DNA of 64,000 nucleotides, from positions 18,249 to 82,248 of the forward strand of contig JBBTSY010000007.1 of assembly GCA_038064515.1 (NCBI GenBank), given 5' to 3'. This DNA is from Patescibacteria group bacterium (lineage in GTDB: Bacteria > Patescibacteriota > Minisyncoccia > 2-02-FULL-40-12 > GWA2-44-9). The notes beneath the pieces are model-generated. The model was given only the letters and a program-made list of their open reading frames with translations. It ran no database searches and had not been told where the DNA came from. This document shows, piece by piece, positions 1 to 64,000 of this stretch. The translations under genes were made by a program, and so were the position numbers. Positions within the stretch are counted from its first letter, which is position 1; every line of letters starts with the position of its first letter.

Positions 1-1
1 C

Positions 2-247
2 GATATTATGAGCGAGTACGACGCGCAGTTAGCTCTCTTTAGCTCCGAAAAAAAGAATCTATCCACACAAAATCCATTGGAACAAAAGATTCTTGGTATA
101 CTAGAGAGCGACGGCCCCTCGTTGCTTGACGAAATAATAAGAAAAGTGGATAGTGAAACGCCTACGGTTATCGCCGCCCTCTCCATGCTTGAAATTCATG
201 GAAGTGTGCAACAATTAAGTACCGGCAAATACACCACATGCAATTAG
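2..247 (+). CDS. dprA: C-terminal fragment of DNA processing protein DprA-like (5' partial, runs off window)
   Basis: ORF 8..247 is open to the window edge. The small C-terminal domain lies immediately upstream of topA and overlaps its start, matching the conserved dprA-topA synteny. The identification rests on context plus weak motif resemblance. Confidence 0.45.
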   Translation, partial: DIMSEYDAQLALFSSEKKNLSTQNPLEQKILGILESDGPSLLDEIIRKVDSETPTVIAALSMLEIHGSVQQLSTGKYTTCN

Positions 248-2292
248 TTATTGTCGAATCGCCAACTAAAGCAAAGACTATTTCCCGCTTTCTCGGCGGC
301 GATTTTATTGTTAAATCCTCATACGGCCATATCCGTGATCTTCCAAAATCAGAACTGGGTATTGATATAGAACATGACTTCGAACCAAAGTATATCGTGC
401 CCACCAAAGCGAAGAAAAATCTTACTGATTTAAAAAAAGATGCCATTAAAGCCGATACGATTATTTTAGCAACTGACGAAGATCGAGAAGGTGAAGCGAT
501 CGCATGGCATCTCTACGACGCCTTGGGCCTGGAAAAACTCCAAAAGAAAAATAAAGATCTTAAAATCCAGCGCATTGTATTCCATGAAATTACCAAGCAC
601 GCCATTGAAGCCGCGCTTGAAAAGCCCCGCGCAATCGATCAAGCCCTCGTTAATGCCCAACAAGCGCGACGTGTTTTAGATCGACTCGTTGGCTACAAAC
701 TCTCCCCCGTTCTCTGGAAGCGATATTATCGCGGTCTTTCAGCGGGACGCGTACAGTCTGTTGCCGCCCGTCTTATCGTTGAGCGCGAACGCGAAATTGA
801 AAAGTTTAAGCCAGAGGAATATTGGAGCATCACCGCATTTTTAGATCAGGGCCCAAAAACAAAAACCATTGAAGCTACGCTGGTAAAAATTGGAGATAAA
901 ACCATTGAAAAGCTTTCCATTAATAACGAGAAAAACGCCACCGAGATCACCAAAGATCTCGAGAACGCTCCATATACTGTCGAAAATGTCGACAAGCAGG
1001 AAGTCACGCGCTCGCCGTTCGCGCCATTTACCACCAGCACGCTCCAACAGGATTCTGTAAAAAAGTTGCACTTCTCTTCCAAGCAGACCATGATGATTGC
1101 CCAACAGCTCTATGAAGGTGTCGATATCGGCTCCGACGGATCCGTCGGTTTAATTACATACATGCGTACCGATTCGGTAAATCTCTCACAAGAAGCAATT
1201 TTAAAAGCCAAGAGCTACATCGATAAAAACCTCGGTAATCAATACCACGAAGAGCGTCACTTTAAGACGAAATTAAAATCGGCCCAAGAAGCACACGAAG
1301 CAATTCGCCCAAGTCATCCCGAGCACTCGCCGGAAAATATCCAGAAATACCTGACGCCACAACAGTATAAGGTTTATGATCTCATCTGGCGGCGCTTTAT
1401 CGCCTCACAAATGACGAAAGCTGTCTTCGATGCCAGCACGATTGAAATCAAAGCCCCCTCGAATTCCTCGGGGCAAGTCAAGCAGTATCTCTTCCGAGCT
1501 AACGGTTCCACTATGAAGTTTGACGGCTTCCTGAAAATCTACCCAACAAAATACGAAGAAAATGAATTACCGGTCGTGAAAGTTGGCGAAAAGTTAGATC
1601 TTCAAGAATTAAAACCAGAACAACACTTCACTAAACCACCGGCACGATTTAATGAAGCCTCCCTGATTAAAATATTAGAAAAGGAAGGTATCGGCCGACC
1701 ATCCACTTACGCGCCTATTATTTCCACTATCCAAAATCGTAAATATGTAGAAAAGGACCGATCTCGATATTTCCATCCCACCGAAATCGGCATTCTTGTT
1801 AATGATTTCCTCGTTGAGCATTTTCCCGAAATTGTTGACATTAAATTCACGTCCCGCATGGAAGACGAACTTGACGAGATCGCCGCTGGAAAAATGGAAT
1901 GGGTACCGACGATTCGTGCTTTTTACACGCCGCTGGAAAAAGGATTAAAAGAAAAAACTGAAGAAGCCCAAAAAGAAAAAACTGCCGACCAGGAACTCAC
2001 TGACAAGATCTGCGACAAGTGCGGCAGTCCCATGGTTATCAAGCTCGGACGATTTGGTAAATTCACGGCTTGCTCTAAATTTCCGGAATGTAAGAACATT
2101 CTCAAAGAGGAGAAGAAAGAACCGGAGAAGACCGGAGAAAAATGCGAGAAATGCGAAACGGGCGAATTAGTCATACGTTATGGCCGTTTCGGCAAATTCA
2201 TTGCTTGCTCCAACTATCCCGAATGTAAAAACACTCGAAAGATTAAAAAGGAAAGCGAAGAAACTCCCGCAGAAGAAAAGAAAGAAGAATAA
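238..2292 (+). CDS. topA: DNA topoisomerase I with C-terminal Cys4 zinc-ribbon repeats
   Basis: 684 aa. The N-terminal TOPRIM begins MQLVIVESPTKAKTISRFLGG. The conserved core contains GYKLSPVLW. Three C-terminal C-x2-C...C-x2-C zinc ribbons are present (CDKCGSPM..CSKFPEC and CEKCETG..CSNYPEC). Confidence 0.95.
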   Translation: MQLVIVESPTKAKTISRFLGGDFIVKSSYGHIRDLPKSELGIDIEHDFEPKYIVPTKAKKNLTDLKKDAIKADTIILATDEDREGEAIAWHLYDALGLEKLQKKNKDLKIQRIVFHEITKHAIEAALEKPRAIDQALVNAQQARRVLDRLVGYKLSPVLWKRYYRGLSAGRVQSVAARLIVEREREIEKFKPEEYWSITAFLDQGPKTKTIEATLVKIGDKTIEKLSINNEKNATEITKDLENAPYTVENVDKQEVTRSPFAPFTTSTLQQDSVKKLHFSSKQTMMIAQQLYEGVDIGSDGSVGLITYMRTDSVNLSQEAILKAKSYIDKNLGNQYHEERHFKTKLKSAQEAHEAIRPSHPEHSPENIQKYLTPQQYKVYDLIWRRFIASQMTKAVFDASTIEIKAPSNSSGQVKQYLFRANGSTMKFDGFLKIYPTKYEENELPVVKVGEKLDLQELKPEQHFTKPPARFNEASLIKILEKEGIGRPSTYAPIISTIQNRKYVEKDRSRYFHPTEIGILVNDFLVEHFPEIVDIKFTSRMEDELDEIAAGKMEWVPTIRAFYTPLEKGLKEKTEEAQKEKTADQELTDKICDKCGSPMVIKLGRFGKFTACSKFPECKNILKEEKKEPEKTGEKCEKCETGELVIRYGRFGKFIACSNYPECKNTRKIKKESEETPAEEKKEE

Positions 2293-2304
2293 AATTTAGG
2301 CGGG

Positions 2305-3186
2305 TCAATCAATAATCGCCTTCGCAATCGTATTCAGCTGTTCGTGATCTGCAAAACGAATGACGATCTGTCCGCCCCTCTCCGTCGCTTTAATGAGAAC
2401 CGGCACGCAAAGATGTTCGCCAAGATTTTTTTCGAGTAGTACGAATCGGTGATCTTTCTTGCCGTGGCCCGTTGTTGTTCTCGCGCTTGCGGCCGCTTCC
2501 TCTACATCCCTGGAAGAAAAACCACCTTTGAGAATTTGGTTATAGACATCTTTCTGCCTTGATTCATCCGCAAAAGATAGGAGTGCGCGAGCATGAGCAT
2601 TCGTGATGCTTCCGTCGCGGAGAGCGTCTTTGATATATTTGGGAAGTTTCAGTAAGCGGACGGCATTGGTCACCACTTCGCGAGACTTGGAAACTTTTTC
2701 GGCGATTTCCCTATGCGTCAATCCGAATTCATTCTGTAATCGCTCATAGGCTTCAGCTTCTTCCATCGGATTAAGATCCTCGCGTTGCACGTTTTCAATA
2801 AGCGATATTTCGAGGCGTTCACTCTTTTGCTCAGGCAATTCGTCACGGATGATAACCGGGACATGCGGCAATCCGGCCAACTGCGAAGCGCGTAATCGGC
2901 GTTCGCCGGCTATGAGCTGATAAAAAACATTCAGGCCGCGGGAAGTATTCTCTTCAACTTTCGAAACCAGCAATGGCTGTAAGACGCCAAATTTGCGGAT
3001 GGATTTCGAAAGTTCGACTAAGCTTTCTTTATCGAAATCTTTTCGAGGCTGATCTGGATTCGGTCGGATCTTATGCACCTCAACATAAAACACATTCTCC
3101 TTGGCAATTGTCGAAGGTCTAAGATGCGTACCTTCCGCAGGGATAAGAGAATTCAAACCTTTACCGAGACCAAAGAATTTTTTCAT
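2305..3186 (-). CDS. parB: Chromosome partitioning protein ParB/Spo0J
   Basis: 293 aa. ParB box LIAGERRLRAS, an HTH segment THREIAEKVSKSREVVTNAVRLLKLP, and an adjacent parA on the same strand. Confidence 0.9.
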   Translation of the reverse strand: MKKFFGLGKGLNSLIPAEGTHLRPSTIAKENVFYVEVHKIRPNPDQPRKDFDKESLVELSKSIRKFGVLQPLLVSKVEENTSRGLNVFYQLIAGERRLRASQLAGLPHVPVIIRDELPEQKSERLEISLIENVQREDLNPMEEAEAYERLQNEFGLTHREIAEKVSKSREVVTNAVRLLKLPKYIKDALRDGSITNAHARALLSFADESRQKDVYNQILKGGFSSRDVEEAAASARTTTGHGKKDHRFVLLEKNLGEHLCVPVLIKATERGGQIVIRFADHEQLNTIAKAIID

Positions 3187-3206
3187 AGGATATTACTTGG
3201 TACGCC

Positions 3207-3968
3207 TTATGCAATTTTAATAATTTCTTCCGCAAGCTGACGATACGCCTGCGCCGCTTTCGATCCGGGATCAAACTGCAGAAGCGTTTTACCAAAGCTG
3301 GGCGCTTCCGCCACCGATACCATGCGCGGCACTACCGATTCAAAAACGCGACCGGGGAAATTTTTCATCACCTCATTAAGCACCTGCTGGGATAATTGGT
3401 TGCGCTTATCATACATTGTAAGCAAGACGCCCAACACTTGCAAATCGGGGTTTAAGCCACCGCGAATAAGTTCGATGGTTTTCAGAAGCTGGCCCAATCC
3501 TTCCAGAGCAAAATACTCGCATTGCACCGGAATTAATACCTTTTCCGAAGCGGCTAAGGCATTGACGGTAAGAAGTCCGAGCGAAGGCGGACAATCGATG
3601 AGGATATAATCATAGTTTGTGCGGAGAGAATCCAGAACCCGCTTCAAGCGGAATTCCCGATCTTCCATGGATACTAACTCTACGTTTGCCCCCGCAAGAC
3701 TTTGAGCGGCTGGTAAAATATCAAAACCAAACAGCGAAGTTTTTCTAATAAATCCCTGCGGATTCTGATCGTCAACAAGCGCGTGGTAGACATTATAATT
3801 ACTTTCTTCCAAGTGTACGCCTAAGCCAGTTGTGGCATTCGCTTGCGCGTCCATATCAACAAGCAATACATATTTTCCAAGAGCCGTAAGATAGGCACCC
3901 AAATTAGTTGCTGTCGTAGTCTTCCCGACCCCGCCTTTGGCATTACAGATACTGATGATACGCGCCAT
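3207..3968 (-). CDS. parA: Chromosome partitioning ATPase ParA/Soj
   Basis: 253 aa. A deviant Walker A (KGGVGKTTTATNLG) is present near the N-terminus, followed by the ParA/MinD family signature residues. The gene lies immediately upstream of parB. Confidence 0.9.
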   Translation of the reverse strand: MARIISICNAKGGVGKTTTATNLGAYLTALGKYVLLVDMDAQANATTGLGVHLEESNYNVYHALVDDQNPQGFIRKTSLFGFDILPAAQSLAGANVELVSMEDREFRLKRVLDSLRTNYDYILIDCPPSLGLLTVNALAASEKVLIPVQCEYFALEGLGQLLKTIELIRGGLNPDLQVLGVLLTMYDKRNQLSQQVLNEVMKNFPGRVFESVVPRMVSVAEAPSFGKTLLQFDPGSKAAQAYRQLAEEIIKIA

Positions 3969-4067
3969 ATTTCACTAATAATAGCACCATCTAAAGAAAA
4001 AGAAAGGTTGAAAACTCACCAAAACATGCTAGAATAGCCCTGCTATTACATGCGCCATGCACATGAC

Positions 4068-4153
4068 GCCCGGGTGGTGGAAGGGCATACACGTACGACT
4101 CAAAATCGTATGGCCGCAAGGCCGTGTGGGTTCAAGTCCCACCCCGGGCACCA
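4068..4153 (+). tRNA. tRNA-Leu (anticodon CAA), type II with long variable arm, CCA encoded
   Basis: A hand-folded cloverleaf fits the sequence. The acceptor stem is GCCCGGG/CCCGGGC. The D-stem is GTG/CAC with a GG-containing D-loop. The anticodon stem is TACGA/TCGTA with loop CTCAAAA, giving anticodon CAA. A variable-arm hairpin GGCC-GCAA-GGCC is present. The T-arm is GTGGG-TTCAAGT-CCCAC. The discriminator A and CCA occupy 4150-4153. Confidence 0.8.
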
Positions 4154-4222
4154 GTAGTAACTTGTTCGGAATTGACTGCTCCGCGGGATTAGATATTTTC
4201 ATAGATGAACTTTTGAAATAAT

Positions 4223-4978
4223 ATGAAGAAGGAAAAATTTCTAGACAATTTCTTGAATAAGATCATCTGCGGCAATGCCGTTGATGTAATGAAACAAATA
4301 CCCGACGGCTCGATTCATTTAGTGATTACTTCGCCTCCATATAATCTCAAAAATTCAACTGGCAACGGGATGAAAGACGGTCGAGGCGGAAAATGGGCAA
4401 ACGCCGCCCTGCAAAAGGGCTATTCGCACCACGACGATTGTATGCCACACAATGAGTATGTAAAGTGGCAACGAGATTGCCTGACAGAGATGATGAGGAT
4501 TATTCCAGAGGACGGAGCAATTTTTTATAACCACAAGTGGCGTGTGCAGGGCGGCTTATTGCAAGACCGCCAAGATATTGTAAGCGGTTTTCCGGTTCGT
4601 CAGGTAATAATTTGGAAACGGAAAGGCGGCCTCAATTTTAACGCCGGATATTTCTTGCCAACTTATGAAGTTATTTATCTTATCGCCAAGCCAGAATTCA
4701 AACTTGCGACAAAAGCGAACGCTCACGGCGATGTCTGGGAGTTTACGCAAGAAATGAACAACGCACATCCAGCTGCTTTCCCAGTGAGCTTGATTGACCG
4801 GATTGTTTCTGCCACGGACGCTAACATTGTATTGGACCCGTTCATGGGTTCCGGCACAACGGCGATCTCTGCGATAAACTTCAAGCGGAATTATATCGGG
4901 ATTGATATTTCACCGAAGTATTGCGAAATGGCGAAAAAGAGAATAAAACAACATCAGTCCCAATCCAAACTTTTGTAA
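4223..4978 (+). CDS. DNA methyltransferase, beta-class amino-MTase (SPPY motif IV near N-terminus, DPFMGSGTT motif I near C-terminus), probably N4-cytosine specific
   Basis: 251 aa. Motif IV appears as ITSPPYN and motif I as LDPFMGSGTT. The order IV then I is typical of beta-group N4C/N6A MTases. The gene is adjacent to a candidate endonuclease gene. Confidence 0.85.
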   Translation: MKKEKFLDNFLNKIICGNAVDVMKQIPDGSIHLVITSPPYNLKNSTGNGMKDGRGGKWANAALQKGYSHHDDCMPHNEYVKWQRDCLTEMMRIIPEDGAIFYNHKWRVQGGLLQDRQDIVSGFPVRQVIIWKRKGGLNFNAGYFLPTYEVIYLIAKPEFKLATKANAHGDVWEFTQEMNNAHPAAFPVSLIDRIVSATDANIVLDPFMGSGTTAISAINFKRNYIGIDISPKYCEMAKKRIKQHQSQSKLL

Positions 4979-4982
4979 TACT

Positions 4983-5780
4983 ATGAAAAAGAAACCTATC
5001 ATCTACACAAAACCCACACTTATTGCGAAACTCAAAGAGATTTCAGCGATGGAATTTGTTCCAAACACGCGACGAGGCAATGCCGGCAGTATTGGAAATA
5101 CGCTTGAAGATTTACTAGGTATTAGGGAAAACAATTTACCAATTCCGAACGCCGCAGAATGGGAATTGAAAGCGCAACGCCTCAATTCAACCTCACTGAC
5201 AACACTTTTCCATATTGAACCCTCGCCACGCGCCATTCGCTTTGTCCCGCAAGTGTTATTGCCAAAATATGGCTGGGCACATCAAGAGGATGGCAAGAAG
5301 TATCCAAAAAGAGAAATGAGCTATCGGCAAACAATCCACGGAAATTCACGAAGTGATCGCGGCTTCAAAGTCATGATTAATCGAAAGGAACGCAAAATTT
5401 TGATTTCCTTCGACGCGAAAAGTGTTGATTCACGACATAAGGGTTGGCTTGAATCGGTCAAAAAGCGTGTTGGTCTTGGGGAGCTCAATCCGCAACCATA
5501 TTGGGGTTTCGATGATTTGGAGCATAAGGCTGGAACAAAATTACTCAATGCTTTTTATGTTCAGGCTGAAGTAAAAATAGTACGCAAAAAAGAACATTAT
5601 CATTATACGAAAGTAATGATGTTGCAGAAATTTAGTTTTGAAGGATTTTTGAAAGCGTTGGAGGAAGGAAAAATCCTTGTGGATTTTGACGCTCGCACTG
5701 GACACAATCACGGCACAAAATTCCGCATGAGACAGAACTGCTTGCCGATGTTGTACGAAAAAGCTACAGTAATTACCTAA
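4983..5780 (+). CDS. Putative Type II restriction endonuclease, MvaI/BcnI/MutH-like fold
   Basis: 265 aa. The gene is tightly coupled, with a 4-nt gap, downstream of the MTase. A MutH-like catalytic arrangement D-(x)n-E-x-K is visible (NTLEDLLG ... AAEWELKAQ). The size is similar to MvaI/BcnI, whose cognate MTases are N4C enzymes. Confidence 0.55.
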   Translation: MKKKPIIYTKPTLIAKLKEISAMEFVPNTRRGNAGSIGNTLEDLLGIRENNLPIPNAAEWELKAQRLNSTSLTTLFHIEPSPRAIRFVPQVLLPKYGWAHQEDGKKYPKREMSYRQTIHGNSRSDRGFKVMINRKERKILISFDAKSVDSRHKGWLESVKKRVGLGELNPQPYWGFDDLEHKAGTKLLNAFYVQAEVKIVRKKEHYHYTKVMMLQKFSFEGFLKALEEGKILVDFDARTGHNHGTKFRMRQNCLPMLYEKATVIT

Positions 5781-5784
5781 ATCT

Positions 5785-6720
5785 ATGGCAGAAGAAATCG
5801 AGAAAAAAGAAAAGAGGCCGGGACCAAAGATAAACGGCGAAAAGAAAGAGGAATTATCGCCGCTTAAAAAATTACTCAAGAAAAGTGATGTTCTTTTGAT
5901 GCTCTATCCGAAAGACGCGGATGGGTATTTTTCAGAGAGTATTCAGGCGAAAGATGAGATAACAGTTTATAAGTTGCTCTGCGATCGAAAGGAGACAAAG
6001 GAATCTCTTGTTATTTTGCTTGATACAAGTGGTGGTAATGTTTATTCGGCAGTAAAAATAATGGACACCTTACGCACCAAATACAAAGATATTACAATTG
6101 CTATTCCGCAAGAAGCAAAAAGCTCAGGAACGATGATGTGTTGTGGAGCCGACAAACTCATTATGGGACCAATTTCAGAACTTGGCCCACTCGATAAGCC
6201 AATGATTCACCCCGATAATGAAACTGCTCGGATATCGGCATTGGACATTGTGAAATCCATTGATGGAATGTTAGATACTGCAGAGGAACGAGAAAAAGAA
6301 CTTGCAAAGGAAATTAATGTAGAATTTGGTATTCCAATGCAAAAAAGTCTGGCTCTTGCCAGTGACTCAATTTCAAAATTGATTTCCCCAATGCTCTGCA
6401 AGGAAGATGTAAAAATTTACAACCAAGCAAAACGTCTTTTAGCAATCGCAGAAAATTATGGAAAAGAATTTTTGATCGGATTCATGCTAAAATATATAGA
6501 CAAAGAAAAACTGCGCGAGCGCATTGCTAATATGATTATCCGTCGGTTGGTGTGGCTTTATCCTGATCATGGTTTTGCTGTTCGACGTAATGAATTACGA
6601 GAGTGGTTTTTTATGATTGCTGATGCCGAAAAGGTTGAATACTGGGACGAATTGTGGAAAGAATTTGAGCAAAATATCGGATCAAGCCGAGGCAAGATCA
6701 TAAAGTTTTTGAATCCATGA
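5785..6720 (+). CDS. ClpP/SppA-fold serine protease-like protein (SDH/S49-like family)
   Basis: 311 aa. The segment LLDTSGGNVYSAVKIMDTLR...AKSSGTMMCCGADKLIMGP resembles the ClpP/crotonase-fold protease core, which carries a nucleophilic Ser in a GxSxG-like context. No signal peptide is obvious. Confidence 0.5.
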   Translation: MAEEIEKKEKRPGPKINGEKKEELSPLKKLLKKSDVLLMLYPKDADGYFSESIQAKDEITVYKLLCDRKETKESLVILLDTSGGNVYSAVKIMDTLRTKYKDITIAIPQEAKSSGTMMCCGADKLIMGPISELGPLDKPMIHPDNETARISALDIVKSIDGMLDTAEEREKELAKEINVEFGIPMQKSLALASDSISKLISPMLCKEDVKIYNQAKRLLAIAENYGKEFLIGFMLKYIDKEKLRERIANMIIRRLVWLYPDHGFAVRRNELREWFFMIADAEKVEYWDELWKEFEQNIGSSRGKIIKFLNP

Positions 6721-6920
6721 TTATGACTCAAGCATATTTATCACAATTGAATACGACAAGAAACGATGATAAGAAAATTATTTTGCCGAAACCCGATGAC
6801 ACGCCTATCAGCGCGAGCGAAAAGTTAGTCAAAGAAGATATAAGGAAACTGACACAAAACTCCGAAGATATCAGAAAACTGAAAGAGCAAGTTAATAACA
6901 AAAAAGAAGATAGCAAGTAG
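6717..6920 (+). CDS. Small hypothetical protein (67 aa), start overlaps upstream stop (ATGA)
   Basis: Translationally coupled ORF that is Lys/Glu-rich. No recognisable domain. Confidence 0.3.
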   Translation: MIMTQAYLSQLNTTRNDDKKIILPKPDDTPISASEKLVKEDIRKLTQNSEDIRKLKEQVNNKKEDSK

Positions 6921-6969
6921 AATAATGTCGTCGCCAAAAAAGGTTCACGCAAAGTGTATAATTACAGCA

Positions 6970-7791
6970 CTAAAAGTTGAGTCTTACGAGATTCTCCAGA
7001 ACTGCGACAATGACCAGCGGGCCCATACCGCCGGGCACGGGTGTAATAAGTGATGCCTTTTTGGCGACTTTTTTGAATTCAACGTCGCCGGCTACTATGC
7101 CGCCTTTCAAGCTATAGCCATAATCAATCACAATTGCGTCCTGCTTTACCATATCTGCCGTAATTAATCCGGGCTTACCCACGCCAGTGATGATTATGCC
7201 CGCTTGTTGAGAATATTTTTCAGGGTTTGCCGTGAATTCATCAATCATAAACACTTGAGCGCCCTTTGATTTAAGCCAATGCGTAATCGGCTTGCCTACG
7301 AGACGGCCCTGACCGAAGACTGCCGCCTTCTTACCCAGAGGGTTGATGCTGTATTTTTCAAAAACCATGTTGAGCGCCTGCACGGCGGGCGGCAAAATAG
7401 TCAAAGCATTCTTATAAAATCCCTCTTCCTTCTCGGATGTAAGCACGTCAACATCTTTCCTTGGATCAATGAGATTAAGAATTTCCTGCGCATTGAAATG
7501 CTCCGGCACGGGTAATTCCACGAGTATGCCCTGCGTATTCGGATCTTTCGAAAGCCATTTCATTGATGCCTTAATAGTCTCCAGCGTAGCATCACCGGCA
7601 ATTTCATACGCTGAAAATTCTATTCCGATGCTCTGGGCGGCTTTTTTCTTCAGTTGTACGAATTTTTTCAGCGCCGGGTTATCCCCGATAATAATCGCCG
7701 CGAGCTGAAGCTCAAGATGTTTTCCGTCAATCTCCTGCTTTAAGCGCGCGAGCGCTCCCTGCGCTAACTGTTGGCCGTCAATTATTGCCAT
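6970..7791 (-). CDS. folD: Bifunctional methylenetetrahydrofolate dehydrogenase/cyclohydrolase
   Basis: 273 aa. The FolD N-terminal and NAD(P)-binding regions are present (PGGMGPLVIVAVLENL C-terminal signature). The gene lies adjacent to glyA. Confidence 0.9.
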   Translation of the reverse strand: MAIIDGQQLAQGALARLKQEIDGKHLELQLAAIIIGDNPALKKFVQLKKKAAQSIGIEFSAYEIAGDATLETIKASMKWLSKDPNTQGILVELPVPEHFNAQEILNLIDPRKDVDVLTSEKEEGFYKNALTILPPAVQALNMVFEKYSINPLGKKAAVFGQGRLVGKPITHWLKSKGAQVFMIDEFTANPEKYSQQAGIIITGVGKPGLITADMVKQDAIVIDYGYSLKGGIVAGDVEFKKVAKKASLITPVPGGMGPLVIVAVLENLVRLNF

Positions 7792-9023
7792 AAAGGAAAT
7801 TTATTCGTCAGTTTCAGTATATCTTTTTTCACCTTTTGGGGAGAAGTTCGATCCAAGAGTGCCGCTTTGATAGAAGCCGCGATCAGGCGCATTTCTTTCT
7901 CCTTCATCCCGCGCGTAGTTATCGCTGGCGTGCCGATCCTAATACCCGAAGGATCCCACGGCTTACGTGTATCGTTAGGAATCATATTTTTATTCACGAT
8001 AATTCCCGCTTTTTCCAAGAGCTCCCCGGCTTCCTTTCCCGAAAGACCGGTAGCTGTAAGATCCGCGAGAAAAAAATGAGTATCCGTGCCGCCGGAAATA
8101 ATCGTAAATCCATAAGCCGAGAGTTCTTGGGCTAATATTTTAGCATTTAGCACTATCTGTCGAGCATATTTTTTAAATGCCGGCCTAAGAGCCTCTCGGG
8201 CCATAATCGCCATGGCAAAAATCGTGTTCTCGTGCGGACCGCCCTGCAATCCCGGAAATACCGCCTTATCGATCGCCTCGCCTAATTCTTTGCGGCTAAT
8301 GATGATTGCCGCTCGAGGACCACGTAATGTCTTTTGGGTAGTGGTAACCACAACATCGGCATGCGGAAAAGGCGAAGGGTGTACGCCGCCGGCGATCAAC
8401 CCGGCAATGTGCGATACGTCCGCCATGAGATATGCTCCCACATCCTTGGCAATGCGGGCGAATTTCTTGAAATCCAGCGTTCGCGCGTAGGCGGAAGCGC
8501 CGCAGATGATCAGCTTTGGTTTGTGTTTTTGCGCCAAGCGCTCAACTTCTTTCATATCAATGCGACCGTCCTCGCCCACGCCGTAATGGGTGAAATTCCA
8601 GACGGAACTCGTAAAGCTGACGCGATGACCATGCGTAAGATGGCCGCCGTGTTCCAGTGACATCGCCAGAACCTTATCGCCTGGCTTTAGGAGCGCGACA
8701 TACACGGCAAGATTCGCAATACTGCCCGAGTATGGTTGCACATTCATAGACCAACTTCGAGATGTAATACGAAACACACGGAACAATAATTCCCTTGTTA
8801 ATGTTTCGATGGTATCAATGATCTGGTTGCCAAAATAGTAACGTTGCCCTGGTTTTCCCTCCGCATATTTATCGGTAAACCTCGTACCGAGCGCTTCTAG
8901 AACTGCCGGAGAGACATAATTCTCCGACGCGATTAAATTTACCGCATCTTTATGACGCCTCATCTCTGCCTCCAAAAGGCGATAGAGTTCATGATGATTT
9001 TTTTTAAGGGTTGGGTATTTCAT
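7782..9023 (-). CDS. glyA: Serine hydroxymethyltransferase
   Basis: 413 aa. LIASENYVSPAVLEALGTRFTDKYAEG is present. The PLP-lysine region TTTQKTLRGPRAA is present. Confidence 0.95.
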   Translation of the reverse strand: MKYPTLKKNHHELYRLLEAEMRRHKDAVNLIASENYVSPAVLEALGTRFTDKYAEGKPGQRYYFGNQIIDTIETLTRELLFRVFRITSRSWSMNVQPYSGSIANLAVYVALLKPGDKVLAMSLEHGGHLTHGHRVSFTSSVWNFTHYGVGEDGRIDMKEVERLAQKHKPKLIICGASAYARTLDFKKFARIAKDVGAYLMADVSHIAGLIAGGVHPSPFPHADVVVTTTQKTLRGPRAAIIISRKELGEAIDKAVFPGLQGGPHENTIFAMAIMAREALRPAFKKYARQIVLNAKILAQELSAYGFTIISGGTDTHFFLADLTATGLSGKEAGELLEKAGIIVNKNMIPNDTRKPWDPSGIRIGTPAITTRGMKEKEMRLIAASIKAALLDRTSPQKVKKDILKLTNKFPLWQ

Positions 9024-9658
9024 ATTCCCAATAATTCCATGAGTTGTTGCGGTTTCGCGGCGCCGACATGGAGGATCTTAGGTTGCGCGCCGGTAAAATC
9101 AATTAAGGTAGGGGGTTCGGAGGGCGGCAGGGTACCGACATCAATTACCAGATCGGGCATTACCAGACTGTGCGACAGTGATTCGATAATCTCTTCAACG
9201 CGCTGAATCGGTTTGTTTCCGGAGACATTAGCTGAAGTCATTGTCAGCGGATAGCCGTACTTTCCTAACAGCGTATCCACCATTTTGTAATCGGGAATAC
9301 GAATAGCCACATTGGGATGCCCCGCTGTGACGACATCAGGCACGATGCTATTTTTTGGAAGTACCGCCGTCACCACCCCAGGCCATATCTTTTCGAGCAT
9401 ATACTCCTGCTTGGGCGTGATTTTTGCCAGCTCTTTCACCCATTTCATGTTGCGCGCGCTGATAGGCAATGGCTTTAGAAAGCTTCGTTGTTTAATTTTA
9501 AAAACTCGCTCCACCGCCTCCACGTTGAGCGCATTAGCGGCCAGCCCGTACAGAGTATCGGTGGGATAGAGCACCACTCCGCCCGCTTCCAAAACATTAA
9601 TCACTTCGACAATCACGGGAGCATAATCTTTTGTGGGATCGACTTGGATAATCTTCAT
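9020..9658 (-). CDS. tsaC: L-threonylcarbamoyladenylate synthase (TsaC/YrdC/Sua5 family)
   Basis: 212 aa. The YrdC fold signature VLYPTDTLYGLAANALN is present. Confidence 0.85.
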   Translation of the reverse strand: MKIIQVDPTKDYAPVIVEVINVLEAGGVVLYPTDTLYGLAANALNVEAVERVFKIKQRSFLKPLPISARNMKWVKELAKITPKQEYMLEKIWPGVVTAVLPKNSIVPDVVTAGHPNVAIRIPDYKMVDTLLGKYGYPLTMTSANVSGNKPIQRVEEIIESLSHSLVMPDLVIDVGTLPPSEPPTLIDFTGAQPKILHVGAAKPQQLMELLGI

Positions 9659-9711
9659 TTCCCTGAAAATTTAAAAAAGAGTCCGGAGACTCCTCCCCAT
9701 CGTCAACGAGA

Positions 9712-10146
9712 TTAGCTGACGGTTGCTTCAGCTTTTGGTTCTGTTGCCTCCTTAACTGATTCAGCGGGAGTTTCGGGCGCGGGAGGAGTCGGCTCGGCTT
9801 CCGGAGCGGCCATATCGGCAACTGGTTTTTCGGCCTTCGGAGCTACGGGAGCTGAAGCGGCCGCTACGGGGGCTTCTTTTACTTTCGGCCTCCAGCTTTC
9901 CATCTTCGGACGGTCCCATATTTTATAATTTACCATCAAATTATTGACGGTTGGCGAGATTTGAGCGCCCTTTGAGAGCCAGTACTCAATTCGTTCTTTT
10001 TCCGCCTTAAATTGTTTTTCGTGAGGATTATATGAACCTAAAAGTTCGAGGTATTTTCCCTGGGGCTTTTTCGTGTGTTCGACGGCGACAATGCGAAAAT
10101 AGGCTTGTCCTTTTTTGCCGATACGTTGTAGCCTGATCTTTAACAT
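9712..10146 (-). CDS. rpsP: 30S ribosomal protein bS16 with Ala/Pro-rich C-terminal extension
   Basis: 144 aa. The N-terminus is MLKIRLQRIGKKGQAYFRIVAVEHTKKPQGKYLELLGSYNP. A low-complexity A/P/E tail follows. Confidence 0.9.
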   Translation of the reverse strand: MLKIRLQRIGKKGQAYFRIVAVEHTKKPQGKYLELLGSYNPHEKQFKAEKERIEYWLSKGAQISPTVNNLMVNYKIWDRPKMESWRPKVKEAPVAAASAPVAPKAEKPVADMAAPEAEPTPPAPETPAESVKEATEPKAEATVS

Positions 10147-10200
10147 AAATGACCTGAAAATGATAACAGAAGTTCTCTATTTAGGCAAGTTAGGTAAAAA

Positions 10201-10896
10201 TTATGCCCATTTTTTATTCTGAAGGGCGTCTTGAGCGGCGCGCTGTTGGGCATCCTGCTTCGAGGGGCCCTCGCCTACCCCCGCTTGATCCTTACCTAGG
10301 AAAACGCCAACTTTGAAGTTGCGAGCATGGTCGGGACCCCACTCCTCAATAACTTCATACGTCGGCGTAATTCCCAGACGTTCTTGGGCTTCTTCCTGCA
10401 ATACGCTCTTAGAATCGCGATAGGAGCCTTCTTTAATGATCGTCGTCAGCTTCACAAGGATAAAGTGCGCAATAAATTTCCGAGCCGCCTCGTAACCTTG
10501 ATCAAGATAAATTGCTCCGATGAGCGCCTCCATGGCATTCGCAAGGATATATTGCCGAGCGCGACCAGTATCCTTTGCCTCCCCTTTTGAAAGGAGTAGA
10601 AACATATTCAGATCAAAATCTTGTGAAATCTGCGCAAGTGTATTGGCATTCACGAGCGCGGCGCGCCAATTCGTTAACTCTCCTTCCGGGTTTGGATAGT
10701 TGGCATAAAGATATTCCGTTACCACTAATTCCAAAACGGCATCGCCGAGAAATTCAAGGCGCTCGTTCTGATCCAACCCCCAATCAGGAGTTTCATTGAG
10801 ATAGGATCGATGAGTCATCGCCTGACGGGCGAGATCCTTATTCTTAAAAACATAATCAATACGTGACTCTAGTTCAGAGAGTAGATCTTCAGTCAT
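10201..10896 (-). CDS. rnc: Ribonuclease III
   Basis: 231 aa. The RNase III signature ERLEFLGDAVLELVVTEYLY is present, followed by a C-terminal dsRBD. Confidence 0.9.
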   Translation of the reverse strand: MTEDLLSELESRIDYVFKNKDLARQAMTHRSYLNETPDWGLDQNERLEFLGDAVLELVVTEYLYANYPNPEGELTNWRAALVNANTLAQISQDFDLNMFLLLSKGEAKDTGRARQYILANAMEALIGAIYLDQGYEAARKFIAHFILVKLTTIIKEGSYRDSKSVLQEEAQERLGITPTYEVIEEWGPDHARNFKVGVFLGKDQAGVGEGPSKQDAQQRAAQDALQNKKWA

Positions 10897-10956
10897 CTAT
10901 TTCCAGAGCGTTCAGAGTCCAGTACTTCGCATAGGCGCAGTACTCAACGCTAAAAG

Positions 10957-11457
10957 CTACTGTTCACTTGATACTTCTTTACCCGCATCTTCGCTGTCTT
11001 CATCGCGCTTCATTTTCGGCGCATCATTTTTACCCGGCTCGCCTATCTCGCGATACACTGTACCGAGAACGCCATTCACGAATTTTCCGGACGATTCCCC
11101 TCCGAAGGATTTTGCCAGCTCAATCGCTTCATTAATAGCCACCTTAGGCGGCACCTCGCTCCGATCCCCGAAAAGCAGTTCAAACAGTCCAACACGAAGG
11201 ATATTGCGATCCACGATAGCAATCTGCTCCAACGGCCACTGGGGCGCCGCCTTGGTGAGAATCGCATCAATCTGGTCAATGTGCTGGATGACGCCGGCCA
11301 CAATTCGACGGATAAAACCGGTATCTTCCAAACCGGAAGCAAATTCGGCAATATTTCGCTCAACGATATCGGCAAGATTACTCATGAGCCTGCCCGTAAA
11401 GTCCCACTCGTAGAGGGATTGCATGGCTACTGATCGAGATAAATGACGTGAGGCCAT
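10957..11457 (-). CDS. nusB: Transcription antitermination factor NusB with acidic C-terminal tail
   Basis: 166 aa. The NusB core motifs [13 protein letters not shown] and [14 protein letters not shown] are present. Confidence 0.8.
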
Positions 11458-11473
11458 ATCTTAGAGAACCCGA

Positions 11474-11698
11474 CTATGCTCGCTGTTGATGGCGCTGTTT
11501 TTCTTGACGCTTTAGTTCTTTATCAAGAACATTAACGACTTCTCGGCCTTTGTAGTATCCGCATGACTTACATACGATATGCGGCAAAACCGCCTTCTTG
11601 CAGTGAGAGCATGTGGTAATACTTTGAGCCTTAAGCGCTAAATGGCTTCGGCGTCGACCCTGACGGCCTTTTGATAAATGATGTCGTGGTACTGCCAT
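11474..11698 (-). CDS. rpmF: 50S ribosomal protein bL32 (start trimmed from ORF-track 11770 to internal ATG 11698)
   Basis: MAVPRHHLSKGRQGRRRSHLALK... with the CxxC zinc knuckle (CSHC...CKSC). The extension upstream of MAVP lacks L32 similarity, and L32 proteins start MAV. Confidence 0.8.
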   Translation of the reverse strand: MAVPRHHLSKGRQGRRRSHLALKAQSITTCSHCKKAVLPHIVCKSCGYYKGREVVNVLDKELKRQEKQRHQQRA

Positions 11699-11888
11699 AA
11701 AATAACCCAAGAACTCTACCATGAAAGTAAAATTTGCGCAATCTTTCACAGCTTTCAGAAAGTTGTCCACATTGTGTGAGATTTTTGATTATTTTAATGC
11801 GCGCGCCAAGGAACTGCGGGCCTTTCTCGCACTTATTTGGTCGAATGCGTTCAGACAGTGTAGAATGAGGTGTCACCATATTGAGCTC

Positions 11889-14800
11889 ATGAAATTTACC
11901 CACCTACATACGCACAGTCACTATAGCCTTCTTGATGGTCTTTCCCGCATCGACGAGCTCGTCAACCGCGCTAAAGAGCTAGAGATGGACTCGCTCGCTA
12001 TAACTGATCACGGCGTTCTTTACGGAGCGATTGAATTTTACAAAAAAGCAAAAAAAGCGGGCATCAAACCGATCATCGGTTGCGAGATGTACGTCGCCGA
12101 CGGTAGCCGCCACGACAAGCGTCCCGGTATTGATGACAAGCGTTTTCATTTGGTCCTTCTGGCGAAAAATCAAGTGGGCTACAAAAATCTCATTAAGCTT
12201 GTTACTGCCGCGCATCTGGAGGGTTTCTATTATAAGCCACGTATTGATAAAGAGATTCTCCGTCAGCACTCTCAAGGACTAATTGCGCTTTCGGCATGCT
12301 TGGGCGGCGAACTTTCGCGGGCTCTCCATGCGGAAAATTACGAGAAGGCAAAAAGTATCGCGCGCGAATACCAAGAGATATTCGGCCCAGATAATTATTA
12401 CATCGAGATTCAACAGCATCCCAATATTCCCGAACAGAACACCGTCACGCCTCGGCTGATTACCCTCGCTCGCGAACTCGGATTGCCGCTAGTCGCCACG
12501 CAAGATTCCCATTATACGCACAGCGACGACGCCCACGCCCATGATGTGCTCTTGGCGGTTCAAACGGGAAATAAACTGGATGATAAGGATCGGCTTAGCA
12601 TGATCCAGGATAATTTTGCCCTCTTAAGTCAGGATGAGATGTATGAAAAGTTTAAAGTCCACGACAACACCGCCATCCAAGAAGCATTTGAAAACACCAA
12701 TAAGATCGCGTCGATGTGCAATTTAGACATCGAACTCAATAAAACCCTCTTGCCGGCCTTCCCTCTGCCTGATGGATACACCGAAGCGTATGACTATCTA
12801 AAAGAACTCTCTTATCGGGGTCTCAAAAAACGGTTCGGCGACAATCCCACGCCCGAAGCCATTGAGCGGCTTGAATATGAACTCGGGGTTATTAAGCAGA
12901 CGGGCTTTTCTTCGTACTTCCTAATCGTGCAGGATTTTGTAAACTGGGCCAAGAATAACGGCATTGTTGTCGGTCCGGGCCGCGGTTCCGCCGCCGGCGC
13001 TCTCGTATCATATCTTCTCAATATCACCAATATTGATCCGCTCAAGTATAATCTCCTCTTCGAACGGTTTCTCAACCCGGAACGCATATCAATGCCTGAT
13101 ATTGATTTAGATTTTGCCGACTATCGCAAAGATGAAGTATTGAAATACGTTTCTGAAAAATACGGTCAGGATCATGTAGCCCAGATCATCACCTTCGGCA
13201 CTATGGCTGCCCGAGGCGGCATCCGCGACGCCGGCCGAGCATTAGGATTTTCTTATGATTTCTGCGATCGCGTGGCCAAGATGGTGCCGAACAACCCGAA
13301 CATGAACGACAAGAGCGGCTTCCTAAAAAAGTGCATTGAAAATGTCGCCGAACTTAGAGAAGCATATACCAGCAATGCGGATGTAAAAAAACTTGTCGAT
13401 ACGGCCATGAAACTCGAGGGCGTGGCTCGGCACTCCTCTACGCACGCATGCGCTGTCGTTATTACGCCTCTTCCACTCACTGAATATGTCCCCCTCCAGC
13501 GCGATAGCAATGACGGTAATCTGATTACGCAATACGAAATGCACGCGATCGAAGATTTGGGACTTTTAAAAATGGATTTCCTGGGATTGGCAAACCTTTC
13601 GATTATCGAAGATACGCTCAACCTTGTTCGCCACAATCACGGCAAGATAATCGATATAGATACTATTCCGCTCGATGACTCCAAATCATTCAAGCTCCTG
13701 CAGACCGCTAAAACCACCGGAGTTTTTCAACTGGAGAGTTCGGGCATGAAGCGCTATCTCAAGGAGCTCAAACCTACGGAGATTGAGGATATTATCGCCA
13801 TGGTTTCGTTATACCGTCCTGGCCCAATGGACCTTATCCCCGATTACATCGCCCGCAAACACAAAAAACAGGCAGTTCAATTCCTCTACCCAACACTCCA
13901 GCCTGTCTTAAAAAATACCTACGGCATCATGGTCTACCAGGAACAGCTTATTGAGGCGGTACGCGTACTCGCCGGTTTCACGCGTCCGGAAGCCGACGTG
14001 TTGCGCAAAGCTGTCGGTAAAAAGATCAAATCACTTTTGGATGAGCAGGAAGGTAAATTTAAGTCCGGCTGTGAGAAGGTCGGCACTCCTTCGACAATTG
14101 CCAATAAATTCTGGGAACTCGTGGAACCATTCAACCGCTATGCTTTTAACCGATCCCATGCGGCTTGCTATGCTATGATCGCGTATCAGACTGCGTACCT
14201 TAAAGCCAACTACCCGCACGAATTCATGGCGGCGTTCATGAATAGCGAAACGGGCGACGTGGAACGCATCGCTTTTCTTATTGATGAATGCAAAGATATG
14301 GGCATCAACGTTCTCGCTCCGGATATCAACGAAAGTTACGAACGATTTACCGTAATAGCGCGTAGCGAGAAGCCGGCCATCCGCTTCGGATTGACTGCCG
14401 TTAAAAATGTCGGCGAGCATATCGTAAAAAATATCATTCAAGAGCGCAAAGCTTCGGGACCCTATAAAAACATTGAGGACTTCGCGACCCGAGTCCACGG
14501 CAAAGATTTAAATAAAAAATCGCTAGAGAGCCTGGTGCGTTGCGGGGCATTCGATGCTTTTGGTGAGCGCAACATGCTCTTGGCCAATCTCGATCATCTT
14601 CTGAACTACGCCCGCGAAAAACAGAAAAATTCTTCAATGGGACAAGTCAGCCTCTTCGGCGATACGGCCGAGGCCTTGCCACCGCTGACCCTTGTCGCCG
14701 CTCCTGCCGTACAGAAATGGGAAAAACTGATGTGGGAAAAGGAACTTCTAGGCCTCTTTGTCTCCGAACATCCGCTTAGTGAATATGAATCAACACTTCG

Positions 14801-15113
14801 ATTGGAAAAAGTAACCGCCATCAAGGACTTAAATAATATGACCGCTACGGCCAAGATTGGCGGTGTCATCACCAGAACCCAAAAGATCATCACCAAAACC
14901 GGTAAACCAATGATATTCACTTGGCTCGAGGATATGAGTTCAAAGATTGAAGTTGTAGTCTTCCCGAATGTGTTGGAGAAATACCCTGATGCCTGGGGTG
15001 AAAATCAGATTGTCGTCATGCGCGGCAAGGTCAATGAGCGCGACGGTACGCCAAAATTCATGTGTGATTCCATTAAGCCGATTGCCACTCTTAGCGCTGT
15101 CGCTCCCGCATAA
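11889..15113 (+). CDS. dnaE: DNA polymerase III alpha subunit (start trimmed from 11721 to ATG 11889)
   Basis: The PHP domain N-terminus is MKFTHLHTHSHYSLLDG, and a GAGGTG SD lies upstream. Polymerase core motifs (GPGRGSAAGALV, LKMDFLGL) and a C-terminal OB fold are present. The 56-codon ORF extension upstream has no DnaE similarity. Confidence 0.95.
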   Translation: MKFTHLHTHSHYSLLDGLSRIDELVNRAKELEMDSLAITDHGVLYGAIEFYKKAKKAGIKPIIGCEMYVADGSRHDKRPGIDDKRFHLVLLAKNQVGYKNLIKLVTAAHLEGFYYKPRIDKEILRQHSQGLIALSACLGGELSRALHAENYEKAKSIAREYQEIFGPDNYYIEIQQHPNIPEQNTVTPRLITLARELGLPLVATQDSHYTHSDDAHAHDVLLAVQTGNKLDDKDRLSMIQDNFALLSQDEMYEKFKVHDNTAIQEAFENTNKIASMCNLDIELNKTLLPAFPLPDGYTEAYDYLKELSYRGLKKRFGDNPTPEAIERLEYELGVIKQTGFSSYFLIVQDFVNWAKNNGIVVGPGRGSAAGALVSYLLNITNIDPLKYNLLFERFLNPERISMPDIDLDFADYRKDEVLKYVSEKYGQDHVAQIITFGTMAARGGIRDAGRALGFSYDFCDRVAKMVPNNPNMNDKSGFLKKCIENVAELREAYTSNADVKKLVDTAMKLEGVARHSSTHACAVVITPLPLTEYVPLQRDSNDGNLITQYEMHAIEDLGLLKMDFLGLANLSIIEDTLNLVRHNHGKIIDIDTIPLDDSKSFKLLQTAKTTGVFQLESSGMKRYLKELKPTEIEDIIAMVSLYRPGPMDLIPDYIARKHKKQAVQFLYPTLQPVLKNTYGIMVYQEQLIEAVRVLAGFTRPEADVLRKAVGKKIKSLLDEQEGKFKSGCEKVGTPSTIANKFWELVEPFNRYAFNRSHAACYAMIAYQTAYLKANYPHEFMAAFMNSETGDVERIAFLIDECKDMGINVLAPDINESYERFTVIARSEKPAIRFGLTAVKNVGEHIVKNIIQERKASGPYKNIEDFATRVHGKDLNKKSLESLVRCGAFDAFGERNMLLANLDHLLNYAREKQKNSSMGQVSLFGDTAEALPPLTLVAAPAVQKWEKLMWEKELLGLFVSEHPLSEYESTLRLEKVTAIKDLNNMTATAKIGGVITRTQKIITKTGKPMIFTWLEDMSSKIEVVVFPNVLEKYPDAWGENQIVVMRGKVNERDGTPKFMCDSIKPIATLSAVAPA

Positions 15114-15151
15114 TAAAGTAGGCCGCCCCTGATGTAGCACTGGGGCGGCGG

Positions 15152-15421
15152 TCACTGGTTCTCGATCTTCTTCAGGCCAGCGAGAGTCTTACTCACCAAA
15201 AATGTCATCTGGCTGATCTCCATTTCGCTCAAGTCTCTTTGCATTCGGTGGATGTTGAGCACTTCTCGATAGAGTCTCGCCGCATCATTTATGATCTCTC
15301 GCTGCCGGCTTTTATCGCCTCGCGCGTAGCGAGACAAAACCTTAACGAAAGTCTTAATGTCTTCGGCGATTTCCTCTCGAAGCTGGTCGAAAGTAGGTGT
15401 TTTCGCGACAGCCATAGGCAC
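15152..15421 (-). CDS. Hypothetical small protein (89 aa)
   Basis: ORF convergent with dnaE. It shares a GC-rich hairpin (GCCGCCCC...GGGGCGGC, approximately 15122-15152) with the dnaE 3' end. No recognisable domain. Confidence 0.3.
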   Translation of the reverse strand: MPMAVAKTPTFDQLREEIAEDIKTFVKVLSRYARGDKSRQREIINDAARLYREVLNIHRMQRDLSEMEISQMTFLVSKTLAGLKKIENQ

Positions 15422-15535
15422 CTCCTTTCAGCGTAGGCTGTAGGTCCTAGTTAAACCATACCATTCTCTCGCATAAAATCAAAAAAGGACGAATCCCTTT
15501 ATTTCTAAAGGTTATTTTGATATCCTGAAAACACC

Positions 15536-17254
15536 ATGAATCAGCTTGAAGCAAAGCGTCACTCGCTTGCCCATCTGCTTGCCGCGGCTGTTTTAGAATT
15601 GTACCCCGACGCCCAACGCGCCATCGGTCCCGCAATCGATAACGGTTTTTACTACGACATAAAATTCGCAACGCCCATCTCTAATGACGATCTTCCAAAG
15701 ATCGAAGCCAAGATGCGCGAGATCTTTTCCACTTGGAATAAATTTGAAGGAAAGGAAGTGGATAAGGAAACAGCGCTTAATACTTTCAAGGGCAACCCTT
15801 TTAAACAAGAACTTATTGATGAGATCGCAGACAAGGGTGAAAAACTGACCCTTTATACTTCCGGTTCTTACGTCGATCTATGTCGTGGCGGCCATGCTGA
15901 AAGCATGAGCCAAATCAAGCCTGATTCGTTCAAGCTCTCCCACGTGGCAGGCGCGTACTGGCGCGGCGATGAAAAAAACATGATGCTGACTCGCATCTAC
16001 GGGCTGGCATTCGATACAAGAGAAGAGCTCATGCAGTATGAAATAATGATCGAGGAAGCCAGAAGACGAGACCATAAGATTCTTGGACCCCAATTAGAGC
16101 TTTTTATGTTTCATCACACCTCCCCGGGGATGCCGTATTGGTTGCCCAAAGGAGTTATTCTCTATAACGAACTTGTGCGCTTTTGGCGAGAGGAGCATCA
16201 GCAAAAGGGATACCAGGAAATTGTTTCGCCAGTGCTCAATAAAAAAGAACTCTATATTACTTCCGGGCATTACGATCATTACTGGCCGGATATGTTTGTA
16301 GCAGATATGGGAGAAAATGAGGTATACGGAGTAAAGGCGATGAATTGCCCCAATGCAATGGTGGTATTCGGCTGGAAAGGACGAAGTTATCGCGACCTTC
16401 CCCTTCGCCTCTCGGATACAGATCCTCTCCACCGTTATGAGCGCTCGGGTACTCTCAATGGTTTGCTTCGTGTGCGGGAATTCCGTCAAGATGACGCCCA
16501 TATTTTTGTTACGGAAGAGCAGATCGGAGATGAATACAAAGAGGTTTTTAAAATCGTAGAAAGATTCTATTCAATTTTTGGCATGCAATACTCCTTCCGA
16601 CTCGGCACACGCCCAGAAAAATTCATGGGCGACGTTGAAACTTGGGATAAAGCAGAACAAACTCTTCGTGAGATACTTGCTGAAAGCGGAAAAGGATATA
16701 CAGTTTTGGAAGGAGATGGCACTTTTTATGGCCCAAAGGTAGATATCCTCATGAAAGATGCCATTGGCCGCGAGTGGCAGATGGGAACGGTTCAACTTGA
16801 TTTCCAGCAGCCTCGTCGATTCAATTTGGGATATACCGCGGTAGACGGAAGCAAGAAAACCCCTGTTGCCATACATAGAGTCATCTACGGGTCGCTGGAA
16901 CGGTTTATCGGCATCATCATTGAACACTTCGCTGGCGCATTTCCCGTCTGGCTTTCTCCCGTCCAAGTTTCGATACTTCCCATCACCGACAAGCAAAATA
17001 ACTACGTCCAAGAGGTGGCAGATCAGTTGCGCTCTGCCGGCATCCGCCTAGAAATAAGCTCCGACAATGAAACAATTGGCAAAAAGATTCGTTCGGCAGA
17101 GATAATGAAGATTCCTTACTTCTTGATTATCGGCCAGAAGGAACAGGATGCACATACCGTTGCTGTTCGTCAGCGCGGTAAGGGGGATCTCGGACCAATG
17201 AATATCTCAGAATTTATTAAGAAAATAAAAACCGAGAGCGAAACCCGCAGTTAA
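15536..17254 (+). CDS. thrS: Threonyl-tRNA synthetase lacking the N-terminal TGS domain
   Basis: 572 aa. The protein begins in the N2/editing-like domain (HSLAHLLAAAV His pair). A class II core and C-terminal anticodon-binding domain follow. It is about 70 aa shorter than TGS-containing ThrRS. Confidence 0.95.
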   Translation: MNQLEAKRHSLAHLLAAAVLELYPDAQRAIGPAIDNGFYYDIKFATPISNDDLPKIEAKMREIFSTWNKFEGKEVDKETALNTFKGNPFKQELIDEIADKGEKLTLYTSGSYVDLCRGGHAESMSQIKPDSFKLSHVAGAYWRGDEKNMMLTRIYGLAFDTREELMQYEIMIEEARRRDHKILGPQLELFMFHHTSPGMPYWLPKGVILYNELVRFWREEHQQKGYQEIVSPVLNKKELYITSGHYDHYWPDMFVADMGENEVYGVKAMNCPNAMVVFGWKGRSYRDLPLRLSDTDPLHRYERSGTLNGLLRVREFRQDDAHIFVTEEQIGDEYKEVFKIVERFYSIFGMQYSFRLGTRPEKFMGDVETWDKAEQTLREILAESGKGYTVLEGDGTFYGPKVDILMKDAIGREWQMGTVQLDFQQPRRFNLGYTAVDGSKKTPVAIHRVIYGSLERFIGIIIEHFAGAFPVWLSPVQVSILPITDKQNNYVQEVADQLRSAGIRLEISSDNETIGKKIRSAEIMKIPYFLIIGQKEQDAHTVAVRQRGKGDLGPMNISEFIKKIKTESETRS

Positions 17255-17946
17255 AAGCCTTCGACAGTATATTTTGTCTCAACAAACGCAAACGCAGAAT
17301 TCAAAATAAGTTTAAGCGATTCTTCTACCCCGTCAAAGAGCGTTGGAAGTTTGAAAATTTCCTCTTTAGTCATCCAGCAGTTTTTGCCTCCAGGAAACTC
17401 ACTATGCAATCCTCCAGAAACATTATCGACACGGACAGTAAAAAAATACTTGTCATCGAGTAATTCCCCGCTCGCCGAATAATCCATTTTGTGCTTAACC
17501 GCAGAAAGCCGAAGATCTCCCTCTAATCCAGTCTCCTCCTCCAATTCCCGAGCCGCCGCTTCAAGCACTGTTTCACCGCGCTTAATTTTCCCCGTAATAA
17601 AACCATGATATCCATAGTATGGTTGTTTCAATCTCTGTTGCACAAGATACTTTTCTCCCTGCGTCGCTACGACGAGAACGCCTATTTTTGCTTGCATTTC
17701 AAGCGCGACAACCTTACTATCAGTATCTAGTCGGCCGGCATAATCTTTTCCGGGAATCGTAAGTCGATAAGTACCTTCTACCGTTTTCTCTATAAGTCCA
17801 AGCTCAACCAACCGTTTGAGATGAAACGTAAACTGATCATTAGGCATTTTTGAAATGTTGAGATCTGAAAAGCGCGCATCGTGAACAAACATAAGTTCCT
17901 TCAGAATATCTGCTTGTATCTTGTGTAAATCTCCGATATTAGTCAT
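17251..17946 (-). CDS. Nudix hydrolase with N-terminal winged-helix domain
   Basis: 231 aa. The Nudix box is GKIKRGETVLEAAARELEEETG. The N-terminal approximately 90 aa is wHTH-like (LHKIQADILKEL...LKRLVELGLIEK). Confidence 0.75.
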   Translation of the reverse strand: MTNIGDLHKIQADILKELMFVHDARFSDLNISKMPNDQFTFHLKRLVELGLIEKTVEGTYRLTIPGKDYAGRLDTDSKVVALEMQAKIGVLVVATQGEKYLVQQRLKQPYYGYHGFITGKIKRGETVLEAAARELEEETGLEGDLRLSAVKHKMDYSASGELLDDKYFFTVRVDNVSGGLHSEFPGGKNCWMTKEEIFKLPTLFDGVEESLKLILNSAFAFVETKYTVEGF

Positions 17947-18004
17947 ATGGGCTATCCTAGACGACCGCGTGCAAGAAGTCTAGTGAAGTCCACTTAACCG
18001 AATT

Positions 18005-19000
18005 GTGGATATGAAGTCGCATCCCAAACTCATTGTTATCATTGGACTAACCGCATCTGGAAAATCAGATCTGGGGATTTTTCTTGCCCTTCGACTAAGC
18101 TCAGGGCGAGCCCAAAAAGAATTCAATATCAAAGGTGTTGAAATCATCTCGGCCGATTCGCGCCAAGTATACCGCGGCATGGATATCGGCACCGGCAAAG
18201 TAACGAAACAAGAACAAAGACTAGCTCGCCACTGGATGCTCGATATCGCTTCTCCTACCCGCCAGTATTCGGTTGCGCGGTTCAAACGCGAAGCACAGAG
18301 GACAATCCGTAACATCACGCGCCGTGACAAACTTCCTATTATCTGTGGCGGCACTGGATTCTGGATCGATACACTGGTGTACGACCTATCACTGCCGCCC
18401 GTGAAGCCAAACGCGAAACTTCGCGCGCAATTGCGTAAACTCCCGACAACACAGCTCTACACACGCTTGAAAAAGCTCGATCCTGTGCGCGCCGCAACCA
18501 TTGATAGGTATAATTCCGTCCGCCTCATTCGCGCTCTGGAAATCGTGATGACGACCGGCAGACCCGTGCCCACTCAAGTTCACCTGCTTGCCGGCGAGAC
18601 AGGAAGTGAAAAGTTCAAAGTAAAAAGTAGATGGGAAGTGCTCTATCTGGGAATAAGTATCCCGAAGGAGAAGCTTGTCCGGCGCATTGAGAAACGATTA
18701 GATGCTCGGTTGAAGCAAGGTATGATTACCGAGGTACGCCGTCTGCATATCGACGGTGTTAGTTGGAAACGTCTGGAATCGTTCGGCCTCGAGTACCGCT
18801 GGGTCACGCGCTTTATCAGACATGAAATTACGCGCGCGCAAATGCGCGACAGGCTCCTGCATGACATCATTGTCTACGCCAAACGTCAGATGACGTGGTT
18901 TAAGCGGAACAAAGATATCCATTGGCTCAACGCTTCGGCAGGCTCGACACAAGCCAAAAGCCAGGCACTTGGCCTGGTTCAGAAATTCCTGAAATCTTAG
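18005..19000 (+). CDS. miaA: tRNA dimethylallyltransferase
   Basis: 331 aa. A P-loop (GLTASGKS) is present, together with the MiaA signature SADSRQVYRGMDIGTGK. Confidence 0.9.
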   Translation: MDMKSHPKLIVIIGLTASGKSDLGIFLALRLSSGRAQKEFNIKGVEIISADSRQVYRGMDIGTGKVTKQEQRLARHWMLDIASPTRQYSVARFKREAQRTIRNITRRDKLPIICGGTGFWIDTLVYDLSLPPVKPNAKLRAQLRKLPTTQLYTRLKKLDPVRAATIDRYNSVRLIRALEIVMTTGRPVPTQVHLLAGETGSEKFKVKSRWEVLYLGISIPKEKLVRRIEKRLDARLKQGMITEVRRLHIDGVSWKRLESFGLEYRWVTRFIRHEITRAQMRDRLLHDIIVYAKRQMTWFKRNKDIHWLNASAGSTQAKSQALGLVQKFLKS

Positions 19001-19194
19001 GCAATTTCCGTGCCCTCGGGGGCTTGCCGTGTTTCTTCTTCGCGCCGCATTCGTTCCTGATCTAAGGCTTCCCTTTCTTTTTCTTGATTCACGTGCTTCG
19101 TAGCTTCCTCTCGAAGATCCTGGTTGGCCGTATTCGGATCAGGACGCTGATTATAGCTCGCAAGTGTTGCCCATATTTTCTTTAAAAATGGCAT
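18997..19194 (-). CDS. Hypothetical small charged protein (65 aa) immediately downstream of gatB
   Basis: ORF only. Highly charged E/R/K composition. It could be spurious. Confidence 0.2.
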   Translation of the reverse strand: MPFLKKIWATLASYNQRPDPNTANQDLREEATKHVNQEKEREALDQERMRREEETRQAPEGTEIA

Positions 19195-19195
19195 A

Positions 19196-20680
19196 TTATG
19201 ATAATTTATTTTTGATAATTTCCTGCACGACCTGAGGATTCGCTTTGCCTTTCGATCCGGCCATCACTTTGCCAATCAAAAACTTCAGCGAAGCTTCTTT
19301 GCCTTTTTTATAGTCCCTCACTGCTTGTGAATTTTCGGTAATAACCCGCTCAACTATAGCACCGAGCACTCCAATATCCGATACCTGCGCCAAGTCTTTC
19401 TGCTGGACGATTTGATCGGCCGTTAATCCCGTCTCAAACATTTCTTTTAATACAATTTGAGCCGCGCTGGAAGAAATAGCATTATGGAAAATAGCGACCA
19501 CCAACTCGGCAAATGATTCCGGCTTGATCTTTGTCTCCTCGGGACTGGCTGATACTTCGCTGGCCATACGACTTAACTCCGTCATGATGTAGTTTGATGC
19601 CAGTTTCAGGAGCTTTGGTTCATGCTCTTTGGCCGGCCGCTCCAGGTGCTTTAAATTATCAAATGCTAAGAGTTCGCTGGCTACCTTTTCAAAGTAGTTG
19701 CCCAAGGCCTTGTTCAGCGTGAAAACTTCCACGTCTTTCTCGGAAAGCCCGTACTCTTTTTTAAATCGTTTACGGCGACGCGAAGGCAGTTCTGGCAATT
19801 CATTACGCACTGCTTCAATCGCCGCGTCGTCAAAAGACAACGGCGGCAAATCCGGTTCCGGAAAATAGCGATAATCGGCAGAACCTTCTTTGATGCGCTG
19901 ACTGACTGTTTTATTGTTCACGTCATCCCAGCCGCGTGTTTCCTGAACGATCTTCTTTCCCGCATCCAAGAGTTCCGATTGACGCCGAATCTCAAATTCG
20001 ACCGCTTTTCCGGCCGCGCTGATTGAATTGATGTTTTTAATCTCGACTTTTGTACCTAAAACATTTCCTTCCGGTCGCACGGAGATATTCACCTCCACCC
20101 GCATCTGACCTTTCTCCATATCCGCATCGGAGGCACCCAGGTATCGCATAATAAGCCGCAATTCGGAAGCAAACGCGATAACATCTTGAGCTGTTTCAAG
20201 ATCAGGCTTTGTGACAAGCTCCATGAGGGGCAATCCGGCTCGATTAAAATCTACGAGCGTGGCGTCTTTTTCATGTGCCAAGCGTCCCGCGTCTTCCTCG
20301 AGATGAATCCGTTCAATCCGAATCCGCTTTGTTGCTTGTAGCTTGTTGCTTGTTGCTATATCTAAATGGCCGTCATAGCAGAGCGGTTTGAGATACTGTG
20401 AAATCTGATAGCCTTTCGGGAGATCGGGATAGAAATAGTTCTTGCGTTCGAAGAAAGTGTTCTTTTCGATTGAACAGTTGAGCGCCAAGCCAACCATCAT
20501 GAGCTTATGGATTGCTTCGGCGTTGATGACGGGCAGTGTGCCGGGATGGCCCATACAGACCGGGCAGACGTTAATGTTGGGATGCTTTTCATCCGGATCA
20601 TTGAGCGAATCGCAAAACATCTTGGTTTTGGTATTGAGCTCCACATGGACCTCTAATCCAATAGTCGGAATGTATTGCAT
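19196..20680 (-). CDS. gatB: Aspartyl/glutamyl-tRNA(Asn/Gln) amidotransferase subunit B
   Basis: 494 aa. The N-terminus is MQYIPTIGLEVHVELNTKTKMFC. A C-terminal GatB/YqeY domain is present. Confidence 0.95.
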   Translation of the reverse strand: MQYIPTIGLEVHVELNTKTKMFCDSLNDPDEKHPNINVCPVCMGHPGTLPVINAEAIHKLMMVGLALNCSIEKNTFFERKNYFYPDLPKGYQISQYLKPLCYDGHLDIATSNKLQATKRIRIERIHLEEDAGRLAHEKDATLVDFNRAGLPLMELVTKPDLETAQDVIAFASELRLIMRYLGASDADMEKGQMRVEVNISVRPEGNVLGTKVEIKNINSISAAGKAVEFEIRRQSELLDAGKKIVQETRGWDDVNNKTVSQRIKEGSADYRYFPEPDLPPLSFDDAAIEAVRNELPELPSRRRKRFKKEYGLSEKDVEVFTLNKALGNYFEKVASELLAFDNLKHLERPAKEHEPKLLKLASNYIMTELSRMASEVSASPEETKIKPESFAELVVAIFHNAISSSAAQIVLKEMFETGLTADQIVQQKDLAQVSDIGVLGAIVERVITENSQAVRDYKKGKEASLKFLIGKVMAGSKGKANPQVVQEIIKNKLS

Positions 20681-20788
20681 AATGGTTTAGCCTAGCATTT
20701 TTTTTTGCGATAAAAAAGAGTTTGACGATCACTTAAAACATGGTAGCATAGCCCTGGTTTCTTACGTTCTTCGACAATTTCGACAATC

Positions 20789-21721
20789 ATGAAAGAGGGG
20801 TGTTCATTGACAGTTCAGTATAGGCCCTACCTGGAGCGAACTCCTGACACTCAATATCAGGATTTGCTCCGTCGTGTGCGTACCGAAGGCATCTACACGA
20901 AAAACGAGTTCCAGACAAACGGGACCTACACCTCCGTCACGCTTCCCAAGATGATATTCCCGCTGGCCAACGGCGTTCCGCTCATCACCGAGCGGAAGTG
21001 CCCTTTTTGGCGTAAGCCGATTTCAGAGATCATCGCCTTCATCAATGGCGCCCGAACACTCAATCAACTCCGCCAATACGGAGACGAAAAGACGTGGGCG
21101 TCCTGGTGGGCAACCTGGGTTACCGCCCAGAAGTGCGCCGACTTCGGACTCGAGGAAGGAGATCTTGGTCCTGGCTCATATGGAGCCGCGTTCCACGATT
21201 TCCCCATGCCTGATAGAAGCACCTTCAACCAGTGGGAGCACCTAATCCGGGAGATCCATGATTTCCCATGGCTACGAACTCACAAGATCACCACGTGGAT
21301 CCCCTACTACGCCCTACAGCACAAAGGATTCAAACGCAAAGTCGTTGTGGCACCCTGCCACGGTGACGTGCAGGTGACCATCCTGAACAACCAGTTGTAC
21401 CTGCAGATGGATCAGCGGTCCTGCGATACCATCGTCGGCCTGCCCAGCAACCTGATCCAGTACGCGGCCGTCACCTTGATGGTGGCGCAAGTGACTGGCT
21501 ATGAGGCGCACACGTACGTGCACAACGTTCGCGACGGACAGATCTACGAGAACCAGCTGGACTGGTGCGACGAGCTCCTGAACCGGCCATCCAAGCCGTT
21601 CCCAACTCTCCGCATCATCGATCCGACTATCAACGATCTGTTCGCGTTCAGACCCGAGCATTTCGAGCTGACCGACTACGATGCTCATCCAGCCATGAAC
21701 GACATCCCGGTTACGACCTAA
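20789..21721 (+). CDS. Thymidylate synthase family protein (ThyA-like; catalytic Cys and uracil-specifying Asn conserved)
   Basis: 310 aa. APCHGD matches the ThyA APCH catalytic-Cys motif. DQRSCDTIVGLPSNLIQYAAVTLM matches ThyA [21 protein letters not shown]. G+C is visibly higher than the surrounding genome. An alternative TTG start at 20807 is preceded by an AAGAGGGG SD. Confidence 0.8.
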   Translation: MKEGCSLTVQYRPYLERTPDTQYQDLLRRVRTEGIYTKNEFQTNGTYTSVTLPKMIFPLANGVPLITERKCPFWRKPISEIIAFINGARTLNQLRQYGDEKTWASWWATWVTAQKCADFGLEEGDLGPGSYGAAFHDFPMPDRSTFNQWEHLIREIHDFPWLRTHKITTWIPYYALQHKGFKRKVVVAPCHGDVQVTILNNQLYLQMDQRSCDTIVGLPSNLIQYAAVTLMVAQVTGYEAHTYVHNVRDGQIYENQLDWCDELLNRPSKPFPTLRIIDPTINDLFAFRPEHFELTDYDAHPAMNDIPVTT

Positions 21722-21732
21722 GCGAGGGTACG

Positions 21733-22665
21733 ATGATAAATCTGATCGCAGCCGTTTCTCAAGACGGGTTCATCGCAAACCAGGATGGCAAGATCCCGTG
21801 GCATCTGAAAAGCGACATGGATCACTTCGTGGCACAGACGAATGGCCATCCGGTCATCATGGGAAGAAACACCTGGGAATCTCTTCTGCCCAAGTTCCGT
21901 CCCCTGCCGGGACGCAGGAACATCGTCGTGTCCCAACGACCCAACTTCACCGCCGATGGTGCTGAAGTTGTGTACTCTACCACTATGGCGCTGACGGTCA
22001 CTGATGACGACGAGGAAGTGTTTGTCATCGGCGGTGAACGGGTGTATCGCCACATGCTGGCGGAAGCCGAGCGCCTAATCATCACACGGGTCAACATGAC
22101 CGTAGGCACCGGTAGAGCCCGATTCCCGAACATCCATCCTGATGAGTGGAAACTCGTGTCGCAAACGCCAGGAGTGCGCACAGGAAAGGACGAATACGAC
22201 TTCGCCATTGAGGACTACACGCCGAACCTCGAGTTCATCGAGTTGGCCAACGTGCGCACACACAAACAGCTCAAGGAGTACCGTGTCATCCGCGAACAGG
22301 GTCACTGCCCGTTCTGCCAAGACAACCTGCCCCTGTACCACGACAATCCCATACTGCGTAAGGGAAAGTACTGGCTTCTGACCCAGAACGACTACCCGTA
22401 TGCGGGAACCGATGCCCACCTACTGCTCATCCTTCGTGAGCATGCGGAAAACTTCAGAGATCTTCTCCTTGAGGCGCAGCAGGAGCTCTTCATGTTCATC
22501 GCAGACATGGAGATGGAGGGAAAATTTCAAGGAGGCGGGCTCTGTGCCCGCGCTGGCGATCCGCTTCTCTCGGGAGCGAGCGTCAAGCACCTGCACTTCC
22601 ACCTGATTGCACCAACGAAAGGAGCACAGCCAACAGCGTTCTTTATGGGCAAGGGCAAACGTTAA
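21733..22665 (+). CDS. folA: Dihydrofolate reductase fused to a C-terminal HIT (histidine triad) domain
   Basis: The start was trimmed to ATG 21733, with a GAGGGT SD 5 nt upstream. The N-terminal approximately 165 aa is DHFR (MINLIAAVSQDGFIANQDGKIPWHLKSDMDHF...VIMGRNTWESL). The C-terminal approximately 130 aa is HIT-like, with a CPFC zinc motif and the histidine triad HLHFHLI. The gene is GC-rich like the neighbouring thyA-like gene. Confidence 0.8.
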   Translation: MINLIAAVSQDGFIANQDGKIPWHLKSDMDHFVAQTNGHPVIMGRNTWESLLPKFRPLPGRRNIVVSQRPNFTADGAEVVYSTTMALTVTDDDEEVFVIGGERVYRHMLAEAERLIITRVNMTVGTGRARFPNIHPDEWKLVSQTPGVRTGKDEYDFAIEDYTPNLEFIELANVRTHKQLKEYRVIREQGHCPFCQDNLPLYHDNPILRKGKYWLLTQNDYPYAGTDAHLLLILREHAENFRDLLLEAQQELFMFIADMEMEGKFQGGGLCARAGDPLLSGASVKHLHFHLIAPTKGAQPTAFFMGKGKR

Positions 22666-22717
22666 CTGTCCAGCCCGCCACGAGCCGTTCCGCGTTTAGC
22701 GGGCGGCTCGTTCTTCT

Positions 22718-23587
22718 TTAATTTTCTTTTACTCGGATGAGTTTGATGCCCGCGCTCCGTAAATTATGCTCAGCGCCTAGGTTAGAATAACCGTCAGCGT
22801 AATAAACTTTTTTGATGCCCGCTTGGATTATCGACAAGGCACACGTAGGACACGGAAATGTAGTTACATAAATAGAAGTACCCTCAAGAGAGATACCTTT
22901 TTGAGCCGCTCGAGCAATAAGTCCTGCTTCGCCATGGAGAGCCATATTCATATCCTTGAGTTGAGGATCTCCAGCATCGAAATTTCCACGAGGATCTCCA
23001 TCAATATATAGTGTGTTCTCGGTAGGCTTATGTTGATTATATCCTTCAAGGATTAGCTTGCCTTCTTTCACAATAACCGCGCCAACTTGCCGCCACCAGT
23101 CAGAGCTCTTTTGGGCATTACTTCGAGCTCTGCTTATAAACTCGCGGTCAAAGTCACTTTGAGAAATTTCATTGTCGAAGGTAACCGGAACAGCGGTGAC
23201 AGCCGCCATTTTATCCCATCGAAGAAATACGGGTTCAAACGCAACCGGTATATCAACACAATAGGATTCCGCGACCGCTCTCATGACTTCATCATTGGCG
23301 AATACTACTGCATCTGCTCTTTTTAAATCAGAAATGTTCTCCTTTTCGAGGAGCTTTATCACCGGAGCCAATGAAAGCGCTTTGCAAACAGAAACAACTT
23401 CTACTGGGCTCAACGCCCGTATATCACGCTCGAGAATGGTGACGTCCTTCAAGAAGCTACTGCCGAGAACGTAGAGAACGTCTGGCTGTATCTTTCGACA
23501 AAACTCTTGGTGCCCCTTGTGGACGACCGGAATGTACGCTGCTGCTATTTTCATTATTTTTTCCTCCAAGGAATTCGTTAATAACAA
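22718..23587 (-). CDS. Fusion protein: N-terminal HxGH nucleotidyltransferase-like domain (NMNAT/cytidylyltransferase-like) + C-terminal dCMP/cytidine deaminase domain
   Basis: The N-terminal domain shows IPVVHKGHQEF...VLYVLGSSF, an HxGH motif in NMNAT-like order. The C-terminal domain shows the zinc-binding HGEAGLI...PCPTCA, the CDA/dCMP-deaminase signature. The start is ambiguous (ATG at 23587 or 23554). Both candidate starts overlap the upstream gene. Confidence 0.7.
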   Translation of the reverse strand: MLLTNSLEEKIMKIAAAYIPVVHKGHQEFCRKIQPDVLYVLGSSFLKDVTILERDIRALSPVEVVSVCKALSLAPVIKLLEKENISDLKRADAVVFANDEVMRAVAESYCVDIPVAFEPVFLRWDKMAAVTAVPVTFDNEISQSDFDREFISRARSNAQKSSDWWRQVGAVIVKEGKLILEGYNQHKPTENTLYIDGDPRGNFDAGDPQLKDMNMALHGEAGLIARAAQKGISLEGTSIYVTTFPCPTCALSIIQAGIKKVYYADGYSNLGAEHNLRSAGIKLIRVKEN

Positions 23588-24152
23588 GATTTATTTTCAT
23601 TCCAAGCTGTTCCACCCCATCCATCATTAGTTGACGAAGCTTTGCTGTCGTAGTAGTTCCCGCTTGTGCCGGAAGCACTTTGATGTCGCCGCAGTATTGG
23701 AGTAAATTTTTCTTATCGCGATCGGTAAAATCCACGGTTGTTTGAGACATTACCAGTACATCGGGGCGTACAAGTTTTATGAGTTTGTACATATGGTCAT
23801 TTTCATGTCGAGGAGTAACGATATCGACTGCGGTAAGACTGGAAAGAATTTCAACGCGATCGTTAAATGTATCAAAGGGACGTTTTGGTCCTTTTCGTTT
23901 GCGGGTAAGCTCGTCCGTATCTACACCAACTATTAAAATATCTCCACTACTTTTTGCTTGTTCTAAATACCGTTTGTGCCCAACATGGAAAAGGTCATAG
24001 ACGCCCTGCGTGAGTACGATTTTGTACCCAGCATTCTTAAGTGTTTTAATGACTGCGGAAAGGGAAGCATAATCAGGAACATAGTGATGTTCCAATCCTG
24101 GAGTACGACTCACAATGTTCTTTACGATTTGTGAATTGGGCGAAGTGGGCAT
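23457..24152 (-). CDS. Cytidylyltransferase-family nucleotidyltransferase (TagD/RfaE-II-like HxGH enzyme) with low-complexity C-terminal extension
   Basis: The HIGH-type motif is GVYDLFHVGHKRYLEQAK. The TagD-like core runs to TTTAKLRQLM. An Asn/Ser/Arg-rich tail of about 45 aa overlaps the next gene by approximately 100-130 nt in another frame. Confidence 0.75.
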   Translation of the reverse strand: MPTSPNSQIVKNIVSRTPGLEHHYVPDYASLSAVIKTLKNAGYKIVLTQGVYDLFHVGHKRYLEQAKSSGDILIVGVDTDELTRKRKGPKRPFDTFNDRVEILSSLTAVDIVTPRHENDHMYKLIKLVRPDVLVMSQTTVDFTDRDKKNLLQYCGDIKVLPAQAGTTTTAKLRQLMMDGVEQLGMKINLVINEFLGGKNNENSSSVHSGRPQGAPRVLSKDTARRSLRSRQ

Positions 24153-24409
24153 ATGAATAAGTTTAAAATACCATACCCCATACCAATGTACAATTCAAGC
24201 AAAAAAACCACAACTGTTCGTGGCTTTTAGCTATTTTACCTCGATGCCCATATATCGCGCTGTACCCTCAATGAAAACACTGTCAGACATTTTCGCCTTG
24301 GAGGATGTTCTTGTTTGAAGAGCTCCCTCCAAGACGAATATAGCATACTTTACTACCTACATTATAACGCACCCTTAACAGTAAAGCAAATCAAGGGTAT
24401 GGATAACCC

Positions 24410-24571
24410 TTAACGCTTCTTTTTACCCTCTTTTTCCCTCATATAAACAGCATAAGCCCATACTCTGCTAATATTGAATATTTCAGCTAGCTTACTGAAG
24501 GAATATTTTTTAGGGTCTTTGTCTCGAAGTTCAACCAACCTCTTGTTTATCTCTAATTTCGGCTTAGACAT
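24410..24571 (-). CDS. Tiny sigma-70 region-4-like HTH protein (approximately 53 aa), paralog of 26701..26928
   Basis: The internal ATG at 24571 gives MSKPKLEINKRLVELRDKDPKKYSFSKLAEIFNISRVWAYAVYMREKEGKKKR. It aligns with the other small protein (…TLKESGKMFNISPERVRQIIARVLYEL). The longer ORF 24410..24841 upstream of this ATG only translates the repeat DNA. Confidence 0.4.
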   Translation of the reverse strand: MSKPKLEINKRLVELRDKDPKKYSFSKLAEIFNISRVWAYAVYMREKEGKKKR

Positions 24572-24608
24572 TACCCCTATTATAGCATTTACCCCTAACG
24601 ATTCAAAC

Positions 24609-25649
24609 TTATAATTTCCCGTTTGCATGGCCATTTTTGGCGATATAAACAATCCCATTTCCAGGTGGCTTTGCATGGCCATTAGCATCTCCGTTTCCAT
24701 TCGCATGCCCGTTTGCATGGCCATTTCCATTACCAGGAACAGGGGGCTTAACTTCTTTCTGATCCATCTTGTTGCGATATAACTCTTCTCTATCATTTCC
24801 AAAGAGTTGCGTATAAATAAAAGAACTTTGACTATTAGCATGCCCGAGTAGCGATGCTATACCATATGCATTCGTATCCTTGCGAGCCAATTCACGACCA
24901 AAGTGATGTCGACAGGAGTGAGGGTTTAAGGGAATAGCCAAACCTGCCTTGTTAGAATATTTCCTTAAAATCTCTGAGATGAAATTTACCTGTAATATCT
25001 TGCCCTTACCAGGGCAGTTTTTATATCCTCCTTTAATTCCAAAAAAGAGTATTTTGGGGTCAGCTAAGGGAATCTCCTGCGCTAACTCCTCCCTTTTAAT
25101 TAACCACTCGGCAAGAGCTTGATTAGCTTCCTCTCTCCAGAAGATTTCACGATAAGGCACAGTCCCTCTTGATTTCTCTGTCTTAATCCTTGCTGACATA
25201 CGATTCAGATCAATATCCTCTAACCGAAGCGATGCTATCTCGCCGTTACGAGCTCCGCTCTCCCATAATAAAGTTATAATCGCTTTATTACGAACATGGG
25301 TATAACCTTTAAAATCCGAACCAGTCCCGTGATCAGGTATTACAGCAAGGAGTTTTCGGTACTCTTCTTCGGTAGCAACTCGTGGAAATTTAAATGTTTT
25401 TCTGGGTATCGGAATAAGATCGGGATTAAAGACTTTTACGTCTCTATCTTTCAAGAAATCAAAGAGCAACTTTAAGGCAATAGCTTTTTTCTGAACAGCC
25501 TCAAATGCTTTGCAGAATAAATTTTCCGTAGCTCGATATGCAAGATAAGGCTCCGGTGCTTCTGAAAAAAGTTTTGAGAGCGAGCCAATAGCCTTAAGTA
25601 GTCGCTCGTAATACTGCACCTGTTCTTTTGTCTGCGTTTCTATGAACAT
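24609..25649 (-). CDS. Tyrosine site-specific recombinase/integrase (XerC/D-like) with C-terminal Gly/Asn/His repeat tail
   Basis: 346 aa. The catalytic region has LLGHANSQSSFIYTQLF (catalytic Tyr), HSCRHHFG and the R...E core (LWESGARNGEIASLRLEDIDL). The C-terminal approximately 45 aa, GNGNGHANGHANGNGDANGHAKPPGNG..., is encoded by tandem DNA repeats. Confidence 0.85.
   Translation of the reverse strand: MFIETQTKEQVQYYERLLKAIGSLSKLFSEAPEPYLAYRATENLFCKAFEAVQKKAIALKLLFDFLKDRDVKVFNPDLIPIPRKTFKFPRVATEEEYRKLLAVIPDHGTGSDFKGYTHVRNKAIITLLWESGARNGEIASLRLEDIDLNRMSARIKTEKSRGTVPYREIFWREEANQALAEWLIKREELAQEIPLADPKILFFGIKGGYKNCPGKGKILQVNFISEILRKYSNKAGLAIPLNPHSCRHHFGRELARKDTNAYGIASLLGHANSQSSFIYTQLFGNDREELYRNKMDQKEVKPPVPGNGNGHANGHANGNGDANGHAKPPGNGIVYIAKNGHANGKL
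24615..24735. repeat. Imperfect tandem repeats (3 copies of a TTTGCATGGCCAT-containing unit, 42-48 bp period) encoding the integrase tail
   Basis: TTTGCATGGCCAT occurs at approximately 24622, 24670 and 24712, with related TTTCCAT/GCATGCCC sub-units. Both reading frames give repetitive peptides (GHANG... or MAMQTG...). Confidence 0.7.
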
Positions 25650-26607
25650 CGTTAGATTTTGTTTCTAAAGCCTTCTTAATCTGGCGGGCTACCCGTGAGA
25701 TCACGGAGACTGTGACCGAATTTCCAAACTGCTTATAAAGCTTGGTGTCTGGAAGGTCTTTTGGAAGCTTATAGGTTTCCGGAAATCCTTGCAACCTTGC
25801 GCATTCCCTAGGAGTAAGTTTTCTAACGCCCTTATAATCTTTAATTAACGGCACATTGTGCCCTCCTGTCCCCATATTGGCAGTAAGTGTCGGACAAACC
25901 CCGCTCTTATTCTCGCGAACATAAGCTCTTCGCCACTGATATACAGTGCCTTTTGACTGCATTGCTTCCCTCAGTTGTCCATAGAGAGGATGCTTATTAT
26001 AGTAATATCTCTCATCAACGTTTTCGTCAAGAATGTCGGAAACTGTTTTATCAAGAGAAAGCGATTCTGGAAATTCAAATGCGTCGAATTGCTGTTTGGA
26101 TTTGAATCCAACAATATAAATTCTCTCTCTATTTTGAGGAACATTCCCATATTTCGCGCTATTTAAAACCTCGGCTTTTACATGATAGCCCAAATCCGAA
26201 AGCGCTTCAGAAATAATTTTAAAAGTTTTGCCATTATCATGGGATTTAAGATTTTTTACGTTTTCTAGAAAAACTGCTTTCGGCTTTTTATCTCTAAGGA
26301 TTCTAACTATTTAAAAAAATAAATCCCCCCTGCCGGTATCAAGAAACCCTCTTCGGTATCCAGCGATTGAGAAGGGTTGGCACGGAAATCCACCGAGAAG
26401 AATATCAAAATTCGGCAAGTCAGAACTCTTAACTTTTGAAATATCCGCAACAGTAAGCGGAGTTCCCTTAAAGTTGAGATCATAGGTCGGCTTGCAATAC
26501 GGATCAAAGTCATTGGCAAAAACAGTCTCAAATCCGGCTCTTTTAAAGCCTATTCTTATGCCTCCAATTCCTGCAAACAAATCAATGGTTTTGAGTGAAT
26601 TGCTCAT
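25594..26607 (-). pseudogene. C5-cytosine DNA methyltransferase (Dcm-like) interrupted by a single in-frame TAA (26313..26311)
   Basis: The N-terminal ORF 26311..26607 has motif I DLFAGIGG and motif IV GFPCQPFS. It ends ...RGDLFF*. The same frame continues directly as IVRILRDKKPKAVFLENVKNL... (motif VI ENV), then the target-recognition and C-terminal motifs (RKLTPRECARLQGFP, YKQFGNSVTV). The stop sits where a Glu is expected in the LFFEivR motif. Confidence 0.75.
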
Positions 26608-26700
26608 ATTTAAATCATAACAAGATTACCCATAAAAAGCAGCCTCGTTTTTATAAGCTTATCCACATTCTACCTCGAAAGGCTCGGTTTGTCTGCCTTT

Positions 26701-26928
26701 TTACTTAATTAACTTTTCCAATTCATAAAGAACTCTGGCTATAATCTGCCTGACTCTTTCCGGACTGATATTAAACATCTTTCCACTTTCCTTGAGGGTA
26801 TGGGGCTTATCATCTATTCCATGACGAAATTCAAATATCCTTATATACCTGGGCTTGAGATTAAGACGATTTCTGACCTTTTTATACTGTTCGATCATTA
26901 AAAATTTTTCGAAAGCCCAAGTAATCAA
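26701..26928 (-). CDS. Small sigma-70 region-4-like HTH protein (75 aa)
   Basis: RYIRIFEFRHGIDDKPHTLKESGKMFNISPERVRQIIARVLYEL resembles the sigma70 region 4.2 HTH, which binds the -35 element. No region 2 or 3 is present. It is the last gene of the MoxR/VWA operon strand. Confidence 0.5.
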   Translation of the reverse strand: MITWAFEKFLMIEQYKKVRNRLNLKPRYIRIFEFRHGIDDKPHTLKESGKMFNISPERVRQIIARVLYELEKLIK

Positions 26929-27020
26929 TCAAGTACCAAGGCTCCAAGTTCCCAAGTCCCCGATGAAACTACCGAGCGGGGCAGACGCCGAGAGTGGAAT
27001 CCGAGTTGCCACGCGAATCG
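26897..27020. repeat. 124-bp direct repeat copy 1 (3' end of paralog A + 3'UTR CCAAG array); identical to 29589..29712
   Basis: Exact nucleotide identity by inspection. Similarity continues with a few mismatches for approximately 65 bp into the coding region. Confidence 0.85.
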
Positions 27021-27907
27021 TAGTCGACGTGGAGACCGCCCGAATCGAAGCCACCAGCGCAGACGAAGCTGCCGTCGGACGACTGCACGGCTGACCAATC
27101 CCATGTTCTTTCTAAGAGAGACTCCTTATTAGCACCGTAATATGTAATGGTATCATAAACTACCTCAGTAGGAGTTCTTCTTCGTACAGAATTCGGATCT
27201 ATTCCATTTTTCTTAGCCCATTCTTTAAGAACCTCTTCTTGCTGGTCCCAATTTTTACTAAGAGATTCCGGTAAAACTGCTTTAGCGGCCAAACCCCAGC
27301 CTAATTTAGTAGTATCTTCTAAAGAAAACTTTTCCTTGTCATGCCAAGCCTCGCCTTTTTTATAATAAAATATTTTATTCTTTTTCTTTGTAGGATCCCC
27401 GAGCTTATCTTCGCCCTGCATTACCTCCCGCATCCTGTCTATGCTTAAAGGTTTTCCTTCCTTATCATGAGGAACTCGAAGCACCAGCATCATACCCAGG
27501 GCTTTTGCCTGTTCTAATTCTTCCCTGCTGAAAGGTATATTTTCTATTTGGCTTGCTTCTTCAGGCGTTAATTTAATGCCCCAGGTTTTTTCAACTGCCT
27601 CCGGACCAATAAAATCTTTTTCCAATATTTCCCTAGCTTCTCTGAAATCTAAACGGGCCTCCGGAGAAGCAAGTTTTTCCAATTGCTGAAGCTTTTCAAG
27701 CGCTTGGCCTAAATCATTATTAGCAAAAGCTTCTTGAACTCCTTTTGCCAACTCAATAGATTTTACTTTTAGCTCGGCCTCTTCACGCTCTTGCTGTTCT
27801 CTTTCTTCAATCTCTCTTTGAGCCGAATCTTTTTCCTTCTTTTTGCCAGCACTTTTGGATTGTTCGCCTTTCCAAAAAGCTTCAAATTGTGGTTTCTCGG
27901 ACGACAT
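26969..27907 (-). CDS. Hypothetical protein, paralog A (312 aa) with conserved approximately 40-aa Cys-containing C-terminal module
   Basis: Charged coiled-coil-like N-terminus. The central region is shared with paralog B (…KNWDQQEEVLKEWAKKNGIDP…). The C-terminus is VQSSDGSFVCAGGFDSGGLHVDYDSRGNSDSTLGVCPAR. The gene lies 3 nt downstream of the MoxR gene. Confidence 0.6.
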   Translation of the reverse strand: MSSEKPQFEAFWKGEQSKSAGKKKEKDSAQREIEEREQQEREEAELKVKSIELAKGVQEAFANNDLGQALEKLQQLEKLASPEARLDFREAREILEKDFIGPEAVEKTWGIKLTPEEASQIENIPFSREELEQAKALGMMLVLRVPHDKEGKPLSIDRMREVMQGEDKLGDPTKKKNKIFYYKKGEAWHDKEKFSLEDTTKLGWGLAAKAVLPESLSKNWDQQEEVLKEWAKKNGIDPNSVRRRTPTEVVYDTITYYGANKESLLERTWDWSAVQSSDGSFVCAGGFDSGGLHVDYDSRGNSDSTLGVCPAR

Positions 27908-27909
27908 AA

Positions 27910-29562
27910 TTATAATTCGGAGATAAGTGTAGCTAAATAAGTACGCTCTTCTCCTAGTGGAATTTTAGGAAGCACAACCTCTTGAACTGCCTTTTTAGCC
28001 TTGGTCATACCCCTTCTCTTTTCTTCTTCAGTAATAACCATGGCCGGCAATTCGTAAGCGCACTCAACAGATTCACGCAAGCTAAAAACGAATTTAATCG
28101 GTTCATCAGATTTGCCTTCATGGTACGCCCTATAAGCTCCCCTGATTTTATTTGCAATTTCAGCCACTTCCTTTATATCCTCAATCTGTTCTTTTACGGA
28201 AGCAGTAAGCAAATCAGCTACTTTGGGGTTTGCCTTATTATTGGCTACCGCATCCCAAAGCATTTGGAATTCTTCAGGAGTAAAATCTTTAAGATCGGGG
28301 ACATACTGGCGCAAGATTAAAGCCTCGTCCGATCTGAATTCGATTTTATCATTCGGACCTTTTCTTTCCTTCTCAAATGGAGGGTATGTGACCTCCATGA
28401 TTCGGGCTCGAGATTTGATCGTTTCCGCTAATGGTTTTACGCCCATATAGTGCTGTGGGTTTTCCAATCCTACCAATAAAACTTCTTCTGCGGCTTTTAC
28501 TATATTCTTATCTTCTCCTAAATATATAGCGCGGTCATGGTCAAATAAAGAATTGAGAATCTTCGCAACTTCCGGTTTAAGGGTATTGATTTCGTCAAAT
28601 TCGAGAATAGCACCTGGCGTTTCAAGAGCTTCTATAACCGTAGACTTGATTCTGTAGGTTCCCCGCTTGGAATCATACTCAAGAAGATACTTAAAGTCCT
28701 GTTCATCCTTTCCTGCAGAACAAGTAAATCTAAATAACGGCCTCTGGGTTAAATAGGCAAAGTGATCAATAATTTTATTCTTTCCAGTACCGGCATCGCC
28801 TTCCAATATAACAATACCCTGACCGCGCTCACGCTGGCGATTAACTAATTTAGTAAATTTCTCCATTGTCTCAACCACATGCGGAGTCTCAACAAAGTTT
28901 GGATCACGGCTAAGGACATCTTTAGCTCCTTCGGTAGCTAAACCATTAAGATGCCTCAAGGCTCTGAGCACCCATTCTGAATCAGGATGTTTTTCTTTTA
29001 ACTCTTCGAAATAGTGCTTGGCCGATTCTTGTTTTTCCGGATCATCGCTGGAAAGATTCTGTACGGCCTCTAAATATCCTGACCTCTCTTTCTTTAATGC
29101 CTTATAATCGCTCAGGGGTAGATATCTGTCCTTTTCTCCAAATCTTACCTTGCCCTGCGAATTGCCTCCTGGCTTAATCTCTACGCCGTCATTCCTTTTA
29201 AAGGATATCTCTACCATGGTTTGGCCTTGTTCTCGAAACTGTTCACCTTCTACATCCCAAAGAAGTTTCTCTCCTTTCGGCTCAAAGACTGGTGTAGATT
29301 CTTGGCCGATGCGCACTTCCTTAGCTCCTTCAATGGGCACGATCTTTTCTTTTTGCTTTGCGTGCACCTCCAAAAACTCTGAAACCTCCTGGGTCTTGCC
29401 CTCAACATCAACCTGCTTAAGAAGTTCCTTTGCTTCCTCCGGTATTTTGCCGGATTTTAAAAGCTCGGCCTTAATCGCCTCAATTCTCTCAAGACGGTCC
29501 ATGTCGTCTGGACGAAAGGCTTTAAATGATTCGACTGATGGCATAGGAATTCGTTCTTTCAT
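27910..29562 (-). CDS. MoxR-type AAA+ ATPase (AAA_5/CbbQ/RavA-like) with long N-terminal extension
   Basis: 550 aa. Walker A-like GDAGTGKN is present, with Asn where Ser/Thr is usual. Walker B is ILEFDEIN. The sensor/arginine region is VGLENPQHYMGVKPLAETIKSR, typical of the MoxR family. The N-terminal approximately 250 aa is charged and of unknown fold. Confidence 0.85.
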   Translation of the reverse strand: MKERIPMPSVESFKAFRPDDMDRLERIEAIKAELLKSGKIPEEAKELLKQVDVEGKTQEVSEFLEVHAKQKEKIVPIEGAKEVRIGQESTPVFEPKGEKLLWDVEGEQFREQGQTMVEISFKRNDGVEIKPGGNSQGKVRFGEKDRYLPLSDYKALKKERSGYLEAVQNLSSDDPEKQESAKHYFEELKEKHPDSEWVLRALRHLNGLATEGAKDVLSRDPNFVETPHVVETMEKFTKLVNRQRERGQGIVILEGDAGTGKNKIIDHFAYLTQRPLFRFTCSAGKDEQDFKYLLEYDSKRGTYRIKSTVIEALETPGAILEFDEINTLKPEVAKILNSLFDHDRAIYLGEDKNIVKAAEEVLLVGLENPQHYMGVKPLAETIKSRARIMEVTYPPFEKERKGPNDKIEFRSDEALILRQYVPDLKDFTPEEFQMLWDAVANNKANPKVADLLTASVKEQIEDIKEVAEIANKIRGAYRAYHEGKSDEPIKFVFSLRESVECAYELPAMVITEEEKRRGMTKAKKAVQEVVLPKIPLGEERTYLATLISEL

Positions 29563-29588
29563 AATTTATTTATTTTTTACGATTATTT

Positions 29589-29712
29589 ATTAAAAATTTT
29601 TCGAAAGCCCAAGTAATCAATCAAGTACCAAGGCTCCAAGTTCCCAAGTCCCCGATGAAACTACCGAGCGGGGCAGACGCCGAGAGTGGAATCCGAGTTG
29701 CCACGCGAATCG
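29589..29712. repeat. 124-bp direct repeat copy 2 (3' end of paralog B + 3'UTR)
   Basis: Identical to 26897..27020. Confidence 0.85.
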
Positions 29713-30740
29713 CGGTCGACGCCGAGACCGTCCGAATCGAAGGCACCAGCGCAGACGAAGCTGCCGCCGGACGACTCTGTTTTCGACCAATCGTAATCCC
29801 TTTCTAGTAAACGTGCTTTCCTGGCTTCGTAATAAGCCAGGACATCATAGATTGTTTCAATCGCCTTTCTCCTGCTTACAAACTTGGGGTCGACCTTGTG
29901 TTCCTTCGCCCACTCCTTCAATACTTCTTCCTGCTCATCCCAATTTTTATCCCTAGTTTCTTCAAGAAGCTCTTTCTTGACAATACTCCAGGCAAGCTCT
30001 ATTACTTCTTCAGTAGCAAACTTCTCCTCATCATACCAGTCCTGGTCATAAAATAAAGGAAACTTTTTTCTTAAATTCGCAATAGTTCCCATCGCTTCTT
30101 TACCTTCAAGCATTACTTTAGGCGATCGCAAGACAACCATAAAACCCTCCTTCTTTAACTGTTCAAGAGATTCTTTTGTCAGTCCCTGCTGGCGAACTTT
30201 TTCTCTCCACTTTTCAGAAATTAATCTAAGCTCTTCCTGATTAAATTTACGACCACTGAATTTTTCAGCCTCTTCAATTCCTAAAAAGTCTTCCTTAAAG
30301 ATTTCCTTCAACTCTTTAAGCTCTCTGACTTCTCCCATCTCCGGAGTAATCTGGTTCTGTATTTTCTCAAGAATTGCTAAAGCTCCTGGAATATCGTCTT
30401 TCGCAAAAAGTTCTTGAGCCTCTTTAGCTAATTCTGTAATTTGTCTTTCCTGTTCCTGGCCAAGGGTAATTTCTACAATCATCTTGCCTTGCATTGAATC
30501 TCCTGGCTTCGAATCTTCAACTATGCGAACCCTATACGCTCTCCCTGCTTCCGGAACTTGGGAAGACTGGCTAAGTATAATTATTTTTCTGTCGGGAGAG
30601 CTGTTGCGATATTCTATTGTCCCATCTTTCTTGCTAACCTCCGAAAATACAATATCTTCCAGAATTTTCTCCTGTGGTTCAGTTTCCAGCCTTTTCTCTG
30701 GTTTTTGGCCTATTTCGGGCCTAAATTGTGGTTTTTCCAT
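29661..30740 (-). CDS. Hypothetical protein, paralog B (approximately 359 aa from ATG 30740) with the same C-terminal module
   Basis: The start was trimmed to MEKPQFRPEIGQ, which parallels paralog A's MSSEKPQFEAFW. The C-terminus is ESSGGSFVCAGAFDSDGLGVDRDSRGNSDSTLGVCPAR. The last approximately 50 nt of coding sequence plus approximately 75 nt of 3'UTR are identical to paralog A at the DNA level. Confidence 0.6.
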   Translation of the reverse strand: MEKPQFRPEIGQKPEKRLETEPQEKILEDIVFSEVSKKDGTIEYRNSSPDRKIIILSQSSQVPEAGRAYRVRIVEDSKPGDSMQGKMIVEITLGQEQERQITELAKEAQELFAKDDIPGALAILEKIQNQITPEMGEVRELKELKEIFKEDFLGIEEAEKFSGRKFNQEELRLISEKWREKVRQQGLTKESLEQLKKEGFMVVLRSPKVMLEGKEAMGTIANLRKKFPLFYDQDWYDEEKFATEEVIELAWSIVKKELLEETRDKNWDEQEEVLKEWAKEHKVDPKFVSRRKAIETIYDVLAYYEARKARLLERDYDWSKTESSGGSFVCAGAFDSDGLGVDRDSRGNSDSTLGVCPAR

Positions 30741-30907
30741 GGTGGTATTGACAAGTTGTATATATTTTGCTATAATGGCTATAGAAACTTTAACAAGTCG
30801 GGGAGGAGCGGTTAGCCACACCGTAACCTCCAAAAAGGAGATCCGGCCCACCTTGTCCTAGCCACGGACGAGGAGCCACCCAGCCTCTATTAAAAATAGG
30901 GACTTTT

Positions 30908-33067
30908 TTATTTGCTCTCCGACCTTTCAAATTTCTGCAACTGCTTCTCTAAAATTTTTAATAACGATTGGGGCAGTTTCTGAATATCTGGAACTGGCAG
31001 TCCATTTTTATCATAATACTGTTTTATGGTTCTTTCCATACCTGGTCCAATACCTATTCCAATCAAAGGAATCTGTTTCGTCCATTTTCTAACTATTTCA
31101 CGCAACTCCCATTCTGATCCCGCATGGCGCGAACTTGGCGCCGGCTGTCCGTCAGAAAATACAATTAAGGCACCCGAAGCATCATTCTCTAATAATCTTT
31201 TCTGGAGACGTCTTGCCGCGCTGTCTACTGCAAAGCCATCGTCATTATATTGGGCACCCGATGACTTTACTTCTTTAAGCACCCTCATAATCTCCAATTT
31301 CTTTTTGCCAAAGTAGTTCTCATCAAATCCCTTGAGCTCGAGGAGTTGGGCATGAAAAGCCAATATTTCAAAAGGTACCCCTTTTTGTGAAAATGCCTCG
31401 GCCATTAAAATAGCTGCCTTCAATGCTTCCTGAATTTTTTCTCCATCCATGCTTCCGCTTACATCAACTAGCAGAGAAAAGGCAACGGCTTTAACCTCCG
31501 GTACATCTTTACGCTCAAAAAATCTGCCTTCTTGAGTGGGAATTTCCCTGGCAAGCTTTCGCGGATCAATTCTTTTACCGCGCCTATACCCGCCCTCCCA
31601 TTCCGCTTCTTCTTGAGGAGGGAAGACCTCATCGAGACGCTCAACAAGCATGCCGACATATTTTTTAATCTGAGAGTAATAAGCGTCATAGCGCTCCCTC
31701 TCCTCTTTAGTGAGGCCCGTCATTCTTTCTTTAAGATTTTCCTGAGTTGCTTCTAAATTCTTTTGAACTTCGCTCTTCGCTTGCTGGATTTGCTCTTGGC
31801 GCTTCTTCTCTCTTTCCTGGTATTCTTTCTCTTCCTCCAATGCCTGCTCAATATCCTCCTGGGTCACCATCTGAACCTGAATCTCCATGGTACCATCTTC
31901 ATTTTCTTTCATTTCAACCGATTTCGGCTGAAGCTGTTTGGTAAACTCTCTTTCTTCCTCGTCAAGTTTTTCTCGAGCTTTCTGCCTATATTGGTCCTTC
32001 TCTTCATCAGAAAGTTCGTCCCAATTTTTTTGACCGCCTTCTTTCTGCTTGCCGGCCTCCTCTTGTTTTTCTTGAGGCTCGCCTTTTCCTTCCTGATCTT
32101 CCTGTTTCTCTTTTTGGCTTTGATCCTGCTCTCCCTCCTCTTCTTTAGATTCTTGTTTTTGCTGTTCCTGGCCTTGACCGCCTTGCTGCTGTTGCTTATC
32201 TTGGGCATGCTGTTTCTGAGCTTCTTCCTCAATGTATTTATCAATTAATTCTTTAAATACTGGCCAGCCCTTTTCCCACATAACTTCTTTAAATGCTCTT
32301 CTACCCTTTGATTCATTAAGATATTCATCAAGCACTCCTTCAGTCTCCCCAAAAGCCTTTAATACTTTCTCGTCCTTGATCTTTGATTTCATTTCTTCAA
32401 AATCAAAATCTTCTATGAACGGCTCTGCTCCTTTTGCCCAGCAAAGAAGGCCGTACTGAATAGGCAAAGATTTCTTTTCAAAGTCATGCAATAAAGCCTG
32501 GGCGATATCTTCTTTTAAATATGCTCCCAAGCGGTGACGTGCCGTTCTGGATGTCTGGCCTTCCTGATTATTCGATCTGCCATCTTCCCAAGCATCGTAA
32601 ATTGTAAAAAGGTCTAACGGTTTATAGCCTTCCTGCTTGGCCAATTCTTGAGATTCCAATAGAGACTGATAATCGGAATGTTTGATATGGCCCATCTCAT
32701 GACGAAAAACTCCAAAGATATAATCTTCACTTCTTTCCAACAAATCTTGCTCCGGATAAGTCATGACCTCAGGTACTAGCAGTTTTTCATCAAAATCTTC
32801 CAAGCTTTTTTCTGGATGTTTTCTCCTCTCCTCTTCAAATTTCTTTGAAAGTCCAGCAGCCCAGCCCTGACCAGGAATAAGATTCAAGTTAAAGTTCTTG
32901 GAAAGATTTTTAGTCACGAACCGCAACTTATCTTTTAGCTCCTGAATTTCGTGAGGGCTTCTTTTCCTCCCCGCCTCCGGCTTCTCTGACATAGGATGAA
33001 AAGCAGACTCTAATTCAGGTCTTTCGTGCTGAGACTTAGGTTGTGGCTCAAAAGACTCTTTGCTCAT
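30908..33067 (-). CDS. HExxH metallopeptidase-like N-domain + Gln/Glu/Lys-rich linker + C-terminal von Willebrand factor A domain protein (DUF2201-like MoxR partner)
   Basis: 719 aa. RHEMGH lies at residues approximately 122-127 (coordinates approximately 32687-32704). A long QQQGGQGQEQQKQESKEEEGEQ... low-complexity coiled-coil region follows. The VWA domain has the MIDAS motif DVSGSM plus downstream FSDG. This is the first gene of the operon. The architecture is the kind that is normally paired with MoxR AAA+ ATPases. Confidence 0.8.
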   Translation of the reverse strand: MSKESFEPQPKSQHERPELESAFHPMSEKPEAGRKRSPHEIQELKDKLRFVTKNLSKNFNLNLIPGQGWAAGLSKKFEEERRKHPEKSLEDFDEKLLVPEVMTYPEQDLLERSEDYIFGVFRHEMGHIKHSDYQSLLESQELAKQEGYKPLDLFTIYDAWEDGRSNNQEGQTSRTARHRLGAYLKEDIAQALLHDFEKKSLPIQYGLLCWAKGAEPFIEDFDFEEMKSKIKDEKVLKAFGETEGVLDEYLNESKGRRAFKEVMWEKGWPVFKELIDKYIEEEAQKQHAQDKQQQQGGQGQEQQKQESKEEEGEQDQSQKEKQEDQEGKGEPQEKQEEAGKQKEGGQKNWDELSDEEKDQYRQKAREKLDEEEREFTKQLQPKSVEMKENEDGTMEIQVQMVTQEDIEQALEEEKEYQEREKKRQEQIQQAKSEVQKNLEATQENLKERMTGLTKEERERYDAYYSQIKKYVGMLVERLDEVFPPQEEAEWEGGYRRGKRIDPRKLAREIPTQEGRFFERKDVPEVKAVAFSLLVDVSGSMDGEKIQEALKAAILMAEAFSQKGVPFEILAFHAQLLELKGFDENYFGKKKLEIMRVLKEVKSSGAQYNDDGFAVDSAARRLQKRLLENDASGALIVFSDGQPAPSSRHAGSEWELREIVRKWTKQIPLIGIGIGPGMERTIKQYYDKNGLPVPDIQKLPQSLLKILEKQLQKFERSESK

Positions 33068-33384
33068 TTAGGTATTGGGATTATATAAGTTCATTCTAAG
33101 TGTTAAGGGTATAAAAAGCAAACTTGCCTATCGGCTCATTTTCTGCAATAATGGTGGCGAGTCTTGTTAATAGAGATTAGGCTAAGGTTTAATCTTATGG
33201 GTCTCCTTTATTCATTCCTCACCAGAGTTCTTATGGCTACGGCTATAAGAAGTGGCGTGACCGGATATCGTAAGAGAGATGAAACTACGTGTTTTGTTTC
33301 AGTGTAGGTACTCCAGATTCGCATCGGGAGTTGCTACCAAGTAAAATTCAGGAGATGTTTCCTTTTTGAAACTATCCAGTGGCC

Positions 33385-33537
33385 ATGAGGCGATTACAGA
33401 GGGGACAAAACACCAAGGTGCAGTCGTCCGACGGCAACTTCGTCTACGCTGGTAACTTCGATTCGGACGGTCTCAACGTCAACAACGATTCGCGTGACAA
33501 CTCGAATTCCAATCTCGGCGTCTGCCCCGCTCGGTAG
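33385..33537 (+). CDS. Orphan small ORF (50 aa) consisting essentially of the conserved C-terminal module; inverted relative to the paralogs
   Basis: MRRLQRGQNTKVQSSDGNFVYAGNFDSDGLNVNNDSRDNSNSNLGVCPAR*. The last 52 nt match the paralog 3' ends with about 3 mismatches on the opposite strand. The hairpin AAGAGCCTTC-caaat-GAAGGCTCTT follows the stop at approximately 33560-33585. It is too short for the ORF track. Confidence 0.35.
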   Translation: MRRLQRGQNTKVQSSDGNFVYAGNFDSDGLNVNNDSRDNSNSNLGVCPAR

Positions 33538-33792
33538 TATTATCTATCTTCCTCTGCTAAGAGCCTTCCAAATGAAGGCTCTTAGTTTAATCCCGACTGG
33601 ATTTAATCCAGCCCCCAAGCATTTTACCGATTTCTTGGATATAGCCCTGACAGTAAATATAACGCTTCTCGTTTAAAATCTTTAAATCCGATAAAAGCCT
33701 TATAAATACCTTGAGCATATCCACTTTCTAGGGTTATAATCTGCCGATATAAGCTCTTTAATTTTTACTTGGGTTATTTGCATAAATATAGG

Positions 33793-33814
33793 TTATCCAC
33801 TTTTTTATCCACAA
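33793..33814. promoter_or_regulatory. Pair of DnaA-box-like 9-mers (TTATCCACT, TTATCCACA) in an AT-rich 300-bp noncoding stretch
   Basis: TTATCCACA is the consensus DnaA box. The two boxes are 13 nt apart and adjacent to the 3' end of a replication-organizer-like gene. Confidence 0.35.
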
Positions 33815-33856
33815 AGTTATCTAATAATAATTTCTCTTTGTTTCTCTAATACATTG

Positions 33857-34282
33857 TCAGTACGGAAGCCGTACCGCTTTTGGTCTAGTTTCCCTACCAA
33901 TTCTGGTATGTTTTCTGTACTGGTTCACTTTCCGTACTACCTCGTCCGCGACCATGGAAAGATTGATTTCATAGCAGTTGCCACGGAAGTCTTTTCGGAC
34001 CAGAATCGCTCCGGCCTTTGTAAGATTCGAAAGCGATTCGCTGACTACCGATCGCGACAATCCCGCGCCAAAGTCCAGGATTTTTCCATCCCTTGTCTTA
34101 ATGCCTTTCATAAATTGAGTGAAGCTGATCCGGTCCACCTGCTTGTGAAATCCGAACGTGCGCCGGCAGATATACAGAAGGCATTTGCCCTCGCCTTCCG
34201 GTATTAGAGGCAGAATCTTATCCAAAATAAGGTTGGGTATCTGAGTGCTATTGGGTATAAGATGTCTGTTTTCCTCTGGCAT
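33857..34282 (-). CDS. Phage/plasmid-type replication organizer-like winged-helix protein
   Basis: 141 aa. LLYICRRTFGFHKQVDRISFTQFMKGIKTRDGKILDFGAGLSRSVVSESLSNLTKAGAILVRKD resembles the N-terminal wH DNA-binding domain of phage replisome organizer/DnaD-like proteins. It was preferred over the overlapping + strand ORF 33854..34207. Confidence 0.5.
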   Translation of the reverse strand: MPEENRHLIPNSTQIPNLILDKILPLIPEGEGKCLLYICRRTFGFHKQVDRISFTQFMKGIKTRDGKILDFGAGLSRSVVSESLSNLTKAGAILVRKDFRGNCYEINLSMVADEVVRKVNQYRKHTRIGRETRPKAVRLPY

Positions 34283-34388
34283 GGTTTAAGCGCAATTGGG
34301 ACTAACTTTCGTTAGTCTTTGTTGCTATTAGACAGCTTTCCATTCCTGCCCCTCATGCTCTCGCGGTGAGGAACAGGATCGAAAGCCG

Positions 34389-34622
34389 TTAGCTGATGAT
34401 GTTAATTAACCTCTCGTTCTCCAGGAATGATTCGGATTTCAGAAGGTAATCCCCGTCATAGATATTGTTGTACTCAATATCGTATTCGTAGATTGCCGCC
34501 TTCTCGAAGTTTTCAATCGCCTCCATGATCTCGTCCATGGTTGGTGCTGATGCCAACTCTTCTTCCTGATCAGTTCCTGTAAATGCCACGTACCACTTAT
34601 CGGTTCGCGTGGACCTGGCCAT
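34389..34622 (-). CDS. Hypothetical small acidic protein (77 aa)
   Basis: ORF only. It lies between the AAA_24 gene and the replication organizer on the same strand. Confidence 0.3.
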   Translation of the reverse strand: MARSTRTDKWYVAFTGTDQEEELASAPTMDEIMEAIENFEKAAIYEYDIEYNNIYDGDYLLKSESFLENERLINIIS

Positions 34623-35739
34623 TTCCTTTTCCGGGTCCAGCCTTGGCTTTCGTGCGTTCGGCTTTCTCCATCTCTTTCTGCTCGGCTTTCAATGCTTTTT
34701 GGACAAACTCTTGGATTTTGACAAATCCTCTTTCGAGCATATCCGGGTGCATCTGCTCAACTGCCGTCCAGCTTCCAGTATTGAAGCCGTACATAACCGC
34801 ATCAATCTTGAACTTCTTTGATTGAGCATCTTGGCCAGGCTTAACCTGGACCAGGTATGATTCAATCTCTTCAAGAATGATCTTCTTTCGCTTCCTGAAC
34901 ATTTCTTTATCATCTTCGGTCTTGAACAGATCACGCGCATCGCGTTCTCCGACTGTCGAGAGCTTCACTGGTGAATCAAGCATAACTTCGATAACCGGGG
35001 CAAAGTCCTCGTATGTCGGATCTTCGAAAGTCTTGCCATCAAGTACCGTAGATCGGTCCTTAATGATCGTGGCCCGTCTTGAAACTGATTTAACTGTGCT
35101 ACCTTCCATCTCCTGCAACCGTTCCATAAGCACGAGCAAATCAGGCTCGTAGGCGGTTTCGCCTTCAACCTTCATCTTTACGCCTGACTTGTAGATTTCA
35201 CGCTTGCCGGTATCGGCATTAACCTCGTTCTCATATTCGTATCCGGCGCGACCGCACATGACAACATGATACGGATCGCCGACGAACAGATCGCTGAATT
35301 CGGTTTTCCATGTCGGCTTAATGATTCCCCAATCTTGGAATTCAAGTCTTAATTTGGCCGACTTGCCGTACTTAGTCGGAGCTTGCTTGTATGATTCCAG
35401 AAAGTTCTCCCATACATGGGATATTGAATCAATGATCAAGATATCGCTGAAGCCTTCCCGCATTCGGGTCATGGTCTCCTTCAAGTCAGCCAAAGACTTG
35501 GACTCTTTCACCAGTAATTCGATTCCCTCTTGGGCGAATAGTGGCTTTAAGAACTTCGACGCCTTTTCGGTATCGAAGATAATAACTGGCTTTGTTGATC
35601 CTATCCTCTTGTATAAACCAACAGCTATTTTAGCTGCGGTATACGTCTTACCTGTTCCAGCAAAACCCTCAAAGGCCGCTTTGAAATACGGCTTGGTGTT
35701 TGCTACCGGAACGAAGAAATTATCTTTGTTCATTTGCAT
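34597..35739 (-). CDS. Phage-associated RecA-fold ATPase (AAA_24/Sak4-like)
   Basis: 380 aa. Walker A is GFAGTGKTYTA, and a Walker B-like IIFDTE is present. The size and architecture match the AAA_24 family common in phage replication/recombination modules. The C-terminus is Lys/Glu-rich. Confidence 0.7.
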   Translation of the reverse strand: MQMNKDNFFVPVANTKPYFKAAFEGFAGTGKTYTAAKIAVGLYKRIGSTKPVIIFDTEKASKFLKPLFAQEGIELLVKESKSLADLKETMTRMREGFSDILIIDSISHVWENFLESYKQAPTKYGKSAKLRLEFQDWGIIKPTWKTEFSDLFVGDPYHVVMCGRAGYEYENEVNADTGKREIYKSGVKMKVEGETAYEPDLLVLMERLQEMEGSTVKSVSRRATIIKDRSTVLDGKTFEDPTYEDFAPVIEVMLDSPVKLSTVGERDARDLFKTEDDKEMFRKRKKIILEEIESYLVQVKPGQDAQSKKFKIDAVMYGFNTGSWTAVEQMHPDMLERGFVKIQEFVQKALKAEQKEMEKAERTKAKAGPGKGNGQVHANR

Positions 35740-35901
35740 TGCCAGAGAATATTTGCTAAAGTAACTTTAAGTTTGTGAAACGTCCCGAAAGGGCCGTTTT
35801 GCTTTTTATTCTCTGAGTTCATAGTTTTTAGTAATTCGCATCGGTGGGTTTGTTTTTTACCCAATATCGCTGGGTTACGTTCGACCTAAGGCGAAAACGA
35901 A

Positions 35902-35935
35902 AAACACCGTGTTTTGACGGTGTTTTCATTGTTTT
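35902..35935 (-). terminator. Rho-independent terminator downstream of rplK
   Basis: On the minus strand, AAACACCG-tcaaaaca-CGGTGTTT is followed by TTCGTTTTCG. Confidence 0.5.
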
Positions 35936-35964
35936 ACTGGGTTTTTGCGAGTTCGTGGGGCCTT

Positions 35965-36387
35965 TTACTCTACGCTAATCCCCATGGAACGCGCGGTGCC
36001 CTCGACGATCTTCATCGCGGCGTCGACGTCATTGGCGTTCAGATCAACCATCTTTTTCTCGGCGATTTCCCGAACCTGAACTTTAGTGACCGTGCCAACT
36101 TTTTTCTTGTTTGGTTCGCCGGAACCTTTTTCAATCCCTGCGGCAACGCGCAAAAGGTATGCCACTGGAGGAGTCTTGAGCTTGAATTCGAATGTACGAT
36201 CTTCAAAGATCGTGATTTCAATAGGCGTCACTTCGCCCATCTTGTCTTTGGTTGCCTCATTAAACTGCTGGACAAATTGCTGAAGATTAATGCCGTGAGG
36301 ACCCAGGGCGGTACCAACCGGTGGCGCCGGTGTTGCTCGGCCGCCTTCGATCTGTAATTTTACCACTGCTTTTATTTTTTTTGCCAT
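35965..36387 (-). CDS. rplK: 50S ribosomal protein uL11
   Basis: 140 aa. The N-terminus is [34 protein letters not shown]. Confidence 0.95.
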
Positions 36388-36391
36388 GATT

Positions 36392-36937
36392 TTATAACTT
36401 TTTTATCTGTAAGAAGTCCAGCTCGACGGGCGTTTCGCGGCCAAAGATTGTAACAAGCACTTTGACCCTTCCCTTCTCCGGATCAACTTCGGCAATCTTG
36501 CCATCGAAGTCCTTGAACGGACCGTCCGTGATCTTTACGCGATCGTCCACGGCAACATCAAGCTGATACTTCGGCTCTTCCACGCCCATGCGCTTGACCA
36601 AAGAATCAACCTCATCTTTCGAGAGCGGCGTTGGAACTGTACCGGCGCCGATAAAACCGGTTACATTCGGCGTATTGCGCACGACATACCATGAATCATC
36701 ATCGACAAGCATTTCTACCAATACATAACCCGGGTAGATCTTTTCTTCAATAGTCTCGCGCTTGCCGTTTTTGATTCTTATCTTTTTTTCCTTCGGGACG
36801 AGAACATTAAAAATCTTATCCTCAAAGCCAAGCGACTCAACGCGCTGCATGAGATTGCGAGCAACATTATCTTCATAGCCTGAATAGGTGTGGATAGCAT
36901 ACCAAAGACGTTCTGCAGTAGAAACTTGTTTAGGCAT
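36392..36937 (-). CDS. nusG: Transcription termination/antitermination factor NusG
   Basis: 181 aa. The NGN domain is [18 protein letters not shown] motif ([19 protein letters not shown]) is present. Confidence 0.95.
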
Positions 36938-36938
36938 A

Positions 36939-37127
36939 TTAAGGTTTAAGAACGAATCGGTTAAGAACTTCGGTAAGAGCGAAGTCTAAAATGCCAAGAA
37001 AAATAGCGAGCGCCAGACTGATGCCGATTACCACAAAAGTGTAGTTAATAGTCTGCTGGCGGGTAGGCCAGCTCACTTTAGATAACTCCGCTCGTACATC
37101 TTTGAGATATGTGACAATCCGATTCAT
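36939..37127 (-). CDS. secE: Preprotein translocase subunit SecE
   Basis: 62 aa, single TM. ELSKVSWPTRQQTINYTFVVIGISLALAIFLGILDF. The canonical secE-nusG-rplK order is present. Confidence 0.85.
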   Translation of the reverse strand: MNRIVTYLKDVRAELSKVSWPTRQQTINYTFVVIGISLALAIFLGILDFALTEVLNRFVLKP

Positions 37128-37293
37128 GTGTATATAGAATATGTGACTATGCGGTTGCTACGCTGCGGATAGGTTAACGTAACTCAGATTTGCCTAATCC
37201 TGTCGGCAATAAATCTGCCTGATACGATTTTGTCTTTGTAAAAACGTATCAAAAACCGCCCCGGGGCGTACTTGTACCCTACTAGAGATCCTT

Positions 37294-39471
37294 TTAGATG
37301 TCAAGATTCTGCACGGATTTTGCATGCGTTTGGATAAATTTCTTGCGAGGCATGACTTCTGATCCCATCAGCACCTCGAAAATCCGGCTTGCTTCTTCGG
37401 CATCCTGGATGGTGATTTGATAGAGTAGCCGATTCTCCGGGTTCATGGTCGTCTCCCATAATTGCTCGGCATTCATTTCTCCAAGACCTTTATAGCGTTG
37501 AATGGAAAGGCCGGCAACCCTTACCTCCGAATTTGCATTGACATCAATACTATTGCCCTTCATCTCGGCATCGTCTCGACGAGACGGATCTATCGCTACG
37601 CCATCACTATCCAATGGCGTAACCTCCCACCCCTCCGGCACTTCATCTTTTTTCTCTTTCCCTGGCCGGACAGGATTGGCTTTTTCTTCTGCTTTTACTA
37701 TTGCCGCTCCCATGAATTGCTTCACTACTTTGTCTTTCTCTTCGTCCGAAAATACGTACTGAATCTTTCCGCCTTTAGTAATGCCATAGAGCGGCGGCTG
37801 GGCCATATAAATGTGCCCGGCGCCGATCAAAGCTGGAAAGTAGCGATAGAATAACGTTAATAACAGCGTGCGAATGTGTGCACCATCAACATCGGCATCC
37901 GTCATGATGATGACTTTATGGTAGCGAAGTTTTGTAATATCAAACTCTTCCGCAATCGCGGTTCCCATGGCAATGATAAGATTACGGACTTGTTCCGAGG
38001 CAAGCATTTTATCAATGCGGGCTTTCTCGACGTTTAAAATTTTCCCGCGTAGCGGCAGGATTGCCTGCGTGCGACGGTCGCGACCCATTTTTGATGACCC
38101 GCCAGCCGAATCACCCTCAACGATAAAAAGTTCCGATTCGGATGGATCGCGACTTGAGCAATCGGCAAGCTTGCCCGGCAGGGTCATTCCTTCCAGCGCG
38201 CCTTTGCGTAAGACTGTTTCGCGGGCCGCTTTCGCCGCCATTCGAGCTTTGGAAGCCAAAAGCACCTTTTCCATAATAGCTCGACCGTCATTGGGGTTGC
38301 GCTCCAGCCAATCGGCAAATTCAACATTCATAACCGTTTCTACCGCTGTACGGGCATCGGGCGTACCTAGCTTGGCTTTTGTCTGGCCCTCGAACTGCGG
38401 ATCTCGCAACTTCACCGAGATAATCGTCGTTAAGCCTTCACGGGCATCATCACCGGTAAGGTTTTCGTCTTTTTCTTTCAAGAAGCCATTTCGCCGAGCG
38501 TAATCGTTAAGCGTGCGGGTAATGGCCGATTTGAAACCAGTCATGTGCATACCGCCTTCGACCGTATGGATATTATTCGCAAAACTGATTTCAGTCGTTG
38601 AGAGTTCATCGACATATTGCAGAGCAATTTCTACCTGAATATTTTGCTGCTCTTTTTCTGTATAGAAAATATTTGGATGCTTCGCATCTTCATTGCGGTT
38701 AAGGAAATTAACGTATGAAATAAGACCGCCCTCAAAATAAAACGTGTAAGTAGGGGTCTGCTCCTCTGTACCGCCTACTTTTACCGGCTCCCGCGCATCG
38801 ACAATCGAAATCTTTACGCCTTTACTAAGATATGCCTGCTGACGAAGGTGATGAAGAATTTCTTCAACATTAAGATTGCGATCCAAAAAAATCATCGGAT
38901 CAGGCTCAAAGGTAATAATTGTACCGGTTGTTTTTGACGTACCGACTTTCTTCACGGGCTTTTTCGGATTCCCCCGTTCATATTCCTGTTCATAAAGAGC
39001 GCCGTCGCGCATGACTTCCGCTTTCAAATAAGAAGATAGTGCGTTGACAACCGAGACGCCAACGCCATGAAGACCGCCTGAAACTTTGTATGCGCCGTCG
39101 CTAAACTTACCGCCGGCATGCAGGACTGTCATGACCGTCTCCAAGGTGGAGACGCCGGTCTGTTTGTGCTTCTCAATGGGAATGCCGCGGCCATCATCTC
39201 TTACTTGAACGCGATAGTTAGGCAATAGGGTAACTTCGATATTTTTAGCGAAGCCGGCCATTGCTTCATCGAGTGAATTATCAAAAACTTCCCAGACAAG
39301 GTGGTGCAAGCCAGCAGGACCGGTTGAACCGATGTACATGCCGGGACGCTTTCTGACCGGCTCTAAACCCTCAAGAACTTGAATGTCTTGAGCCGTATAG
39401 GAGGCCTGCCCGTCATTGACTTTCGCCGCAGGCGATGGCAGGCGGGAATTTTTTGGCTTGTTATCTGCCAT
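37294..39471 (-). CDS. gyrB: DNA gyrase subunit B
   Basis: 725 aa. GHKL ATPase motifs (LHHLVWEVFDNSLDE, GGLHGVGVSVVNALS) are present. TOPRIM (EGDSAGG) and a C-terminal tail follow. Confidence 0.95.
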   Translation of the reverse strand: MADNKPKNSRLPSPAAKVNDGQASYTAQDIQVLEGLEPVRKRPGMYIGSTGPAGLHHLVWEVFDNSLDEAMAGFAKNIEVTLLPNYRVQVRDDGRGIPIEKHKQTGVSTLETVMTVLHAGGKFSDGAYKVSGGLHGVGVSVVNALSSYLKAEVMRDGALYEQEYERGNPKKPVKKVGTSKTTGTIITFEPDPMIFLDRNLNVEEILHHLRQQAYLSKGVKISIVDAREPVKVGGTEEQTPTYTFYFEGGLISYVNFLNRNEDAKHPNIFYTEKEQQNIQVEIALQYVDELSTTEISFANNIHTVEGGMHMTGFKSAITRTLNDYARRNGFLKEKDENLTGDDAREGLTTIISVKLRDPQFEGQTKAKLGTPDARTAVETVMNVEFADWLERNPNDGRAIMEKVLLASKARMAAKAARETVLRKGALEGMTLPGKLADCSSRDPSESELFIVEGDSAGGSSKMGRDRRTQAILPLRGKILNVEKARIDKMLASEQVRNLIIAMGTAIAEEFDITKLRYHKVIIMTDADVDGAHIRTLLLTLFYRYFPALIGAGHIYMAQPPLYGITKGGKIQYVFSDEEKDKVVKQFMGAAIVKAEEKANPVRPGKEKKDEVPEGWEVTPLDSDGVAIDPSRRDDAEMKGNSIDVNANSEVRVAGLSIQRYKGLGEMNAEQLWETTMNPENRLLYQITIQDAEEASRIFEVLMGSEVMPRKKFIQTHAKSVQNLDI

Positions 39472-39674
39472 ATTTCAAACCAGCATCCCGCCGGAGGCGG
39501 GACTCACTTTGGTACTTAATTGTAGCATTTTCCGGACGTTAAAGCAATGGCAAAAAAACATTTTCATCGTATGAAAAAGCGTGTGAAATCTATTGACAGT
39601 TATTCCATATATGGTATTCAATAGATGGTACTATTGCGGTAAAAAGGGGCTCTCATCCCCCTTAAAGGTGCTAC

Positions 39675-40685
39675 ATGAAAAGCAAAAACGTCACTCCCCT
39701 TCTCGGGCAGGTCCTGCAAAAAATCGCACTCAAGATCGGTGCGACGGTTGTGATGGAGCCCGAGTGGGGCATCGTAGGGCAGATCACCTTCAGGAACGGG
39801 CGCAGACGCTACTTTCGATACTCCAGTCTCGACCTGAACTCGATGGGCGCATCGGAGATCGCTAAGGACAAGGACTACGCGAACTTCTTCATGGGTCGCA
39901 TGGGATATCCAACAGTCTCGGGCAAGACGTTCTTTTCCAAGGAATGGGCACGGGCCATCGGTTCGCGTCGAGACATCGATGCCGCCTACCACTACGCTGT
40001 CGGACTCGGGTTCCCTGTCGTCGTAAAGCCGAACAGCGGCAGCCAAGGCATGGGTGTCTCATTCGTGTATACGAAGCGCGAGTTCTACCGAGCCATGCGT
40101 TTCGTATTCAGCAGTGACCGCGTGGGCTTGGTCCAGCGCATCGTCAGCGGCAGAGATTACCGGGTCGTTGTCATGGATAACCGAGTGATCTCCGCCTACG
40201 AGCGCACTCCCCTCAACGTCATCGGTGATGGAAGGTCCACCATCCGGCAGCTCTTGCAAAAAAAGCAAAGGCGATTCATCGCCTCGAGCAGGGACACGCG
40301 TATCAAGCTGGATGACCCGCGGATCGCCGAGAAGCTTGAACGGCAACGGTTGAGCTTCCGGTCAATTCCCGCCCGCAGGAAACACATCTATCTGCTCGAC
40401 AACGCGAATTTGTCATCGGGCGGAGACTCGCGCGATGTGACATCACAGATGCACCCTACGTTCAAGAAGCTCGCCATTCGGTTGACGCGAGACATGGGCC
40501 TTCGCCTGTGCGGCGTCGATCTCATGGTCGCTGGAGACATCAGCAAGCGCCCAGGTACGTACTGGGTTCTTGAGGTCAACTCTGCTCCCGGCCTCGATCA
40601 CTACGCCAAGATGGGCCGCACGCAGGAGAAAATCGTCGAGGAACTCTACCTCGAAGTCCTGAAAAGCTTGGAGAGGAGGCCATGA
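39675..40685 (+). CDS. ATP-grasp family ligase (RimK/cyanophycin-synthetase-N-domain-like), GC-rich
   Basis: 336 aa. The ATP-grasp C-terminal motifs are LLDNANLSSGGDSRDVT...CGVDLMV...YWVLEVNSAPGLDHY. G+C is visibly higher than its neighbours. A promoter-like TTGACA lies at approximately 39592 and an AAGGTG SD is present. Confidence 0.7.
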   Translation: MKSKNVTPLLGQVLQKIALKIGATVVMEPEWGIVGQITFRNGRRRYFRYSSLDLNSMGASEIAKDKDYANFFMGRMGYPTVSGKTFFSKEWARAIGSRRDIDAAYHYAVGLGFPVVVKPNSGSQGMGVSFVYTKREFYRAMRFVFSSDRVGLVQRIVSGRDYRVVVMDNRVISAYERTPLNVIGDGRSTIRQLLQKKQRRFIASSRDTRIKLDDPRIAEKLERQRLSFRSIPARRKHIYLLDNANLSSGGDSRDVTSQMHPTFKKLAIRLTRDMGLRLCGVDLMVAGDISKRPGTYWVLEVNSAPGLDHYAKMGRTQEKIVEELYLEVLKSLERRP

Positions 40686-40730
40686 CCCTTGGGTGCCGGA
40701 GCAAGAGACTCCGGCATCATCTTTTTCATA

Positions 40731-41198
40731 ATGATCCCCATGCACAAAGATATTTCATTGCAAAAATTAGCACACATCCTTGCTACGCATACGGCATCCA
40801 TTCGTTACCGTCCTCTCGCAGGAGAAGTTGATTATACTTCTTGTGAATTGCTCGTACCTGTGCTCGAACAGAGCACGCTCGTCCCAAATACAAGCGGGAC
40901 CGATCCCCTTCTCTGGGCAGCATTCTACACATCTCACTATCGGAATTCTGCCCCCTGCATTTTGATCCCCGGTAATCGTTTTGATATGAAAGGAGCCCGT
41001 TATGGGCGAGGTATGGGATGGTACGACCGTTTTCTTACTGCGATACCGCCCAACTGGCTCCGTATAGGAATCGCAAACCAAACACAACTTTCCCCAACTC
41101 CGCTTGTGCGGCAACCATGGGATGAGCCTGTGGATTGGATCATCGTACGCGACGGATCTTCTTGGAAGGTTTATGAGACCCGCGCGCGGCATCTCTGA
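40731..41198 (+). CDS. 5-formyltetrahydrofolate cyclo-ligase family protein
   Basis: The start was trimmed to MIPMHKD at ATG 40731. The family signature GARYGRGMGWYDRFL (GxGxGYYDR) is present. Confidence 0.7.
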   Translation: MIPMHKDISLQKLAHILATHTASIRYRPLAGEVDYTSCELLVPVLEQSTLVPNTSGTDPLLWAAFYTSHYRNSAPCILIPGNRFDMKGARYGRGMGWYDRFLTAIPPNWLRIGIANQTQLSPTPLVRQPWDEPVDWIIVRDGSSWKVYETRARHL

Positions 41199-41889
41199 AT
41201 GCCCCAGCATAAATATCCGCCCCTGGTGATATTACAAGATTTGCATGCGCTGGGCGAGCAGATTTCTGTTTTATATTTATAAAATGAACAGGAGCATCTC
41301 GAATGATAGCTATCGGTGTTTGTTCGTCGCCTTCCCCCATGATGAAAACCGCACTAGCCGCAAGCGCATCGGCAACATTGCTTTGCGTAAAACGGCCCTT
41401 TCTTCCGAAGAGATCTTTTTCTCCAATGTAACTTTTCAGCGGCTCGAATCCTGCGTACCCGATCGCTCGGCCAATCGTGCCAACGCGAAGCGGCACGCTT
41501 TTTGTATCCGTGATCAGCACGCCAAGATGCTTGTGTGAAAAATGACGAACAAATTTTTTGCGGATTGCTTCTGCAGTTTTTTGAGCATTTTTTGGGAGGA
41601 GAATAATGCCGCCGTTTGCATTGGATTCATCAGCACCCGCGTTGATACACCATCCATCGTGAGTAAGCGTAAGAAACGCCCACGGCGTTTCGATGACTTT
41701 GAGCGAATCGCGATAAATCAACGTCGTGCGGGCCGAGAGAGGAGCAATTCTGCCTTGCGATAAAGCAACGATTTTTGACGTAATCGCGACAATATCACCT
41801 TCCCAAAGTACGGGCACATGATGAGTAATGAACTTGATAAGATCATCACCGGCTTCAAAAAGGGGCGTTCTGATGCCAATAATATCCAT
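41140..41889 (-). CDS. CofE/FbiB-like gamma-glutamyl ligase family protein (F420-0:gamma-glutamyl ligase fold)
   Basis: 249 aa. MDIIGIRTPLFEAGDDLIKFI...IVAITSKIVALSQGR is typical of the F420_ligase fold. Its 3' end overlaps the convergent 5-FCL gene. Confidence 0.65.
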   Translation of the reverse strand: MDIIGIRTPLFEAGDDLIKFITHHVPVLWEGDIVAITSKIVALSQGRIAPLSARTTLIYRDSLKVIETPWAFLTLTHDGWCINAGADESNANGGIILLPKNAQKTAEAIRKKFVRHFSHKHLGVLITDTKSVPLRVGTIGRAIGYAGFEPLKSYIGEKDLFGRKGRFTQSNVADALAASAVFIMGEGDEQTPIAIIRDAPVHFINIKQKSARPAHANLVISPGADIYAGAFRDAARGSHKPSKKIRRVR

Positions 41890-41914
41890 AAGGTGTTATT
41901 AATCCCGATATAAA

Positions 41915-43054
41915 CTACCTCAAATCCGCATGGAAAACTTGGGCTGTTTGATCGTATACCTTCTTCTGAATAGGGTCGATTTCTTCAGTCGTGAGAGTCC
42001 GATCCGTACTGCGATACGTGATGCGGTACGTATAGCTCATTTTGTCCGCGCCGAATTTCTTCGCATTCTCATAGTTGTCGAGGAGCTGGACTTCCTCGAC
42101 GAGGTCGCCGCCAATATCGCGAATGAGGTCAAAGTAGTTATTGGGTACGAAATCGTTCTTTACGACAAATGAGATATCGCGGACAATCGGCGGATATTTG
42201 CTTACCGACACATATTTATTACCTAGTTTCAGCTGCCGCTTGACTCGTTCATCCTGTGACCAAAAAAGGCGCATGTCAGGCAAACTCATACTAGCCATTG
42301 CTAAACGCTCCAGACCGGGTCCAAATGCCCAGCCATTATATTCATTCGGGTCAACACCAAAATTTTCTAGCACCGCTCCTTTTACCACGCCCGAACCTAA
42401 AACCTCTAACCAGCGGCCCCCAACCTCTATTTCCATTTCTAAACTAGGATCAGTATAAGGGAACTGATCGGTATTGAAACGGTGTTTTACGTCCTTACCA
42501 TAAATCGCCCCAGCCATTTCTGACAATACATCCTGTAAATCTTGTATCACGATGACGTGATCTTTTTTGCGGCATAAGTACCAACCGTCAATTTGATGGA
42601 ACACGGGCATATGAAAACGATCAATCTCGTCTTTCCGGTAAACCTTACCGTATGAGAGAGCGCCAACAGGCTGACCATTTTTAATTTTCTCCCTCACTTC
42701 CGGCAAATTCAAATGATAATACCACATCACCGTAGTGTGGGTTCGCAAAATGTGGTCTTTATCAACGAAGTAAGTATCTGACGGGGTCCTAGCCGGGTGG
42801 TCTGCTGGGAAGTTGAATAAATCAAAACTTATATCACATCTTACGATCTCTGGCACTTTCAAAACCTCAAAGTCAGCAAATCGTGGCAAACTCAATACAC
42901 GCTCTACAAGCTCCGCCAAAGGACTGCCCGGCGTACGGGACAGATCTGGCATGGCAAGATACCGTTTCAGACGCTCGCTCAACGGATCATGCTTATTCAC
43001 CAACTCTTTTTGCAATTCCTGCTCCTCCGGAGAATCAATAGTAATATGGCTCAT
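41915..43054 (-). CDS. pheS: Phenylalanyl-tRNA synthetase alpha subunit
   Basis: 379 aa. Class II motifs FPADHPARTPSDTYFV, RTHTTVMW and GRWLEVLGSGVV are present. Confidence 0.9.
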   Translation of the reverse strand: MSHITIDSPEEQELQKELVNKHDPLSERLKRYLAMPDLSRTPGSPLAELVERVLSLPRFADFEVLKVPEIVRCDISFDLFNFPADHPARTPSDTYFVDKDHILRTHTTVMWYYHLNLPEVREKIKNGQPVGALSYGKVYRKDEIDRFHMPVFHQIDGWYLCRKKDHVIVIQDLQDVLSEMAGAIYGKDVKHRFNTDQFPYTDPSLEMEIEVGGRWLEVLGSGVVKGAVLENFGVDPNEYNGWAFGPGLERLAMASMSLPDMRLFWSQDERVKRQLKLGNKYVSVSKYPPIVRDISFVVKNDFVPNNYFDLIRDIGGDLVEEVQLLDNYENAKKFGADKMSYTYRITYRSTDRTLTTEEIDPIQKKVYDQTAQVFHADLR

Positions 43055-43056
43055 GG

Positions 43057-43572
43057 TTATGATTGGGGTTCTGATTCCTTCTTATGCACAGTCTTAAGCT
43101 CTTTTTGGCCTAGTTCAATTGCCAGTTTATTTCGTACCCAGCCATAGAAGTGCTTTACGGATTCCTTCGCTTCCGGCGAGCTGACATCGTACAGTTTCTG
43201 AAGTTCATCTGCTTCGGGCAAATCATTAATTAAAAGTTGATTCTGCTGGAGCGCATGAAACACGGCGAGATCTTGGAAGCTAAGATGAAACGCATTGATC
43301 ATCCCAAGCTCGTGCTCATTGGTCTCTGCAACTATCTTTTCGAGCTCGTTACGATACCTTTCGTAACGGGTGATGAGCTGATTGATTAAATCATGATGAA
43401 ACTTTTTTACTGACGGAAAGGGATGCGCAGGCCGAGCCTGAATCGCTTCATCCATAGTAAGCGTTCCCTCACAATACTTCTGAAACAGTGCTCGTTCTAT
43501 ATCGCTTGCATCTTCGGGCAACTGCAATTCATCTACTGATGATTTTTGGTTGGGTTCTTTTTCTGGATTCAT
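43057..43572 (-). CDS. Hypothetical protein (171 aa)
   Basis: ORF between tRNA-Asp and pheS on the same strand. No recognisable domain. Confidence 0.4.
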   Translation of the reverse strand: MNPEKEPNQKSSVDELQLPEDASDIERALFQKYCEGTLTMDEAIQARPAHPFPSVKKFHHDLINQLITRYERYRNELEKIVAETNEHELGMINAFHLSFQDLAVFHALQQNQLLINDLPEADELQKLYDVSSPEAKESVKHFYGWVRNKLAIELGQKELKTVHKKESEPQS

Positions 43573-43578
43573 AATTTG

Positions 43579-43652
43579 CGCGGGCGGCCGGATTCGAACC
43601 GGTGACCTCTTCCGTGACAGGGAAGCGCTCTAACCAGCTGAGCTACGCCCGC
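43579..43652 (-). tRNA. tRNA-Asp (anticodon GTC), CCA not encoded
   Basis: Minus-strand reading GCGGGCG-TA-GCTC-AGCTGGTTA-GAGC-G-CTTCC-CTGTCAC-GGAAG-AGGTC-ACCGG-TTCGAAT-CCGGC-CGCCCGC-G. The anticodon loop is CTGTCAC. Confidence 0.85.
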
Positions 43653-43759
43653 AATTGCTTACTTTTTTCCAAAAACTCAAGATTAGCTTACCTGATTTCA
43701 GGTAAAATGGGAATAGCTTTAGATCCCGAATAATTGACATAATCCAAGATCAATTATTA

Positions 43760-45565
43760 TTAATCCAAATACCCTTTTGCCTGCTTGCGGAACATGCGGG
43801 CGTAGATGCCATCCATCGCCATGAGCGATTTGTGATTCCCTTCCTCTGCAATCATCCCATCTTTGAGCACGATAATTTTATCGGCGTTCCGTACCGTAGA
43901 AAAGCGGTGCGAGATCAAAATGAGCGTCTTATGCTTATACGTGCGGTACAGGTTGTCAAAAATTTGTGCTTCAGCTTCGGCATCGATCGCCGATGTCGGT
44001 TCGTCCAAAATGAGGATTGGTGCCGCCTCATAGAACGCCCGTGCCAGCGCAAGTTTCTGCCACTGTCCTTGAGAGAGCTCCGCGGAATCCTCAAAGCGTT
44101 TACCTAAACGCTGTTCATACTTTTTCGGAAGTGCTTCAATGAATTCGGCGGCGCCGGACTGCTCTGCCGCGTTCCACATTTTCTTTTCGTCAATGAGTTC
44201 TGGATTGCCCAGAAGGACATTGTCCTTAATAGACAGCGAAAACTTCACGAAATCCTGAAAAAGGATGCTTACAAATCGATACCAATTGCTAGACTGAACA
44301 TCCTTTAGGTCAACGTCATTCACCAGAATCTGCCCCCGTGAGGGATCATAGAATCGCAAGAGTAGGCTGATAAGCGTTGTTTTGCCCGCGCCGTTGGGAC
44401 CAACAATCGCCAGATGCTGACCAGGCTCCAGCGAAAATGAAATATCTTTGAGTACTTCGGGGCTTTTGGCATCATAGCGAAAACTGACGTTCTGAAACTC
44501 AATTTTGGGCGGTCTAATCTCTGCGAAAGCGAAGCCGGGATTTTTCTCAGGAACAATCTTGGGCAGATCGAGGACAGCAAAGTAGAAACCAACATAGAGG
44601 TTCTGCTCAAAGAGTTTACTGATCTGACCCACCATTTCCTGGGAGCTTTGAGAGATACGATCCAGCATTTGTATATAGAAAGTAAAAGTACCGAGTGTGA
44701 TCGCACCCGCGGTAACCGCCGGCAACTTCAGGTATGCCAATATGAATAGTATCCCGATTTCAAAGACAATCGCCAGAAAAAAATTGGGCAGAGAACCACG
44801 AAGCGGTTTGCGCGTTGATTCATAAAGGAACTCCTGGAGTTTACGAATGCGGGCGATCAATGCCGAACTGGCCTGAGCAACTTTCAGCTCCTTGATGTCA
44901 GAGGGGTCATCAAAGAGTCCTTGCAGGTACATCAACTCTTTCTGTTCAATAGTGTTTTTGTCATACCGAGCCCATTCAACTTTAATATATCTGTTCCGAT
45001 AGAAGAACCGGGGAACGGTTGCCAGTCCCATCGCCAAAGGAATCCAGAAGCCGAACGGGATCAACACAATGAACGAACCAATGAGGGTGCCTAATGACGT
45101 GATGCTGTAAAAAAGGAAGTAGAAGAAATTGATGAGCCGCCAAGGGTATGCTTGCCGGGCTTTAATGATGAGATTCTGCGTTTCCGGATCCTCAAAATGC
45201 GGAATGTCCAACTGCGACAGCTTTGTAATGAATCGCAGTACCAGCGCATTATCAATCTTGTGTTCAAAGAGGTTGTCCAGGTACTCATAGTGGAATGTGG
45301 CTCGCAGGTTCGCGAACAAGTCCAAGACGTAACGAAACGCGAACAGTGACAAAAGCGTCGTTGTAACTGCCATAGCCGCATTTTGCGTCTTAATGATCTC
45401 GTCAATGACGAGTTTAAAAATGTAGCTGAAGGCGATCGGAACAACGGCGGCCAGAAGTACAAGAGCGACGAGTACGATAAACATAAACCGATCCGCCTGC
45501 CATGCGACGGAGATGATGCGCTTAGCGTTCTTGACGAACTGCTTGAGAGCGTCGGTTCGGGACAT
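43760..45565 (-). CDS. ABC transporter, fused permease/ATPase (MsbA-like exporter)
   Basis: 601 aa. An N-terminal 6-TM domain is present. The NBD has Walker A GPNGAGKTT, signature LSQGQWQKLALARA and Walker B ILILDEPTSAID. Confidence 0.9.
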   Translation of the reverse strand: MSRTDALKQFVKNAKRIISVAWQADRFMFIVLVALVLLAAVVPIAFSYIFKLVIDEIIKTQNAAMAVTTTLLSLFAFRYVLDLFANLRATFHYEYLDNLFEHKIDNALVLRFITKLSQLDIPHFEDPETQNLIIKARQAYPWRLINFFYFLFYSITSLGTLIGSFIVLIPFGFWIPLAMGLATVPRFFYRNRYIKVEWARYDKNTIEQKELMYLQGLFDDPSDIKELKVAQASSALIARIRKLQEFLYESTRKPLRGSLPNFFLAIVFEIGILFILAYLKLPAVTAGAITLGTFTFYIQMLDRISQSSQEMVGQISKLFEQNLYVGFYFAVLDLPKIVPEKNPGFAFAEIRPPKIEFQNVSFRYDAKSPEVLKDISFSLEPGQHLAIVGPNGAGKTTLISLLLRFYDPSRGQILVNDVDLKDVQSSNWYRFVSILFQDFVKFSLSIKDNVLLGNPELIDEKKMWNAAEQSGAAEFIEALPKKYEQRLGKRFEDSAELSQGQWQKLALARAFYEAAPILILDEPTSAIDAEAEAQIFDNLYRTYKHKTLILISHRFSTVRNADKIIVLKDGMIAEEGNHKSLMAMDGIYARMFRKQAKGYLD

Positions 45566-46881
45566 TATTTTCTTTCTTTGAGGGAAGACGCAATATCCTG
45601 GATGCCGATCCGTTCCTGTGCCATTGAATCCCGATCACGGATGGTGACGGTATCGTCTTCGAGAGTTTGGAAATCAACGGTAATGCAGTATGGCGTGCCG
45701 ATCTCATCTTGGGCGTAGTAGCGTTTGCCGATGTTACCGCGATCATCCCAAGCAACCATGAACTCCTCTCGCAGTGAGTCGTATATTTCTTTCGCCTTTA
45801 CAACAAGCTCTGGTTTGTTTTTAAGCAGTGGAAACACGGCCGCCTTATACGGCGCGAGTTTAAATGGAAGTTTGAGTACAACACGTTCGTCTTCTTCTCG
45901 ATACGAATCCAGGAGCAAGAAGAGCATCGAGCGATCGACTCCCGCCGATGTTTCGATGTCCCACGGGATATAATTCTCATTTGTTTCAGGATCTCGATAG
46001 TTCATATCCTGACCAGAGAACTCTTGGTGGCGTCGGAGATCCCAATCCGCTCGGTGGTGAATACCCATCACCTCTTGCCAGCCCCATGGGCTGTCATATT
46101 CAATGTCAGTTGCGGCACGAGCATAGTGGGCCCGCTCATCATCTGCATGATCTCGAAAACGAAGACTTTCTTTTTTAAATCCTAAGGAAAGATACCAGTC
46201 CATCCGATTCTGCTTCCAGTATTCAAACCACTTCTTTCCCTCGGCCTCATCAGGCTTGATGTAATACTGAACTTCCATCTGTTCGAATTCTCGGGAACGG
46301 TATGTAAATCCTCCCGGCGTAATCTCGTTTCGAAAGGCTTTTCCGATTTGGGCAATACCAAATGGAATTTTAACTCGTGTCGAGTCGACAACATTCTTGA
46401 AATTCACTTGTACGCCGTTCGTTATTTCTCCGCGTAGGAAAATTTGGCCTTGTTCTCCTTCGATAACTCCGAGATACGCTTTTACAAGCAAATTAAACTG
46501 GCGGGGTTCAGTCCATTCAACTTTTTTGCCCGAGTGCGTCTGCTCATGCGCCTTGATCTCGTCTGGCTTGTCGGCTCGAAATCGCTGGTGGCAAGTTTTA
46601 CACTCTACCAACGGGTCGGAGAAAGAAGTAACGTGGCCGCTTGCTTCCCATGCTTTGGGATTCATCATAATAGCCGCATCCACACCGACAACGTCGTCGC
46701 GCAGTTGGACCATATCTTTCCACCAAAGGTCCTTAATATTCTTTTTTAATAGTGCCCCCGCTGGTCCGTAATCCCAGGTACCGCGAAGACCGCCATAAAT
46801 TTCCGATCCGGGAAAAACAAACCCCCGCCGCTTGCAGAGTGAAACAATTTTTTCGAGAAGATTTTGATTTGAAGTAGTCAT
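45565..46881 (-). CDS. glyQS: Glycyl-tRNA synthetase, dimeric class II type
   Basis: 438 aa. The N-terminus is LCKRRGFVFPGSEIYGGLRGTWDYGPAG. A C-terminal anticodon-binding domain is present. Confidence 0.9.
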   Translation of the reverse strand: MTTSNQNLLEKIVSLCKRRGFVFPGSEIYGGLRGTWDYGPAGALLKKNIKDLWWKDMVQLRDDVVGVDAAIMMNPKAWEASGHVTSFSDPLVECKTCHQRFRADKPDEIKAHEQTHSGKKVEWTEPRQFNLLVKAYLGVIEGEQGQIFLRGEITNGVQVNFKNVVDSTRVKIPFGIAQIGKAFRNEITPGGFTYRSREFEQMEVQYYIKPDEAEGKKWFEYWKQNRMDWYLSLGFKKESLRFRDHADDERAHYARAATDIEYDSPWGWQEVMGIHHRADWDLRRHQEFSGQDMNYRDPETNENYIPWDIETSAGVDRSMLFLLLDSYREEDERVVLKLPFKLAPYKAAVFPLLKNKPELVVKAKEIYDSLREEFMVAWDDRGNIGKRYYAQDEIGTPYCITVDFQTLEDDTVTIRDRDSMAQERIGIQDIASSLKERK

Positions 46882-46883
46882 GA

Positions 46884-48635
46884 TTATTCCACAGTTCCAT
46901 CGGCGGAACGATCTATCGTATCGCTGGTCGTAAGATCATCAAGATTCAACAGTACGCTTTGTTGAGTAAAGCTATCCGTTCCCGCAAATGTGCCGTTTTT
47001 GACAAGCGTCGGCGCGCTTCCTCGTTGCGTCGAAGATGGCGTAATACTTACCTGAAAGCTGACTTCATAGATGCTACTGGTACCGCTTCCGGATGGTAGC
47101 TGACCAATGCTCCAGATTACCTGGCCTTTGTTGCGGTCATAAGCTGGCTGGGATTGGCTGGTGGCAGACGACACGATATTCTTCCATGCCACGCCCGTAG
47201 GCAGTGTCGCCTTTACTACTGCGTTGTTTACGGCATTGCCCGGATTGACCAACCGCCAATGGACGGTAAACATCGTTTCGCTTCCGACATTGAGCGGCAT
47301 CGGACCGAATGATCCGAACGCCGGATCACTATAATACATCGTCTGGATTACATTGGGCTGGGTGCTAATTTTTGTGATCAAACTGTCCTGTGTCGAGATC
47401 TCCTCGCCATCCAGACCGGTAGGAATATCGGACGTCACCAGAGAGGCGGTCGTTTTCACAAAGAAATTTTTAGAACCGAGCCCGCCGGAAAAAGATGACT
47501 TGAGACGAATACGAAAATCAACTTTCCCCGTCGCCGACGGTCCCAAGTTGCTGAAATTAGGCACACTGCCGGCATTCCAAACAATCGTCTGCGTGGCGCT
47601 GTCGTAGAAACCGCCGGTGGGATCAAGTGAATTGAGGTCATACATTTCGCCTTCAAGCTTCAGCAGAAGGTTCAGTCCGGAGAAGGTGTAGCTGGAGCTA
47701 TTCCTATACTGGATCGAGTATGCCAAAATATCACCCGGACTGGCGGTGTAGTCCCGCTCGCCATTTACCGATATTTTTACGTCCAAGAGCGGGCTCGAGA
47801 TAATCGTAGAAGCTTCGGCTCGTTCATAATTTATATAATCGCCGTTTATCTTCCGTTGAAGTATCATCGAAACGGTTTTACTGTCGCGCTCATTTCCGGA
47901 TATTGTTCCCGTCACGGTGATGCGCGCGCCAGAATCTTTTTTGAGTAATTTAATATCCCATGTTGCGTCCCCCGTCGTTGGTTGGGGGCTGAAACGCTTT
48001 GGCGCAAATCCTTCGGGATAGGCAAGTTTAAATCGAAGATCTGCGATATCGCCCTGCGATTCATTGCGATAATCGAGCGTATAAGTAATCTCCTGGCCCG
48101 ACACCGCGATTGGCGGAACACTCAAAGTGACCGGAACCGGCATCCCAATGATAGTCGTCGCCGCCGATACCGGCTTCTTTTCGAAACGAGAGCTCAATGT
48201 TCCCGCTTTATAGGTCATATCGGCTTTTGCGTAGAGAATGCTTCCCTTCTCTCCCACTAGAAATGCTTTAAATTCTTTTTCGCCGCTTTGGCGCGCTCCG
48301 ACAGAATCAAGTTCGAATGTTTCTGAAGTTTCTTCTGAATATGAACCGTCTTCTTTAATCACGATCGCATGGTCGGGATAGAAAAAGCGGAATTTAATGT
48401 CCTTGATATCAGTTCGAGTCGTATTGCTGTATGTAATTTTATAGGTTGCTTCGTCGCCGGAAAGGGCTTGCTGGGGACCTTCTATTTTAAACTCGACGCC
48501 GCGTTCGCTGAACGATGAGCTCCCAAACCAAAAAACAAGGATCGCGGTTACAAAGAGCACTAATGCCACAATCACAAGGATCTTCAAGTATTTGCTGGAT
48601 CCTGGCGATGAAAAGTATTCAAGTATATTCCTCAT
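46884..48635 (-). CDS. Secreted/membrane-anchored protein with N-terminal TM helix and about four repeated beta-rich domains
   Basis: 583 aa. The TM helix is ILVIVALVLFVTAILVFWFG. Segments of about 110 aa recur (…TYKITYSNTTRTDIKDIKFRFFYP…, …TYTLDYRNESQGDIADLRFKLAYP…, …SIQYRNSSSYTFSGLNLLLKLEG…), in the style of DUF11/CARDB-like repeats. Confidence 0.6.
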   Translation of the reverse strand: MRNILEYFSSPGSSKYLKILVIVALVLFVTAILVFWFGSSSFSERGVEFKIEGPQQALSGDEATYKITYSNTTRTDIKDIKFRFFYPDHAIVIKEDGSYSEETSETFELDSVGARQSGEKEFKAFLVGEKGSILYAKADMTYKAGTLSSRFEKKPVSAATTIIGMPVPVTLSVPPIAVSGQEITYTLDYRNESQGDIADLRFKLAYPEGFAPKRFSPQPTTGDATWDIKLLKKDSGARITVTGTISGNERDSKTVSMILQRKINGDYINYERAEASTIISSPLLDVKISVNGERDYTASPGDILAYSIQYRNSSSYTFSGLNLLLKLEGEMYDLNSLDPTGGFYDSATQTIVWNAGSVPNFSNLGPSATGKVDFRIRLKSSFSGGLGSKNFFVKTTASLVTSDIPTGLDGEEISTQDSLITKISTQPNVIQTMYYSDPAFGSFGPMPLNVGSETMFTVHWRLVNPGNAVNNAVVKATLPTGVAWKNIVSSATSQSQPAYDRNKGQVIWSIGQLPSGSGTSSIYEVSFQVSITPSSTQRGSAPTLVKNGTFAGTDSFTQQSVLLNLDDLTTSDTIDRSADGTVE

Positions 48636-48663
48636 AAATTCAATCCTCTAAGTTTATCACATT

Positions 48664-49248
48664 CTACATGACCTCATACAGGAAGCGCAAGGAATTTAAG
48701 CGGAGGCTGAAAGTGTATTCATAGATAGTATCGAGTGGAGAGGGAAAGGTGGCCCCGCCATAACGGGGTCCCGCTGAGGCGGTGGCCACTGGGATTACCG
48801 GGAGTTGAGAGGCGTAACCAAGCACATTTAAGAAATCGGCTTGTTTTTCCCGAAAAAATGGCATCAGCGCTGATGCGTCCGCGGCATCCAGCTCAATTAA
48901 AAGCCTATATAAAAAGTTCCAGAGCTTTTCATCTTTCTGATTATCATAAGCGACGCGGTCGATAACTTCAAAGAAAAAATAGGCCACTGCCTGATGCGCC
49001 AATGATTTTCGAATGTGGCTGAAAGTATTCTCACTTTGAGCGCCGGTAATGATCGGCGTGGCGCGGCCATTTATTAAATCGAAATCGACAAGATTTAAAA
49101 CATCCAGATGCATCCCCTGAATCGAACTTTCTTTCAGAGAACTTTTAGCGATCGCAGTCAGTTTGCCCCACTCCTGGCTGTAGCAAGTAATAAGCTGGTC
49201 ATATTCCTTCGTCATCTGCTTTTTGATGATAATCGCTTTCGTTCTCAT
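48664..49248 (-). CDS. recO: DNA repair protein RecO-like (short form)
   Basis: 194 aa. The N-terminal OB-fold pattern (MRTKAIIIKK...EYDQLITCYSQEWGKLTAIAKSS) is consistent with RecO. The gene lies upstream of ileS. Confidence is moderate. Confidence 0.55.
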   Translation of the reverse strand: MRTKAIIIKKQMTKEYDQLITCYSQEWGKLTAIAKSSLKESSIQGMHLDVLNLVDFDLINGRATPIITGAQSENTFSHIRKSLAHQAVAYFFFEVIDRVAYDNQKDEKLWNFLYRLLIELDAADASALMPFFREKQADFLNVLGYASQLPVIPVATASAGPRYGGATFPSPLDTIYEYTFSLRLNSLRFLYEVM

Positions 49249-52200
49249 TTTTTAATGCCGATCCAGATTTTTTTACCGGGCGCGAGCTTGATTTCTTCTT
49301 CTACATCATATGCACGATCTGCTTTAGGCTGCCGTAATAATTCGGAAAGCACGGTATCCGTTTTGATTGCGACGGACCATTCGGTGATCGCATTTGAAAG
49401 AGCGGCATCTTCACTGTGCCAGTATGCCACGACTTCCTCATCAAAACGATAGCCGGCATCCTTGCGCATATCCTGGATCTGGCGCATCATCTCCCGCGCA
49501 TATCCTTCCGCGCGCAATTCGTCGGAGATTGCGAGATCAAAGCTCAACTTGGCTTCGGCAGGCAAGCCTGCTTTTTGATAGCGGATGTCTTTTACATTTA
49601 ACTCATCCTTAATCAATGCCTCGAGACCCGGATCAAGCGGATCGCTAGGAATAATCACCGCTTGGAGCGGCTGGCGCACTTTAAGCTGTTCGTTCTTGCG
49701 CAGGGCCAGCCCCTGTGTCACGAATTCCTGAATTCGGATCATCGCAGATTCCAATTCGCTGTTCACCATTTTCACATCGCCAATCGGCCAGCGTTGGAGG
49801 TGGACACTTTCTGTACCCTCGCTTTGTCCGCCAATACGCGCATAGATATCCTCGGCGGTATAGGGCGCAAACGGAGCGATCATTTTGGTCACCTCAAACA
49901 ACAAGTATCGCAACACACCGATCGCTTCTGGTCGGTTACGGGAACGGCGGAGCCACCATTTAGAGAGATCATCAATCACGAATTTCTCGATCATACGGGC
50001 GGCGGTTGTCGGATCGTACGCATCCATCCGTTTAGTAGCTTCTAAAATAGTTCGATTAAGCCGCGAAAGCATCCACTGATCGAGCACCGTCGGTTCCTGT
50101 TCCTGGCCCCGCCTTGGCGGGAGTTTTTCATAGAGTTCATAAAAGCGGACGCAGTTTTCAAGGGTAGTAAAAAAACCTTTGAGTCGTTCTTGCGCGTCTT
50201 TAAGAGTCACCACCGTGGATTCCCCTGGCATGTTGGCGGTATAGAAGTACCACCGCGTAGCATCAACGCCGACGGCATCCATGAATTCATCGGGAGCGAT
50301 GACGTTGCCTTTAGATTTGGACATTTTCTTTCCATGCTCATCGAGAGTATGACCAAGCGATATTACATTCCTGTAGGGAGCGCCCTTATTCAGGAGTGTC
50401 GAAATCGCCAATAAGGTATAGAACCAGCCGCGAGTTTGATCTACCGCTTCCACGATAAAGTCTGCCGGGAATTGCCTCTCGAATATTTCCTTATTTTCAA
50501 ACGGCCAGTGCCATTGGGCGTACGGCATACAGCCGGAATCAAACCAGACATCGATGAGATCGGGTACTTTATACATCGGTCCGTCGCATTTCGAGCACTT
50601 TAAAACAATTTCATCCACGTATGGCCGATGGAGATCAACGTCACCCTGGTCATTGTAAGGATAGTTTGGCAGGGTCGCTTTCATGTACGTCCCCTGCTTG
50701 AGATAGATTTCTGATTTTTTCGCGAGAGTGTCCGCGTCGTCTCGGTTCATCATTGCGCTGGCAAGAATCCAGAGCGGGTCACCGTGACTGATAATGAGGA
50801 TATTTTTGCCTTCGTATTTTTTATCCAGTTCCACTACAACCGCCATCATGCGGGCTTTAACATCGCGCCAACTGTCACCATCTCCGCGCCTGGCATCCAT
50901 TGCCACGATAGTGCCTAGTTGCTCGACACATTGAGCATGTGTTTTTCCCTCACACGCCAATCCGTGCTTTATTTCGCCTAGCCGCTCATCAGTTTCTACA
51001 GGAATACCCAGAACTTCAGAGATAATCTTTGCCGTACCTTGGGTACGCTTGAAAGGTGACACAATGATAATGCCGATTTTTTCTTTTTTTAATTTATCAG
51101 CCATATCCGCTATCTGCTTCCGCCCTTCGTCGTTAAGTTCATAAATATCATATTCACCGGTATACGAATTGATAATCATATTCTTCTCGACGCTTCCGCG
51201 ATCGGTAAGCCCATGACGCGCCAAAATAAATTCATTTGGCTTCTTAAAGCGATTTTTTTTCAAATCATCGAGACTCCCCGCAACGCGATATGTTTCACAA
51301 TCGGCATTGGCGCATTGCCATACCGGCAGGGGCGTCCCCCAGTATCGTTCGCGAGAGAATGCCCAATCTTTGCCTTCTTTGATCCACTGTCCAAAGCGGC
51401 CCTCCTTTAAATGGCTCGGAATCCAGTTAATCTGATCGTTGTTTTTTAAAAGCTGCTTATTCACCGCTGACATTTTGATAAACCAGGATGTCTTGGCATA
51501 ATAGATCAGCGCAGTGTCACAGCGCCAACAGAATGGATAATCGTGCTCATACTCCTCCTCTTTGAAGAGCGTGCCGGTGGCTTTCAGTTTCGCAAGAATT
51601 ACTTCCGTAGTCTTGGCGGTTTTTACATACATGCCGTCCAGATCAGAGCTTACGCCGATAAATTTGCCCTGCAGATCTACCGTGTGCACTTTTGGTAAAC
51701 CAAGCTCCGTGCCCAGAGCATAATCATCTTCACCGTACATCACCGCGGTATGCACGACGCCGGTACCGTCCGTAGTAGAAACAAACGGCGCGGCATAAAT
51801 ATGGTAGGACTTCTCTGATTTCAGTTGCGATACATCAAAGAGAGGTTCGTATTCAAGTCCCACAAGATCATTGCCGTCTATAAAACCCAATTCTGCCCCA
51901 TCAAATTGCGGGAAAACTTTTAACAACAAATCTTTCGCTAAAATATAAGTTTCTTCGCTATCTTTTGGTTTTATCTTTACGTACCTGATATCCTTCCCTA
52001 CGGCCAAGGCGACATTTCCCGGAAGCGTCCAAGGAGTGGTGGTCCACGCAAGTATAAAGGTGTTCTCCGAAAACTTGTCATTCTTGGTGAGTTTAAATTT
52101 TAGGTAAACGGAATTCTCCTTGACCAGCTTGTACCCTTGGGCCACTTCATGCGATGAAAGTCCGGTCCCGCAACGCGTGCAAAAAGGCACCACGCGATGC

Positions 52201-52709
52201 GCTTGATACAAGAGATCTTTATCCCAGATGGTTTTTATAATATTCCAAACGGATTCAATATATGACGTCTCATACGTTACATACGGATCGTGGAGATCAA
52301 GCCAGAATCCCATGCGTTTGGTCATCTGTTCCCACAGGCCCTTATATTTTTTAGCATTCTCTTTCGCCTTCTGGTTGAATTTTGCTATGCCGTATTCTTC
52401 GATCTGCTTCTTATTTTTAAAACCAAGTTCTTTTTCGATCTCGATTTCTATCGGCAAGCCATGCGTATCCCAACCCGCCCTTCGCAAAACGCTATAGCCG
52501 CGCATCGTTTTGTAGCGCCCATAGAGATCTTTAAATACACGTGTCAAGAAGTGTCCGATATGCGGTAGTCCATTAGCCGTCGGGGGGCCTTCAAAGAAAA
52601 CAAAATGTTCCTCTTTGCTTCGAAGTTCCAGGCTTTTTTCAAAAATCTGCTCCGATTCCCAAAAATGCCGGATTCGCTCTTCAGTTTTCTTAAAATCAAA
52701 AACAGCCAT
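49245..52709 (-). CDS. ileS: Isoleucyl-tRNA synthetase carrying an approximately 190-aa inserted histidine-phosphatase (phosphoglycerate-mutase-like) domain
   Basis: 1154 aa. HIGH appears as PHIGHFLT and KMSKS as KMSKSKGN. CP1 editing-domain motifs are present. An insertion at residues approximately 490-680 (coordinates approximately 50670-51245) contains ILARHGLTDRG...IIIVSPFKRTQGTA...LIISHGDPL, matching the RHG/SHG catalytic motifs of the histidine phosphatase superfamily. Confidence 0.95.
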   Translation of the reverse strand: MAVFDFKKTEERIRHFWESEQIFEKSLELRSKEEHFVFFEGPPTANGLPHIGHFLTRVFKDLYGRYKTMRGYSVLRRAGWDTHGLPIEIEIEKELGFKNKKQIEEYGIAKFNQKAKENAKKYKGLWEQMTKRMGFWLDLHDPYVTYETSYIESVWNIIKTIWDKDLLYQAHRVVPFCTRCGTGLSSHEVAQGYKLVKENSVYLKFKLTKNDKFSENTFILAWTTTPWTLPGNVALAVGKDIRYVKIKPKDSEETYILAKDLLLKVFPQFDGAELGFIDGNDLVGLEYEPLFDVSQLKSEKSYHIYAAPFVSTTDGTGVVHTAVMYGEDDYALGTELGLPKVHTVDLQGKFIGVSSDLDGMYVKTAKTTEVILAKLKATGTLFKEEEYEHDYPFCWRCDTALIYYAKTSWFIKMSAVNKQLLKNNDQINWIPSHLKEGRFGQWIKEGKDWAFSRERYWGTPLPVWQCANADCETYRVAGSLDDLKKNRFKKPNEFILARHGLTDRGSVEKNMIINSYTGEYDIYELNDEGRKQIADMADKLKKEKIGIIIVSPFKRTQGTAKIISEVLGIPVETDERLGEIKHGLACEGKTHAQCVEQLGTIVAMDARRGDGDSWRDVKARMMAVVVELDKKYEGKNILIISHGDPLWILASAMMNRDDADTLAKKSEIYLKQGTYMKATLPNYPYNDQGDVDLHRPYVDEIVLKCSKCDGPMYKVPDLIDVWFDSGCMPYAQWHWPFENKEIFERQFPADFIVEAVDQTRGWFYTLLAISTLLNKGAPYRNVISLGHTLDEHGKKMSKSKGNVIAPDEFMDAVGVDATRWYFYTANMPGESTVVTLKDAQERLKGFFTTLENCVRFYELYEKLPPRRGQEQEPTVLDQWMLSRLNRTILEATKRMDAYDPTTAARMIEKFVIDDLSKWWLRRSRNRPEAIGVLRYLLFEVTKMIAPFAPYTAEDIYARIGGQSEGTESVHLQRWPIGDVKMVNSELESAMIRIQEFVTQGLALRKNEQLKVRQPLQAVIIPSDPLDPGLEALIKDELNVKDIRYQKAGLPAEAKLSFDLAISDELRAEGYAREMMRQIQDMRKDAGYRFDEEVVAYWHSEDAALSNAITEWSVAIKTDTVLSELLRQPKADRAYDVEEEIKLAPGKKIWIGIKK

Positions 52710-52806
52710 GATGTACCGCCATGATGACTGAAAATAGGAGTTTTTTCAACCCCAACGGAATTAATCAGGTTGCCAAGTGCCCCAAAATTTCCTTTAATGG
52801 AAGAGT

Positions 52807-53214
52807 ATGAAAATTGTTTTTCCAATCCTGGCTGGCTGTATTGTCCTGTTTGTTGGCATTTATGTTTCCGGCCAGATGGCATTTTATGAAGACTTCCCGT
52901 ACTTTGATAGCGTCATGCATGTTCTTGGCGGGGCTGTGATTGGCTGGCTTGTGTTTGCTCATGCTTCCGTTAAAGGACGCCCCACTCCCTCGCTAGGCCT
53001 TGTGCTCCTTATCGCAATCGTCATTGGACTCCTCTGGGAACTGGCCGAGTATACCTCCGGACTGACAATGCAGGGAACCGTCGTCTACAAATACTTCCAC
53101 GGCGGCGGACGCCTCGATTCCCTCTCCGATCTGGCGATGGCCGTCCTGGGCGCCACAATCGCCTTCATCCTCCACCCGAAGAAACTAGATTCGTTCAAGG
53201 GTCTTGATGCCTAG
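52807..53214 (+). CDS. Small integral membrane protein (about 4 TM helices)
   Basis: 135 aa. Hydrophobic segments ILAGCIVLFVGIY, HVLGGAVIGWLVF, LGLVLLIAIVIGLLW and MAVLGATIAFIL. It is the first gene of an AT-rich islet. Confidence 0.45.
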   Translation: MKIVFPILAGCIVLFVGIYVSGQMAFYEDFPYFDSVMHVLGGAVIGWLVFAHASVKGRPTPSLGLVLLIAIVIGLLWELAEYTSGLTMQGTVVYKYFHGGGRLDSLSDLAMAVLGATIAFILHPKKLDSFKGLDA

Positions 53215-53286
53215 GAGCCCCAGTCCATTCCTCAAAACGCCTATCACCGCTTCGATAAGGAGAAGTTAAAATATTCAAATAGCAAA

Positions 53287-55226
53287 ATGTTTACAAAACT
53301 AGATAAAAACGAGAAGGAGGTGTGGGATTGGGGTCTTGGGAAAGATTTTTCACCCAAGCTTTTAACTAATAAATTATTTGACTCAAGACGATCCTCTATA
53401 GAAAGGTTTATCGGGTCTTTCTTGAGAGAAAACATTGGGGAAATAATTAATCATTGTACTTGGTACGCTCGCGACGACTGGATAACGAAAAATCAAAGCT
53501 TTTCTAAACAATATTCACATAAATGGAAAAAAGAAGAGACTAAAGAAATAGTAGAGATATCTTTAGGTAATGATAAATTACTCATTTTGCCCGTATGCGG
53601 GTTTCCTCTTGAGAGATTTTACTTAACAACCCTGCCCTTATTGAGAGAACAAGACAAAATATCTGAATTGTCGAATCTATCAGAAATTTTCTCTCTTTTT
53701 TATAATAAACAAGGAAGTGAACAAGGAGATTGGGAATCCATGAGAGGGGACTTATTAAATAGTAACGCGAACCTCTTTCTTGCTTTTCTTTTAAGGGAAG
53801 AATATATGGGTAGGCTAAGAGAAAACTTGTCTCAGAAAATTTATTCAGAATTCCATAATAAAGATGAAATGTTGGTGTTCTTTGAGCAATGGTGCGTAAA
53901 TGGTCATTTTCTACATCCAACTCCAAAATCAAAAACAGGTATTCTGCTTAAAGACCTCCTGAAGCTACTACCAGAAGCACATGTAACGTATAAACTTTAT
54001 CTTATTGCATTAAAAAAAGATAAGGCACATTTCTTGTCGATCAGCGGTAGTTTCGATTCATTTTTTGTAAGATTATCGAATTCGCTTCATGAAAAAGTGA
54101 GGAAATATATTAAAAATATTAAAATATTAATGCTAATTTTGAAGATTATTACTTCATCCCAATCCACCCATGGCAATACGAGAATTTTCTTAAAAAAAGA
54201 TTAGCAACAGAACTTGATAGTAATGATTATATCTTTTTGGAAGGAATCGGCGTGAAGGTACAACCACTTATCGCTTTTCGAACTGTATATGTTCCGGAGA
54301 TGAGTGTTTATTTTAAGCTTCCGATAGATGTTCAAATAACAAGTGTTAAAAGAACACTCTCTTCGAAGCCGTGTCATAACGGTATCGCTCTATCTAAAGT
54401 TTTTGATATTCTCAAGAGAAAAGAATGCCTCCCTAATTCATTTGAAATACAATTAGAAATTGCTAGTGTCAGATTGAAAGAAGACTATCCTTCACATAAG
54501 AATTTAAGTTTTGTTACCAGGGAAGGCAGTATCGCAAATCTAACCGAAGAAGATTTAATTCTCCCAGCATCTGCTCTTTTTGAGAAATCACCGAACCTTC
54601 GTCGAGGGAAAATTCTTGAAGAATTGATTTCTGCTTATTCTTTGACTACTGTACAAAAAGCCGGAGGTAAAAAAGTAGTTTTAGAATTTTTTAATAATTA
54701 CATCAAAATTTTATTGCCTCCAGCACTAGATTTATTAACTAAATATGGTATTGGAATAGAAGCACACCTACAAAATTCTATAGTTGTTTTTAGGAACGGA
54801 GTCCCCCATAGATTGATTTATAGAGATTTGGATGCAGTAAATATTTGTACCAAGAGATTTAGTAAGCATTCATTCCTAAGAAATGAATTCTATCCTAACT
54901 CGTGGACAGTATCTGAAGACGCGCAAGCCGCGCAAGACAAGGTGATGCATTCGCTAATACATTCACATATCGCAGAGATGATTAATCAAATAAACTTGAT
55001 TTATGATTTGAATTTTGAGATATTATGGCGATCAGTTGCAGGGCTAATCCGCAACCATTTGGATAACCTCTCCAAAGATTCTTTATTCAGTAATGAGGCA
55101 AAAAAAGATATTGAATATTTTTTTTGTGAATTCACTTATATAAAGTCGCTTTTTCGAATGAAGTTACTCGGAAAAACTAATGAGTATATCCATATTAAAA
55201 CCAAAAATCCTTTATATTTAATATAA
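53287..55226 (+). pseudogene. IucA/IucC-family (NRPS-independent siderophore-type) amide synthetase, split by a frameshift near 54105-54130
   Basis: ORF 53287..54204 is the N-terminal part. The next reading frame opens at 54123 and reads ...YYFIPIHPWQYENFLKK..., the hallmark IucA/IucC HPWQ motif. It continues into ORF 54237..55226, which has GIGIEAHLQNSIVVFRNGVPHRLIYRDLDAVNI, the IucA/IucC EAH.QN...R..YRD core. The frame switch lies in an AATATTAAAAATATTAAAATATTAA repeat. Confidence 0.7.
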
Positions 55227-55229
55227 AAT

Positions 55230-55817
55230 ATGACCATCGTTGCTTCAACAATACTGATAACAGAGTACGGCAGATTTAATGTCAGCTACCATAAAACAAA
55301 AAATGGTGAAGGTCTGTCAATTAAAAAGGGTAAGTTAAACACAACCAATCCCCTCTTAAGGATACAGTCCTCATGTATTTTTAGTGAATCTTTTCACTCC
55401 ACAACTTGTGACTGTTCACTTCAGCTTCAAGGGTCATTAAAAATCATCAATGAATTTGGAAACGGTGCTTTGGTCTATCTTTTTGATGAAGGACGCGGTG
55501 CCGGTCTGCTTACAAAGATAAAAGCAATGGAGATCGAAAGACAGAATGAAATTGATACTGTCGAAGCATTTAAAAAACTGGGATTACCAGCAGACTTGAG
55601 AAATTATAAAATTGCCCTGGATATCTTGGAAGATATTGAAATAAACAAAGAACTCAAATTGATCACGAATAATCCAAACAAAAAGAAAAGTCTAGAAGAG
55701 AATGGATATAAAGTTACTGAAATCGTTAGATTGAATTTAGAACTAAATGATTCGGTAAGAAAATATCTAAAAATGAAAAAAGAAAAGCTCGGGCATGAAT
55801 ATATAGATTTAGAATAG
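55230..55817 (+). CDS. GTP cyclohydrolase II (RibA)-like protein with apparent Tyr105-to-Met substitution
   Basis: 195 aa. The zinc-ligand Cys pattern SSC...TTCDCS parallels RibA C54/C65/C67. GALVYLFDEGRGAGLL, DTVEAF, ADLRNY (Arg128 equivalent) and LITNNPNKK all align to RibA. The position equivalent to Tyr105 (KIKAMEIERQ) is Met. Confidence 0.75.
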   Translation: MTIVASTILITEYGRFNVSYHKTKNGEGLSIKKGKLNTTNPLLRIQSSCIFSESFHSTTCDCSLQLQGSLKIINEFGNGALVYLFDEGRGAGLLTKIKAMEIERQNEIDTVEAFKKLGLPADLRNYKIALDILEDIEINKELKLITNNPNKKKSLEENGYKVTEIVRLNLELNDSVRKYLKMKKEKLGHEYIDLE

Positions 55818-55819
55818 CC

Positions 55820-56644
55820 ATGCATGGTCAAACAGAGTTGGAAAAAACAATAGAGTCAACTTATAGGAATCTTGCCGAGAAGCATTTTAAGGATCTTTAT
55901 ATCTTCTGTTACCAAACAGGAAGTTTTGTGTATGGCGGCGGAACTCCCGGTAAAAGCGATTTGGACGTAACCGTTGTTTTTAAAGATTCAGTTTATAATT
56001 TACCCCCTAGGGAGCTCCTCAATCGTATTGAAGACTTTATTGTCGGTTATCTTAAACTACATGAGCAAACTGGGTATAATCCCGATATCACCTTTCCCGG
56101 AGAGTATGTGACGGAAGCGATGTTTATTGATGCTATAGCAGGTAGGGGGTTTCATGTTGAGAACGGAAGGTTATTTCTACCAAAAGCTTCAAGAGAATAT
56201 TATCTAGAAGATTCTGAGCGAGGATTTAGAGCATGGTTAAGTCAATCAGCCTTTAATAAATTTCTTGCGGGTGATAGGAACACTTATAAAGATAAAAAAA
56301 TAAAAGGTTGGTGCACAATTCTTAAATTTATATTAAAAGATATCGAATCTCAGGCAATAAATGTCTCCGATATTCTAGGACGACTTAGGATATTTGGGGT
56401 ACACGATGATTACTGGAATTTCGGTAATATGGAGAGTTTGTGGATTATAAAAAGTTTAGAAAAACTTTCCGAAGATGGTTTTGTGATCAAGAGTGAGGGT
56501 TATTTTTCCCCACAGCCAATCAAATTACATGAATGGGAATCTGAAGTTGCATACGCAATAACAACAGGACTGATAAAAAAGAGTAGCATCCTCGTAGGGG
56601 CAGAAGAAACTGTGTTATTATCAAAGTATGCCAATGAGAATTAG
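55820..56644 (+). CDS. Pol-beta superfamily nucleotidyltransferase (MNT/ANT-like)
   Basis: 274 aa. The motif YGGGTPGKSDLDVTVVF is the G[GS]-x9-13-DxD NTase signature. The start is 3 nt after the RibA-like stop. Confidence 0.7.
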   Translation: MHGQTELEKTIESTYRNLAEKHFKDLYIFCYQTGSFVYGGGTPGKSDLDVTVVFKDSVYNLPPRELLNRIEDFIVGYLKLHEQTGYNPDITFPGEYVTEAMFIDAIAGRGFHVENGRLFLPKASREYYLEDSERGFRAWLSQSAFNKFLAGDRNTYKDKKIKGWCTILKFILKDIESQAINVSDILGRLRIFGVHDDYWNFGNMESLWIIKSLEKLSEDGFVIKSEGYFSPQPIKLHEWESEVAYAITTGLIKKSSILVGAEETVLLSKYANEN

Positions 56645-56673
56645 ATAAACAAGGAATCGGGTTTTAGAAAACT

Positions 56674-58356
56674 ATGAAATCAATCATTGATACGTTATAC
56701 AGTGCAATAGATGTGGTACTTACTGACATGGACGTCACAGACATTAAGTACTCGATAGAGTACCCGGAGGAATTGCTTTATGGAGATTACTCAACAAATG
56801 TAGCAATGGTGGCTGCGAAAGCGGTCGTAATGAATCCAAAGGAACTAGCAAGAAAAATTGTCGAAAGGCTTGGTTTTATTAATAGTATTTCGAAAATAGA
56901 AATTGCTGGGTCCGGATTCATCAATTTTCATCTTTCACGTGAATATTTTGCCGAAACCGTAAAAAAAATTGATGATAACTGGGGAAGAGGGTCTATTCTT
57001 TCCGGAAAAAAAATTCTTATTGAGAAAAGTGCACCAAATTTATTTAAACCGTTTCATGTTGGGCACCTCCTTAACATTTCTATCGGCGAATCACTCGCGC
57101 GGATTTTGTATTTTTCGGGTGCGGATGTTATCCCCGTTGCATATCCTTCAGATATTTCACTCGGCGTTGCTAAGACAATTTGGGCAATTTTAAAAAAACA
57201 CACACAAGGCAAACTCACAATTAATATTCTCGGTGAATGTTACATTTACGGCACTAGGATGTACGACGAAGATGAAAATATAAAGCAGGAAATAATCGAA
57301 ATTAATAAAAAGCTCAATACGAAAGAATCGGGTGTTGTATGGGACACGTATAAGGAAGGGAGAGAACTCAATTTACAGTATTTTAAAAAAATTACCGCGC
57401 GCCTTAAGTCAGAATTTGCAGATTATTTTTTTGAAAGTGATTCTGGTGTGGTAGGAAAGAAAATTGTTCAAGCAAACATAGGAAAAGTTTTTGAAGAGTC
57501 CAATGGCGCAATTATTTTTAAAGGTGAAAAGTATGGACTTCATACACGTGTATTCGTGACATCCTTAGGACTTCCTGTGTATGAGGCAAAAGATATAGGT
57601 TTATTAAAGCTAAAGTTCGAGAAATACAACCCAGATGTTTCGGTGGTAATCACTGATGTTGAACAGAAACAATATTTTGAAGTCATTAAAAAAGCGGCAA
57701 TGTTGATTCATGAAGAGTGGGGTACGCGATCAATTTACTGGCAACACGGACGTTTACGTTTTAAGGGAGAAAAAATTTCTTCACGATATGGTAATGTTCC
57801 TTTAGTTGAAGATTTACTTGAACAGGTAAAGGGAGTCGTGCGCGAGAAAATGAATGTTGTTAAGCGGAAGGTACAAATTAGCAACAATGATATTTTGATT
57901 GAAAAGATCGCGCTTGCCGCACTTCGCTACTCATTTTTACAGGGTGGATCTGGTAAAAATATTATATTTGATTTCAAACAATCTGTATCGCTGGAGGGGA
58001 ACTCGGGAATATATTTACAGTATTCATATGTTCGCGCACAAAGCGTGCTTGAAAAAGTGAGCGATGACTCTATCACGATACACGATACAATGTTGATCCC
58101 CAAAGAAATCCCAGTATTTGAAAGACTCTTACCGCGATTTCCCGCAACAGTAGAACGTGCATCAAAAGAGTATGAGCCACACTATGTGACAACGTATCTT
58201 ACTGAGCTTGCATCAACATTTAACAGTTGGTACGCAAATGAGCGCATAATTGGCTCTGAATATGAATCATATAAGCGTGCACTCACAAAAGCATTTGCAA
58301 CAACAATGAAAAATGGTTTGTGGCTCTTGGGTATTGATGCGCCAGAGAGGATGTAA
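56674..58356 (+). CDS. argS: Arginyl-tRNA synthetase, compositionally AT-rich relative to other aaRS genes in the window
   Basis: 560 aa. HIGH appears as KPFHVGHLLN. An N-terminal Arg_tRNA_synt_N-like domain and a C-terminal DALR-type anticodon-binding domain are present. Confidence 0.85.
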   Translation: MKSIIDTLYSAIDVVLTDMDVTDIKYSIEYPEELLYGDYSTNVAMVAAKAVVMNPKELARKIVERLGFINSISKIEIAGSGFINFHLSREYFAETVKKIDDNWGRGSILSGKKILIEKSAPNLFKPFHVGHLLNISIGESLARILYFSGADVIPVAYPSDISLGVAKTIWAILKKHTQGKLTINILGECYIYGTRMYDEDENIKQEIIEINKKLNTKESGVVWDTYKEGRELNLQYFKKITARLKSEFADYFFESDSGVVGKKIVQANIGKVFEESNGAIIFKGEKYGLHTRVFVTSLGLPVYEAKDIGLLKLKFEKYNPDVSVVITDVEQKQYFEVIKKAAMLIHEEWGTRSIYWQHGRLRFKGEKISSRYGNVPLVEDLLEQVKGVVREKMNVVKRKVQISNNDILIEKIALAALRYSFLQGGSGKNIIFDFKQSVSLEGNSGIYLQYSYVRAQSVLEKVSDDSITIHDTMLIPKEIPVFERLLPRFPATVERASKEYEPHYVTTYLTELASTFNSWYANERIIGSEYESYKRALTKAFATTMKNGLWLLGIDAPERM

Positions 58357-58357
58357 T

Positions 58358-59566
58358 TTATCTCGTATTTGGTCTTTTTGTCCATTCGTATATCTCGTGA
58401 GATATAAGGATGGGTCGATAATGGAATTTATTCTCCCCATCGGTTTGACAGAAGGAAAAATTTGCTTTATGACCATGCCCACCATAAGCATCGTTTCCTC
58501 TTTCTATATCTAAAATATTTTTATTTTCCAGGATTATGGAATTTGGTATGGTGTAATTTATTTTCCCAAATACCGATACATACATGGCGCGCTCTTTGTA
58601 TTCTTTAGTATGGAAATACTTTCTTAGATCATCATGGGTTTTAAAAATAGATATATAAAAAATTGGGCTAAACCATTCTGTGTAGTTTTTCTCTTTTAGC
58701 AGATTAGAGACTATTACTGTTGGATATACTATCGCTTTACTAAAATCAATGATACCGCCGTACCGTATCTGATCAGAATTTTTGATAAGCATTGCACTTA
58801 TTTCTAGAATATTTTCTTTATGAATAATTTTACCAACCCTGACCGAATGCTTAGTATATTGACCAACTTCTAATATAGTCAGCTTAGCTATAAGCAAATC
58901 TGAAAATTTCTTTGATATTGAAGAGTGAACAAATATAACATCGGGACCAGCACAATCCTGCCCGCTGTTAAAAATTCTTGATTGAATTGTTTTCTCTACT
59001 GCGAGATCGAGATCAGCATTTTGAGTTACTACTACAGGATTTATACCAGCACCATTGTATATAAAGAGTGAGTATGGTTTGCACTGTTCCAAAACTTGCA
59101 TCGCGTTATTATAAGTTCCGGTGAAGATGACCACATCTGAGCTAGAGATATAGTCTTTTAAAAAAGTTTTCCGTTCTGAATGGGAAAACTCTATTTTTGG
59201 GAAAAGAGTTTTGAAATCCAGAATCACAATAATATCATCTAAAATATCTCTTGCGAGCAGGGGCGGGCGTAAATAGATATTTAACGATTGAAAACTAGGT
59301 ATTACGGCAAAAAGTACTAAAGAATACAGGGGTAAATTTATTGGCAAAAAAACACTTATGCTATTTACACATACCGTTTCTAAATATTTTTTTTCTTTCC
59401 GAATATTCAGAAGGCAATCCAGTGACCGCTCGATTTCATTGTTTACTGTTTCAAAACTTTCATAATTCAGAAGGCAGTTTACGAGTTTTTCCTTATTCTT
59501 AAGAATCCTTACTACCAACTCTCGTGAAATGATGGATGTTTGATCTATAGAATAATTCGCATTCAT
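58358..59566 (-). CDS. Aldehyde-dehydrogenase-superfamily protein (possibly LuxC-type acyl reductase)
   Basis: 402 aa. FNSGQDCAGPDVIFVH resembles the ALDH catalytic-Cys motif F.N.GQ.C.A. The canonical ELGGK motif was not recognised, so the family assignment is tentative. Confidence 0.45.
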   Translation of the reverse strand: MNANYSIDQTSIISRELVVRILKNKEKLVNCLLNYESFETVNNEIERSLDCLLNIRKEKKYLETVCVNSISVFLPINLPLYSLVLFAVIPSFQSLNIYLRPPLLARDILDDIIVILDFKTLFPKIEFSHSERKTFLKDYISSSDVVIFTGTYNNAMQVLEQCKPYSLFIYNGAGINPVVVTQNADLDLAVEKTIQSRIFNSGQDCAGPDVIFVHSSISKKFSDLLIAKLTILEVGQYTKHSVRVGKIIHKENILEISAMLIKNSDQIRYGGIIDFSKAIVYPTVIVSNLLKEKNYTEWFSPIFYISIFKTHDDLRKYFHTKEYKERAMYVSVFGKINYTIPNSIILENKNILDIERGNDAYGGHGHKANFSFCQTDGENKFHYRPILISHEIYEWTKRPNTR

Positions 59567-59734
59567 CCAGTAATTATGAATATATTTTAAAGATTATATC
59601 AATTTTTTTCTAGGTTCGCTCTGAATCATGTAATTATTGTAGCATCCCGTTAAAAAAAAGTCGCTGGCCTCAAAAGCGGACTTCTGTCACCTGATTGAAA
59701 AAATTCTTCAAAAGCCTCATACTGAAGAGGTACT

Positions 59735-60796
59735 ATGTTATATTCTCCATCATCAAAAATGAACAGTCACGATCACGATAAAGTTATTATTAATACCGTC
59801 AAGAAGGTTGCTCCTTCGGTCGTCAGCATAGTTATATCAAAATATATGCCGCAAATTAGAGATGTAAGCTCAACTTCCTTCTTTAATCCATTTGTGTTTG
59901 ATATTGCCGATGATGGAGCAAAGCAAAAAGTAAAAGTGGGCGGCGGCTCCGGATTTATCGTACATCCCGATGGCCTTATCCTCACCAACAAGCACGTCGT
60001 CTCCGAAGAAGATGCGGAATATATGGTCATTACCAATGACCATAAAGAATTACCGGCCAAGGTCCTTTCGCGTGATCCTATCAATGACATCGCTATGCTC
60101 AAGGTAGAAGCAGTCGGCCTGCCGGCGCTTGAACTTGGCGATTCAACCCAGCTGGAACTGGGCCAAACCGTCATCGCCATCGGCAATGCCCTTGGCATGT
60201 TCAGCAATAGCGTATCAAAAGGCATCGTATCCGGCCTCGCTCGCACGATTTCCGCCTCTTTGAGCAACGGCGGCCACATGGAAAATCTCCGCGGCGTTAT
60301 CCAGACCGATGTCGCTATCAATCAAGGCAACTCGGGTGGCCCGCTTCTTAACTTAGACGGCCAAGCCATTGCAATCAATACAGCCGTTATCTTCGGCGCC
60401 CAGAACATCGGTTTCTCTATTCCTATCAATCTTGCCAAGAGCGACATTAACGATATTCTTAAACACGGCCGGATCATCAAACCATACATCGGCCTCATGT
60501 ATACGATGCTCTCGAAAGAGGCGCAAGAAAAATATAATCTCCCCGTCGACCACGGCGCATTAGTTATGCGCGACCACCTGCCTGATTCCAAAGCCGTCAT
60601 TGATAAATCCCCCGCCGCTAAGGCCGGCGTGAAAGAAAATGACATCATCACGGCCATAAACGGCAAAGAGCTTGCAGGAGATGCAGACTTTTCCGATTTG
60701 CTTCAGGCCTGCAAAGTCGGTGACGAGATAGAGCTCAATATTCTTCGTAAGGATACCCCCCATAAACTCAAGCTTACCCTCGAAGAACGAACATAG
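59735..60796 (+). CDS. htrA: HtrA/DegP-family serine protease with C-terminal PDZ domain
   Basis: 353 aa. The catalytic triad context is HVV...D...GNSGGPLLN. A PDZ region (ITAINGKELAG...) follows. Confidence 0.9.
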   Translation: MLYSPSSKMNSHDHDKVIINTVKKVAPSVVSIVISKYMPQIRDVSSTSFFNPFVFDIADDGAKQKVKVGGGSGFIVHPDGLILTNKHVVSEEDAEYMVITNDHKELPAKVLSRDPINDIAMLKVEAVGLPALELGDSTQLELGQTVIAIGNALGMFSNSVSKGIVSGLARTISASLSNGGHMENLRGVIQTDVAINQGNSGGPLLNLDGQAIAINTAVIFGAQNIGFSIPINLAKSDINDILKHGRIIKPYIGLMYTMLSKEAQEKYNLPVDHGALVMRDHLPDSKAVIDKSPAAKAGVKENDIITAINGKELAGDADFSDLLQACKVGDEIELNILRKDTPHKLKLTLEERT

Positions 60797-60797
60797 C

Positions 60798-61361
60798 ATG
60801 GATCTCACTCTCTTTTGGTATTTCAACGGGTGGGCGGGACACGGCGCCCTCTGGGACAGTGTTATTGTATTTATTGCGTCGGACTTGCAATATGTGCTGG
60901 GTGCACTGCTCGTTGTGCTCGTTTTCTGGCCGATACGCCCCGCCTCGCCGAAGACGATGAGTCGAGGCGGGCACATCCGCATGTTCGGAGCGGCGTTCGC
61001 CGCCGCCATCTTTGCGCGATTAGTGGTCAAACCACTCATTCTGCTGTTTGTGCACCGTGCCCGCCCATTCATCACGCTCGACGGCGTTCGCAACCTTATC
61101 GGAACCGACCCGGGCGAAAACCTTCAATCTTTTCCATCGGGCCATGCTATTTTCTTCTTTGCGCTGGCCACAGCGGTATATCGATACGATAAACGATGGG
61201 GATGCATATTTTTCGCGGGAGCACTTCTCATGGGCGCCGCCCGCATCATCGGCGGTGTCCACTGGCCAAGTGATATCCTGGGCGGCGCACTTATCGGTAT
61301 GCTCATCGGCTGGTTAATGATACAGTTCATCCCACCGTTTCCTCGTGCTTCGTCTTCGTAA
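60798..61361 (+). CDS. PAP2-family phosphatase (undecaprenyl-diphosphatase BcrC-like), membrane protein
   Basis: 187 aa. The PAP2 motifs are FPSGH and ARIIGGVHWPSDILGG. Confidence 0.8.
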   Translation: MDLTLFWYFNGWAGHGALWDSVIVFIASDLQYVLGALLVVLVFWPIRPASPKTMSRGGHIRMFGAAFAAAIFARLVVKPLILLFVHRARPFITLDGVRNLIGTDPGENLQSFPSGHAIFFFALATAVYRYDKRWGCIFFAGALLMGAARIIGGVHWPSDILGGALIGMLIGWLMIQFIPPFPRASSS

Positions 61362-61385
61362 GAATAATAAATTAATTTACATAAC

Positions 61386-61826
61386 ATGTCTGATTTCACT
61401 ACTAATCCACGCGCACACTTCGACTATGAAATCCTCGAGACCATCGAGGCAGGTTTGGCATTGCGTGGTTACGAGGTAAAGTCCATCAAATCCGGGAAGG
61501 TATCCCTCAAGGGCGCTTACGTTAAAATCATCAACGGCAAACCGGTTCTTCTGGGCGCTATTATTTCACCCTATCAAGCGGGTAATGTTCCTCCCGACTA
61601 TAATCCCCAAGCAACACGCGAACTGCTCTTGAGCAAGCGGGAGGTTTCCGCCCTCGTCAGCCTCTCAAAATCCCAAGGTCTAACTCTTGTACCGTTAAAG
61701 CTGTATCCCAAGGGTAATTTAGTGAAGCTTCTTATCGGCGTAGCCCGAGGTAAGAAAAAACACGACAAGCGCGAAGCGATTAAGAAAAAAGATATCGCCC
61801 GCTCCCAACAGCGCGGAACAGAATAA
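61386..61826 (+). CDS. smpB: SsrA-binding protein
   Basis: 146 aa. FDYEILETIEAGLALRGYEVKSIKSGKVSLKGAYV... and a basic C-terminal tail. The tmRNA gene lies approximately 1 kb downstream. Confidence 0.9.
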   Translation: MSDFTTNPRAHFDYEILETIEAGLALRGYEVKSIKSGKVSLKGAYVKIINGKPVLLGAIISPYQAGNVPPDYNPQATRELLLSKREVSALVSLSKSQGLTLVPLKLYPKGNLVKLLIGVARGKKKHDKREAIKKKDIARSQQRGTE

Positions 61827-61848
61827 TATTATTTTAGGCGGGTTGACC

Positions 61849-62005
61849 CTTACACTCACAAACGAGTCGTTCCTGCCTGCCAGCAGGCAGGCCTAGTGAA
61901 TGGCGAGAATTGTCATTTTATTATAGAGATAAGACGACTGTTTGGAAGAGTTTTTTGCAATACACAATGTGGCGGAACGCGAGCCATATCTCGTTAGTGA
62001 GTGTG
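61849..62005. repeat. MITE-like element: approximately 25-bp imperfect terminal inverted repeats flanking approximately 105 bp that contains a perfect GC-rich hairpin
   Basis: The left arm is GTTGACCCTTACACTCACAAACGAG at approximately 61851-61875. The right arm at approximately 61980-62005 is the reverse complement of GTCAACCCTCACACTCACTAACGAG. An internal palindrome CCTGCCTGC-CAG-CAGGCAGG lies at approximately 61883-61903. Confidence 0.4.
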
Positions 62006-62206
62006 AGGGTTGACATATCACCAAGATACGATAAGATGAAAACGTGATGAATCAGATAAACTACTTTACGTGGGTCAAGCAACTTATTACTCGATTTTTT
62101 TTCGGAGGTTCATTCGAGCTCTCGTTAGTCCCGATCCGCACCAAGCCAAGCAGGAAATAAGGAAATCTCGAATCAACCCCCGAATGCCTCGGGGGTTGAT
62201 TGTTCC

Positions 62207-62719
62207 TTGGGAGATATCTGGAATATGAATCGAGAAGTCGCTGAAGCCCTCCGTCCTCGCCTTTTCCTGACTCTCCGGCATGGAAATCCGGCCAGCGTCG
62301 CGTTTATCAACTACGCCAATTCAGTGGTTGGCTATGATGAACGCGGAGCATTGCGCTTCCAGGTCTGCGAAACTCCGGAAGACATTCAACGAGAATTGGG
62401 ATCGGGCGGTGATGACGATCCCCACACGCCAGCCGTCGTGGTGTTCGATAACCAAAACTTCAGCCGTCAGTTCCGACCTCTACCAGGGTCTCTGACGGAC
62501 AAAACACCGATTGTCTCTTGGGCTCCATACGCTCACTGGGCGGTGATGCTGGGACCAAAGTCAGTGCCTCAACTCTGCCTCGAGCAATCAGTAACAATGT
62601 TCGTCAAGAACTTCGTCGCGCGGCGAACAAAGGGCCTTTACCCCTGGCAACAATGCAAGCCCCGGCCTCCCGTCGGCCTTCCAAGCCTGCGCACGAGCAC
62701 TATGGGGATCTACCTCTAG
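62207..62719 (+). CDS. Hypothetical protein in a GC-rich segment (low confidence)
   Basis: 170-aa ORF. It lies in an approximately 0.65-kb stretch whose G+C is visibly above the genome background. No recognisable motifs. Confidence 0.2.
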   Translation: MGDIWNMNREVAEALRPRLFLTLRHGNPASVAFINYANSVVGYDERGALRFQVCETPEDIQRELGSGGDDDPHTPAVVVFDNQNFSRQFRPLPGSLTDKTPIVSWAPYAHWAVMLGPKSVPQLCLEQSVTMFVKNFVARRTKGLYPWQQCKPRPPVGLPSLRTSTMGIYL

Positions 62720-62788
62720 TCTAGGTGCTCACCCTCGGGTGTCGCGCAACGTGCGCGGCACCCGATCCCTTTTTTAAAAATGCTGTGC

Positions 62789-62817
62789 TTGTCAATCGCT
62801 ATTTTTCATGCTATAAT
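62789..62817 (+). promoter_or_regulatory. Sigma70-type promoter for ssrA: TTGTCA - 17 nt - TATAAT
   Basis: The -35 TTGTCA is at 62789-62794 and the -10 TATAAT at 62812-62817. The tmRNA 5' end lies 8 nt downstream. Confidence 0.6.
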
Positions 62818-62825
62818 GCTGTCTT

Positions 62826-63179
62826 GGGGATGATCGGTATCGACGTTGTTATTCCATCCCTCTGATGCCGTGCGTGAATGATCGTTACCACGTAAATCTT
62901 CGGTCAAACATAATAACTGGCAACACTTCCAGTAATTACGCTTTCGCCTAACCTAGTTAGGTAAGCCATTCCTCCCAGATGTTCGATATGGGATTAAGGA
63001 GTGTCATTATCGAGCTTTAGCAGGACGGATGTTCTCCCCTCGTCTGCTGAAAATCTGGAGAACTAGTGCGAGATTATTTTGTCGGTTTCCTACTCTCGCG
63101 TGAAACACCAAATCGGCTATCACGGTAGTACATCATTGGTTTGCAACAGCGGACGCGAGTTCGATTCTCGCCATCTCCA
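62826..63179 (+). ncRNA. ssrA: tmRNA (SsrA), standard one-piece form; CCA not encoded
   Basis: The 5' end GGGGATGATCGGTATCGACG parallels the E. coli 5' end GGGGCUGAUUCUGGAUUCGACG. The 3' end GGACGCGAGTTCGATTCTCGCCATCTCCA parallels E. coli GGACGCGGGUUCAACUCCCGCCAGCUCCA. The acceptor GGGGATG/CATCTCC has a G3:U70 pair. The candidate tag ORF GGC AAC ACT TCC AGT AAT TAC GCT TTC GCC TAA (62919-62951) gives (A)GNTSSNYAFA with a second in-frame TAG. Confidence 0.8.
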
Positions 63180-63272
63180 CATCGTTAGTATTTTCAGTTG
63201 CAAGCTCCTCAAAAAGCCTCGGGGCATGCAGCACTTCGCTAGAAGTAAAACAGTGATATAATTTAGTAACAT

Positions 63273-63965
63273 ATGCGAGCAAAAAGATTAACTTTCGGCG
63301 ATAAAGTTCTAAAATTTCATAAAACCATTGCTCTGCCTCGCACCTATTCTCGTAGGATCAAGATTATTTACCCGCACGGCAACGCAGGAGTTTTGAGGCA
63401 TACAAAGAAGTTTCTTAATAAGTTTTTTCAAGATAAAAAAAAGCGTACTTTCGTTTTCGGAATAAACCCCGGAAGATTTGGGTCCGGCGTTACCGGTATC
63501 CCGTTTACTGACCCCGTGGCGCTTCAGGACTTTTGCGGAATCCCCAATATCCTCGAAAAACGCCGGGAACTTTCTTCTCAATTCATATATCAATTTATAG
63601 AACTTTGGGGCGGTGCTTACGTTTTCTATAAGCAATTTTTTCTGACCGCAGTTTCACCCATCGGCTTTATACGAGACGGCACTAATTACAACTACTACGA
63701 TGATCCGAAACTATTCTCCGCATTGCGGCCGTTCATCATAAGCTCGATGAAAACACAGCTCGCGTTCGGTGCGCGGCGAGATGTCGCTATTGTGCTCGGC
63801 ACGGGCAAAAATCAAAAGCTTTTTAACAAATTAAATCAGCAGTACGGCTTTTTCCAAAAAGTGTATGCGGTTGAACACCCTCGATTTATCATGCAGTATC
63901 AACGGGAACATGTTTTAAAGTATCTAGAAAAATACCAGCGAGTTTTCGCGAAGGCACTTTCGTAA
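63273..63965 (+). CDS. Uracil-DNA glycosylase superfamily-like protein (DUF4918-like)
   Basis: 230 aa. FVFGINPGRFGSGVTGIPFTDP resembles the UDG-superfamily GxxPG...G.PF motif region. The assignment is tentative. Confidence 0.5.
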   Translation: MRAKRLTFGDKVLKFHKTIALPRTYSRRIKIIYPHGNAGVLRHTKKFLNKFFQDKKKRTFVFGINPGRFGSGVTGIPFTDPVALQDFCGIPNILEKRRELSSQFIYQFIELWGGAYVFYKQFFLTAVSPIGFIRDGTNYNYYDDPKLFSALRPFIISSMKTQLAFGARRDVAIVLGTGKNQKLFNKLNQQYGFFQKVYAVEHPRFIMQYQREHVLKYLEKYQRVFAKALS

Positions 63966-64000
63966 GAAACCAGTTTTGTTGACAGTTCCCATGAATGTAG

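Follow-up and report, generated by a model that had tools for sequence, protein, structure and literature searches.

Why should the isoleucyl-tRNA synthetase (IleRS) of an uncultured groundwater Patescibacterium carry the motifs of a second enzyme, and does that enzyme serve the synthetase? The question is raised by ileS, which lies on the minus strand of the 64-kb stretch of DNA analyzed here (the window), within which no second ileS was found. We read its product as a type-2 IleRS, otherwise complete, with a complete branch-1 histidine phosphatase domain nested in its Zn-knuckle loop, this domain being the counterpart of a free-standing gene product of ~190 residues; we put the probability of this reading at about 0.95. 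The features concerned, in window coordinates, are the following.

49245..52709, minus strand: ileS, encoding a 1154-residue type-2 IleRS with a nested phosphatase domain (single open reading frame; TIGR00392; AF2 model)
51252..52709, minus strand: IleRS N-terminal part, residues 1–486, comprising the Rossmann first half, CP1 editing domain, CP2 and first half of the Zn knuckle (8c8u 12–477)
52551..52565, minus strand: HIGH signature PHIGH, residues 49–53 (motif; H53 invariant in 80 homologues)
52026..52046, minus strand: threonine-rich editing-site motif WTTTPWT, residues 222–228 (motif)
51297..51314, minus strand: first Cys pair of the Zn knuckle, C466-x4-C471 (aligns with CxxC of 1ile and 8c8u; at least 90% conserved)
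~50646..51251, minus strand: nested histidine phosphatase domain with short linkers, residues 487–688 (PF00300, AF2, Foldseek)
51210..51218, minus strand: RHG motif, with R498, H499 (presumed nucleophile) and G500 (motif and conservation)
51042..51059, minus strand: SPFKRT motif, residues 551–556, with S551 and R555, the second phosphate-binding Arg (motif and conservation)
50973..50975, minus strand: E579, presumed general acid (invariant in 120/120 homologues)
50781..50789, minus strand: SHG motif, residues 641–643, with H642 as second catalytic His; it opens the subfamily signature SHGDPLW (motif and conservation)
50586..50597, minus strand: second Cys pair of the Zn knuckle, C705-x2-C708 (alignment; at least 90% conserved)
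50313..50327, minus strand: KMSKS signature, residues 795–799 (motif; K795, S797 and K798 invariant)
49245..50645, minus strand: IleRS C-terminal part, residues 689–1154, comprising the Rossmann second half, stem-contact fold, anticodon-binding domain and type-2 C-terminal domain (8c8u 484–852)

Judged from its sequence, the host is an otherwise complete type-2 IleRS, with HIGH, KMSKS, the editing motifs and the C-terminal tRNA-binding domains intact. The ileS equivalog model TIGR00392 matched at 846.7 bits (cut-off 621.4) in two stretches flanking the insert, and the product matched, besides PF00300, the Pfam families PF00133, Anticodon_1 (residues 877–1019) and DUF5915 (residues 1055–1129). 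The CP1 editing domain occupies approximately residues 192–392, the segment matched by the editing-domain chain 1wk8; W222, T223–T225, W227 and T228 of its threonine-rich motif are invariant (alignment A1), and a second editing motif, GTGVVHTAVMYGEDDY (residues 315–330), is conserved. The AF2 model of the full-length enzyme (pLDDT 86.9) yielded Foldseek TMt values of 0.84 to 8c8v and 0.91 to 1ile. These structures, of Priestia megaterium IleRS2 (8C8U/8C8V) and Thermus thermophilus IleRS (1ILE), represent the same family and fold (E 3.6e-242, TMt 0.84–0.91) and share with the window protein the HIGH, KMSKS and editing motifs, the Cys pairs of the Zn knuckle and the type-2 C-terminal domains; they differ in having ~7–13 residues at the point where the window protein carries a 202-residue block with the phosphatase domain.

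The limits of this block were taken from a HMMER comparison with the PDB, in which query residues 8–486 aligned to 8c8u 12–477 and residues 689–1047 to 8c8u 484–852. Deletion of residues 487–688 in silico gave a colinear alignment with 8c8u 394–575 and 1ile 396–569, and the junctions read KKN/RFKK (N486/R487) and NDQ/GDVD (Q688/G689). A preliminary description of this DNA had placed the insert at 50670–51245, which was essentially right (now ~50646–51251), and had held that other bacterial IleRS possess only a short linker here, as the alignment with 8c8u and 1ile bears out (about 7 residues). It correctly located the segment ahead of the second half of the catalytic domain, but not in setting it directly at the end of CP1: the insertion site lies ~95 residues further on, after CP2 and between C466/C471 and C705/C708 (the CP3 position), ~30 residues ahead of the WFDSG strand, with the Rossmann second half following.

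The same description had pointed to the series RHG…SPFKRT…SHG as the mark of a histidine phosphatase, and the resemblance is not due to chance, since PF00300 (His_Phos_1) matched with 116.5 bits (E 1.5e-33; gathering score 21.7) across profile positions 2–163 of 194. When modeled alone, the domain gave a confident AF2 prediction (pLDDT 91.2, pTM 0.89), for which Foldseek returned PhoE, GpgP, PspA and CobC at probability 1.00, with TM 0.72–0.77 and 18–27% identity. Superposition on phosphatase-type members gave an rmsd of 2.5–3.5 Å over ~195 columns, compared with 5–6.6 Å for cofactor-dependent phosphoglycerate mutases (dPGMs). The earlier label "PGM-like" holds at the level of the superfamily and fails below it, the PGM equivalog models scoring far below their cut-offs. 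The small branch-1 phosphatases PhoE (1H2E), mycobacterial GpgP Rv2419c (4PZ9), H. thermophilus PspA (4IJ5), CobC (6E4B) and the riboflavin-pathway HFP (9MMH) resemble the nested domain in fold (TM ~0.72–0.77), in size (~190–210 residues) and in their R-H…R…E…H catalytic set; unlike these enzymes of metabolic operons, domains of the window type occur inside a class Ia synthetase or are encoded next to one.

Structure prediction (AF2, Foldseek) further indicated that the block folds as an independent domain, a point that the preliminary description had put forward for checking. The domain comprises ~190 residues, and its ends are flush with those of short free-standing phosphatases. In the full-length AF2 model, the linkers to IleRS are a few residues long with pLDDT above 90, and the last 20 residues of the domain are confidently placed in this model only, as opposed to that of the domain alone; these features of the models suggest a fixed docking on IleRS.

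The phosphatase domain is present in each of the 120 closest IleRS homologues (54–75% identical, from Patescibacteria), so that the sharing of the insertion and of its RHG and SHG residues by orthologues, raised earlier as a point to check, is confirmed. In the AF2 model, R498-H499-G500 comes after strand E493–498; R498 and H499 are invariant in these homologues (120/120) and present in 274 of 286 domain instances, with 11 of the 12 exceptions being truncated. The position of E579 is E or D in 283 of the 286, and the complete set R-H-R-E/D-H is kept in 270, with 12 of the other 16 truncated. Where a protein has several phosphatase copies, every complete copy retains this set. Identity of the domain between lineages is only ~35–50%, against which R498, H499, S551, R555, E579, R620 and H642 stand out as invariant. 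By analogy with the family, the nested domain is probably an active phosphomonoesterase: H499 would attack the phosphate to form a phospho-histidine intermediate, R498, R555 and H642 would hold the phosphoryl group, and E579 would protonate the leaving group.

Turning to the origin of the domain, the nested form is colinear from end to end with free-standing homologues of ~190 residues. In sister Patescibacteria, the same phosphatase has a free-standing gene of its own, located between argS and an ileS that lacks the insert, and in genomes with the nested form this slot between argS and ileS is empty. Among 80 species-representative loci, 53 have the nested form and 21 a free-standing gene abutting an insert-less ileS, with no locus having both; all three free-standing relatives from metagenomes lie just upstream of ileS. 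The gene order argS–[phosphatase]–ileS–recO–DUF11 constitutes one deeply conserved block, in which argS and recO are as constant as neighbors as the phosphatase–ileS pair, so adjacency was down-weighted as proof of function; taken alone, it may be inherited gene order. At two loci (L068 and L072), the free-standing phosphatase gene remains between argS and recO with ileS absent from that place, which indicates that the enzyme is able to work without an adjacent ileS. Recovery of these relatives depended on the search: the pattern [SG]HGDPLWLL retrieved 163 confirmed relatives in species-representative genomes, and the genome scan used the narrower alignment A3, the mixed alignment A2 being too diverse. 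A query of a word-indexed protein database with the insert alone gave two matches and missed hundreds of nested copies, which were recovered only by full-protein and exhaustive representative searches.

The arrangement is common to hundreds of related bacteria and extends beyond the site in the window protein. Across lineages, the module is nested in four IleRS loops (~486/689, ~710/712, ~739/746 and ~869/874 in window numbering); some IleRS have two or three copies, the maximum being about four, and some have none at the window's site. In a second large clade of the candidate phyla radiation (CPR), the Gracilibacteria and Peregrinibacteria, 101 of 120 IleRS carry the domain, mainly at another site, and one genome combines an insert-less IleRS with a valyl-tRNA synthetase (ValRS) in which the domain is nested at the site homologous to that of the window. 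Paired copies are position-wise orthologous between proteins; acquisition of the extra copies separately from other phosphatase families was considered and is not supported, as their best matches are other synthetase-nested copies. Other guests occupy the same loops: an unrelated HAD phosphatase in place of the module in one IleRS and, in other lineages, GNAT, P-loop, alpha/beta hydrolase and DUF559 endonuclease domains. The GNAT domains are found in IleRS of the Gracilibacteria/Peregrinibacteria type, often together with His_Phos_1, and the P-loop domains of sister-lineage IleRS, which likewise accompany the module at times, belong to AAA_33/AAA_18, which we take to cover Pnk-type kinase domains. 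At one locus (L093), a Ser_hydrolase gene adjoins ileS, and the same family is nested in the protein P0313; capture of neighboring genes may thus be a general process.

Does the phosphatase, then, serve the synthetase? Our tentative answer is that it does so, rather than being a mere passenger, by removing phosphate from something that IleRS, ValRS or the tRNA meets. The first-choice candidate substrate would be a phosphate on the tRNA end that blocks charging; the second, a nucleotide or a PPi-type by-product; and the third, a phosphate placed on the synthetase itself for regulation or by a toxin. Coupling is favored by the presence of the same module in four IleRS loops, with several copies in some proteins; by its frequency in the Gracilibacteria/Peregrinibacteria clade; by its presence in ValRS where IleRS is insert-less; by the unrelated HAD phosphatase in one such loop; and by the short linkers with pLDDT above 90.

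The most serious alternative, which we consider possible though less probable than a coupled function, is that a housekeeping small-molecule phosphatase encoded beside ileS was captured into a permissive surface loop and acts independently of aminoacylation. Retention would then reflect a constructive-neutral ratchet, in which excision breaks an essential gene, and intragenic duplications would have seeded the other loops. Free-standing orthologues that persist without a neighboring ileS (L068 and L072), the placing of the phosphatase–ileS adjacency within a general synteny block and the metabolite phosphatases among the closest solved folds, the nearest characterized relatives acting on small metabolites, all speak for such a passenger and count against coupling. 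So does the character of the insertion points: these are variable loops at the surface, and two have the lowest pLDDT of any loop in the full-length model; from strand topology, they would lie at the N-terminal ends of beta4 and beta5, at the sheet edge on the opposite side from the active site. The 'generic' families GNAT, HAD, P-loop, alpha/beta hydrolase and DUF559 in these loops mean that permissive loops fit as well as function does, and the Ser_hydrolase found both beside ileS and nested offers a parallel. Moreover, a nested domain is hard to lose or split off, so its long retention is no proof of coupling. On the other side, a passenger accounts poorly for four separate insertion sites and for multi-copy forms in which all copies are predicted to be catalytically intact, for a non-homologous HAD phosphatase in one of the loops, and for linkers that are short and confidently modeled; the copy in ValRS, which occupies the corresponding site in a genome with an insert-less IleRS, cannot be explained by capture of an ileS neighbor. 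In the majority of cases, moreover, fusion of two genes points to a functional link, a tendency that is weaker for promiscuous domains.

A more specific version of the coupled reading, which we regard as speculative and rather unlikely as it stands, is that the nested phosphatases are a repair or defense device of CPR class Ia synthetases, removing a blocking phosphate and letting charging proceed. The phosphate might be a 3'-phosphate, 2',3'-cyclic phosphate or pyrophosphate that nucleases or toxins leave on tRNAIle or tRNAVal or, alternatively, one placed on the synthetase itself by a toxin kinase; together with the nested P-loop kinase-like, GNAT and hydrolase domains, the phosphatases would turn the synthetase into a platform where tRNA and aminoacyl-tRNA undergo healing and quality control. 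The kinase-phosphatase Pnkp of T4 and bacteria and the HD phosphatase of the bacterial CCA-adding enzyme are phosphatases joined to tRNA-handling enzymes, and clear 2',3'-cyclic or 3'-phosphate tRNA ends. These end-healing enzymes would be analogues in working only, as their phosphatase folds differ (HAD, calcineurin-like and HD).

Self-protection or resistance, a role floated in the preliminary description beside regulation and the hydrolysis of a nucleotide or phosphorylated intermediate, all three of them guesses, appears improbable, and no finding of this analysis specifically supports it. The nested enzyme would inactivate an IleRS-directed inhibitor or reverse a toxin modification, with the GNAT, kinase-like and hydrolase guests of sister-lineage IleRS as parallel detoxifying activities. 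IleRS is a classical antibiotic target, aminoacyl-nucleotide inhibitors are detoxified by GNAT enzymes such as MccE and RimL, and class I synthetases lose activity when phosphorylated by Hip-type kinases; related clades have families of the drug-modifying type (GNAT, P-loop kinase-like and serine-hydrolase) nested in their IleRS, and NCBIfam has a dedicated model for GNAT-bearing IleRS, NF040702 (ileS_w_GNAT, N-acetyltransferase domain-containing). This model is an annotation-level precedent for an internal accessory enzyme in IleRS, from which the window protein differs in its score (302.6 bits; cut-off 1999), in having no acetyltransferase Pfam match and in the loop used. We know of no IleRS inhibitor that contains a phosphomonoester, type-2 IleRS are already intrinsically mupirocin-tolerant, and the models for MupA (NF000257, 787.8 bits) and MupB (NF000258, 756.5 bits) scored far below their cut-off of 1900. 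The surroundings of the gene showed neither a toxin kinase nor a biosynthetic cluster, and such wide vertical conservation would be unusual for a resistance determinant.

Fusion of a known enzyme—the cell's own dPGM, or a defined enzyme of the CobC or PspA kind—is likewise improbable, to a slightly greater degree. The best partial matches in NCBIfam were to archaeal short dPGM (74.9 bits), RNase H/acid phosphatase (75), CobC (69) and PspA (61), and the extra copies of other lineages lean to CobC (81–117 bits). All these equivalog models remained far below their curated cut-offs: for dPGM, NF038349 gave 74.9 against 225, TIGR01258 24.9 against 81.7 and PRK03482 44.9 against 261, and rejected likewise were CobC (TIGR03162, 69.1 against 162.9), PspA (NF045917, 61 against 350) and SixA (TIGR00249, 22 against 74.5). 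The subfamily also has its own SHGDPLW signature, and its best structural matches are of the phosphatase type at 18–27% identity. The bifunctional RNase H/acid phosphatase (PRK07238; M. tuberculosis Rv2228c type), joint-best of the partial matches at 75 bits (cut-off 326), is a case of a branch-1 domain fused to a nucleic-acid enzyme; there, the fusion is terminal and the partner a different enzyme, whereas the domain of the window protein is nested.

A catalytically dead module, acting as a tRNA- or phosphate-binding pad or as a dimerization domain, is less probable again. Members of the fold often dimerize, and the domain is rigidly attached in the AF2 model; yet several hundred divergent copies keep the nucleophilic His, the general acid and both Arg residues without variation, and a role in binding only would have no need of H499 and E579.

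Finally, that the insert is an artefact or selfish element—a chimera, two genes joined by a sequencing error, or an intein or mobile element that the mature protein would lack—is suggested by nothing beyond the unusual length and can be dismissed, as the same open reading frame, continuous and of normal composition, occurs in independent assemblies and has hundreds of orthologues. The identical 1154-residue protein is encoded on six contigs from independent assemblies (ENA ERZ1292619, from Hainich groundwater H41, 0.1 µm, and three Logan runs), which together with the many orthologues excludes misassembly. There was no Hint, intein or endonuclease Pfam match, and the junctions have neither Cys, Ser or Thr nor His-Asn. 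Recent horizontal insertion was also rejected, the GC content of the block (0.43–0.49) being within the range of the remaining gene and the insert being common to homologues only 54% identical. Three apparent 'split IleRS' intermediates (L024, L046 and L054) proved to be two runs of N and one single-base frameshift.

No description of such an enzyme was found in the literature on IleRS with a histidine phosphatase (PF00300 with PF00133), on Patescibacteria or Parcubacteria, or on GNAT; the main text of a 2026 preprint on the domain architectures of 96,219 IleRS mentions neither phosphatases nor CPR or Patescibacteria. Many of these proteins bear only the NCBI names 'class I tRNA ligase family protein' or 'hypothetical protein', and IleRS may as a consequence be under-called in metabolic reconstructions of CPR bacteria, while the nested phosphatase may be miscounted as phosphoglycerate mutase. 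Few enzymes have been studied as thoroughly as the aminoacyl-tRNA synthetases, whose accessory domains—for editing or tRNA binding, or as eukaryotic appendages—have each revealed new biology. What differs here is that a second, apparently active enzyme of another chemical class sits within the catalytic core of an essential synthetase, and that this enzyme has been kept in much of the Patescibacteria, amplified to several copies, placed in at least four loops and present in ValRS as well. If uncoupled from aminoacylation, it would be an unusually clear natural case of neighbor-gene capture with nesting as an evolutionary ratchet, and would supply a map of the IleRS and ValRS loops that tolerate insertions of 200–900 residues, of use in engineering. 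If coupled, it would add to translation a new layer of control or repair, and this in bacteria whose genomes are minimal.

The window encodes, in one long open reading frame (ileS), an isoleucyl-tRNA synthetase (IleRS) whose product scores 846.7 bits against TIGR00392 (cut-off 621.4), carries the Pfam domains tRNA-synt_1, Anticodon_1 and DUF5915, and has Priestia megaterium IleRS2 (8c8u) as its closest solved relative (E 3.6e-242). As a host it is an ordinary type-2 IleRS. The HMMER match to 8c8u breaks into two stretches, query residues 8–486 covering chain 12–477 and 689–1047 covering 484–852, so that about 200 window residues stand in place of about 7; the preliminary description had rightly expected only a short linker here. 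After in-silico removal of residues 487–688, the rest aligns unbroken to 8c8u 394–575 and Thermus thermophilus IleRS 396–569, and these alignments set the limits of the extra block, first placed at 50670–51245, as listed below.

Features of ileS in the window
49245..52709, minus strand: ileS, type-2 isoleucyl-tRNA synthetase, 1154 aa
~50646–51251, minus strand: extra block, residues 487–688
51210–51218, minus strand: RHG, residues 498–500
51042–51059, minus strand: SPFKRT, residues 551–556
50781–50789, minus strand: SHG, residues 641–643
Residues 49–53: PHIGH (HIGH), conserved
Residues 795–799: KMSKS, conserved

On either side of the block, C466/C471 and C705/C708 align with the CxxC pairs of the Zn knuckle in both reference enzymes. 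The segment had been located between the end of the CP1/editing region and the second half of the catalytic domain; the latter boundary is backed by the alignment, whereas the former is better read as the Zn-knuckle loop. With the connective peptides of IleRS named CP core, ED (CP1), CP2 and CP3 (PMC11685878), this site would be the CP3 position, going by order along the sequence. In an AlphaFold2 model of the full protein (80-sequence alignment; pLDDT 86.9, pTM 0.80), the synthetase part can be overlaid on 8c8v (TMt 0.84) and on 1ile (TMt 0.91), and the block with both its linkers lies mostly above pLDDT 90.

The catalytic set of branch-1 histidine phosphatases consists of Arg and His from RHG, one further Arg, an acidic residue that donates the proton, and another His. 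Pfam His_Phos_1 (PF00300) matches the block with 116.5 bits (E 1.5e-33), and the likeness of the three motifs, all present as first read, is therefore not due to chance. The same domain occurs in all 120 best IleRS matches (54–75% identical to the window protein), which, where named, are assigned to Patescibacteria, Yanofskybacteria, Paceibacterota and Taylorbacteria; the insertion is thus common to relatives. Residues R498, H499, S551, R555, E579, R620 and H642 are invariant in homologues and, as read from sequence, are the full branch-1 set; overall block identity is ~36–66% within the close-homologue set and ~30–40% between 50%-identity clusters. The host side is conserved too: HIGH, KMSKS, the editing motifs WTTTPWT and GTGVVH…D, and the Zn-knuckle cysteines.

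Modelled alone, the block reaches pLDDT 91.2, in keeping with an independent fold, and matches GpgP Rv2419c, PspA, PhoE, CobC, TIGAR and a riboflavin-pathway histidine phosphatase (TM ~0.72–0.77, 18–27% identity). The label "PGM-like" stands only at the level of the histidine phosphatase superfamily; phosphoglycerate mutase in the strict sense was rejected, as the dPGM models score far under their curated cut-offs, and CobC, PspA and SixA identities were rejected on the same ground. The guest is an ordinary-looking branch-1 histidine phosphatase, but of a subfamily without a curated name. The original observation is confirmed, and its interpretation is supported with these refinements of site and family. 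Separately, the cap region directly after the general acid E579 holds a Cys pair, C586 and C594 (hG..CEGK....C; window 50928–50954, residues 586–594), modelled at lower confidence, kept in 60–90% of the 120 closest homologues and lacking in free-standing copies as well as in the more distant ones; the pair might form a disulfide, bind metal or have a redox role.

An identical 1154-aa protein is encoded on six contigs from independent assemblies, including a 139-kb contig in ENA from well H41 of the Hainich groundwater (0.1 µm fraction) and three Logan assemblies, and the block does not stand out in GC content. An intein was considered and rejected: the junction residues are unlike those of inteins, and Pfam finds no intein or endonuclease signature in the window IleRS. 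Proteins of this architecture are already in public databases, under generic annotation only. The NCBI entry for the window protein reads [quoted passage not shown], and many similar IleRS are likewise called "class I tRNA ligase family protein" or "hypothetical protein". The nearest architectural precedent is NCBIfam NF040702, "IleRS with GNAT domain", a model that the window protein does not match; the nearest fusion of a histidine phosphatase to a nucleic-acid enzyme is the actinobacterial RNase H/acid phosphatase, but there the domain is terminal. A full-text literature search returned no description of a phosphatase in IleRS, and the main text of a 2026 preprint covering the domain architectures of 96,219 IleRS makes no mention of one.

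Turning to the origin of the domain, when only the block was searched exhaustively against 1.84 billion cluster representatives, 281 clusters were retrieved at E<=1e-10. Among 152 classified sequences, ~95 are IleRS with a nested domain (many of them fragments) and the others are free-standing proteins of ~190 aa. Given only the 202-aa insert as query, a word-indexed protein search gave 2 matches despite the existence of hundreds of nested copies, so negatives from such searches with short domain queries are unreliable. Nested and free-standing forms align from first strand to last and have the signature SHGDPLW in common. Three free-standing relatives whose contigs were examined (P0001, P0127 and P0130) each lie directly upstream of ileS; the sole contig with enough ileS to judge, L005, has no insertion, the remaining two stopping within the first 85 and 183 codons.

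When GTDB, at one genome per species, was scanned for the pattern [SG]HGDPLWLL, 163 stretches were confirmed, every one from a Patescibacteria-type MAG; among the lineages with names are Yanofsky-, Nealson-, Wolfe-, Harrison-, Kaiser-, Wildermuth-, Uhr- and Sungbacteria, Spechtbacterales and Minisyncoccales. Eighty loci were kept. The domain is nested in ileS, at a site that never varies, in 49 loci; a free-standing gene abuts or overlaps the start of an insert-less ileS in 21; six have a free-standing gene with no ileS within the DNA examined; and one is cut off by a contig end. Three more loci looked split, but the breaks are two runs of N and one frameshift. Both forms occur together at none of the 80 loci. 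The gene order argS-[phosphatase]-ileS-recO-DUF11 is conserved, with ileS directly after argS in nested-type genomes. The argS-ileS-recO-DUF11 (583 aa) block is kept at most of these loci, and in the window the ileS stop overlaps the recO start (ATGA, 49245–49248). In a neighbour-joining tree of the IleRS core, most nested forms make up one clade with the adjacent-type enzymes outside it; about three state changes are implied, tentatively, by this one method. This tree, which is not robust, suggests one to three insertion events at the Zn-knuckle site. In the simplest history, the upstream neighbour gene would have moved into the Zn-knuckle loop of ileS, and the copy at its old position would have been lost.

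Two loci have the free-standing gene (L068:5914–6564 and L072:5917–6561) between argS (in L072 with a GNAT gene) and recO-DUF11; as ileS is missing from its usual slot, it must lie elsewhere in these genomes. A tandem pair of free-standing histidine phosphatase ORFs is found at a contig end (L083:5980–7153).

In other lineages the module occupies four different IleRS loops (P0245, L088:4001–8140; P0150, L089:1932–6191; P0175, P0141, P0181, P0188, P0227 and P0226).

Insertion sites, in window-protein numbering
Site 1, ~486/689: the site used in the window
Site 1b, ~710/712: just past the second Cys pair
Site 3, ~739/746: between MPYAxxHxPF and FPADFI
Site 2, ~869/874: loop ahead of the anticodon-binding domain

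Two or three sites are occupied together in some proteins, with up to three copies; P0245 and P0175 have none at site 1, and P0245 and P0150 are both whole ORFs that touch neither end of their contigs. Catalytic residues are intact in every complete copy of the multi-copy proteins, and paired copies are old paralogues, orthologous position by position. Sites 3 and 2 fall on the two loops where confidence in the window model is lowest. P0188 (sites 1 and 1b) no longer has any of the four cysteines of the Zn knuckle (…IWRSSPDATD… at residues ~505–520, …ITWSSSEE… at ~740–750). P0156 (1161 aa) follows the IleRS N-terminal part to the equivalent of window residue ~414 and continues with at least four His_Phos_1 domains to the protein end, being either cut by a contig end or evidence of a fifth site.

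With P0245 as query, a second clade emerged, named Gracilibacteria, Peregrinibacteria or Peribacteria, in which 101 of 120 IleRS carry PF00300, mainly as one copy at site 2. Other nested domains, hand-counted from the Pfam column of this set, are GNAT (~17 proteins), P-loop AAA_18/AAA_33 (five), DUF559 endonuclease (five), a serine hydrolase (one, P0313) and a HAD phosphatase in place of the histidine phosphatase (one); in six proteins Pfam coordinates place these additions after the N-terminal catalytic part and ahead of the anticodon domain. Such IleRS (P0273, P0289, P0300, P0328, P0334, P0361, P0313 and others) reach ~1850 aa. At L090:8109–8585 and L093:8332–8841, two insert-less IleRS genes of this clade have notable neighbours: in one case a YbaK-like tRNA_edit gene following at 1 nt and, in the other, a Ser_hydrolase gene. 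The latter family is the one nested in P0313, a hint that genes next to ileS may be captured as a general process.

The domain also occurs in a valyl-tRNA synthetase (ValRS). GCA_964532505.1 (also in a Logan run) encodes an insert-less IleRS (P0340) on the same contig as a genuine ValRS (NF004349, 878.7 bits vs 704) of 1337 aa (L094:17319–21332, contig CAZHIF010000005.1; also L092). Its His_Phos_1 (residues 511–663) is catalytically intact and sits directly past WWGHQIPVWY, at the homologue of site 1, in an insert holding a further ~240 aa with no domain assigned.

Elsewhere in the window, two adjoining ORFs (305 and 329 aa; 53287–55817) match the IucA/IucC siderophore-synthetase family, one also FhuF, and a GTP cyclohydrolase II-like ORF adjoins them; siderophore-synthetase-type genes are unexpected in a Patescibacterium. 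The smpB and tmRNA genes (tag peptide GNTSSNYAFA; 61371–61823 and 62826–63180, ~1 kb apart) are ordinary.

Judged by its residues, the window protein is a complete IleRS joined to a complete histidine phosphatase domain, with all catalytic residues of both. By family chemistry, H499 would form a phospho-histidine intermediate on a phosphomonoester, with R498, R555 and H642 holding the phosphoryl group and E579 serving as the acid. The insertion loops are expected at the N-terminal ends of beta4 and beta5, opposite the active site, given Rossmann-fold topology and because W722, Q758 and W762 correspond to the residues reported to form the isoleucine pocket in the 1998 T. thermophilus IleRS structure. 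We tentatively propose, with a probability of about 0.45, that the phosphatase works on behalf of the synthetase or its tRNA. This is favoured because the domain is nested at four loops, multi-copy forms keep every copy intact, ValRS nests the same domain at a homologous site, a non-homologous phosphatase occupies one of the same loops, and the linkers are short and confidently modelled. Against these points stands the somewhat less probable reading of an autonomous passenger enzyme: the adjacency of the phosphatase gene to ileS belongs to a general synteny block, the free-standing gene survives in L068 and L072 after ileS moved away, the insertion sites are variable loops in which unrelated common enzyme families also nest, and a domain, once nested, is not easily lost. 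Self-protection, a defined metabolic enzyme, a pseudoenzyme or an artefact are unlikely even when taken together. Selection clearly acts on the catalytic residues. The feature is a synthetase with an accessory domain, widespread and undescribed in the literature searched, and a role of the phosphatase in the service of the synthetase or its tRNA is directly testable.

Follow-up and report, generated by a model that had tools for sequence, protein, structure and literature searches.

A foreign argS within a recurrent synthetase-linked enzyme cassette of a Yanofskybacteria-like Patescibacterium

Where aminoacyl-tRNA synthetase genes are embedded in specialized-metabolite clusters, they either serve as self-resistance copies (albomycin, agrocin 84, mupirocin) or supply aminoacyl-tRNA (valanimycin and further tRNA-dependent pathways). 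The locus described here, part of a window of 64,000 nucleotides (the whole stretch of DNA that was analyzed), resembles these clusters in that a complete synthetase gene sits closely packed within a horizontally mobile set of small-molecule enzymes, and in that the cassette recurs elsewhere with a synthetase of the matching amino-acid class. However, it departs from them because the embedded argS replaced the host gene in its slot instead of being added, because relatives carry the synthetase in fusion with a pathway enzyme, and because the hosts are minimal-genome Patescibacteria. To our knowledge, no synthetase-bearing cluster has the set of an aldehyde dehydrogenase (ALDH)-like protein, a Pol-beta nucleotidyltransferase (NTase), a GTP-cyclohydrolase-II-like (GCHII-like) protein, and an IucA/IucC enzyme. 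The cassette is apparently undescribed, no published account of it having been found, and its enzymes lie repeatedly beside, or fused to, lysyl- or arginyl-tRNA synthetases (LysRS, ArgRS). Taken as a whole, the evidence makes it probable that a foreign argS is joined here to a recurrent synthetase-linked module that would make a Lys/Arg-derived nucleotide conjugate.

The low-GC island and its argS

The genes between positions 53,287 and 59,566 form a low-GC island of 6.3 kb, which together with its bordering intergenic DNA (53,215-59,734) fills the ancestral argS slot from htrA to DUF2238/ileS. The GC content across 53-60 kb is 0.33-0.40, against about 0.45-0.52 in the flanks. Moreover, the six island ORFs have a GC3 of 0.28-0.34, below every one of the 43 other window ORFs of at least 150 aa (mean 0.49, minimum 0.349; Mann-Whitney U=0, p=7e-8). 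The higher A+T content that the sequence-only reading had noticed in this block is thereby confirmed. Pfam and NCBIfam profile searches, from which the gene content was read, returned the gene set proposed in that reading, i.e., IucA/IucC, a GTP cyclohydrolase II homolog, a Pol-beta NTase, ArgRS, and a convergent ALDH-like gene. The membrane protein that had been counted as a member of the block does not belong to it: this DUF2238-like gene (52,807-53,214, plus strand; GC 0.527, GC3 0.596) is a host flank gene, with homologues between argS and ileS in two relatives (L013 and L017), which places the start of the island at about 53,215-53,287. The synteny anchors on either side are ileS (49,245-52,709, minus strand), which carries an inserted His_Phos_1 domain and is 51-59% identical to Yanofskybacteria-type IleRS, and htrA (59,735-60,796, plus strand), 57-71% identical in relatives, where it adjoins the native argS. 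No att-like repeats were found flanking the island. A Yanofskybacteria-like Patescibacterium acquired this island horizontally, as a cassette.

The island argS (56,674-58,356, plus strand) occupies the synthetase slot of the cassette, between the NTase and ALDH-like genes. It encodes a full-length, Kaiserbacteria-type ArgRS with all three domains (PF03485, PF00750, and PF05746), and its GC3 of 0.337 is island-like. The enzyme scores 307.8 bits against TIGR00456, above the equivalog cut-off of 261.65, and in this it resembles an ordinary housekeeping ArgRS. At least 14 Yanofskybacteria-like relatives share the order smpB-htrA-argS-(DUF2238)-ileS-recO-p583-glyS, with a native-type argS alone in the slot between htrA and DUF2238/ileS, and none of 80 loci from relatives holds cassette genes. 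The ArgRS of these host relatives is 25-30% identical to that of the window, whereas their IleRS, GlyRS, HtrA, and SmpB are 51-71% identical to the window proteins (IleRS 51-59%, GlyRS and HtrA up to 71%). The Kaiserbacteria-type loci L004, L005, and L006, on the other hand, encode an ArgRS 66% identical to that of the window, despite identities of 38% for IleRS and 26% for RecO in L004 and L006. Also, the island argS is oriented opposite to the native argS of the relatives, and no other argS is present within the 64-kb window, part of a contig of 139 kb, the native slot being empty.

Since the ArgRS is closest to that of another lineage while the other core proteins are host-like, these comparisons of genes and proteins show that the island brought a xenologous argS and that this gene took the place of the native copy in situ. 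A vertically inherited argS, which would have spoken against the sequence-only reading, would have been of the host-lineage type at this syntenic slot, and the window ArgRS is not. With the native gene gone from its slot, the island ArgRS is most likely now the working ArgRS of the cell, and this fits the earlier proposal that argS is retained because it is needed. The closest relatives of the window ArgRS lie in plain argS-ileS synteny, with the cassette absent.

Cassette enzymes and their described relatives

The IucA/IucC-FhuF-type gene (53,287-55,226, plus strand) is split into an ORF with the N-terminal part of the IucA_IucC domain (53,287-54,204) and an ORF with its C-terminal part and the FhuF domain (54,237-55,226), with scores of 43.7 and 59 bits for PF04183 and 88.7 bits for PF06276. 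It shares with NIS synthetases (IucA/IucC; FslA) the architecture of an IucA_IucC domain followed by a FhuF-like C-terminal domain over about 645 aa. However, it lies far under the cut-offs of the named families (the best match, a rhizoferrin FslA-like NCBIfam model, gives 115 bits where the cut-off is 1000), it is frameshifted in the window, and many versions of the module dispense with it, the gene being absent in L009, L012, L096-L099, L104, and Photorhabdus. Also unlike NIS loci, no siderophore transport or tailoring genes accompany it, since neither the island nor L007, L010, and L093 contain uptake/receptor, hydroxylase, or acyltransferase genes. The suspected frameshift is real and falls within 54,118-54,139, with the conserved HPWQ motif just downstream in the other frame. 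A single-nucleotide insertion anywhere from 54,120 to at least 54,139, where the tested range ended, gives back an ORF of 647 aa, collinear with the intact homologues of 644 aa (L093) and 648 aa (L010). The sequence at this point shows no canonical slippery heptamer, and the homologue in L007 is broken independently, at about residues 433-442. The description of the cluster as decaying therefore holds for IucA/IucC alone, by one lesion; the remaining island ORFs are intact.

The GCHII-like gene (55,230-55,817, plus strand; PF00925, 133 bits) scores 151.3 bits against the RibA equivalog TIGR00505, under its cut-off of 205.85, and passes the looser subfamily model NF001591 (157.5 against 148). 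Spoonamore and colleagues reportedly described in 2006 a RibA paralogue of Streptomyces coelicolor in which Met substitutes for the catalytic Tyr and which stops at the formamidopyrimidine nucleotide. The cassette protein has in common with RibA and this paralogue the PF00925 fold, the Zn ligands (C54, C65, and C67), and Arg128, and its free-standing forms share the Tyr to Met change. In the alignment to 2bz0, Tyr105 of Escherichia coli RibA corresponds to Met100 of the window protein, which bears out the active-site change seen earlier; this position is Met in 7/7 free-standing cassette homologues and His in the NTase-fused ones (4/4). The change is a family-wide specialization and not a sign of decay. 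Unlike RibA, the GCHII-like protein is encoded outside a riboflavin operon, and some of its relatives are fused to the NTase. It may act on a guanylylated intermediate instead of GTP.

The NTase gene (55,820-56,644, plus strand) encodes a two-domain member of the Pol-beta superfamily from a rare family, which comprises 10 clusters in a word-indexed search and 187 representatives in an exhaustive one. At the sequence level it matches only the generic PF01909 (NTP_transf_2) model. Its AlphaFold model (pLDDT 90) suggests a Pol-beta domain plus a helical domain, as in ANT(9)/AadA, and the sole significant structural matches, of which AAD(9) and AadA are the best in Foldseek (E=1e-4, probability 0.98), come at a TM of about 0.3 and 12-15% identity. 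However, in contrast with those enzymes, there is no resistance context, and the NTase belongs to a separate family with its own invariant motif (G-S...GKSDxD).

The ALDH/LuxC-like gene (58,358-59,566, minus strand; PF00171 and PF05893) is convergent with argS, from which it is separated by 1 nt, the gap between the NTase gene and argS being 29 nt. In alignment A2, the catalytic C204, the oxyanion N76, and the dinucleotide-binding FTG are invariant. The general-base Glu of hydrolytic ALDHs activates the deacylating water. This residue, within E-x-G-G-K, is lost in the cassette family, being Asn in the window protein, L007, L093, and L099 and Ser in L010; the HMMER alignment with 3qan sets ivEMGGK against iiNGaGh and GQKCSA against GqdCsa. 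The comparison with LuxC combines a marginal Pfam match (23 bits) with a kept Cys and a lost hydrolytic Glu. In its proposed logic only, in which an activated acyl or aminoacyl group, from aminoacyl-tRNA or from acyl-AMP made by a partner, would pass to a Cys thioester and yield an aldehyde on reduction by NAD(P)H, the protein would resemble glutamyl-tRNA reductase (GluTR, HemA) and LuxC/LuxE. It is not homologous to GluTR, however, and is a candidate aminoacyl-tRNA reductase only, to which the fusions with a complete class I LysRS and with the C-terminal domain of this enzyme, and the tRNA-dependent activation by ArgRS and class I LysRS (see below), point indirectly. We know of no reductase of Lys-tRNA or Arg-tRNA.

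Recurrence of the module, proposed pathway, and rival readings

As gene neighborhoods in other genomes show, IucA/IucC-FhuF, the GCHII-like protein, the NTase, and the ALDH-like protein form a recurrent module. The order in L007/8 is LysS / ALDH / Iuc / GCH / NTase, and in L009, where the cassette is likewise a low-GC island, and L012, overlapping genes run NTase, LysK-like, ALDH. The LysK-like proteins of L009 and L012 score under the LysRS equivalog cut-off, with a match limited to the catalytic half. The cassettes of L093/94 and L011 end at a bona fide LysS; the lysS of L093/94 has a host-like GC3 of 0.55 and the cassette genes there 0.27-0.39, so that at this locus the cassette may simply have inserted next to the host lysS or have recruited it. 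In L104/105, an ALDH gene follows the NTase gene and converges on the gene of another ArgRS type (26% identical). Class II LysRS is the normal type in the order of Photorhabdus, and in Photorhabdus asymbiotica a LysK-like gene precedes the ALDH and MFS genes. L010, in which the cassette is intact and flanked by an integrase and a serine recombinase in a mobile region that also holds TIR and Fic genes, has no synthetase neighbor, and neither has L103. Altogether, a Lys or Arg synthetase (class II LysRS, class I LysRS-like paralogues, or ArgRS) adjoins the module or is fused to it in 7/9 arrangement types.

The fusions extend this pattern. The ALDH-like family, of at least 359 clusters, includes a fusion to a complete class I LysRS, whose LysRS half scores 293 bits against TIGR00467 (cut-off 147.55) over profile positions 2-501 of 515, and in many genomes a fusion to the LysRS C-terminal domain only (residues 448-517 of 1IRX, E=9e-9). 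The NTase is fused to the GCHII-like protein, followed by an MFS gene, to the ALDH-like protein, with or without a GNAT domain (GNAT + ALDH + NTase), and to an aminotransferase, a PLP decarboxylase, or a methyltransferase; an MFS transporter often lies downstream of the module. This recurrence beside Lys/Arg synthetases, together with the fusions, indicates that the synthetase is a functional component and not a bystander, and the neighboring genes are linked elsewhere rather than scattered, as the sequence-only reading needed them to be.

The module thus suggests a tRNA-dependent small-molecule pathway. For ArgRS and class I LysRS, tRNA must be bound before aminoacyl-AMP is formed (PMC7916415), which in effect makes aminoacyl-tRNA their activated product. 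The synthetase would supply Lys-tRNA or Arg-tRNA, and the Cys of the ALDH-like protein would accept the aminoacyl group as a thioester, whose reduction by NAD(P)H would give an alpha-amino aldehyde, by analogy with glutamyl-tRNA reductase or with LuxC and LuxE. Accessory SDRs or aminotransferases would then turn the aldehyde into an amino alcohol or amine, which the NTase would nucleotidylate, possibly with GTP. The guanine ring would be opened by the GCHII-like enzyme, a carboxylate handle would be added by IucA/IucC where intact, and the Lys/Arg-derived nucleotide conjugate would be exported. The identity of the product, which way the ALDH-like reaction runs, and the nucleotide and acceptor used by the NTase are all inferred; the aminoacyl-nucleotide-type product expected earlier is plausible. 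Because IucA/IucC is frameshifted, the window would hold at most a truncated pathway, with argS kept by necessity; as the gene is broken both here and in L007/8, the organism may not run the complete pathway.

A self-resistance reading, in which the cassette makes an ArgRS or LysRS inhibitor, e.g., an adenylate-mimicking aminoalkyl-nucleotide, and the embedded synthetase is the insensitive copy, appears rather unlikely, although it is compatible with a supplier role. In this case, the cell would have lost its sensitive native argS once the gene was dispensable or harmful, in keeping with a foreign argS that shares the cassette composition and with the empty native slot. The extra class I LysRS-like copies with the module in L009, L012, and Photorhabdus and the MFS exporters in several versions also agree with it, and the NTase acting on an amino-acid-derived alcohol would yield an adenylate mimic. 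However, a resistance gene would not normally form a fusion with a pathway enzyme, as the complete LysRS does with the ALDH-like protein, and the LysRS C-terminal domain alone could not confer target resistance. Moreover, the LysS of L093/94 has host composition, the LysK-like proteins of L009 and L012 match in the catalytic half only and under the cut-off, and no inhibitor is known. The two kinds of LysRS fusion favor the role of aminoacyl-tRNA supplier. More improbable, and already disfavored by the recurrence and fusions, is a coincidence in which a xenologous replacement of argS, an event common among the synthetases of Patescibacteria, and a separate insertion of an unrelated cassette have no functional link. 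The window ArgRS is a genuine enzyme of full length whose nearest relatives are cassette-free, two cassettes (L010 and L103) do without a synthetase, and across Patescibacteria this one slot holds several ArgRS types that differ deeply from each other, which implies that argS displacement is frequent. Nonetheless, the gene has the extreme GC3 of the cassette and sits tightly packed in an NTase-synthetase-ALDH slot, a slot filled by LysK-like genes in L009/L012, while LysS follows the NTase in L093 and a second, unrelated ArgRS is convergent with the ALDH-like gene in L104/105; the 7/9 arrangement types with a Lys or Arg synthetase tell in the same direction.

That the island is a degraded NIS siderophore locus, in which IucA/IucC-FhuF makes a Lys/Arg-derived carboxylate siderophore and the rest are tailoring enzymes, is very unlikely. 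Known NIS siderophores such as aerobactin do use lysine derivatives, and both the IucA_IucC and FhuF domains and the FslA match point this way. However, that match is far from its cut-off, the gene is missing or broken in many versions, the island lacks hydroxylase, acetyltransferase, receptor, and uptake genes, and the core linkage is that of the ALDH-like protein, the NTase, and the synthetase. Pol-beta NTases include tRNA-modifying toxins, so a toxin or defense function directed at translation, with the NTase modifying tRNA or the synthetase like MenT- or MNT-type enzymes, was also weighed and is the least credible. The mobile surroundings of the L010 cassette, with TIR, Fic, integrase, and recombinase genes, and the link of the module to synthetases and to the tRNA-synthetase C-terminal domain are consistent with it. 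Nevertheless, PADLOC defense models matched none of the 8 cassette proteins searched, no viral contig carrying the NTase was found, its fusion partners are small-molecule enzymes with MFS transporters following, and its nearest folds are those of small-molecule adenylyltransferases.

A low-GC island and the enzymes it encodes

The GC content of the window drops to 0.33-0.40 in 53-60 kb, against about 0.45-0.52 on either side, and the six ORFs of this block have a lower GC3 (0.28-0.34) than any of the 43 other window ORFs that reach 150 aa, for which the mean is 0.49 and the minimum 0.349 (Mann-Whitney p = 7e-8). Both the GC profile and the GC3 ranking confirm the AT-rich block described in the sequence-only reading. 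The island comprises the N-terminal part (53287-54204) and the C-terminal part with an FhuF-like domain (54237-55226) of an IucA/IucC synthetase, a GTP-cyclohydrolase-II-like protein (GCHII-like, 55230-55817), a Pol-beta nucleotidyltransferase (NTase, 55820-56644), an arginyl-tRNA synthetase (ArgRS, 56674-58356), and an ALDH/LuxC-like protein (58358-59566) whose gene is convergent with argS. Packing is tight, with gaps of 3, 2, 29, and 1 nt between the island genes. The membrane protein gene at 52807-53214, formerly counted as a cluster member, lies outside the island, since its composition is host-like (GC3 0.60) and its homologue adjoins ileS in relatives. The island has neither flanking att-like direct repeats nor an integrase gene of its own; promoter- and terminator-like sites are no more frequent than expected by chance. 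Also, no T-box or other Rfam family was found in the island, the only structural RNAs found in the window being two tRNAs and one tmRNA.

The IucA/IucC frameshift behind the earlier idea of a decaying cluster is present in the sequence: the conserved HPWQ motif sits in a different frame from the upstream ORF, and a 1-nt insertion at any position between 54120 and at least 54139, where the tested range ended, restores an ORF of 647 aa, collinear with intact homologues of 644 and 648 aa. Such intact genes are found in other genomes, namely in the homologous loci L093/L094 and L010 (648 aa). Programmed frameshifting was considered and rejected because no slippery heptamer is visible and the break in another homologous locus, L007, is at a different position. 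The cassette is partly degraded, but a second candidate sign of decay, an active-site change in the RibA homologue, turned out to be a family-wide specialisation. The change itself is real and corresponds to Tyr105 of Escherichia coli RibA, which is Met100 in the window protein, the zinc ligands and Arg128 being kept. At this position, Met is found in all seven free-standing cassette GCHII-like proteins and His in all four NTase-fused ones, with Tyr in none, and the zinc ligands and Arg128 are conserved across all the cassette proteins compared. A Streptomyces coelicolor RibA paralogue with the same Tyr-to-Met change reportedly stops at the formamidopyrimidine nucleotide. Judging from these residues, the GCHII-like protein is a specialised paralogue and not a decaying RibA.

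The NTase structure is predicted with confidence (pLDDT 90), and the only folds significantly similar to it are those of the spectinomycin/streptomycin O-adenylyltransferases (E = 1e-4, TM about 0.3). The ALDH-like family, which has roughly 360 members, retains the catalytic Cys (GQDC), the oxyanion Asn, and the FTG dinucleotide motif, and carries Asn or Ser where hydrolytic ALDHs have their general-base Glu. By the ALDH mechanism, an enzyme with the Cys and without the general-base Glu would be expected to form the thioacyl-enzyme and not to hydrolyse it; the predicted active site would therefore suit a reductase or a transferase.

In situ replacement of argS

The island ArgRS scores 307.8 bits against TIGR00456 (cut-off 261.65) and is a bona fide enzyme. 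Its best matches are from Patescibacteria, those with a named source being Kaiserbacteria, Paceibacterota, or "Patescibacteria group", at 58-66% identity. Two of the loci with the closest homologues (L004 and L006) carry an argS-ileS-recO-x-glyS block resembling the flank of the window, and the identity between the window and these genomes is 66% for ArgRS, versus 38% for IleRS, 50% for GlyRS, and 26% for RecO. Host relatives, identified by scanning GTDB species representatives with the IleRS of the window, correspond to Candidatus Yanofskybacteria and allies (IleRS 51-59% identical). At least 14 of them share the order smpB(-) htrA(-) argS(+) [DUF2238(-)] ileS(+) recO p583 glyS, and their HtrA (57-71%), SmpB (51-68%), and GlyRS (up to 71%) resemble those of the window, whereas ArgRS identity falls to just 25-30%. 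The island occupies this position between htrA and DUF2238/ileS in the window, with its argS oriented opposite to that of the relatives. No further ArgRS-coding sequence of either type is present in the 64-kb window, and cassette genes occur in none of the 80 loci of relatives.

Based on these pairwise identities with syntenic controls, argS is xenologous and came with the composition of the island, the native gene being gone from its ancestral position; the suspicion that it was no vertically inherited copy of the host type holds. As the sole argS in the 64-kb window, the island gene is most likely the one on which the cell now relies. It would be a clear case in nature of a foreign copy, carried by an accessory cassette, taking the place of an essential translation gene in situ, and would illustrate a route to fixation of mobile islands, in which the cell comes to depend on the argS of the island. 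Across the 80 patescibacterial loci, the argS slot upstream of ileS holds ArgRS proteins that are 23-39% identical to that of the window, and the ArgRS of a further locus, L104, is only 35-37% identical to two Yanofskybacteria-type enzymes. This ArgRS diversity suggests repeated xenologous displacement of argS within the phylum.

Recurrence of the cassette and a candidate tRNA-dependent pathway

The NTase family is rare (10 clusters in a word-indexed search and 187 representatives in an exhaustive profile search), and the same gene set recurs in its genomic contexts. Loci L007/L008 contain a class II LysS, a convergent ALDH-like gene, an IucA/IucC gene split elsewhere than in the window, a GCHII-like gene, and the NTase. 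In L009 and L012, overlapping genes encode the NTase, a class I LysRS-like protein, and an ALDH/LuxC-like protein, in this order, accompanied by guanylate-kinase-like, MBL, and SDR proteins, aminotransferases, and one methyltransferase; the L009 block has a GC3 of 0.25-0.33 versus 0.53-0.57 for its host. L010, from an organism of 60% GC, has an intact IucA/IucC, GCHII-like, NTase, ALDH-like, and TauD genes without a synthetase, flanked by a tyrosine integrase and a serine recombinase. L093/L094 and L011 show ALDH-like, intact IucA/IucC, GCHII-like, and NTase genes followed by a bona fide LysS of host-like composition. Moreover, L104/L105 reproduce the gene geometry of the window, with a small Pol-beta NTase gene overlapping an ALDH-like gene (protein 49% identical to that of the window), which is convergent with the gene for an ArgRS of another type (26%). 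Finally, Photorhabdus asymbiotica (FM162591.1, about 861,160-865,270; locus L102, 8286-12396) has a class I LysRS-like gene, an ALDH/LuxC-like gene, and an MFS transporter gene; this three-gene version adjoins a TetR regulator, and its host is a cultivable gammaproteobacterium. The neighbours of argS, which could have proved scattered in other genomes, thus recur together as IucA/IucC, GCHII-like, NTase, and ALDH-like genes.

Gene fusions link the same partners. In L096 and L099, the ALDH-like enzyme and an entire class I LysRS form a single protein (LysRS half: TIGR00467, 293 bits, cut-off 147.55, profile positions 2-501 of 515), and downstream lie an NTase + GCHII-like gene and an MFS transporter gene. 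Many proteins of 600-620 aa from Patescibacteria and Nanoarchaeia (P0132-P0144) combine the ALDH-like enzyme with a class I LysRS portion limited to the C-terminal domain (1IRX residues 448-517, E = 9e-9); some of them are mis-annotated by JGI as "lysyl-tRNA synthetase class 1". Fusions also exist of the types ALDH-like + NTase and GNAT + ALDH-like + NTase, and the NTase is further fused to an aminotransferase, a PLP decarboxylase, or a methyltransferase. No match to the NTase was found in the plasmids of PLSDB, and a plasmid search with the ALDH-LysRS fusion gave nothing beyond ordinary lysS genes and distant ALDH-like genes, among them a weak match (28% identity) in a Streptomyces BGC-like region. 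A phage origin was rejected after a scan of viral contigs with the NTase profile found none. In another locus (L103, 6509-10286), the gene just ahead of an ALDH-like family member encodes an APH-like kinase and overlaps it, and the ALDH-like gene converges with one of the LPG_synthase_TM (MprF-type) family, whose members use Lys-tRNA; no synthetase lies near this ALDH-like gene.

This recurrence, like the shared composition, speaks against a purely coincidental meeting of argS and cassette. A Lys- or Arg-specific synthetase is present in seven of the nine arrangement types, these synthetases belong to three unrelated or deeply divergent families, and the slot between NTase and ALDH-like genes holds ArgRS in the window and a LysK-like protein in L009 and L012, all of which makes chance adjacency unlikely. 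Taken jointly, the island, the xenology of argS, and the recurrence of the module are claims in which we place high confidence. The embedded synthetase could possibly confer self-resistance, as proposed in the sequence-only reading; this would fit the loss of the native argS and is compatible with a supplier role, but the fusions, the proteins with only the LysRS C-terminal domain, and the host-type LysS in L093 favor substrate supply. The synthetase is thus probably a functional, substrate-supplying part of the module. A siderophore locus as the core function is unlikely because IucA/IucC is optional in the module and is broken twice. Nor is a tRNA-directed toxin or defense role supported by the fusion partners or by PADLOC, a scan of eight cassette proteins giving no matches. 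We place the cassette among synthetase-linked specialised-metabolite clusters, a known kind, and the earlier interpretation is largely borne out: the cassette is foreign, of biosynthetic type, and degraded in part, and the synthetase embedded in it is probably now indispensable.

Bound tRNA is a prerequisite for amino acid activation by ArgRS and class I LysRS (PMC7916415), so that their output would be aminoacyl-tRNA. The putative substrate of the ALDH-like enzyme is Lys-tRNA, or Arg-tRNA in the window, as indicated both by its fusion to an entire LysRS or to the LysRS C-terminal domain alone and by its Cys-without-Glu site. In the proposed route, the adjacent or fused synthetase would make Lys-tRNA or Arg-tRNA, and the ALDH-like enzyme would form a thioester with the aminoacyl group and reduce it with NAD(P)H to an α-amino aldehyde, by the same logic as in glutamyl-tRNA reductase or in the LuxC-LuxE pair. 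The aldehyde could be modified by accessory SDRs, aminotransferases, and methyltransferases, and the resulting alcohol or amine nucleotidylated by the ANT-like NTase. Opening of the guanine ring would fall to the GCHII-like partner of the NTase, with which it is fused in some genomes, and addition of a carboxylate to IucA/IucC. The product, exported by MFS proteins, would be an aminoalkyl-nucleotide-like conjugate not far from the one guessed earlier. The full proposal, a new aminoacyl-tRNA reductase class plus an NTase and GCHII-like pair yielding aminoalkyl-nucleotide (adenylate-mimic) metabolites, is tentative and may well not hold as a whole; the chance that the chemistry, with an aminoacyl-tRNA reductase of the ALDH superfamily, is new is substantial.

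Full-text literature searches found no published description of the module or its fusions, and a 2026 tRNA-deacylase genome-mining paper concerns a different system. The association of an ALDH-like Cys enzyme, a Pol-beta NTase, and a Tyr-less GCHII-like protein with Lys/Arg synthetases therefore appears to be undescribed. To our knowledge, glutamyl-tRNA reductase represents the only aminoacyl-tRNA reduction chemistry; the ALDH-like enzyme, if it reduces aminoacyl-tRNA, would provide a second one and a new genome-mining route to tRNA-dependent metabolites. The pathway would then yield aaRS-inhibitor-like compounds in a tRNA-dependent manner and would occur widely among Patescibacteria and DPANN archaea and, beyond them, in Photorhabdus. 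Patescibacteria and DPANN are regarded as almost devoid of specialised metabolism, and a recurrent small-molecule pathway in them would bear on the episymbiont-host interaction. The three-gene version of the cultivable Photorhabdus asymbiotica makes the hypothesis directly testable.

Other features of the window

A second block of lower GC, with strongly negative GC skew, extends over about 24,600-33,100 and encodes a tyrosine integrase (24609-25649), a truncated C5 DNA methylase (25594-26193), an AAA_5 ATPase (27910-29562), and a VWA/CobT_C protein (30908-33067); it looks like another mobile or defense-type island. Also of low GC is a gene pair at 4983-6720 for an MvaI/BcnI-family restriction endonuclease (4983-5780) and a ClpP/SDH-like serine protease (5785-6720). 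Between htrA and smpB, a PAP2 phosphatase gene of high GC3 (60798-61361, GC3 0.62) has no counterpart in any of the 80 loci of relatives, where htrA and smpB are close and in many cases adjacent, and it may be another insertion. The IleRS (49245-52709, reverse strand) carries a His_Phos_1 (PGM-like, histidine-phosphatase) domain inserted mid-protein, an insertion conserved in distant Paceibacteria relatives (L004, 11974-15429; L006, 12307-15747). The tmRNA (62826-63182, tag GNTSSNYAFA), located about 1 kb downstream of smpB, is an ordinary feature.
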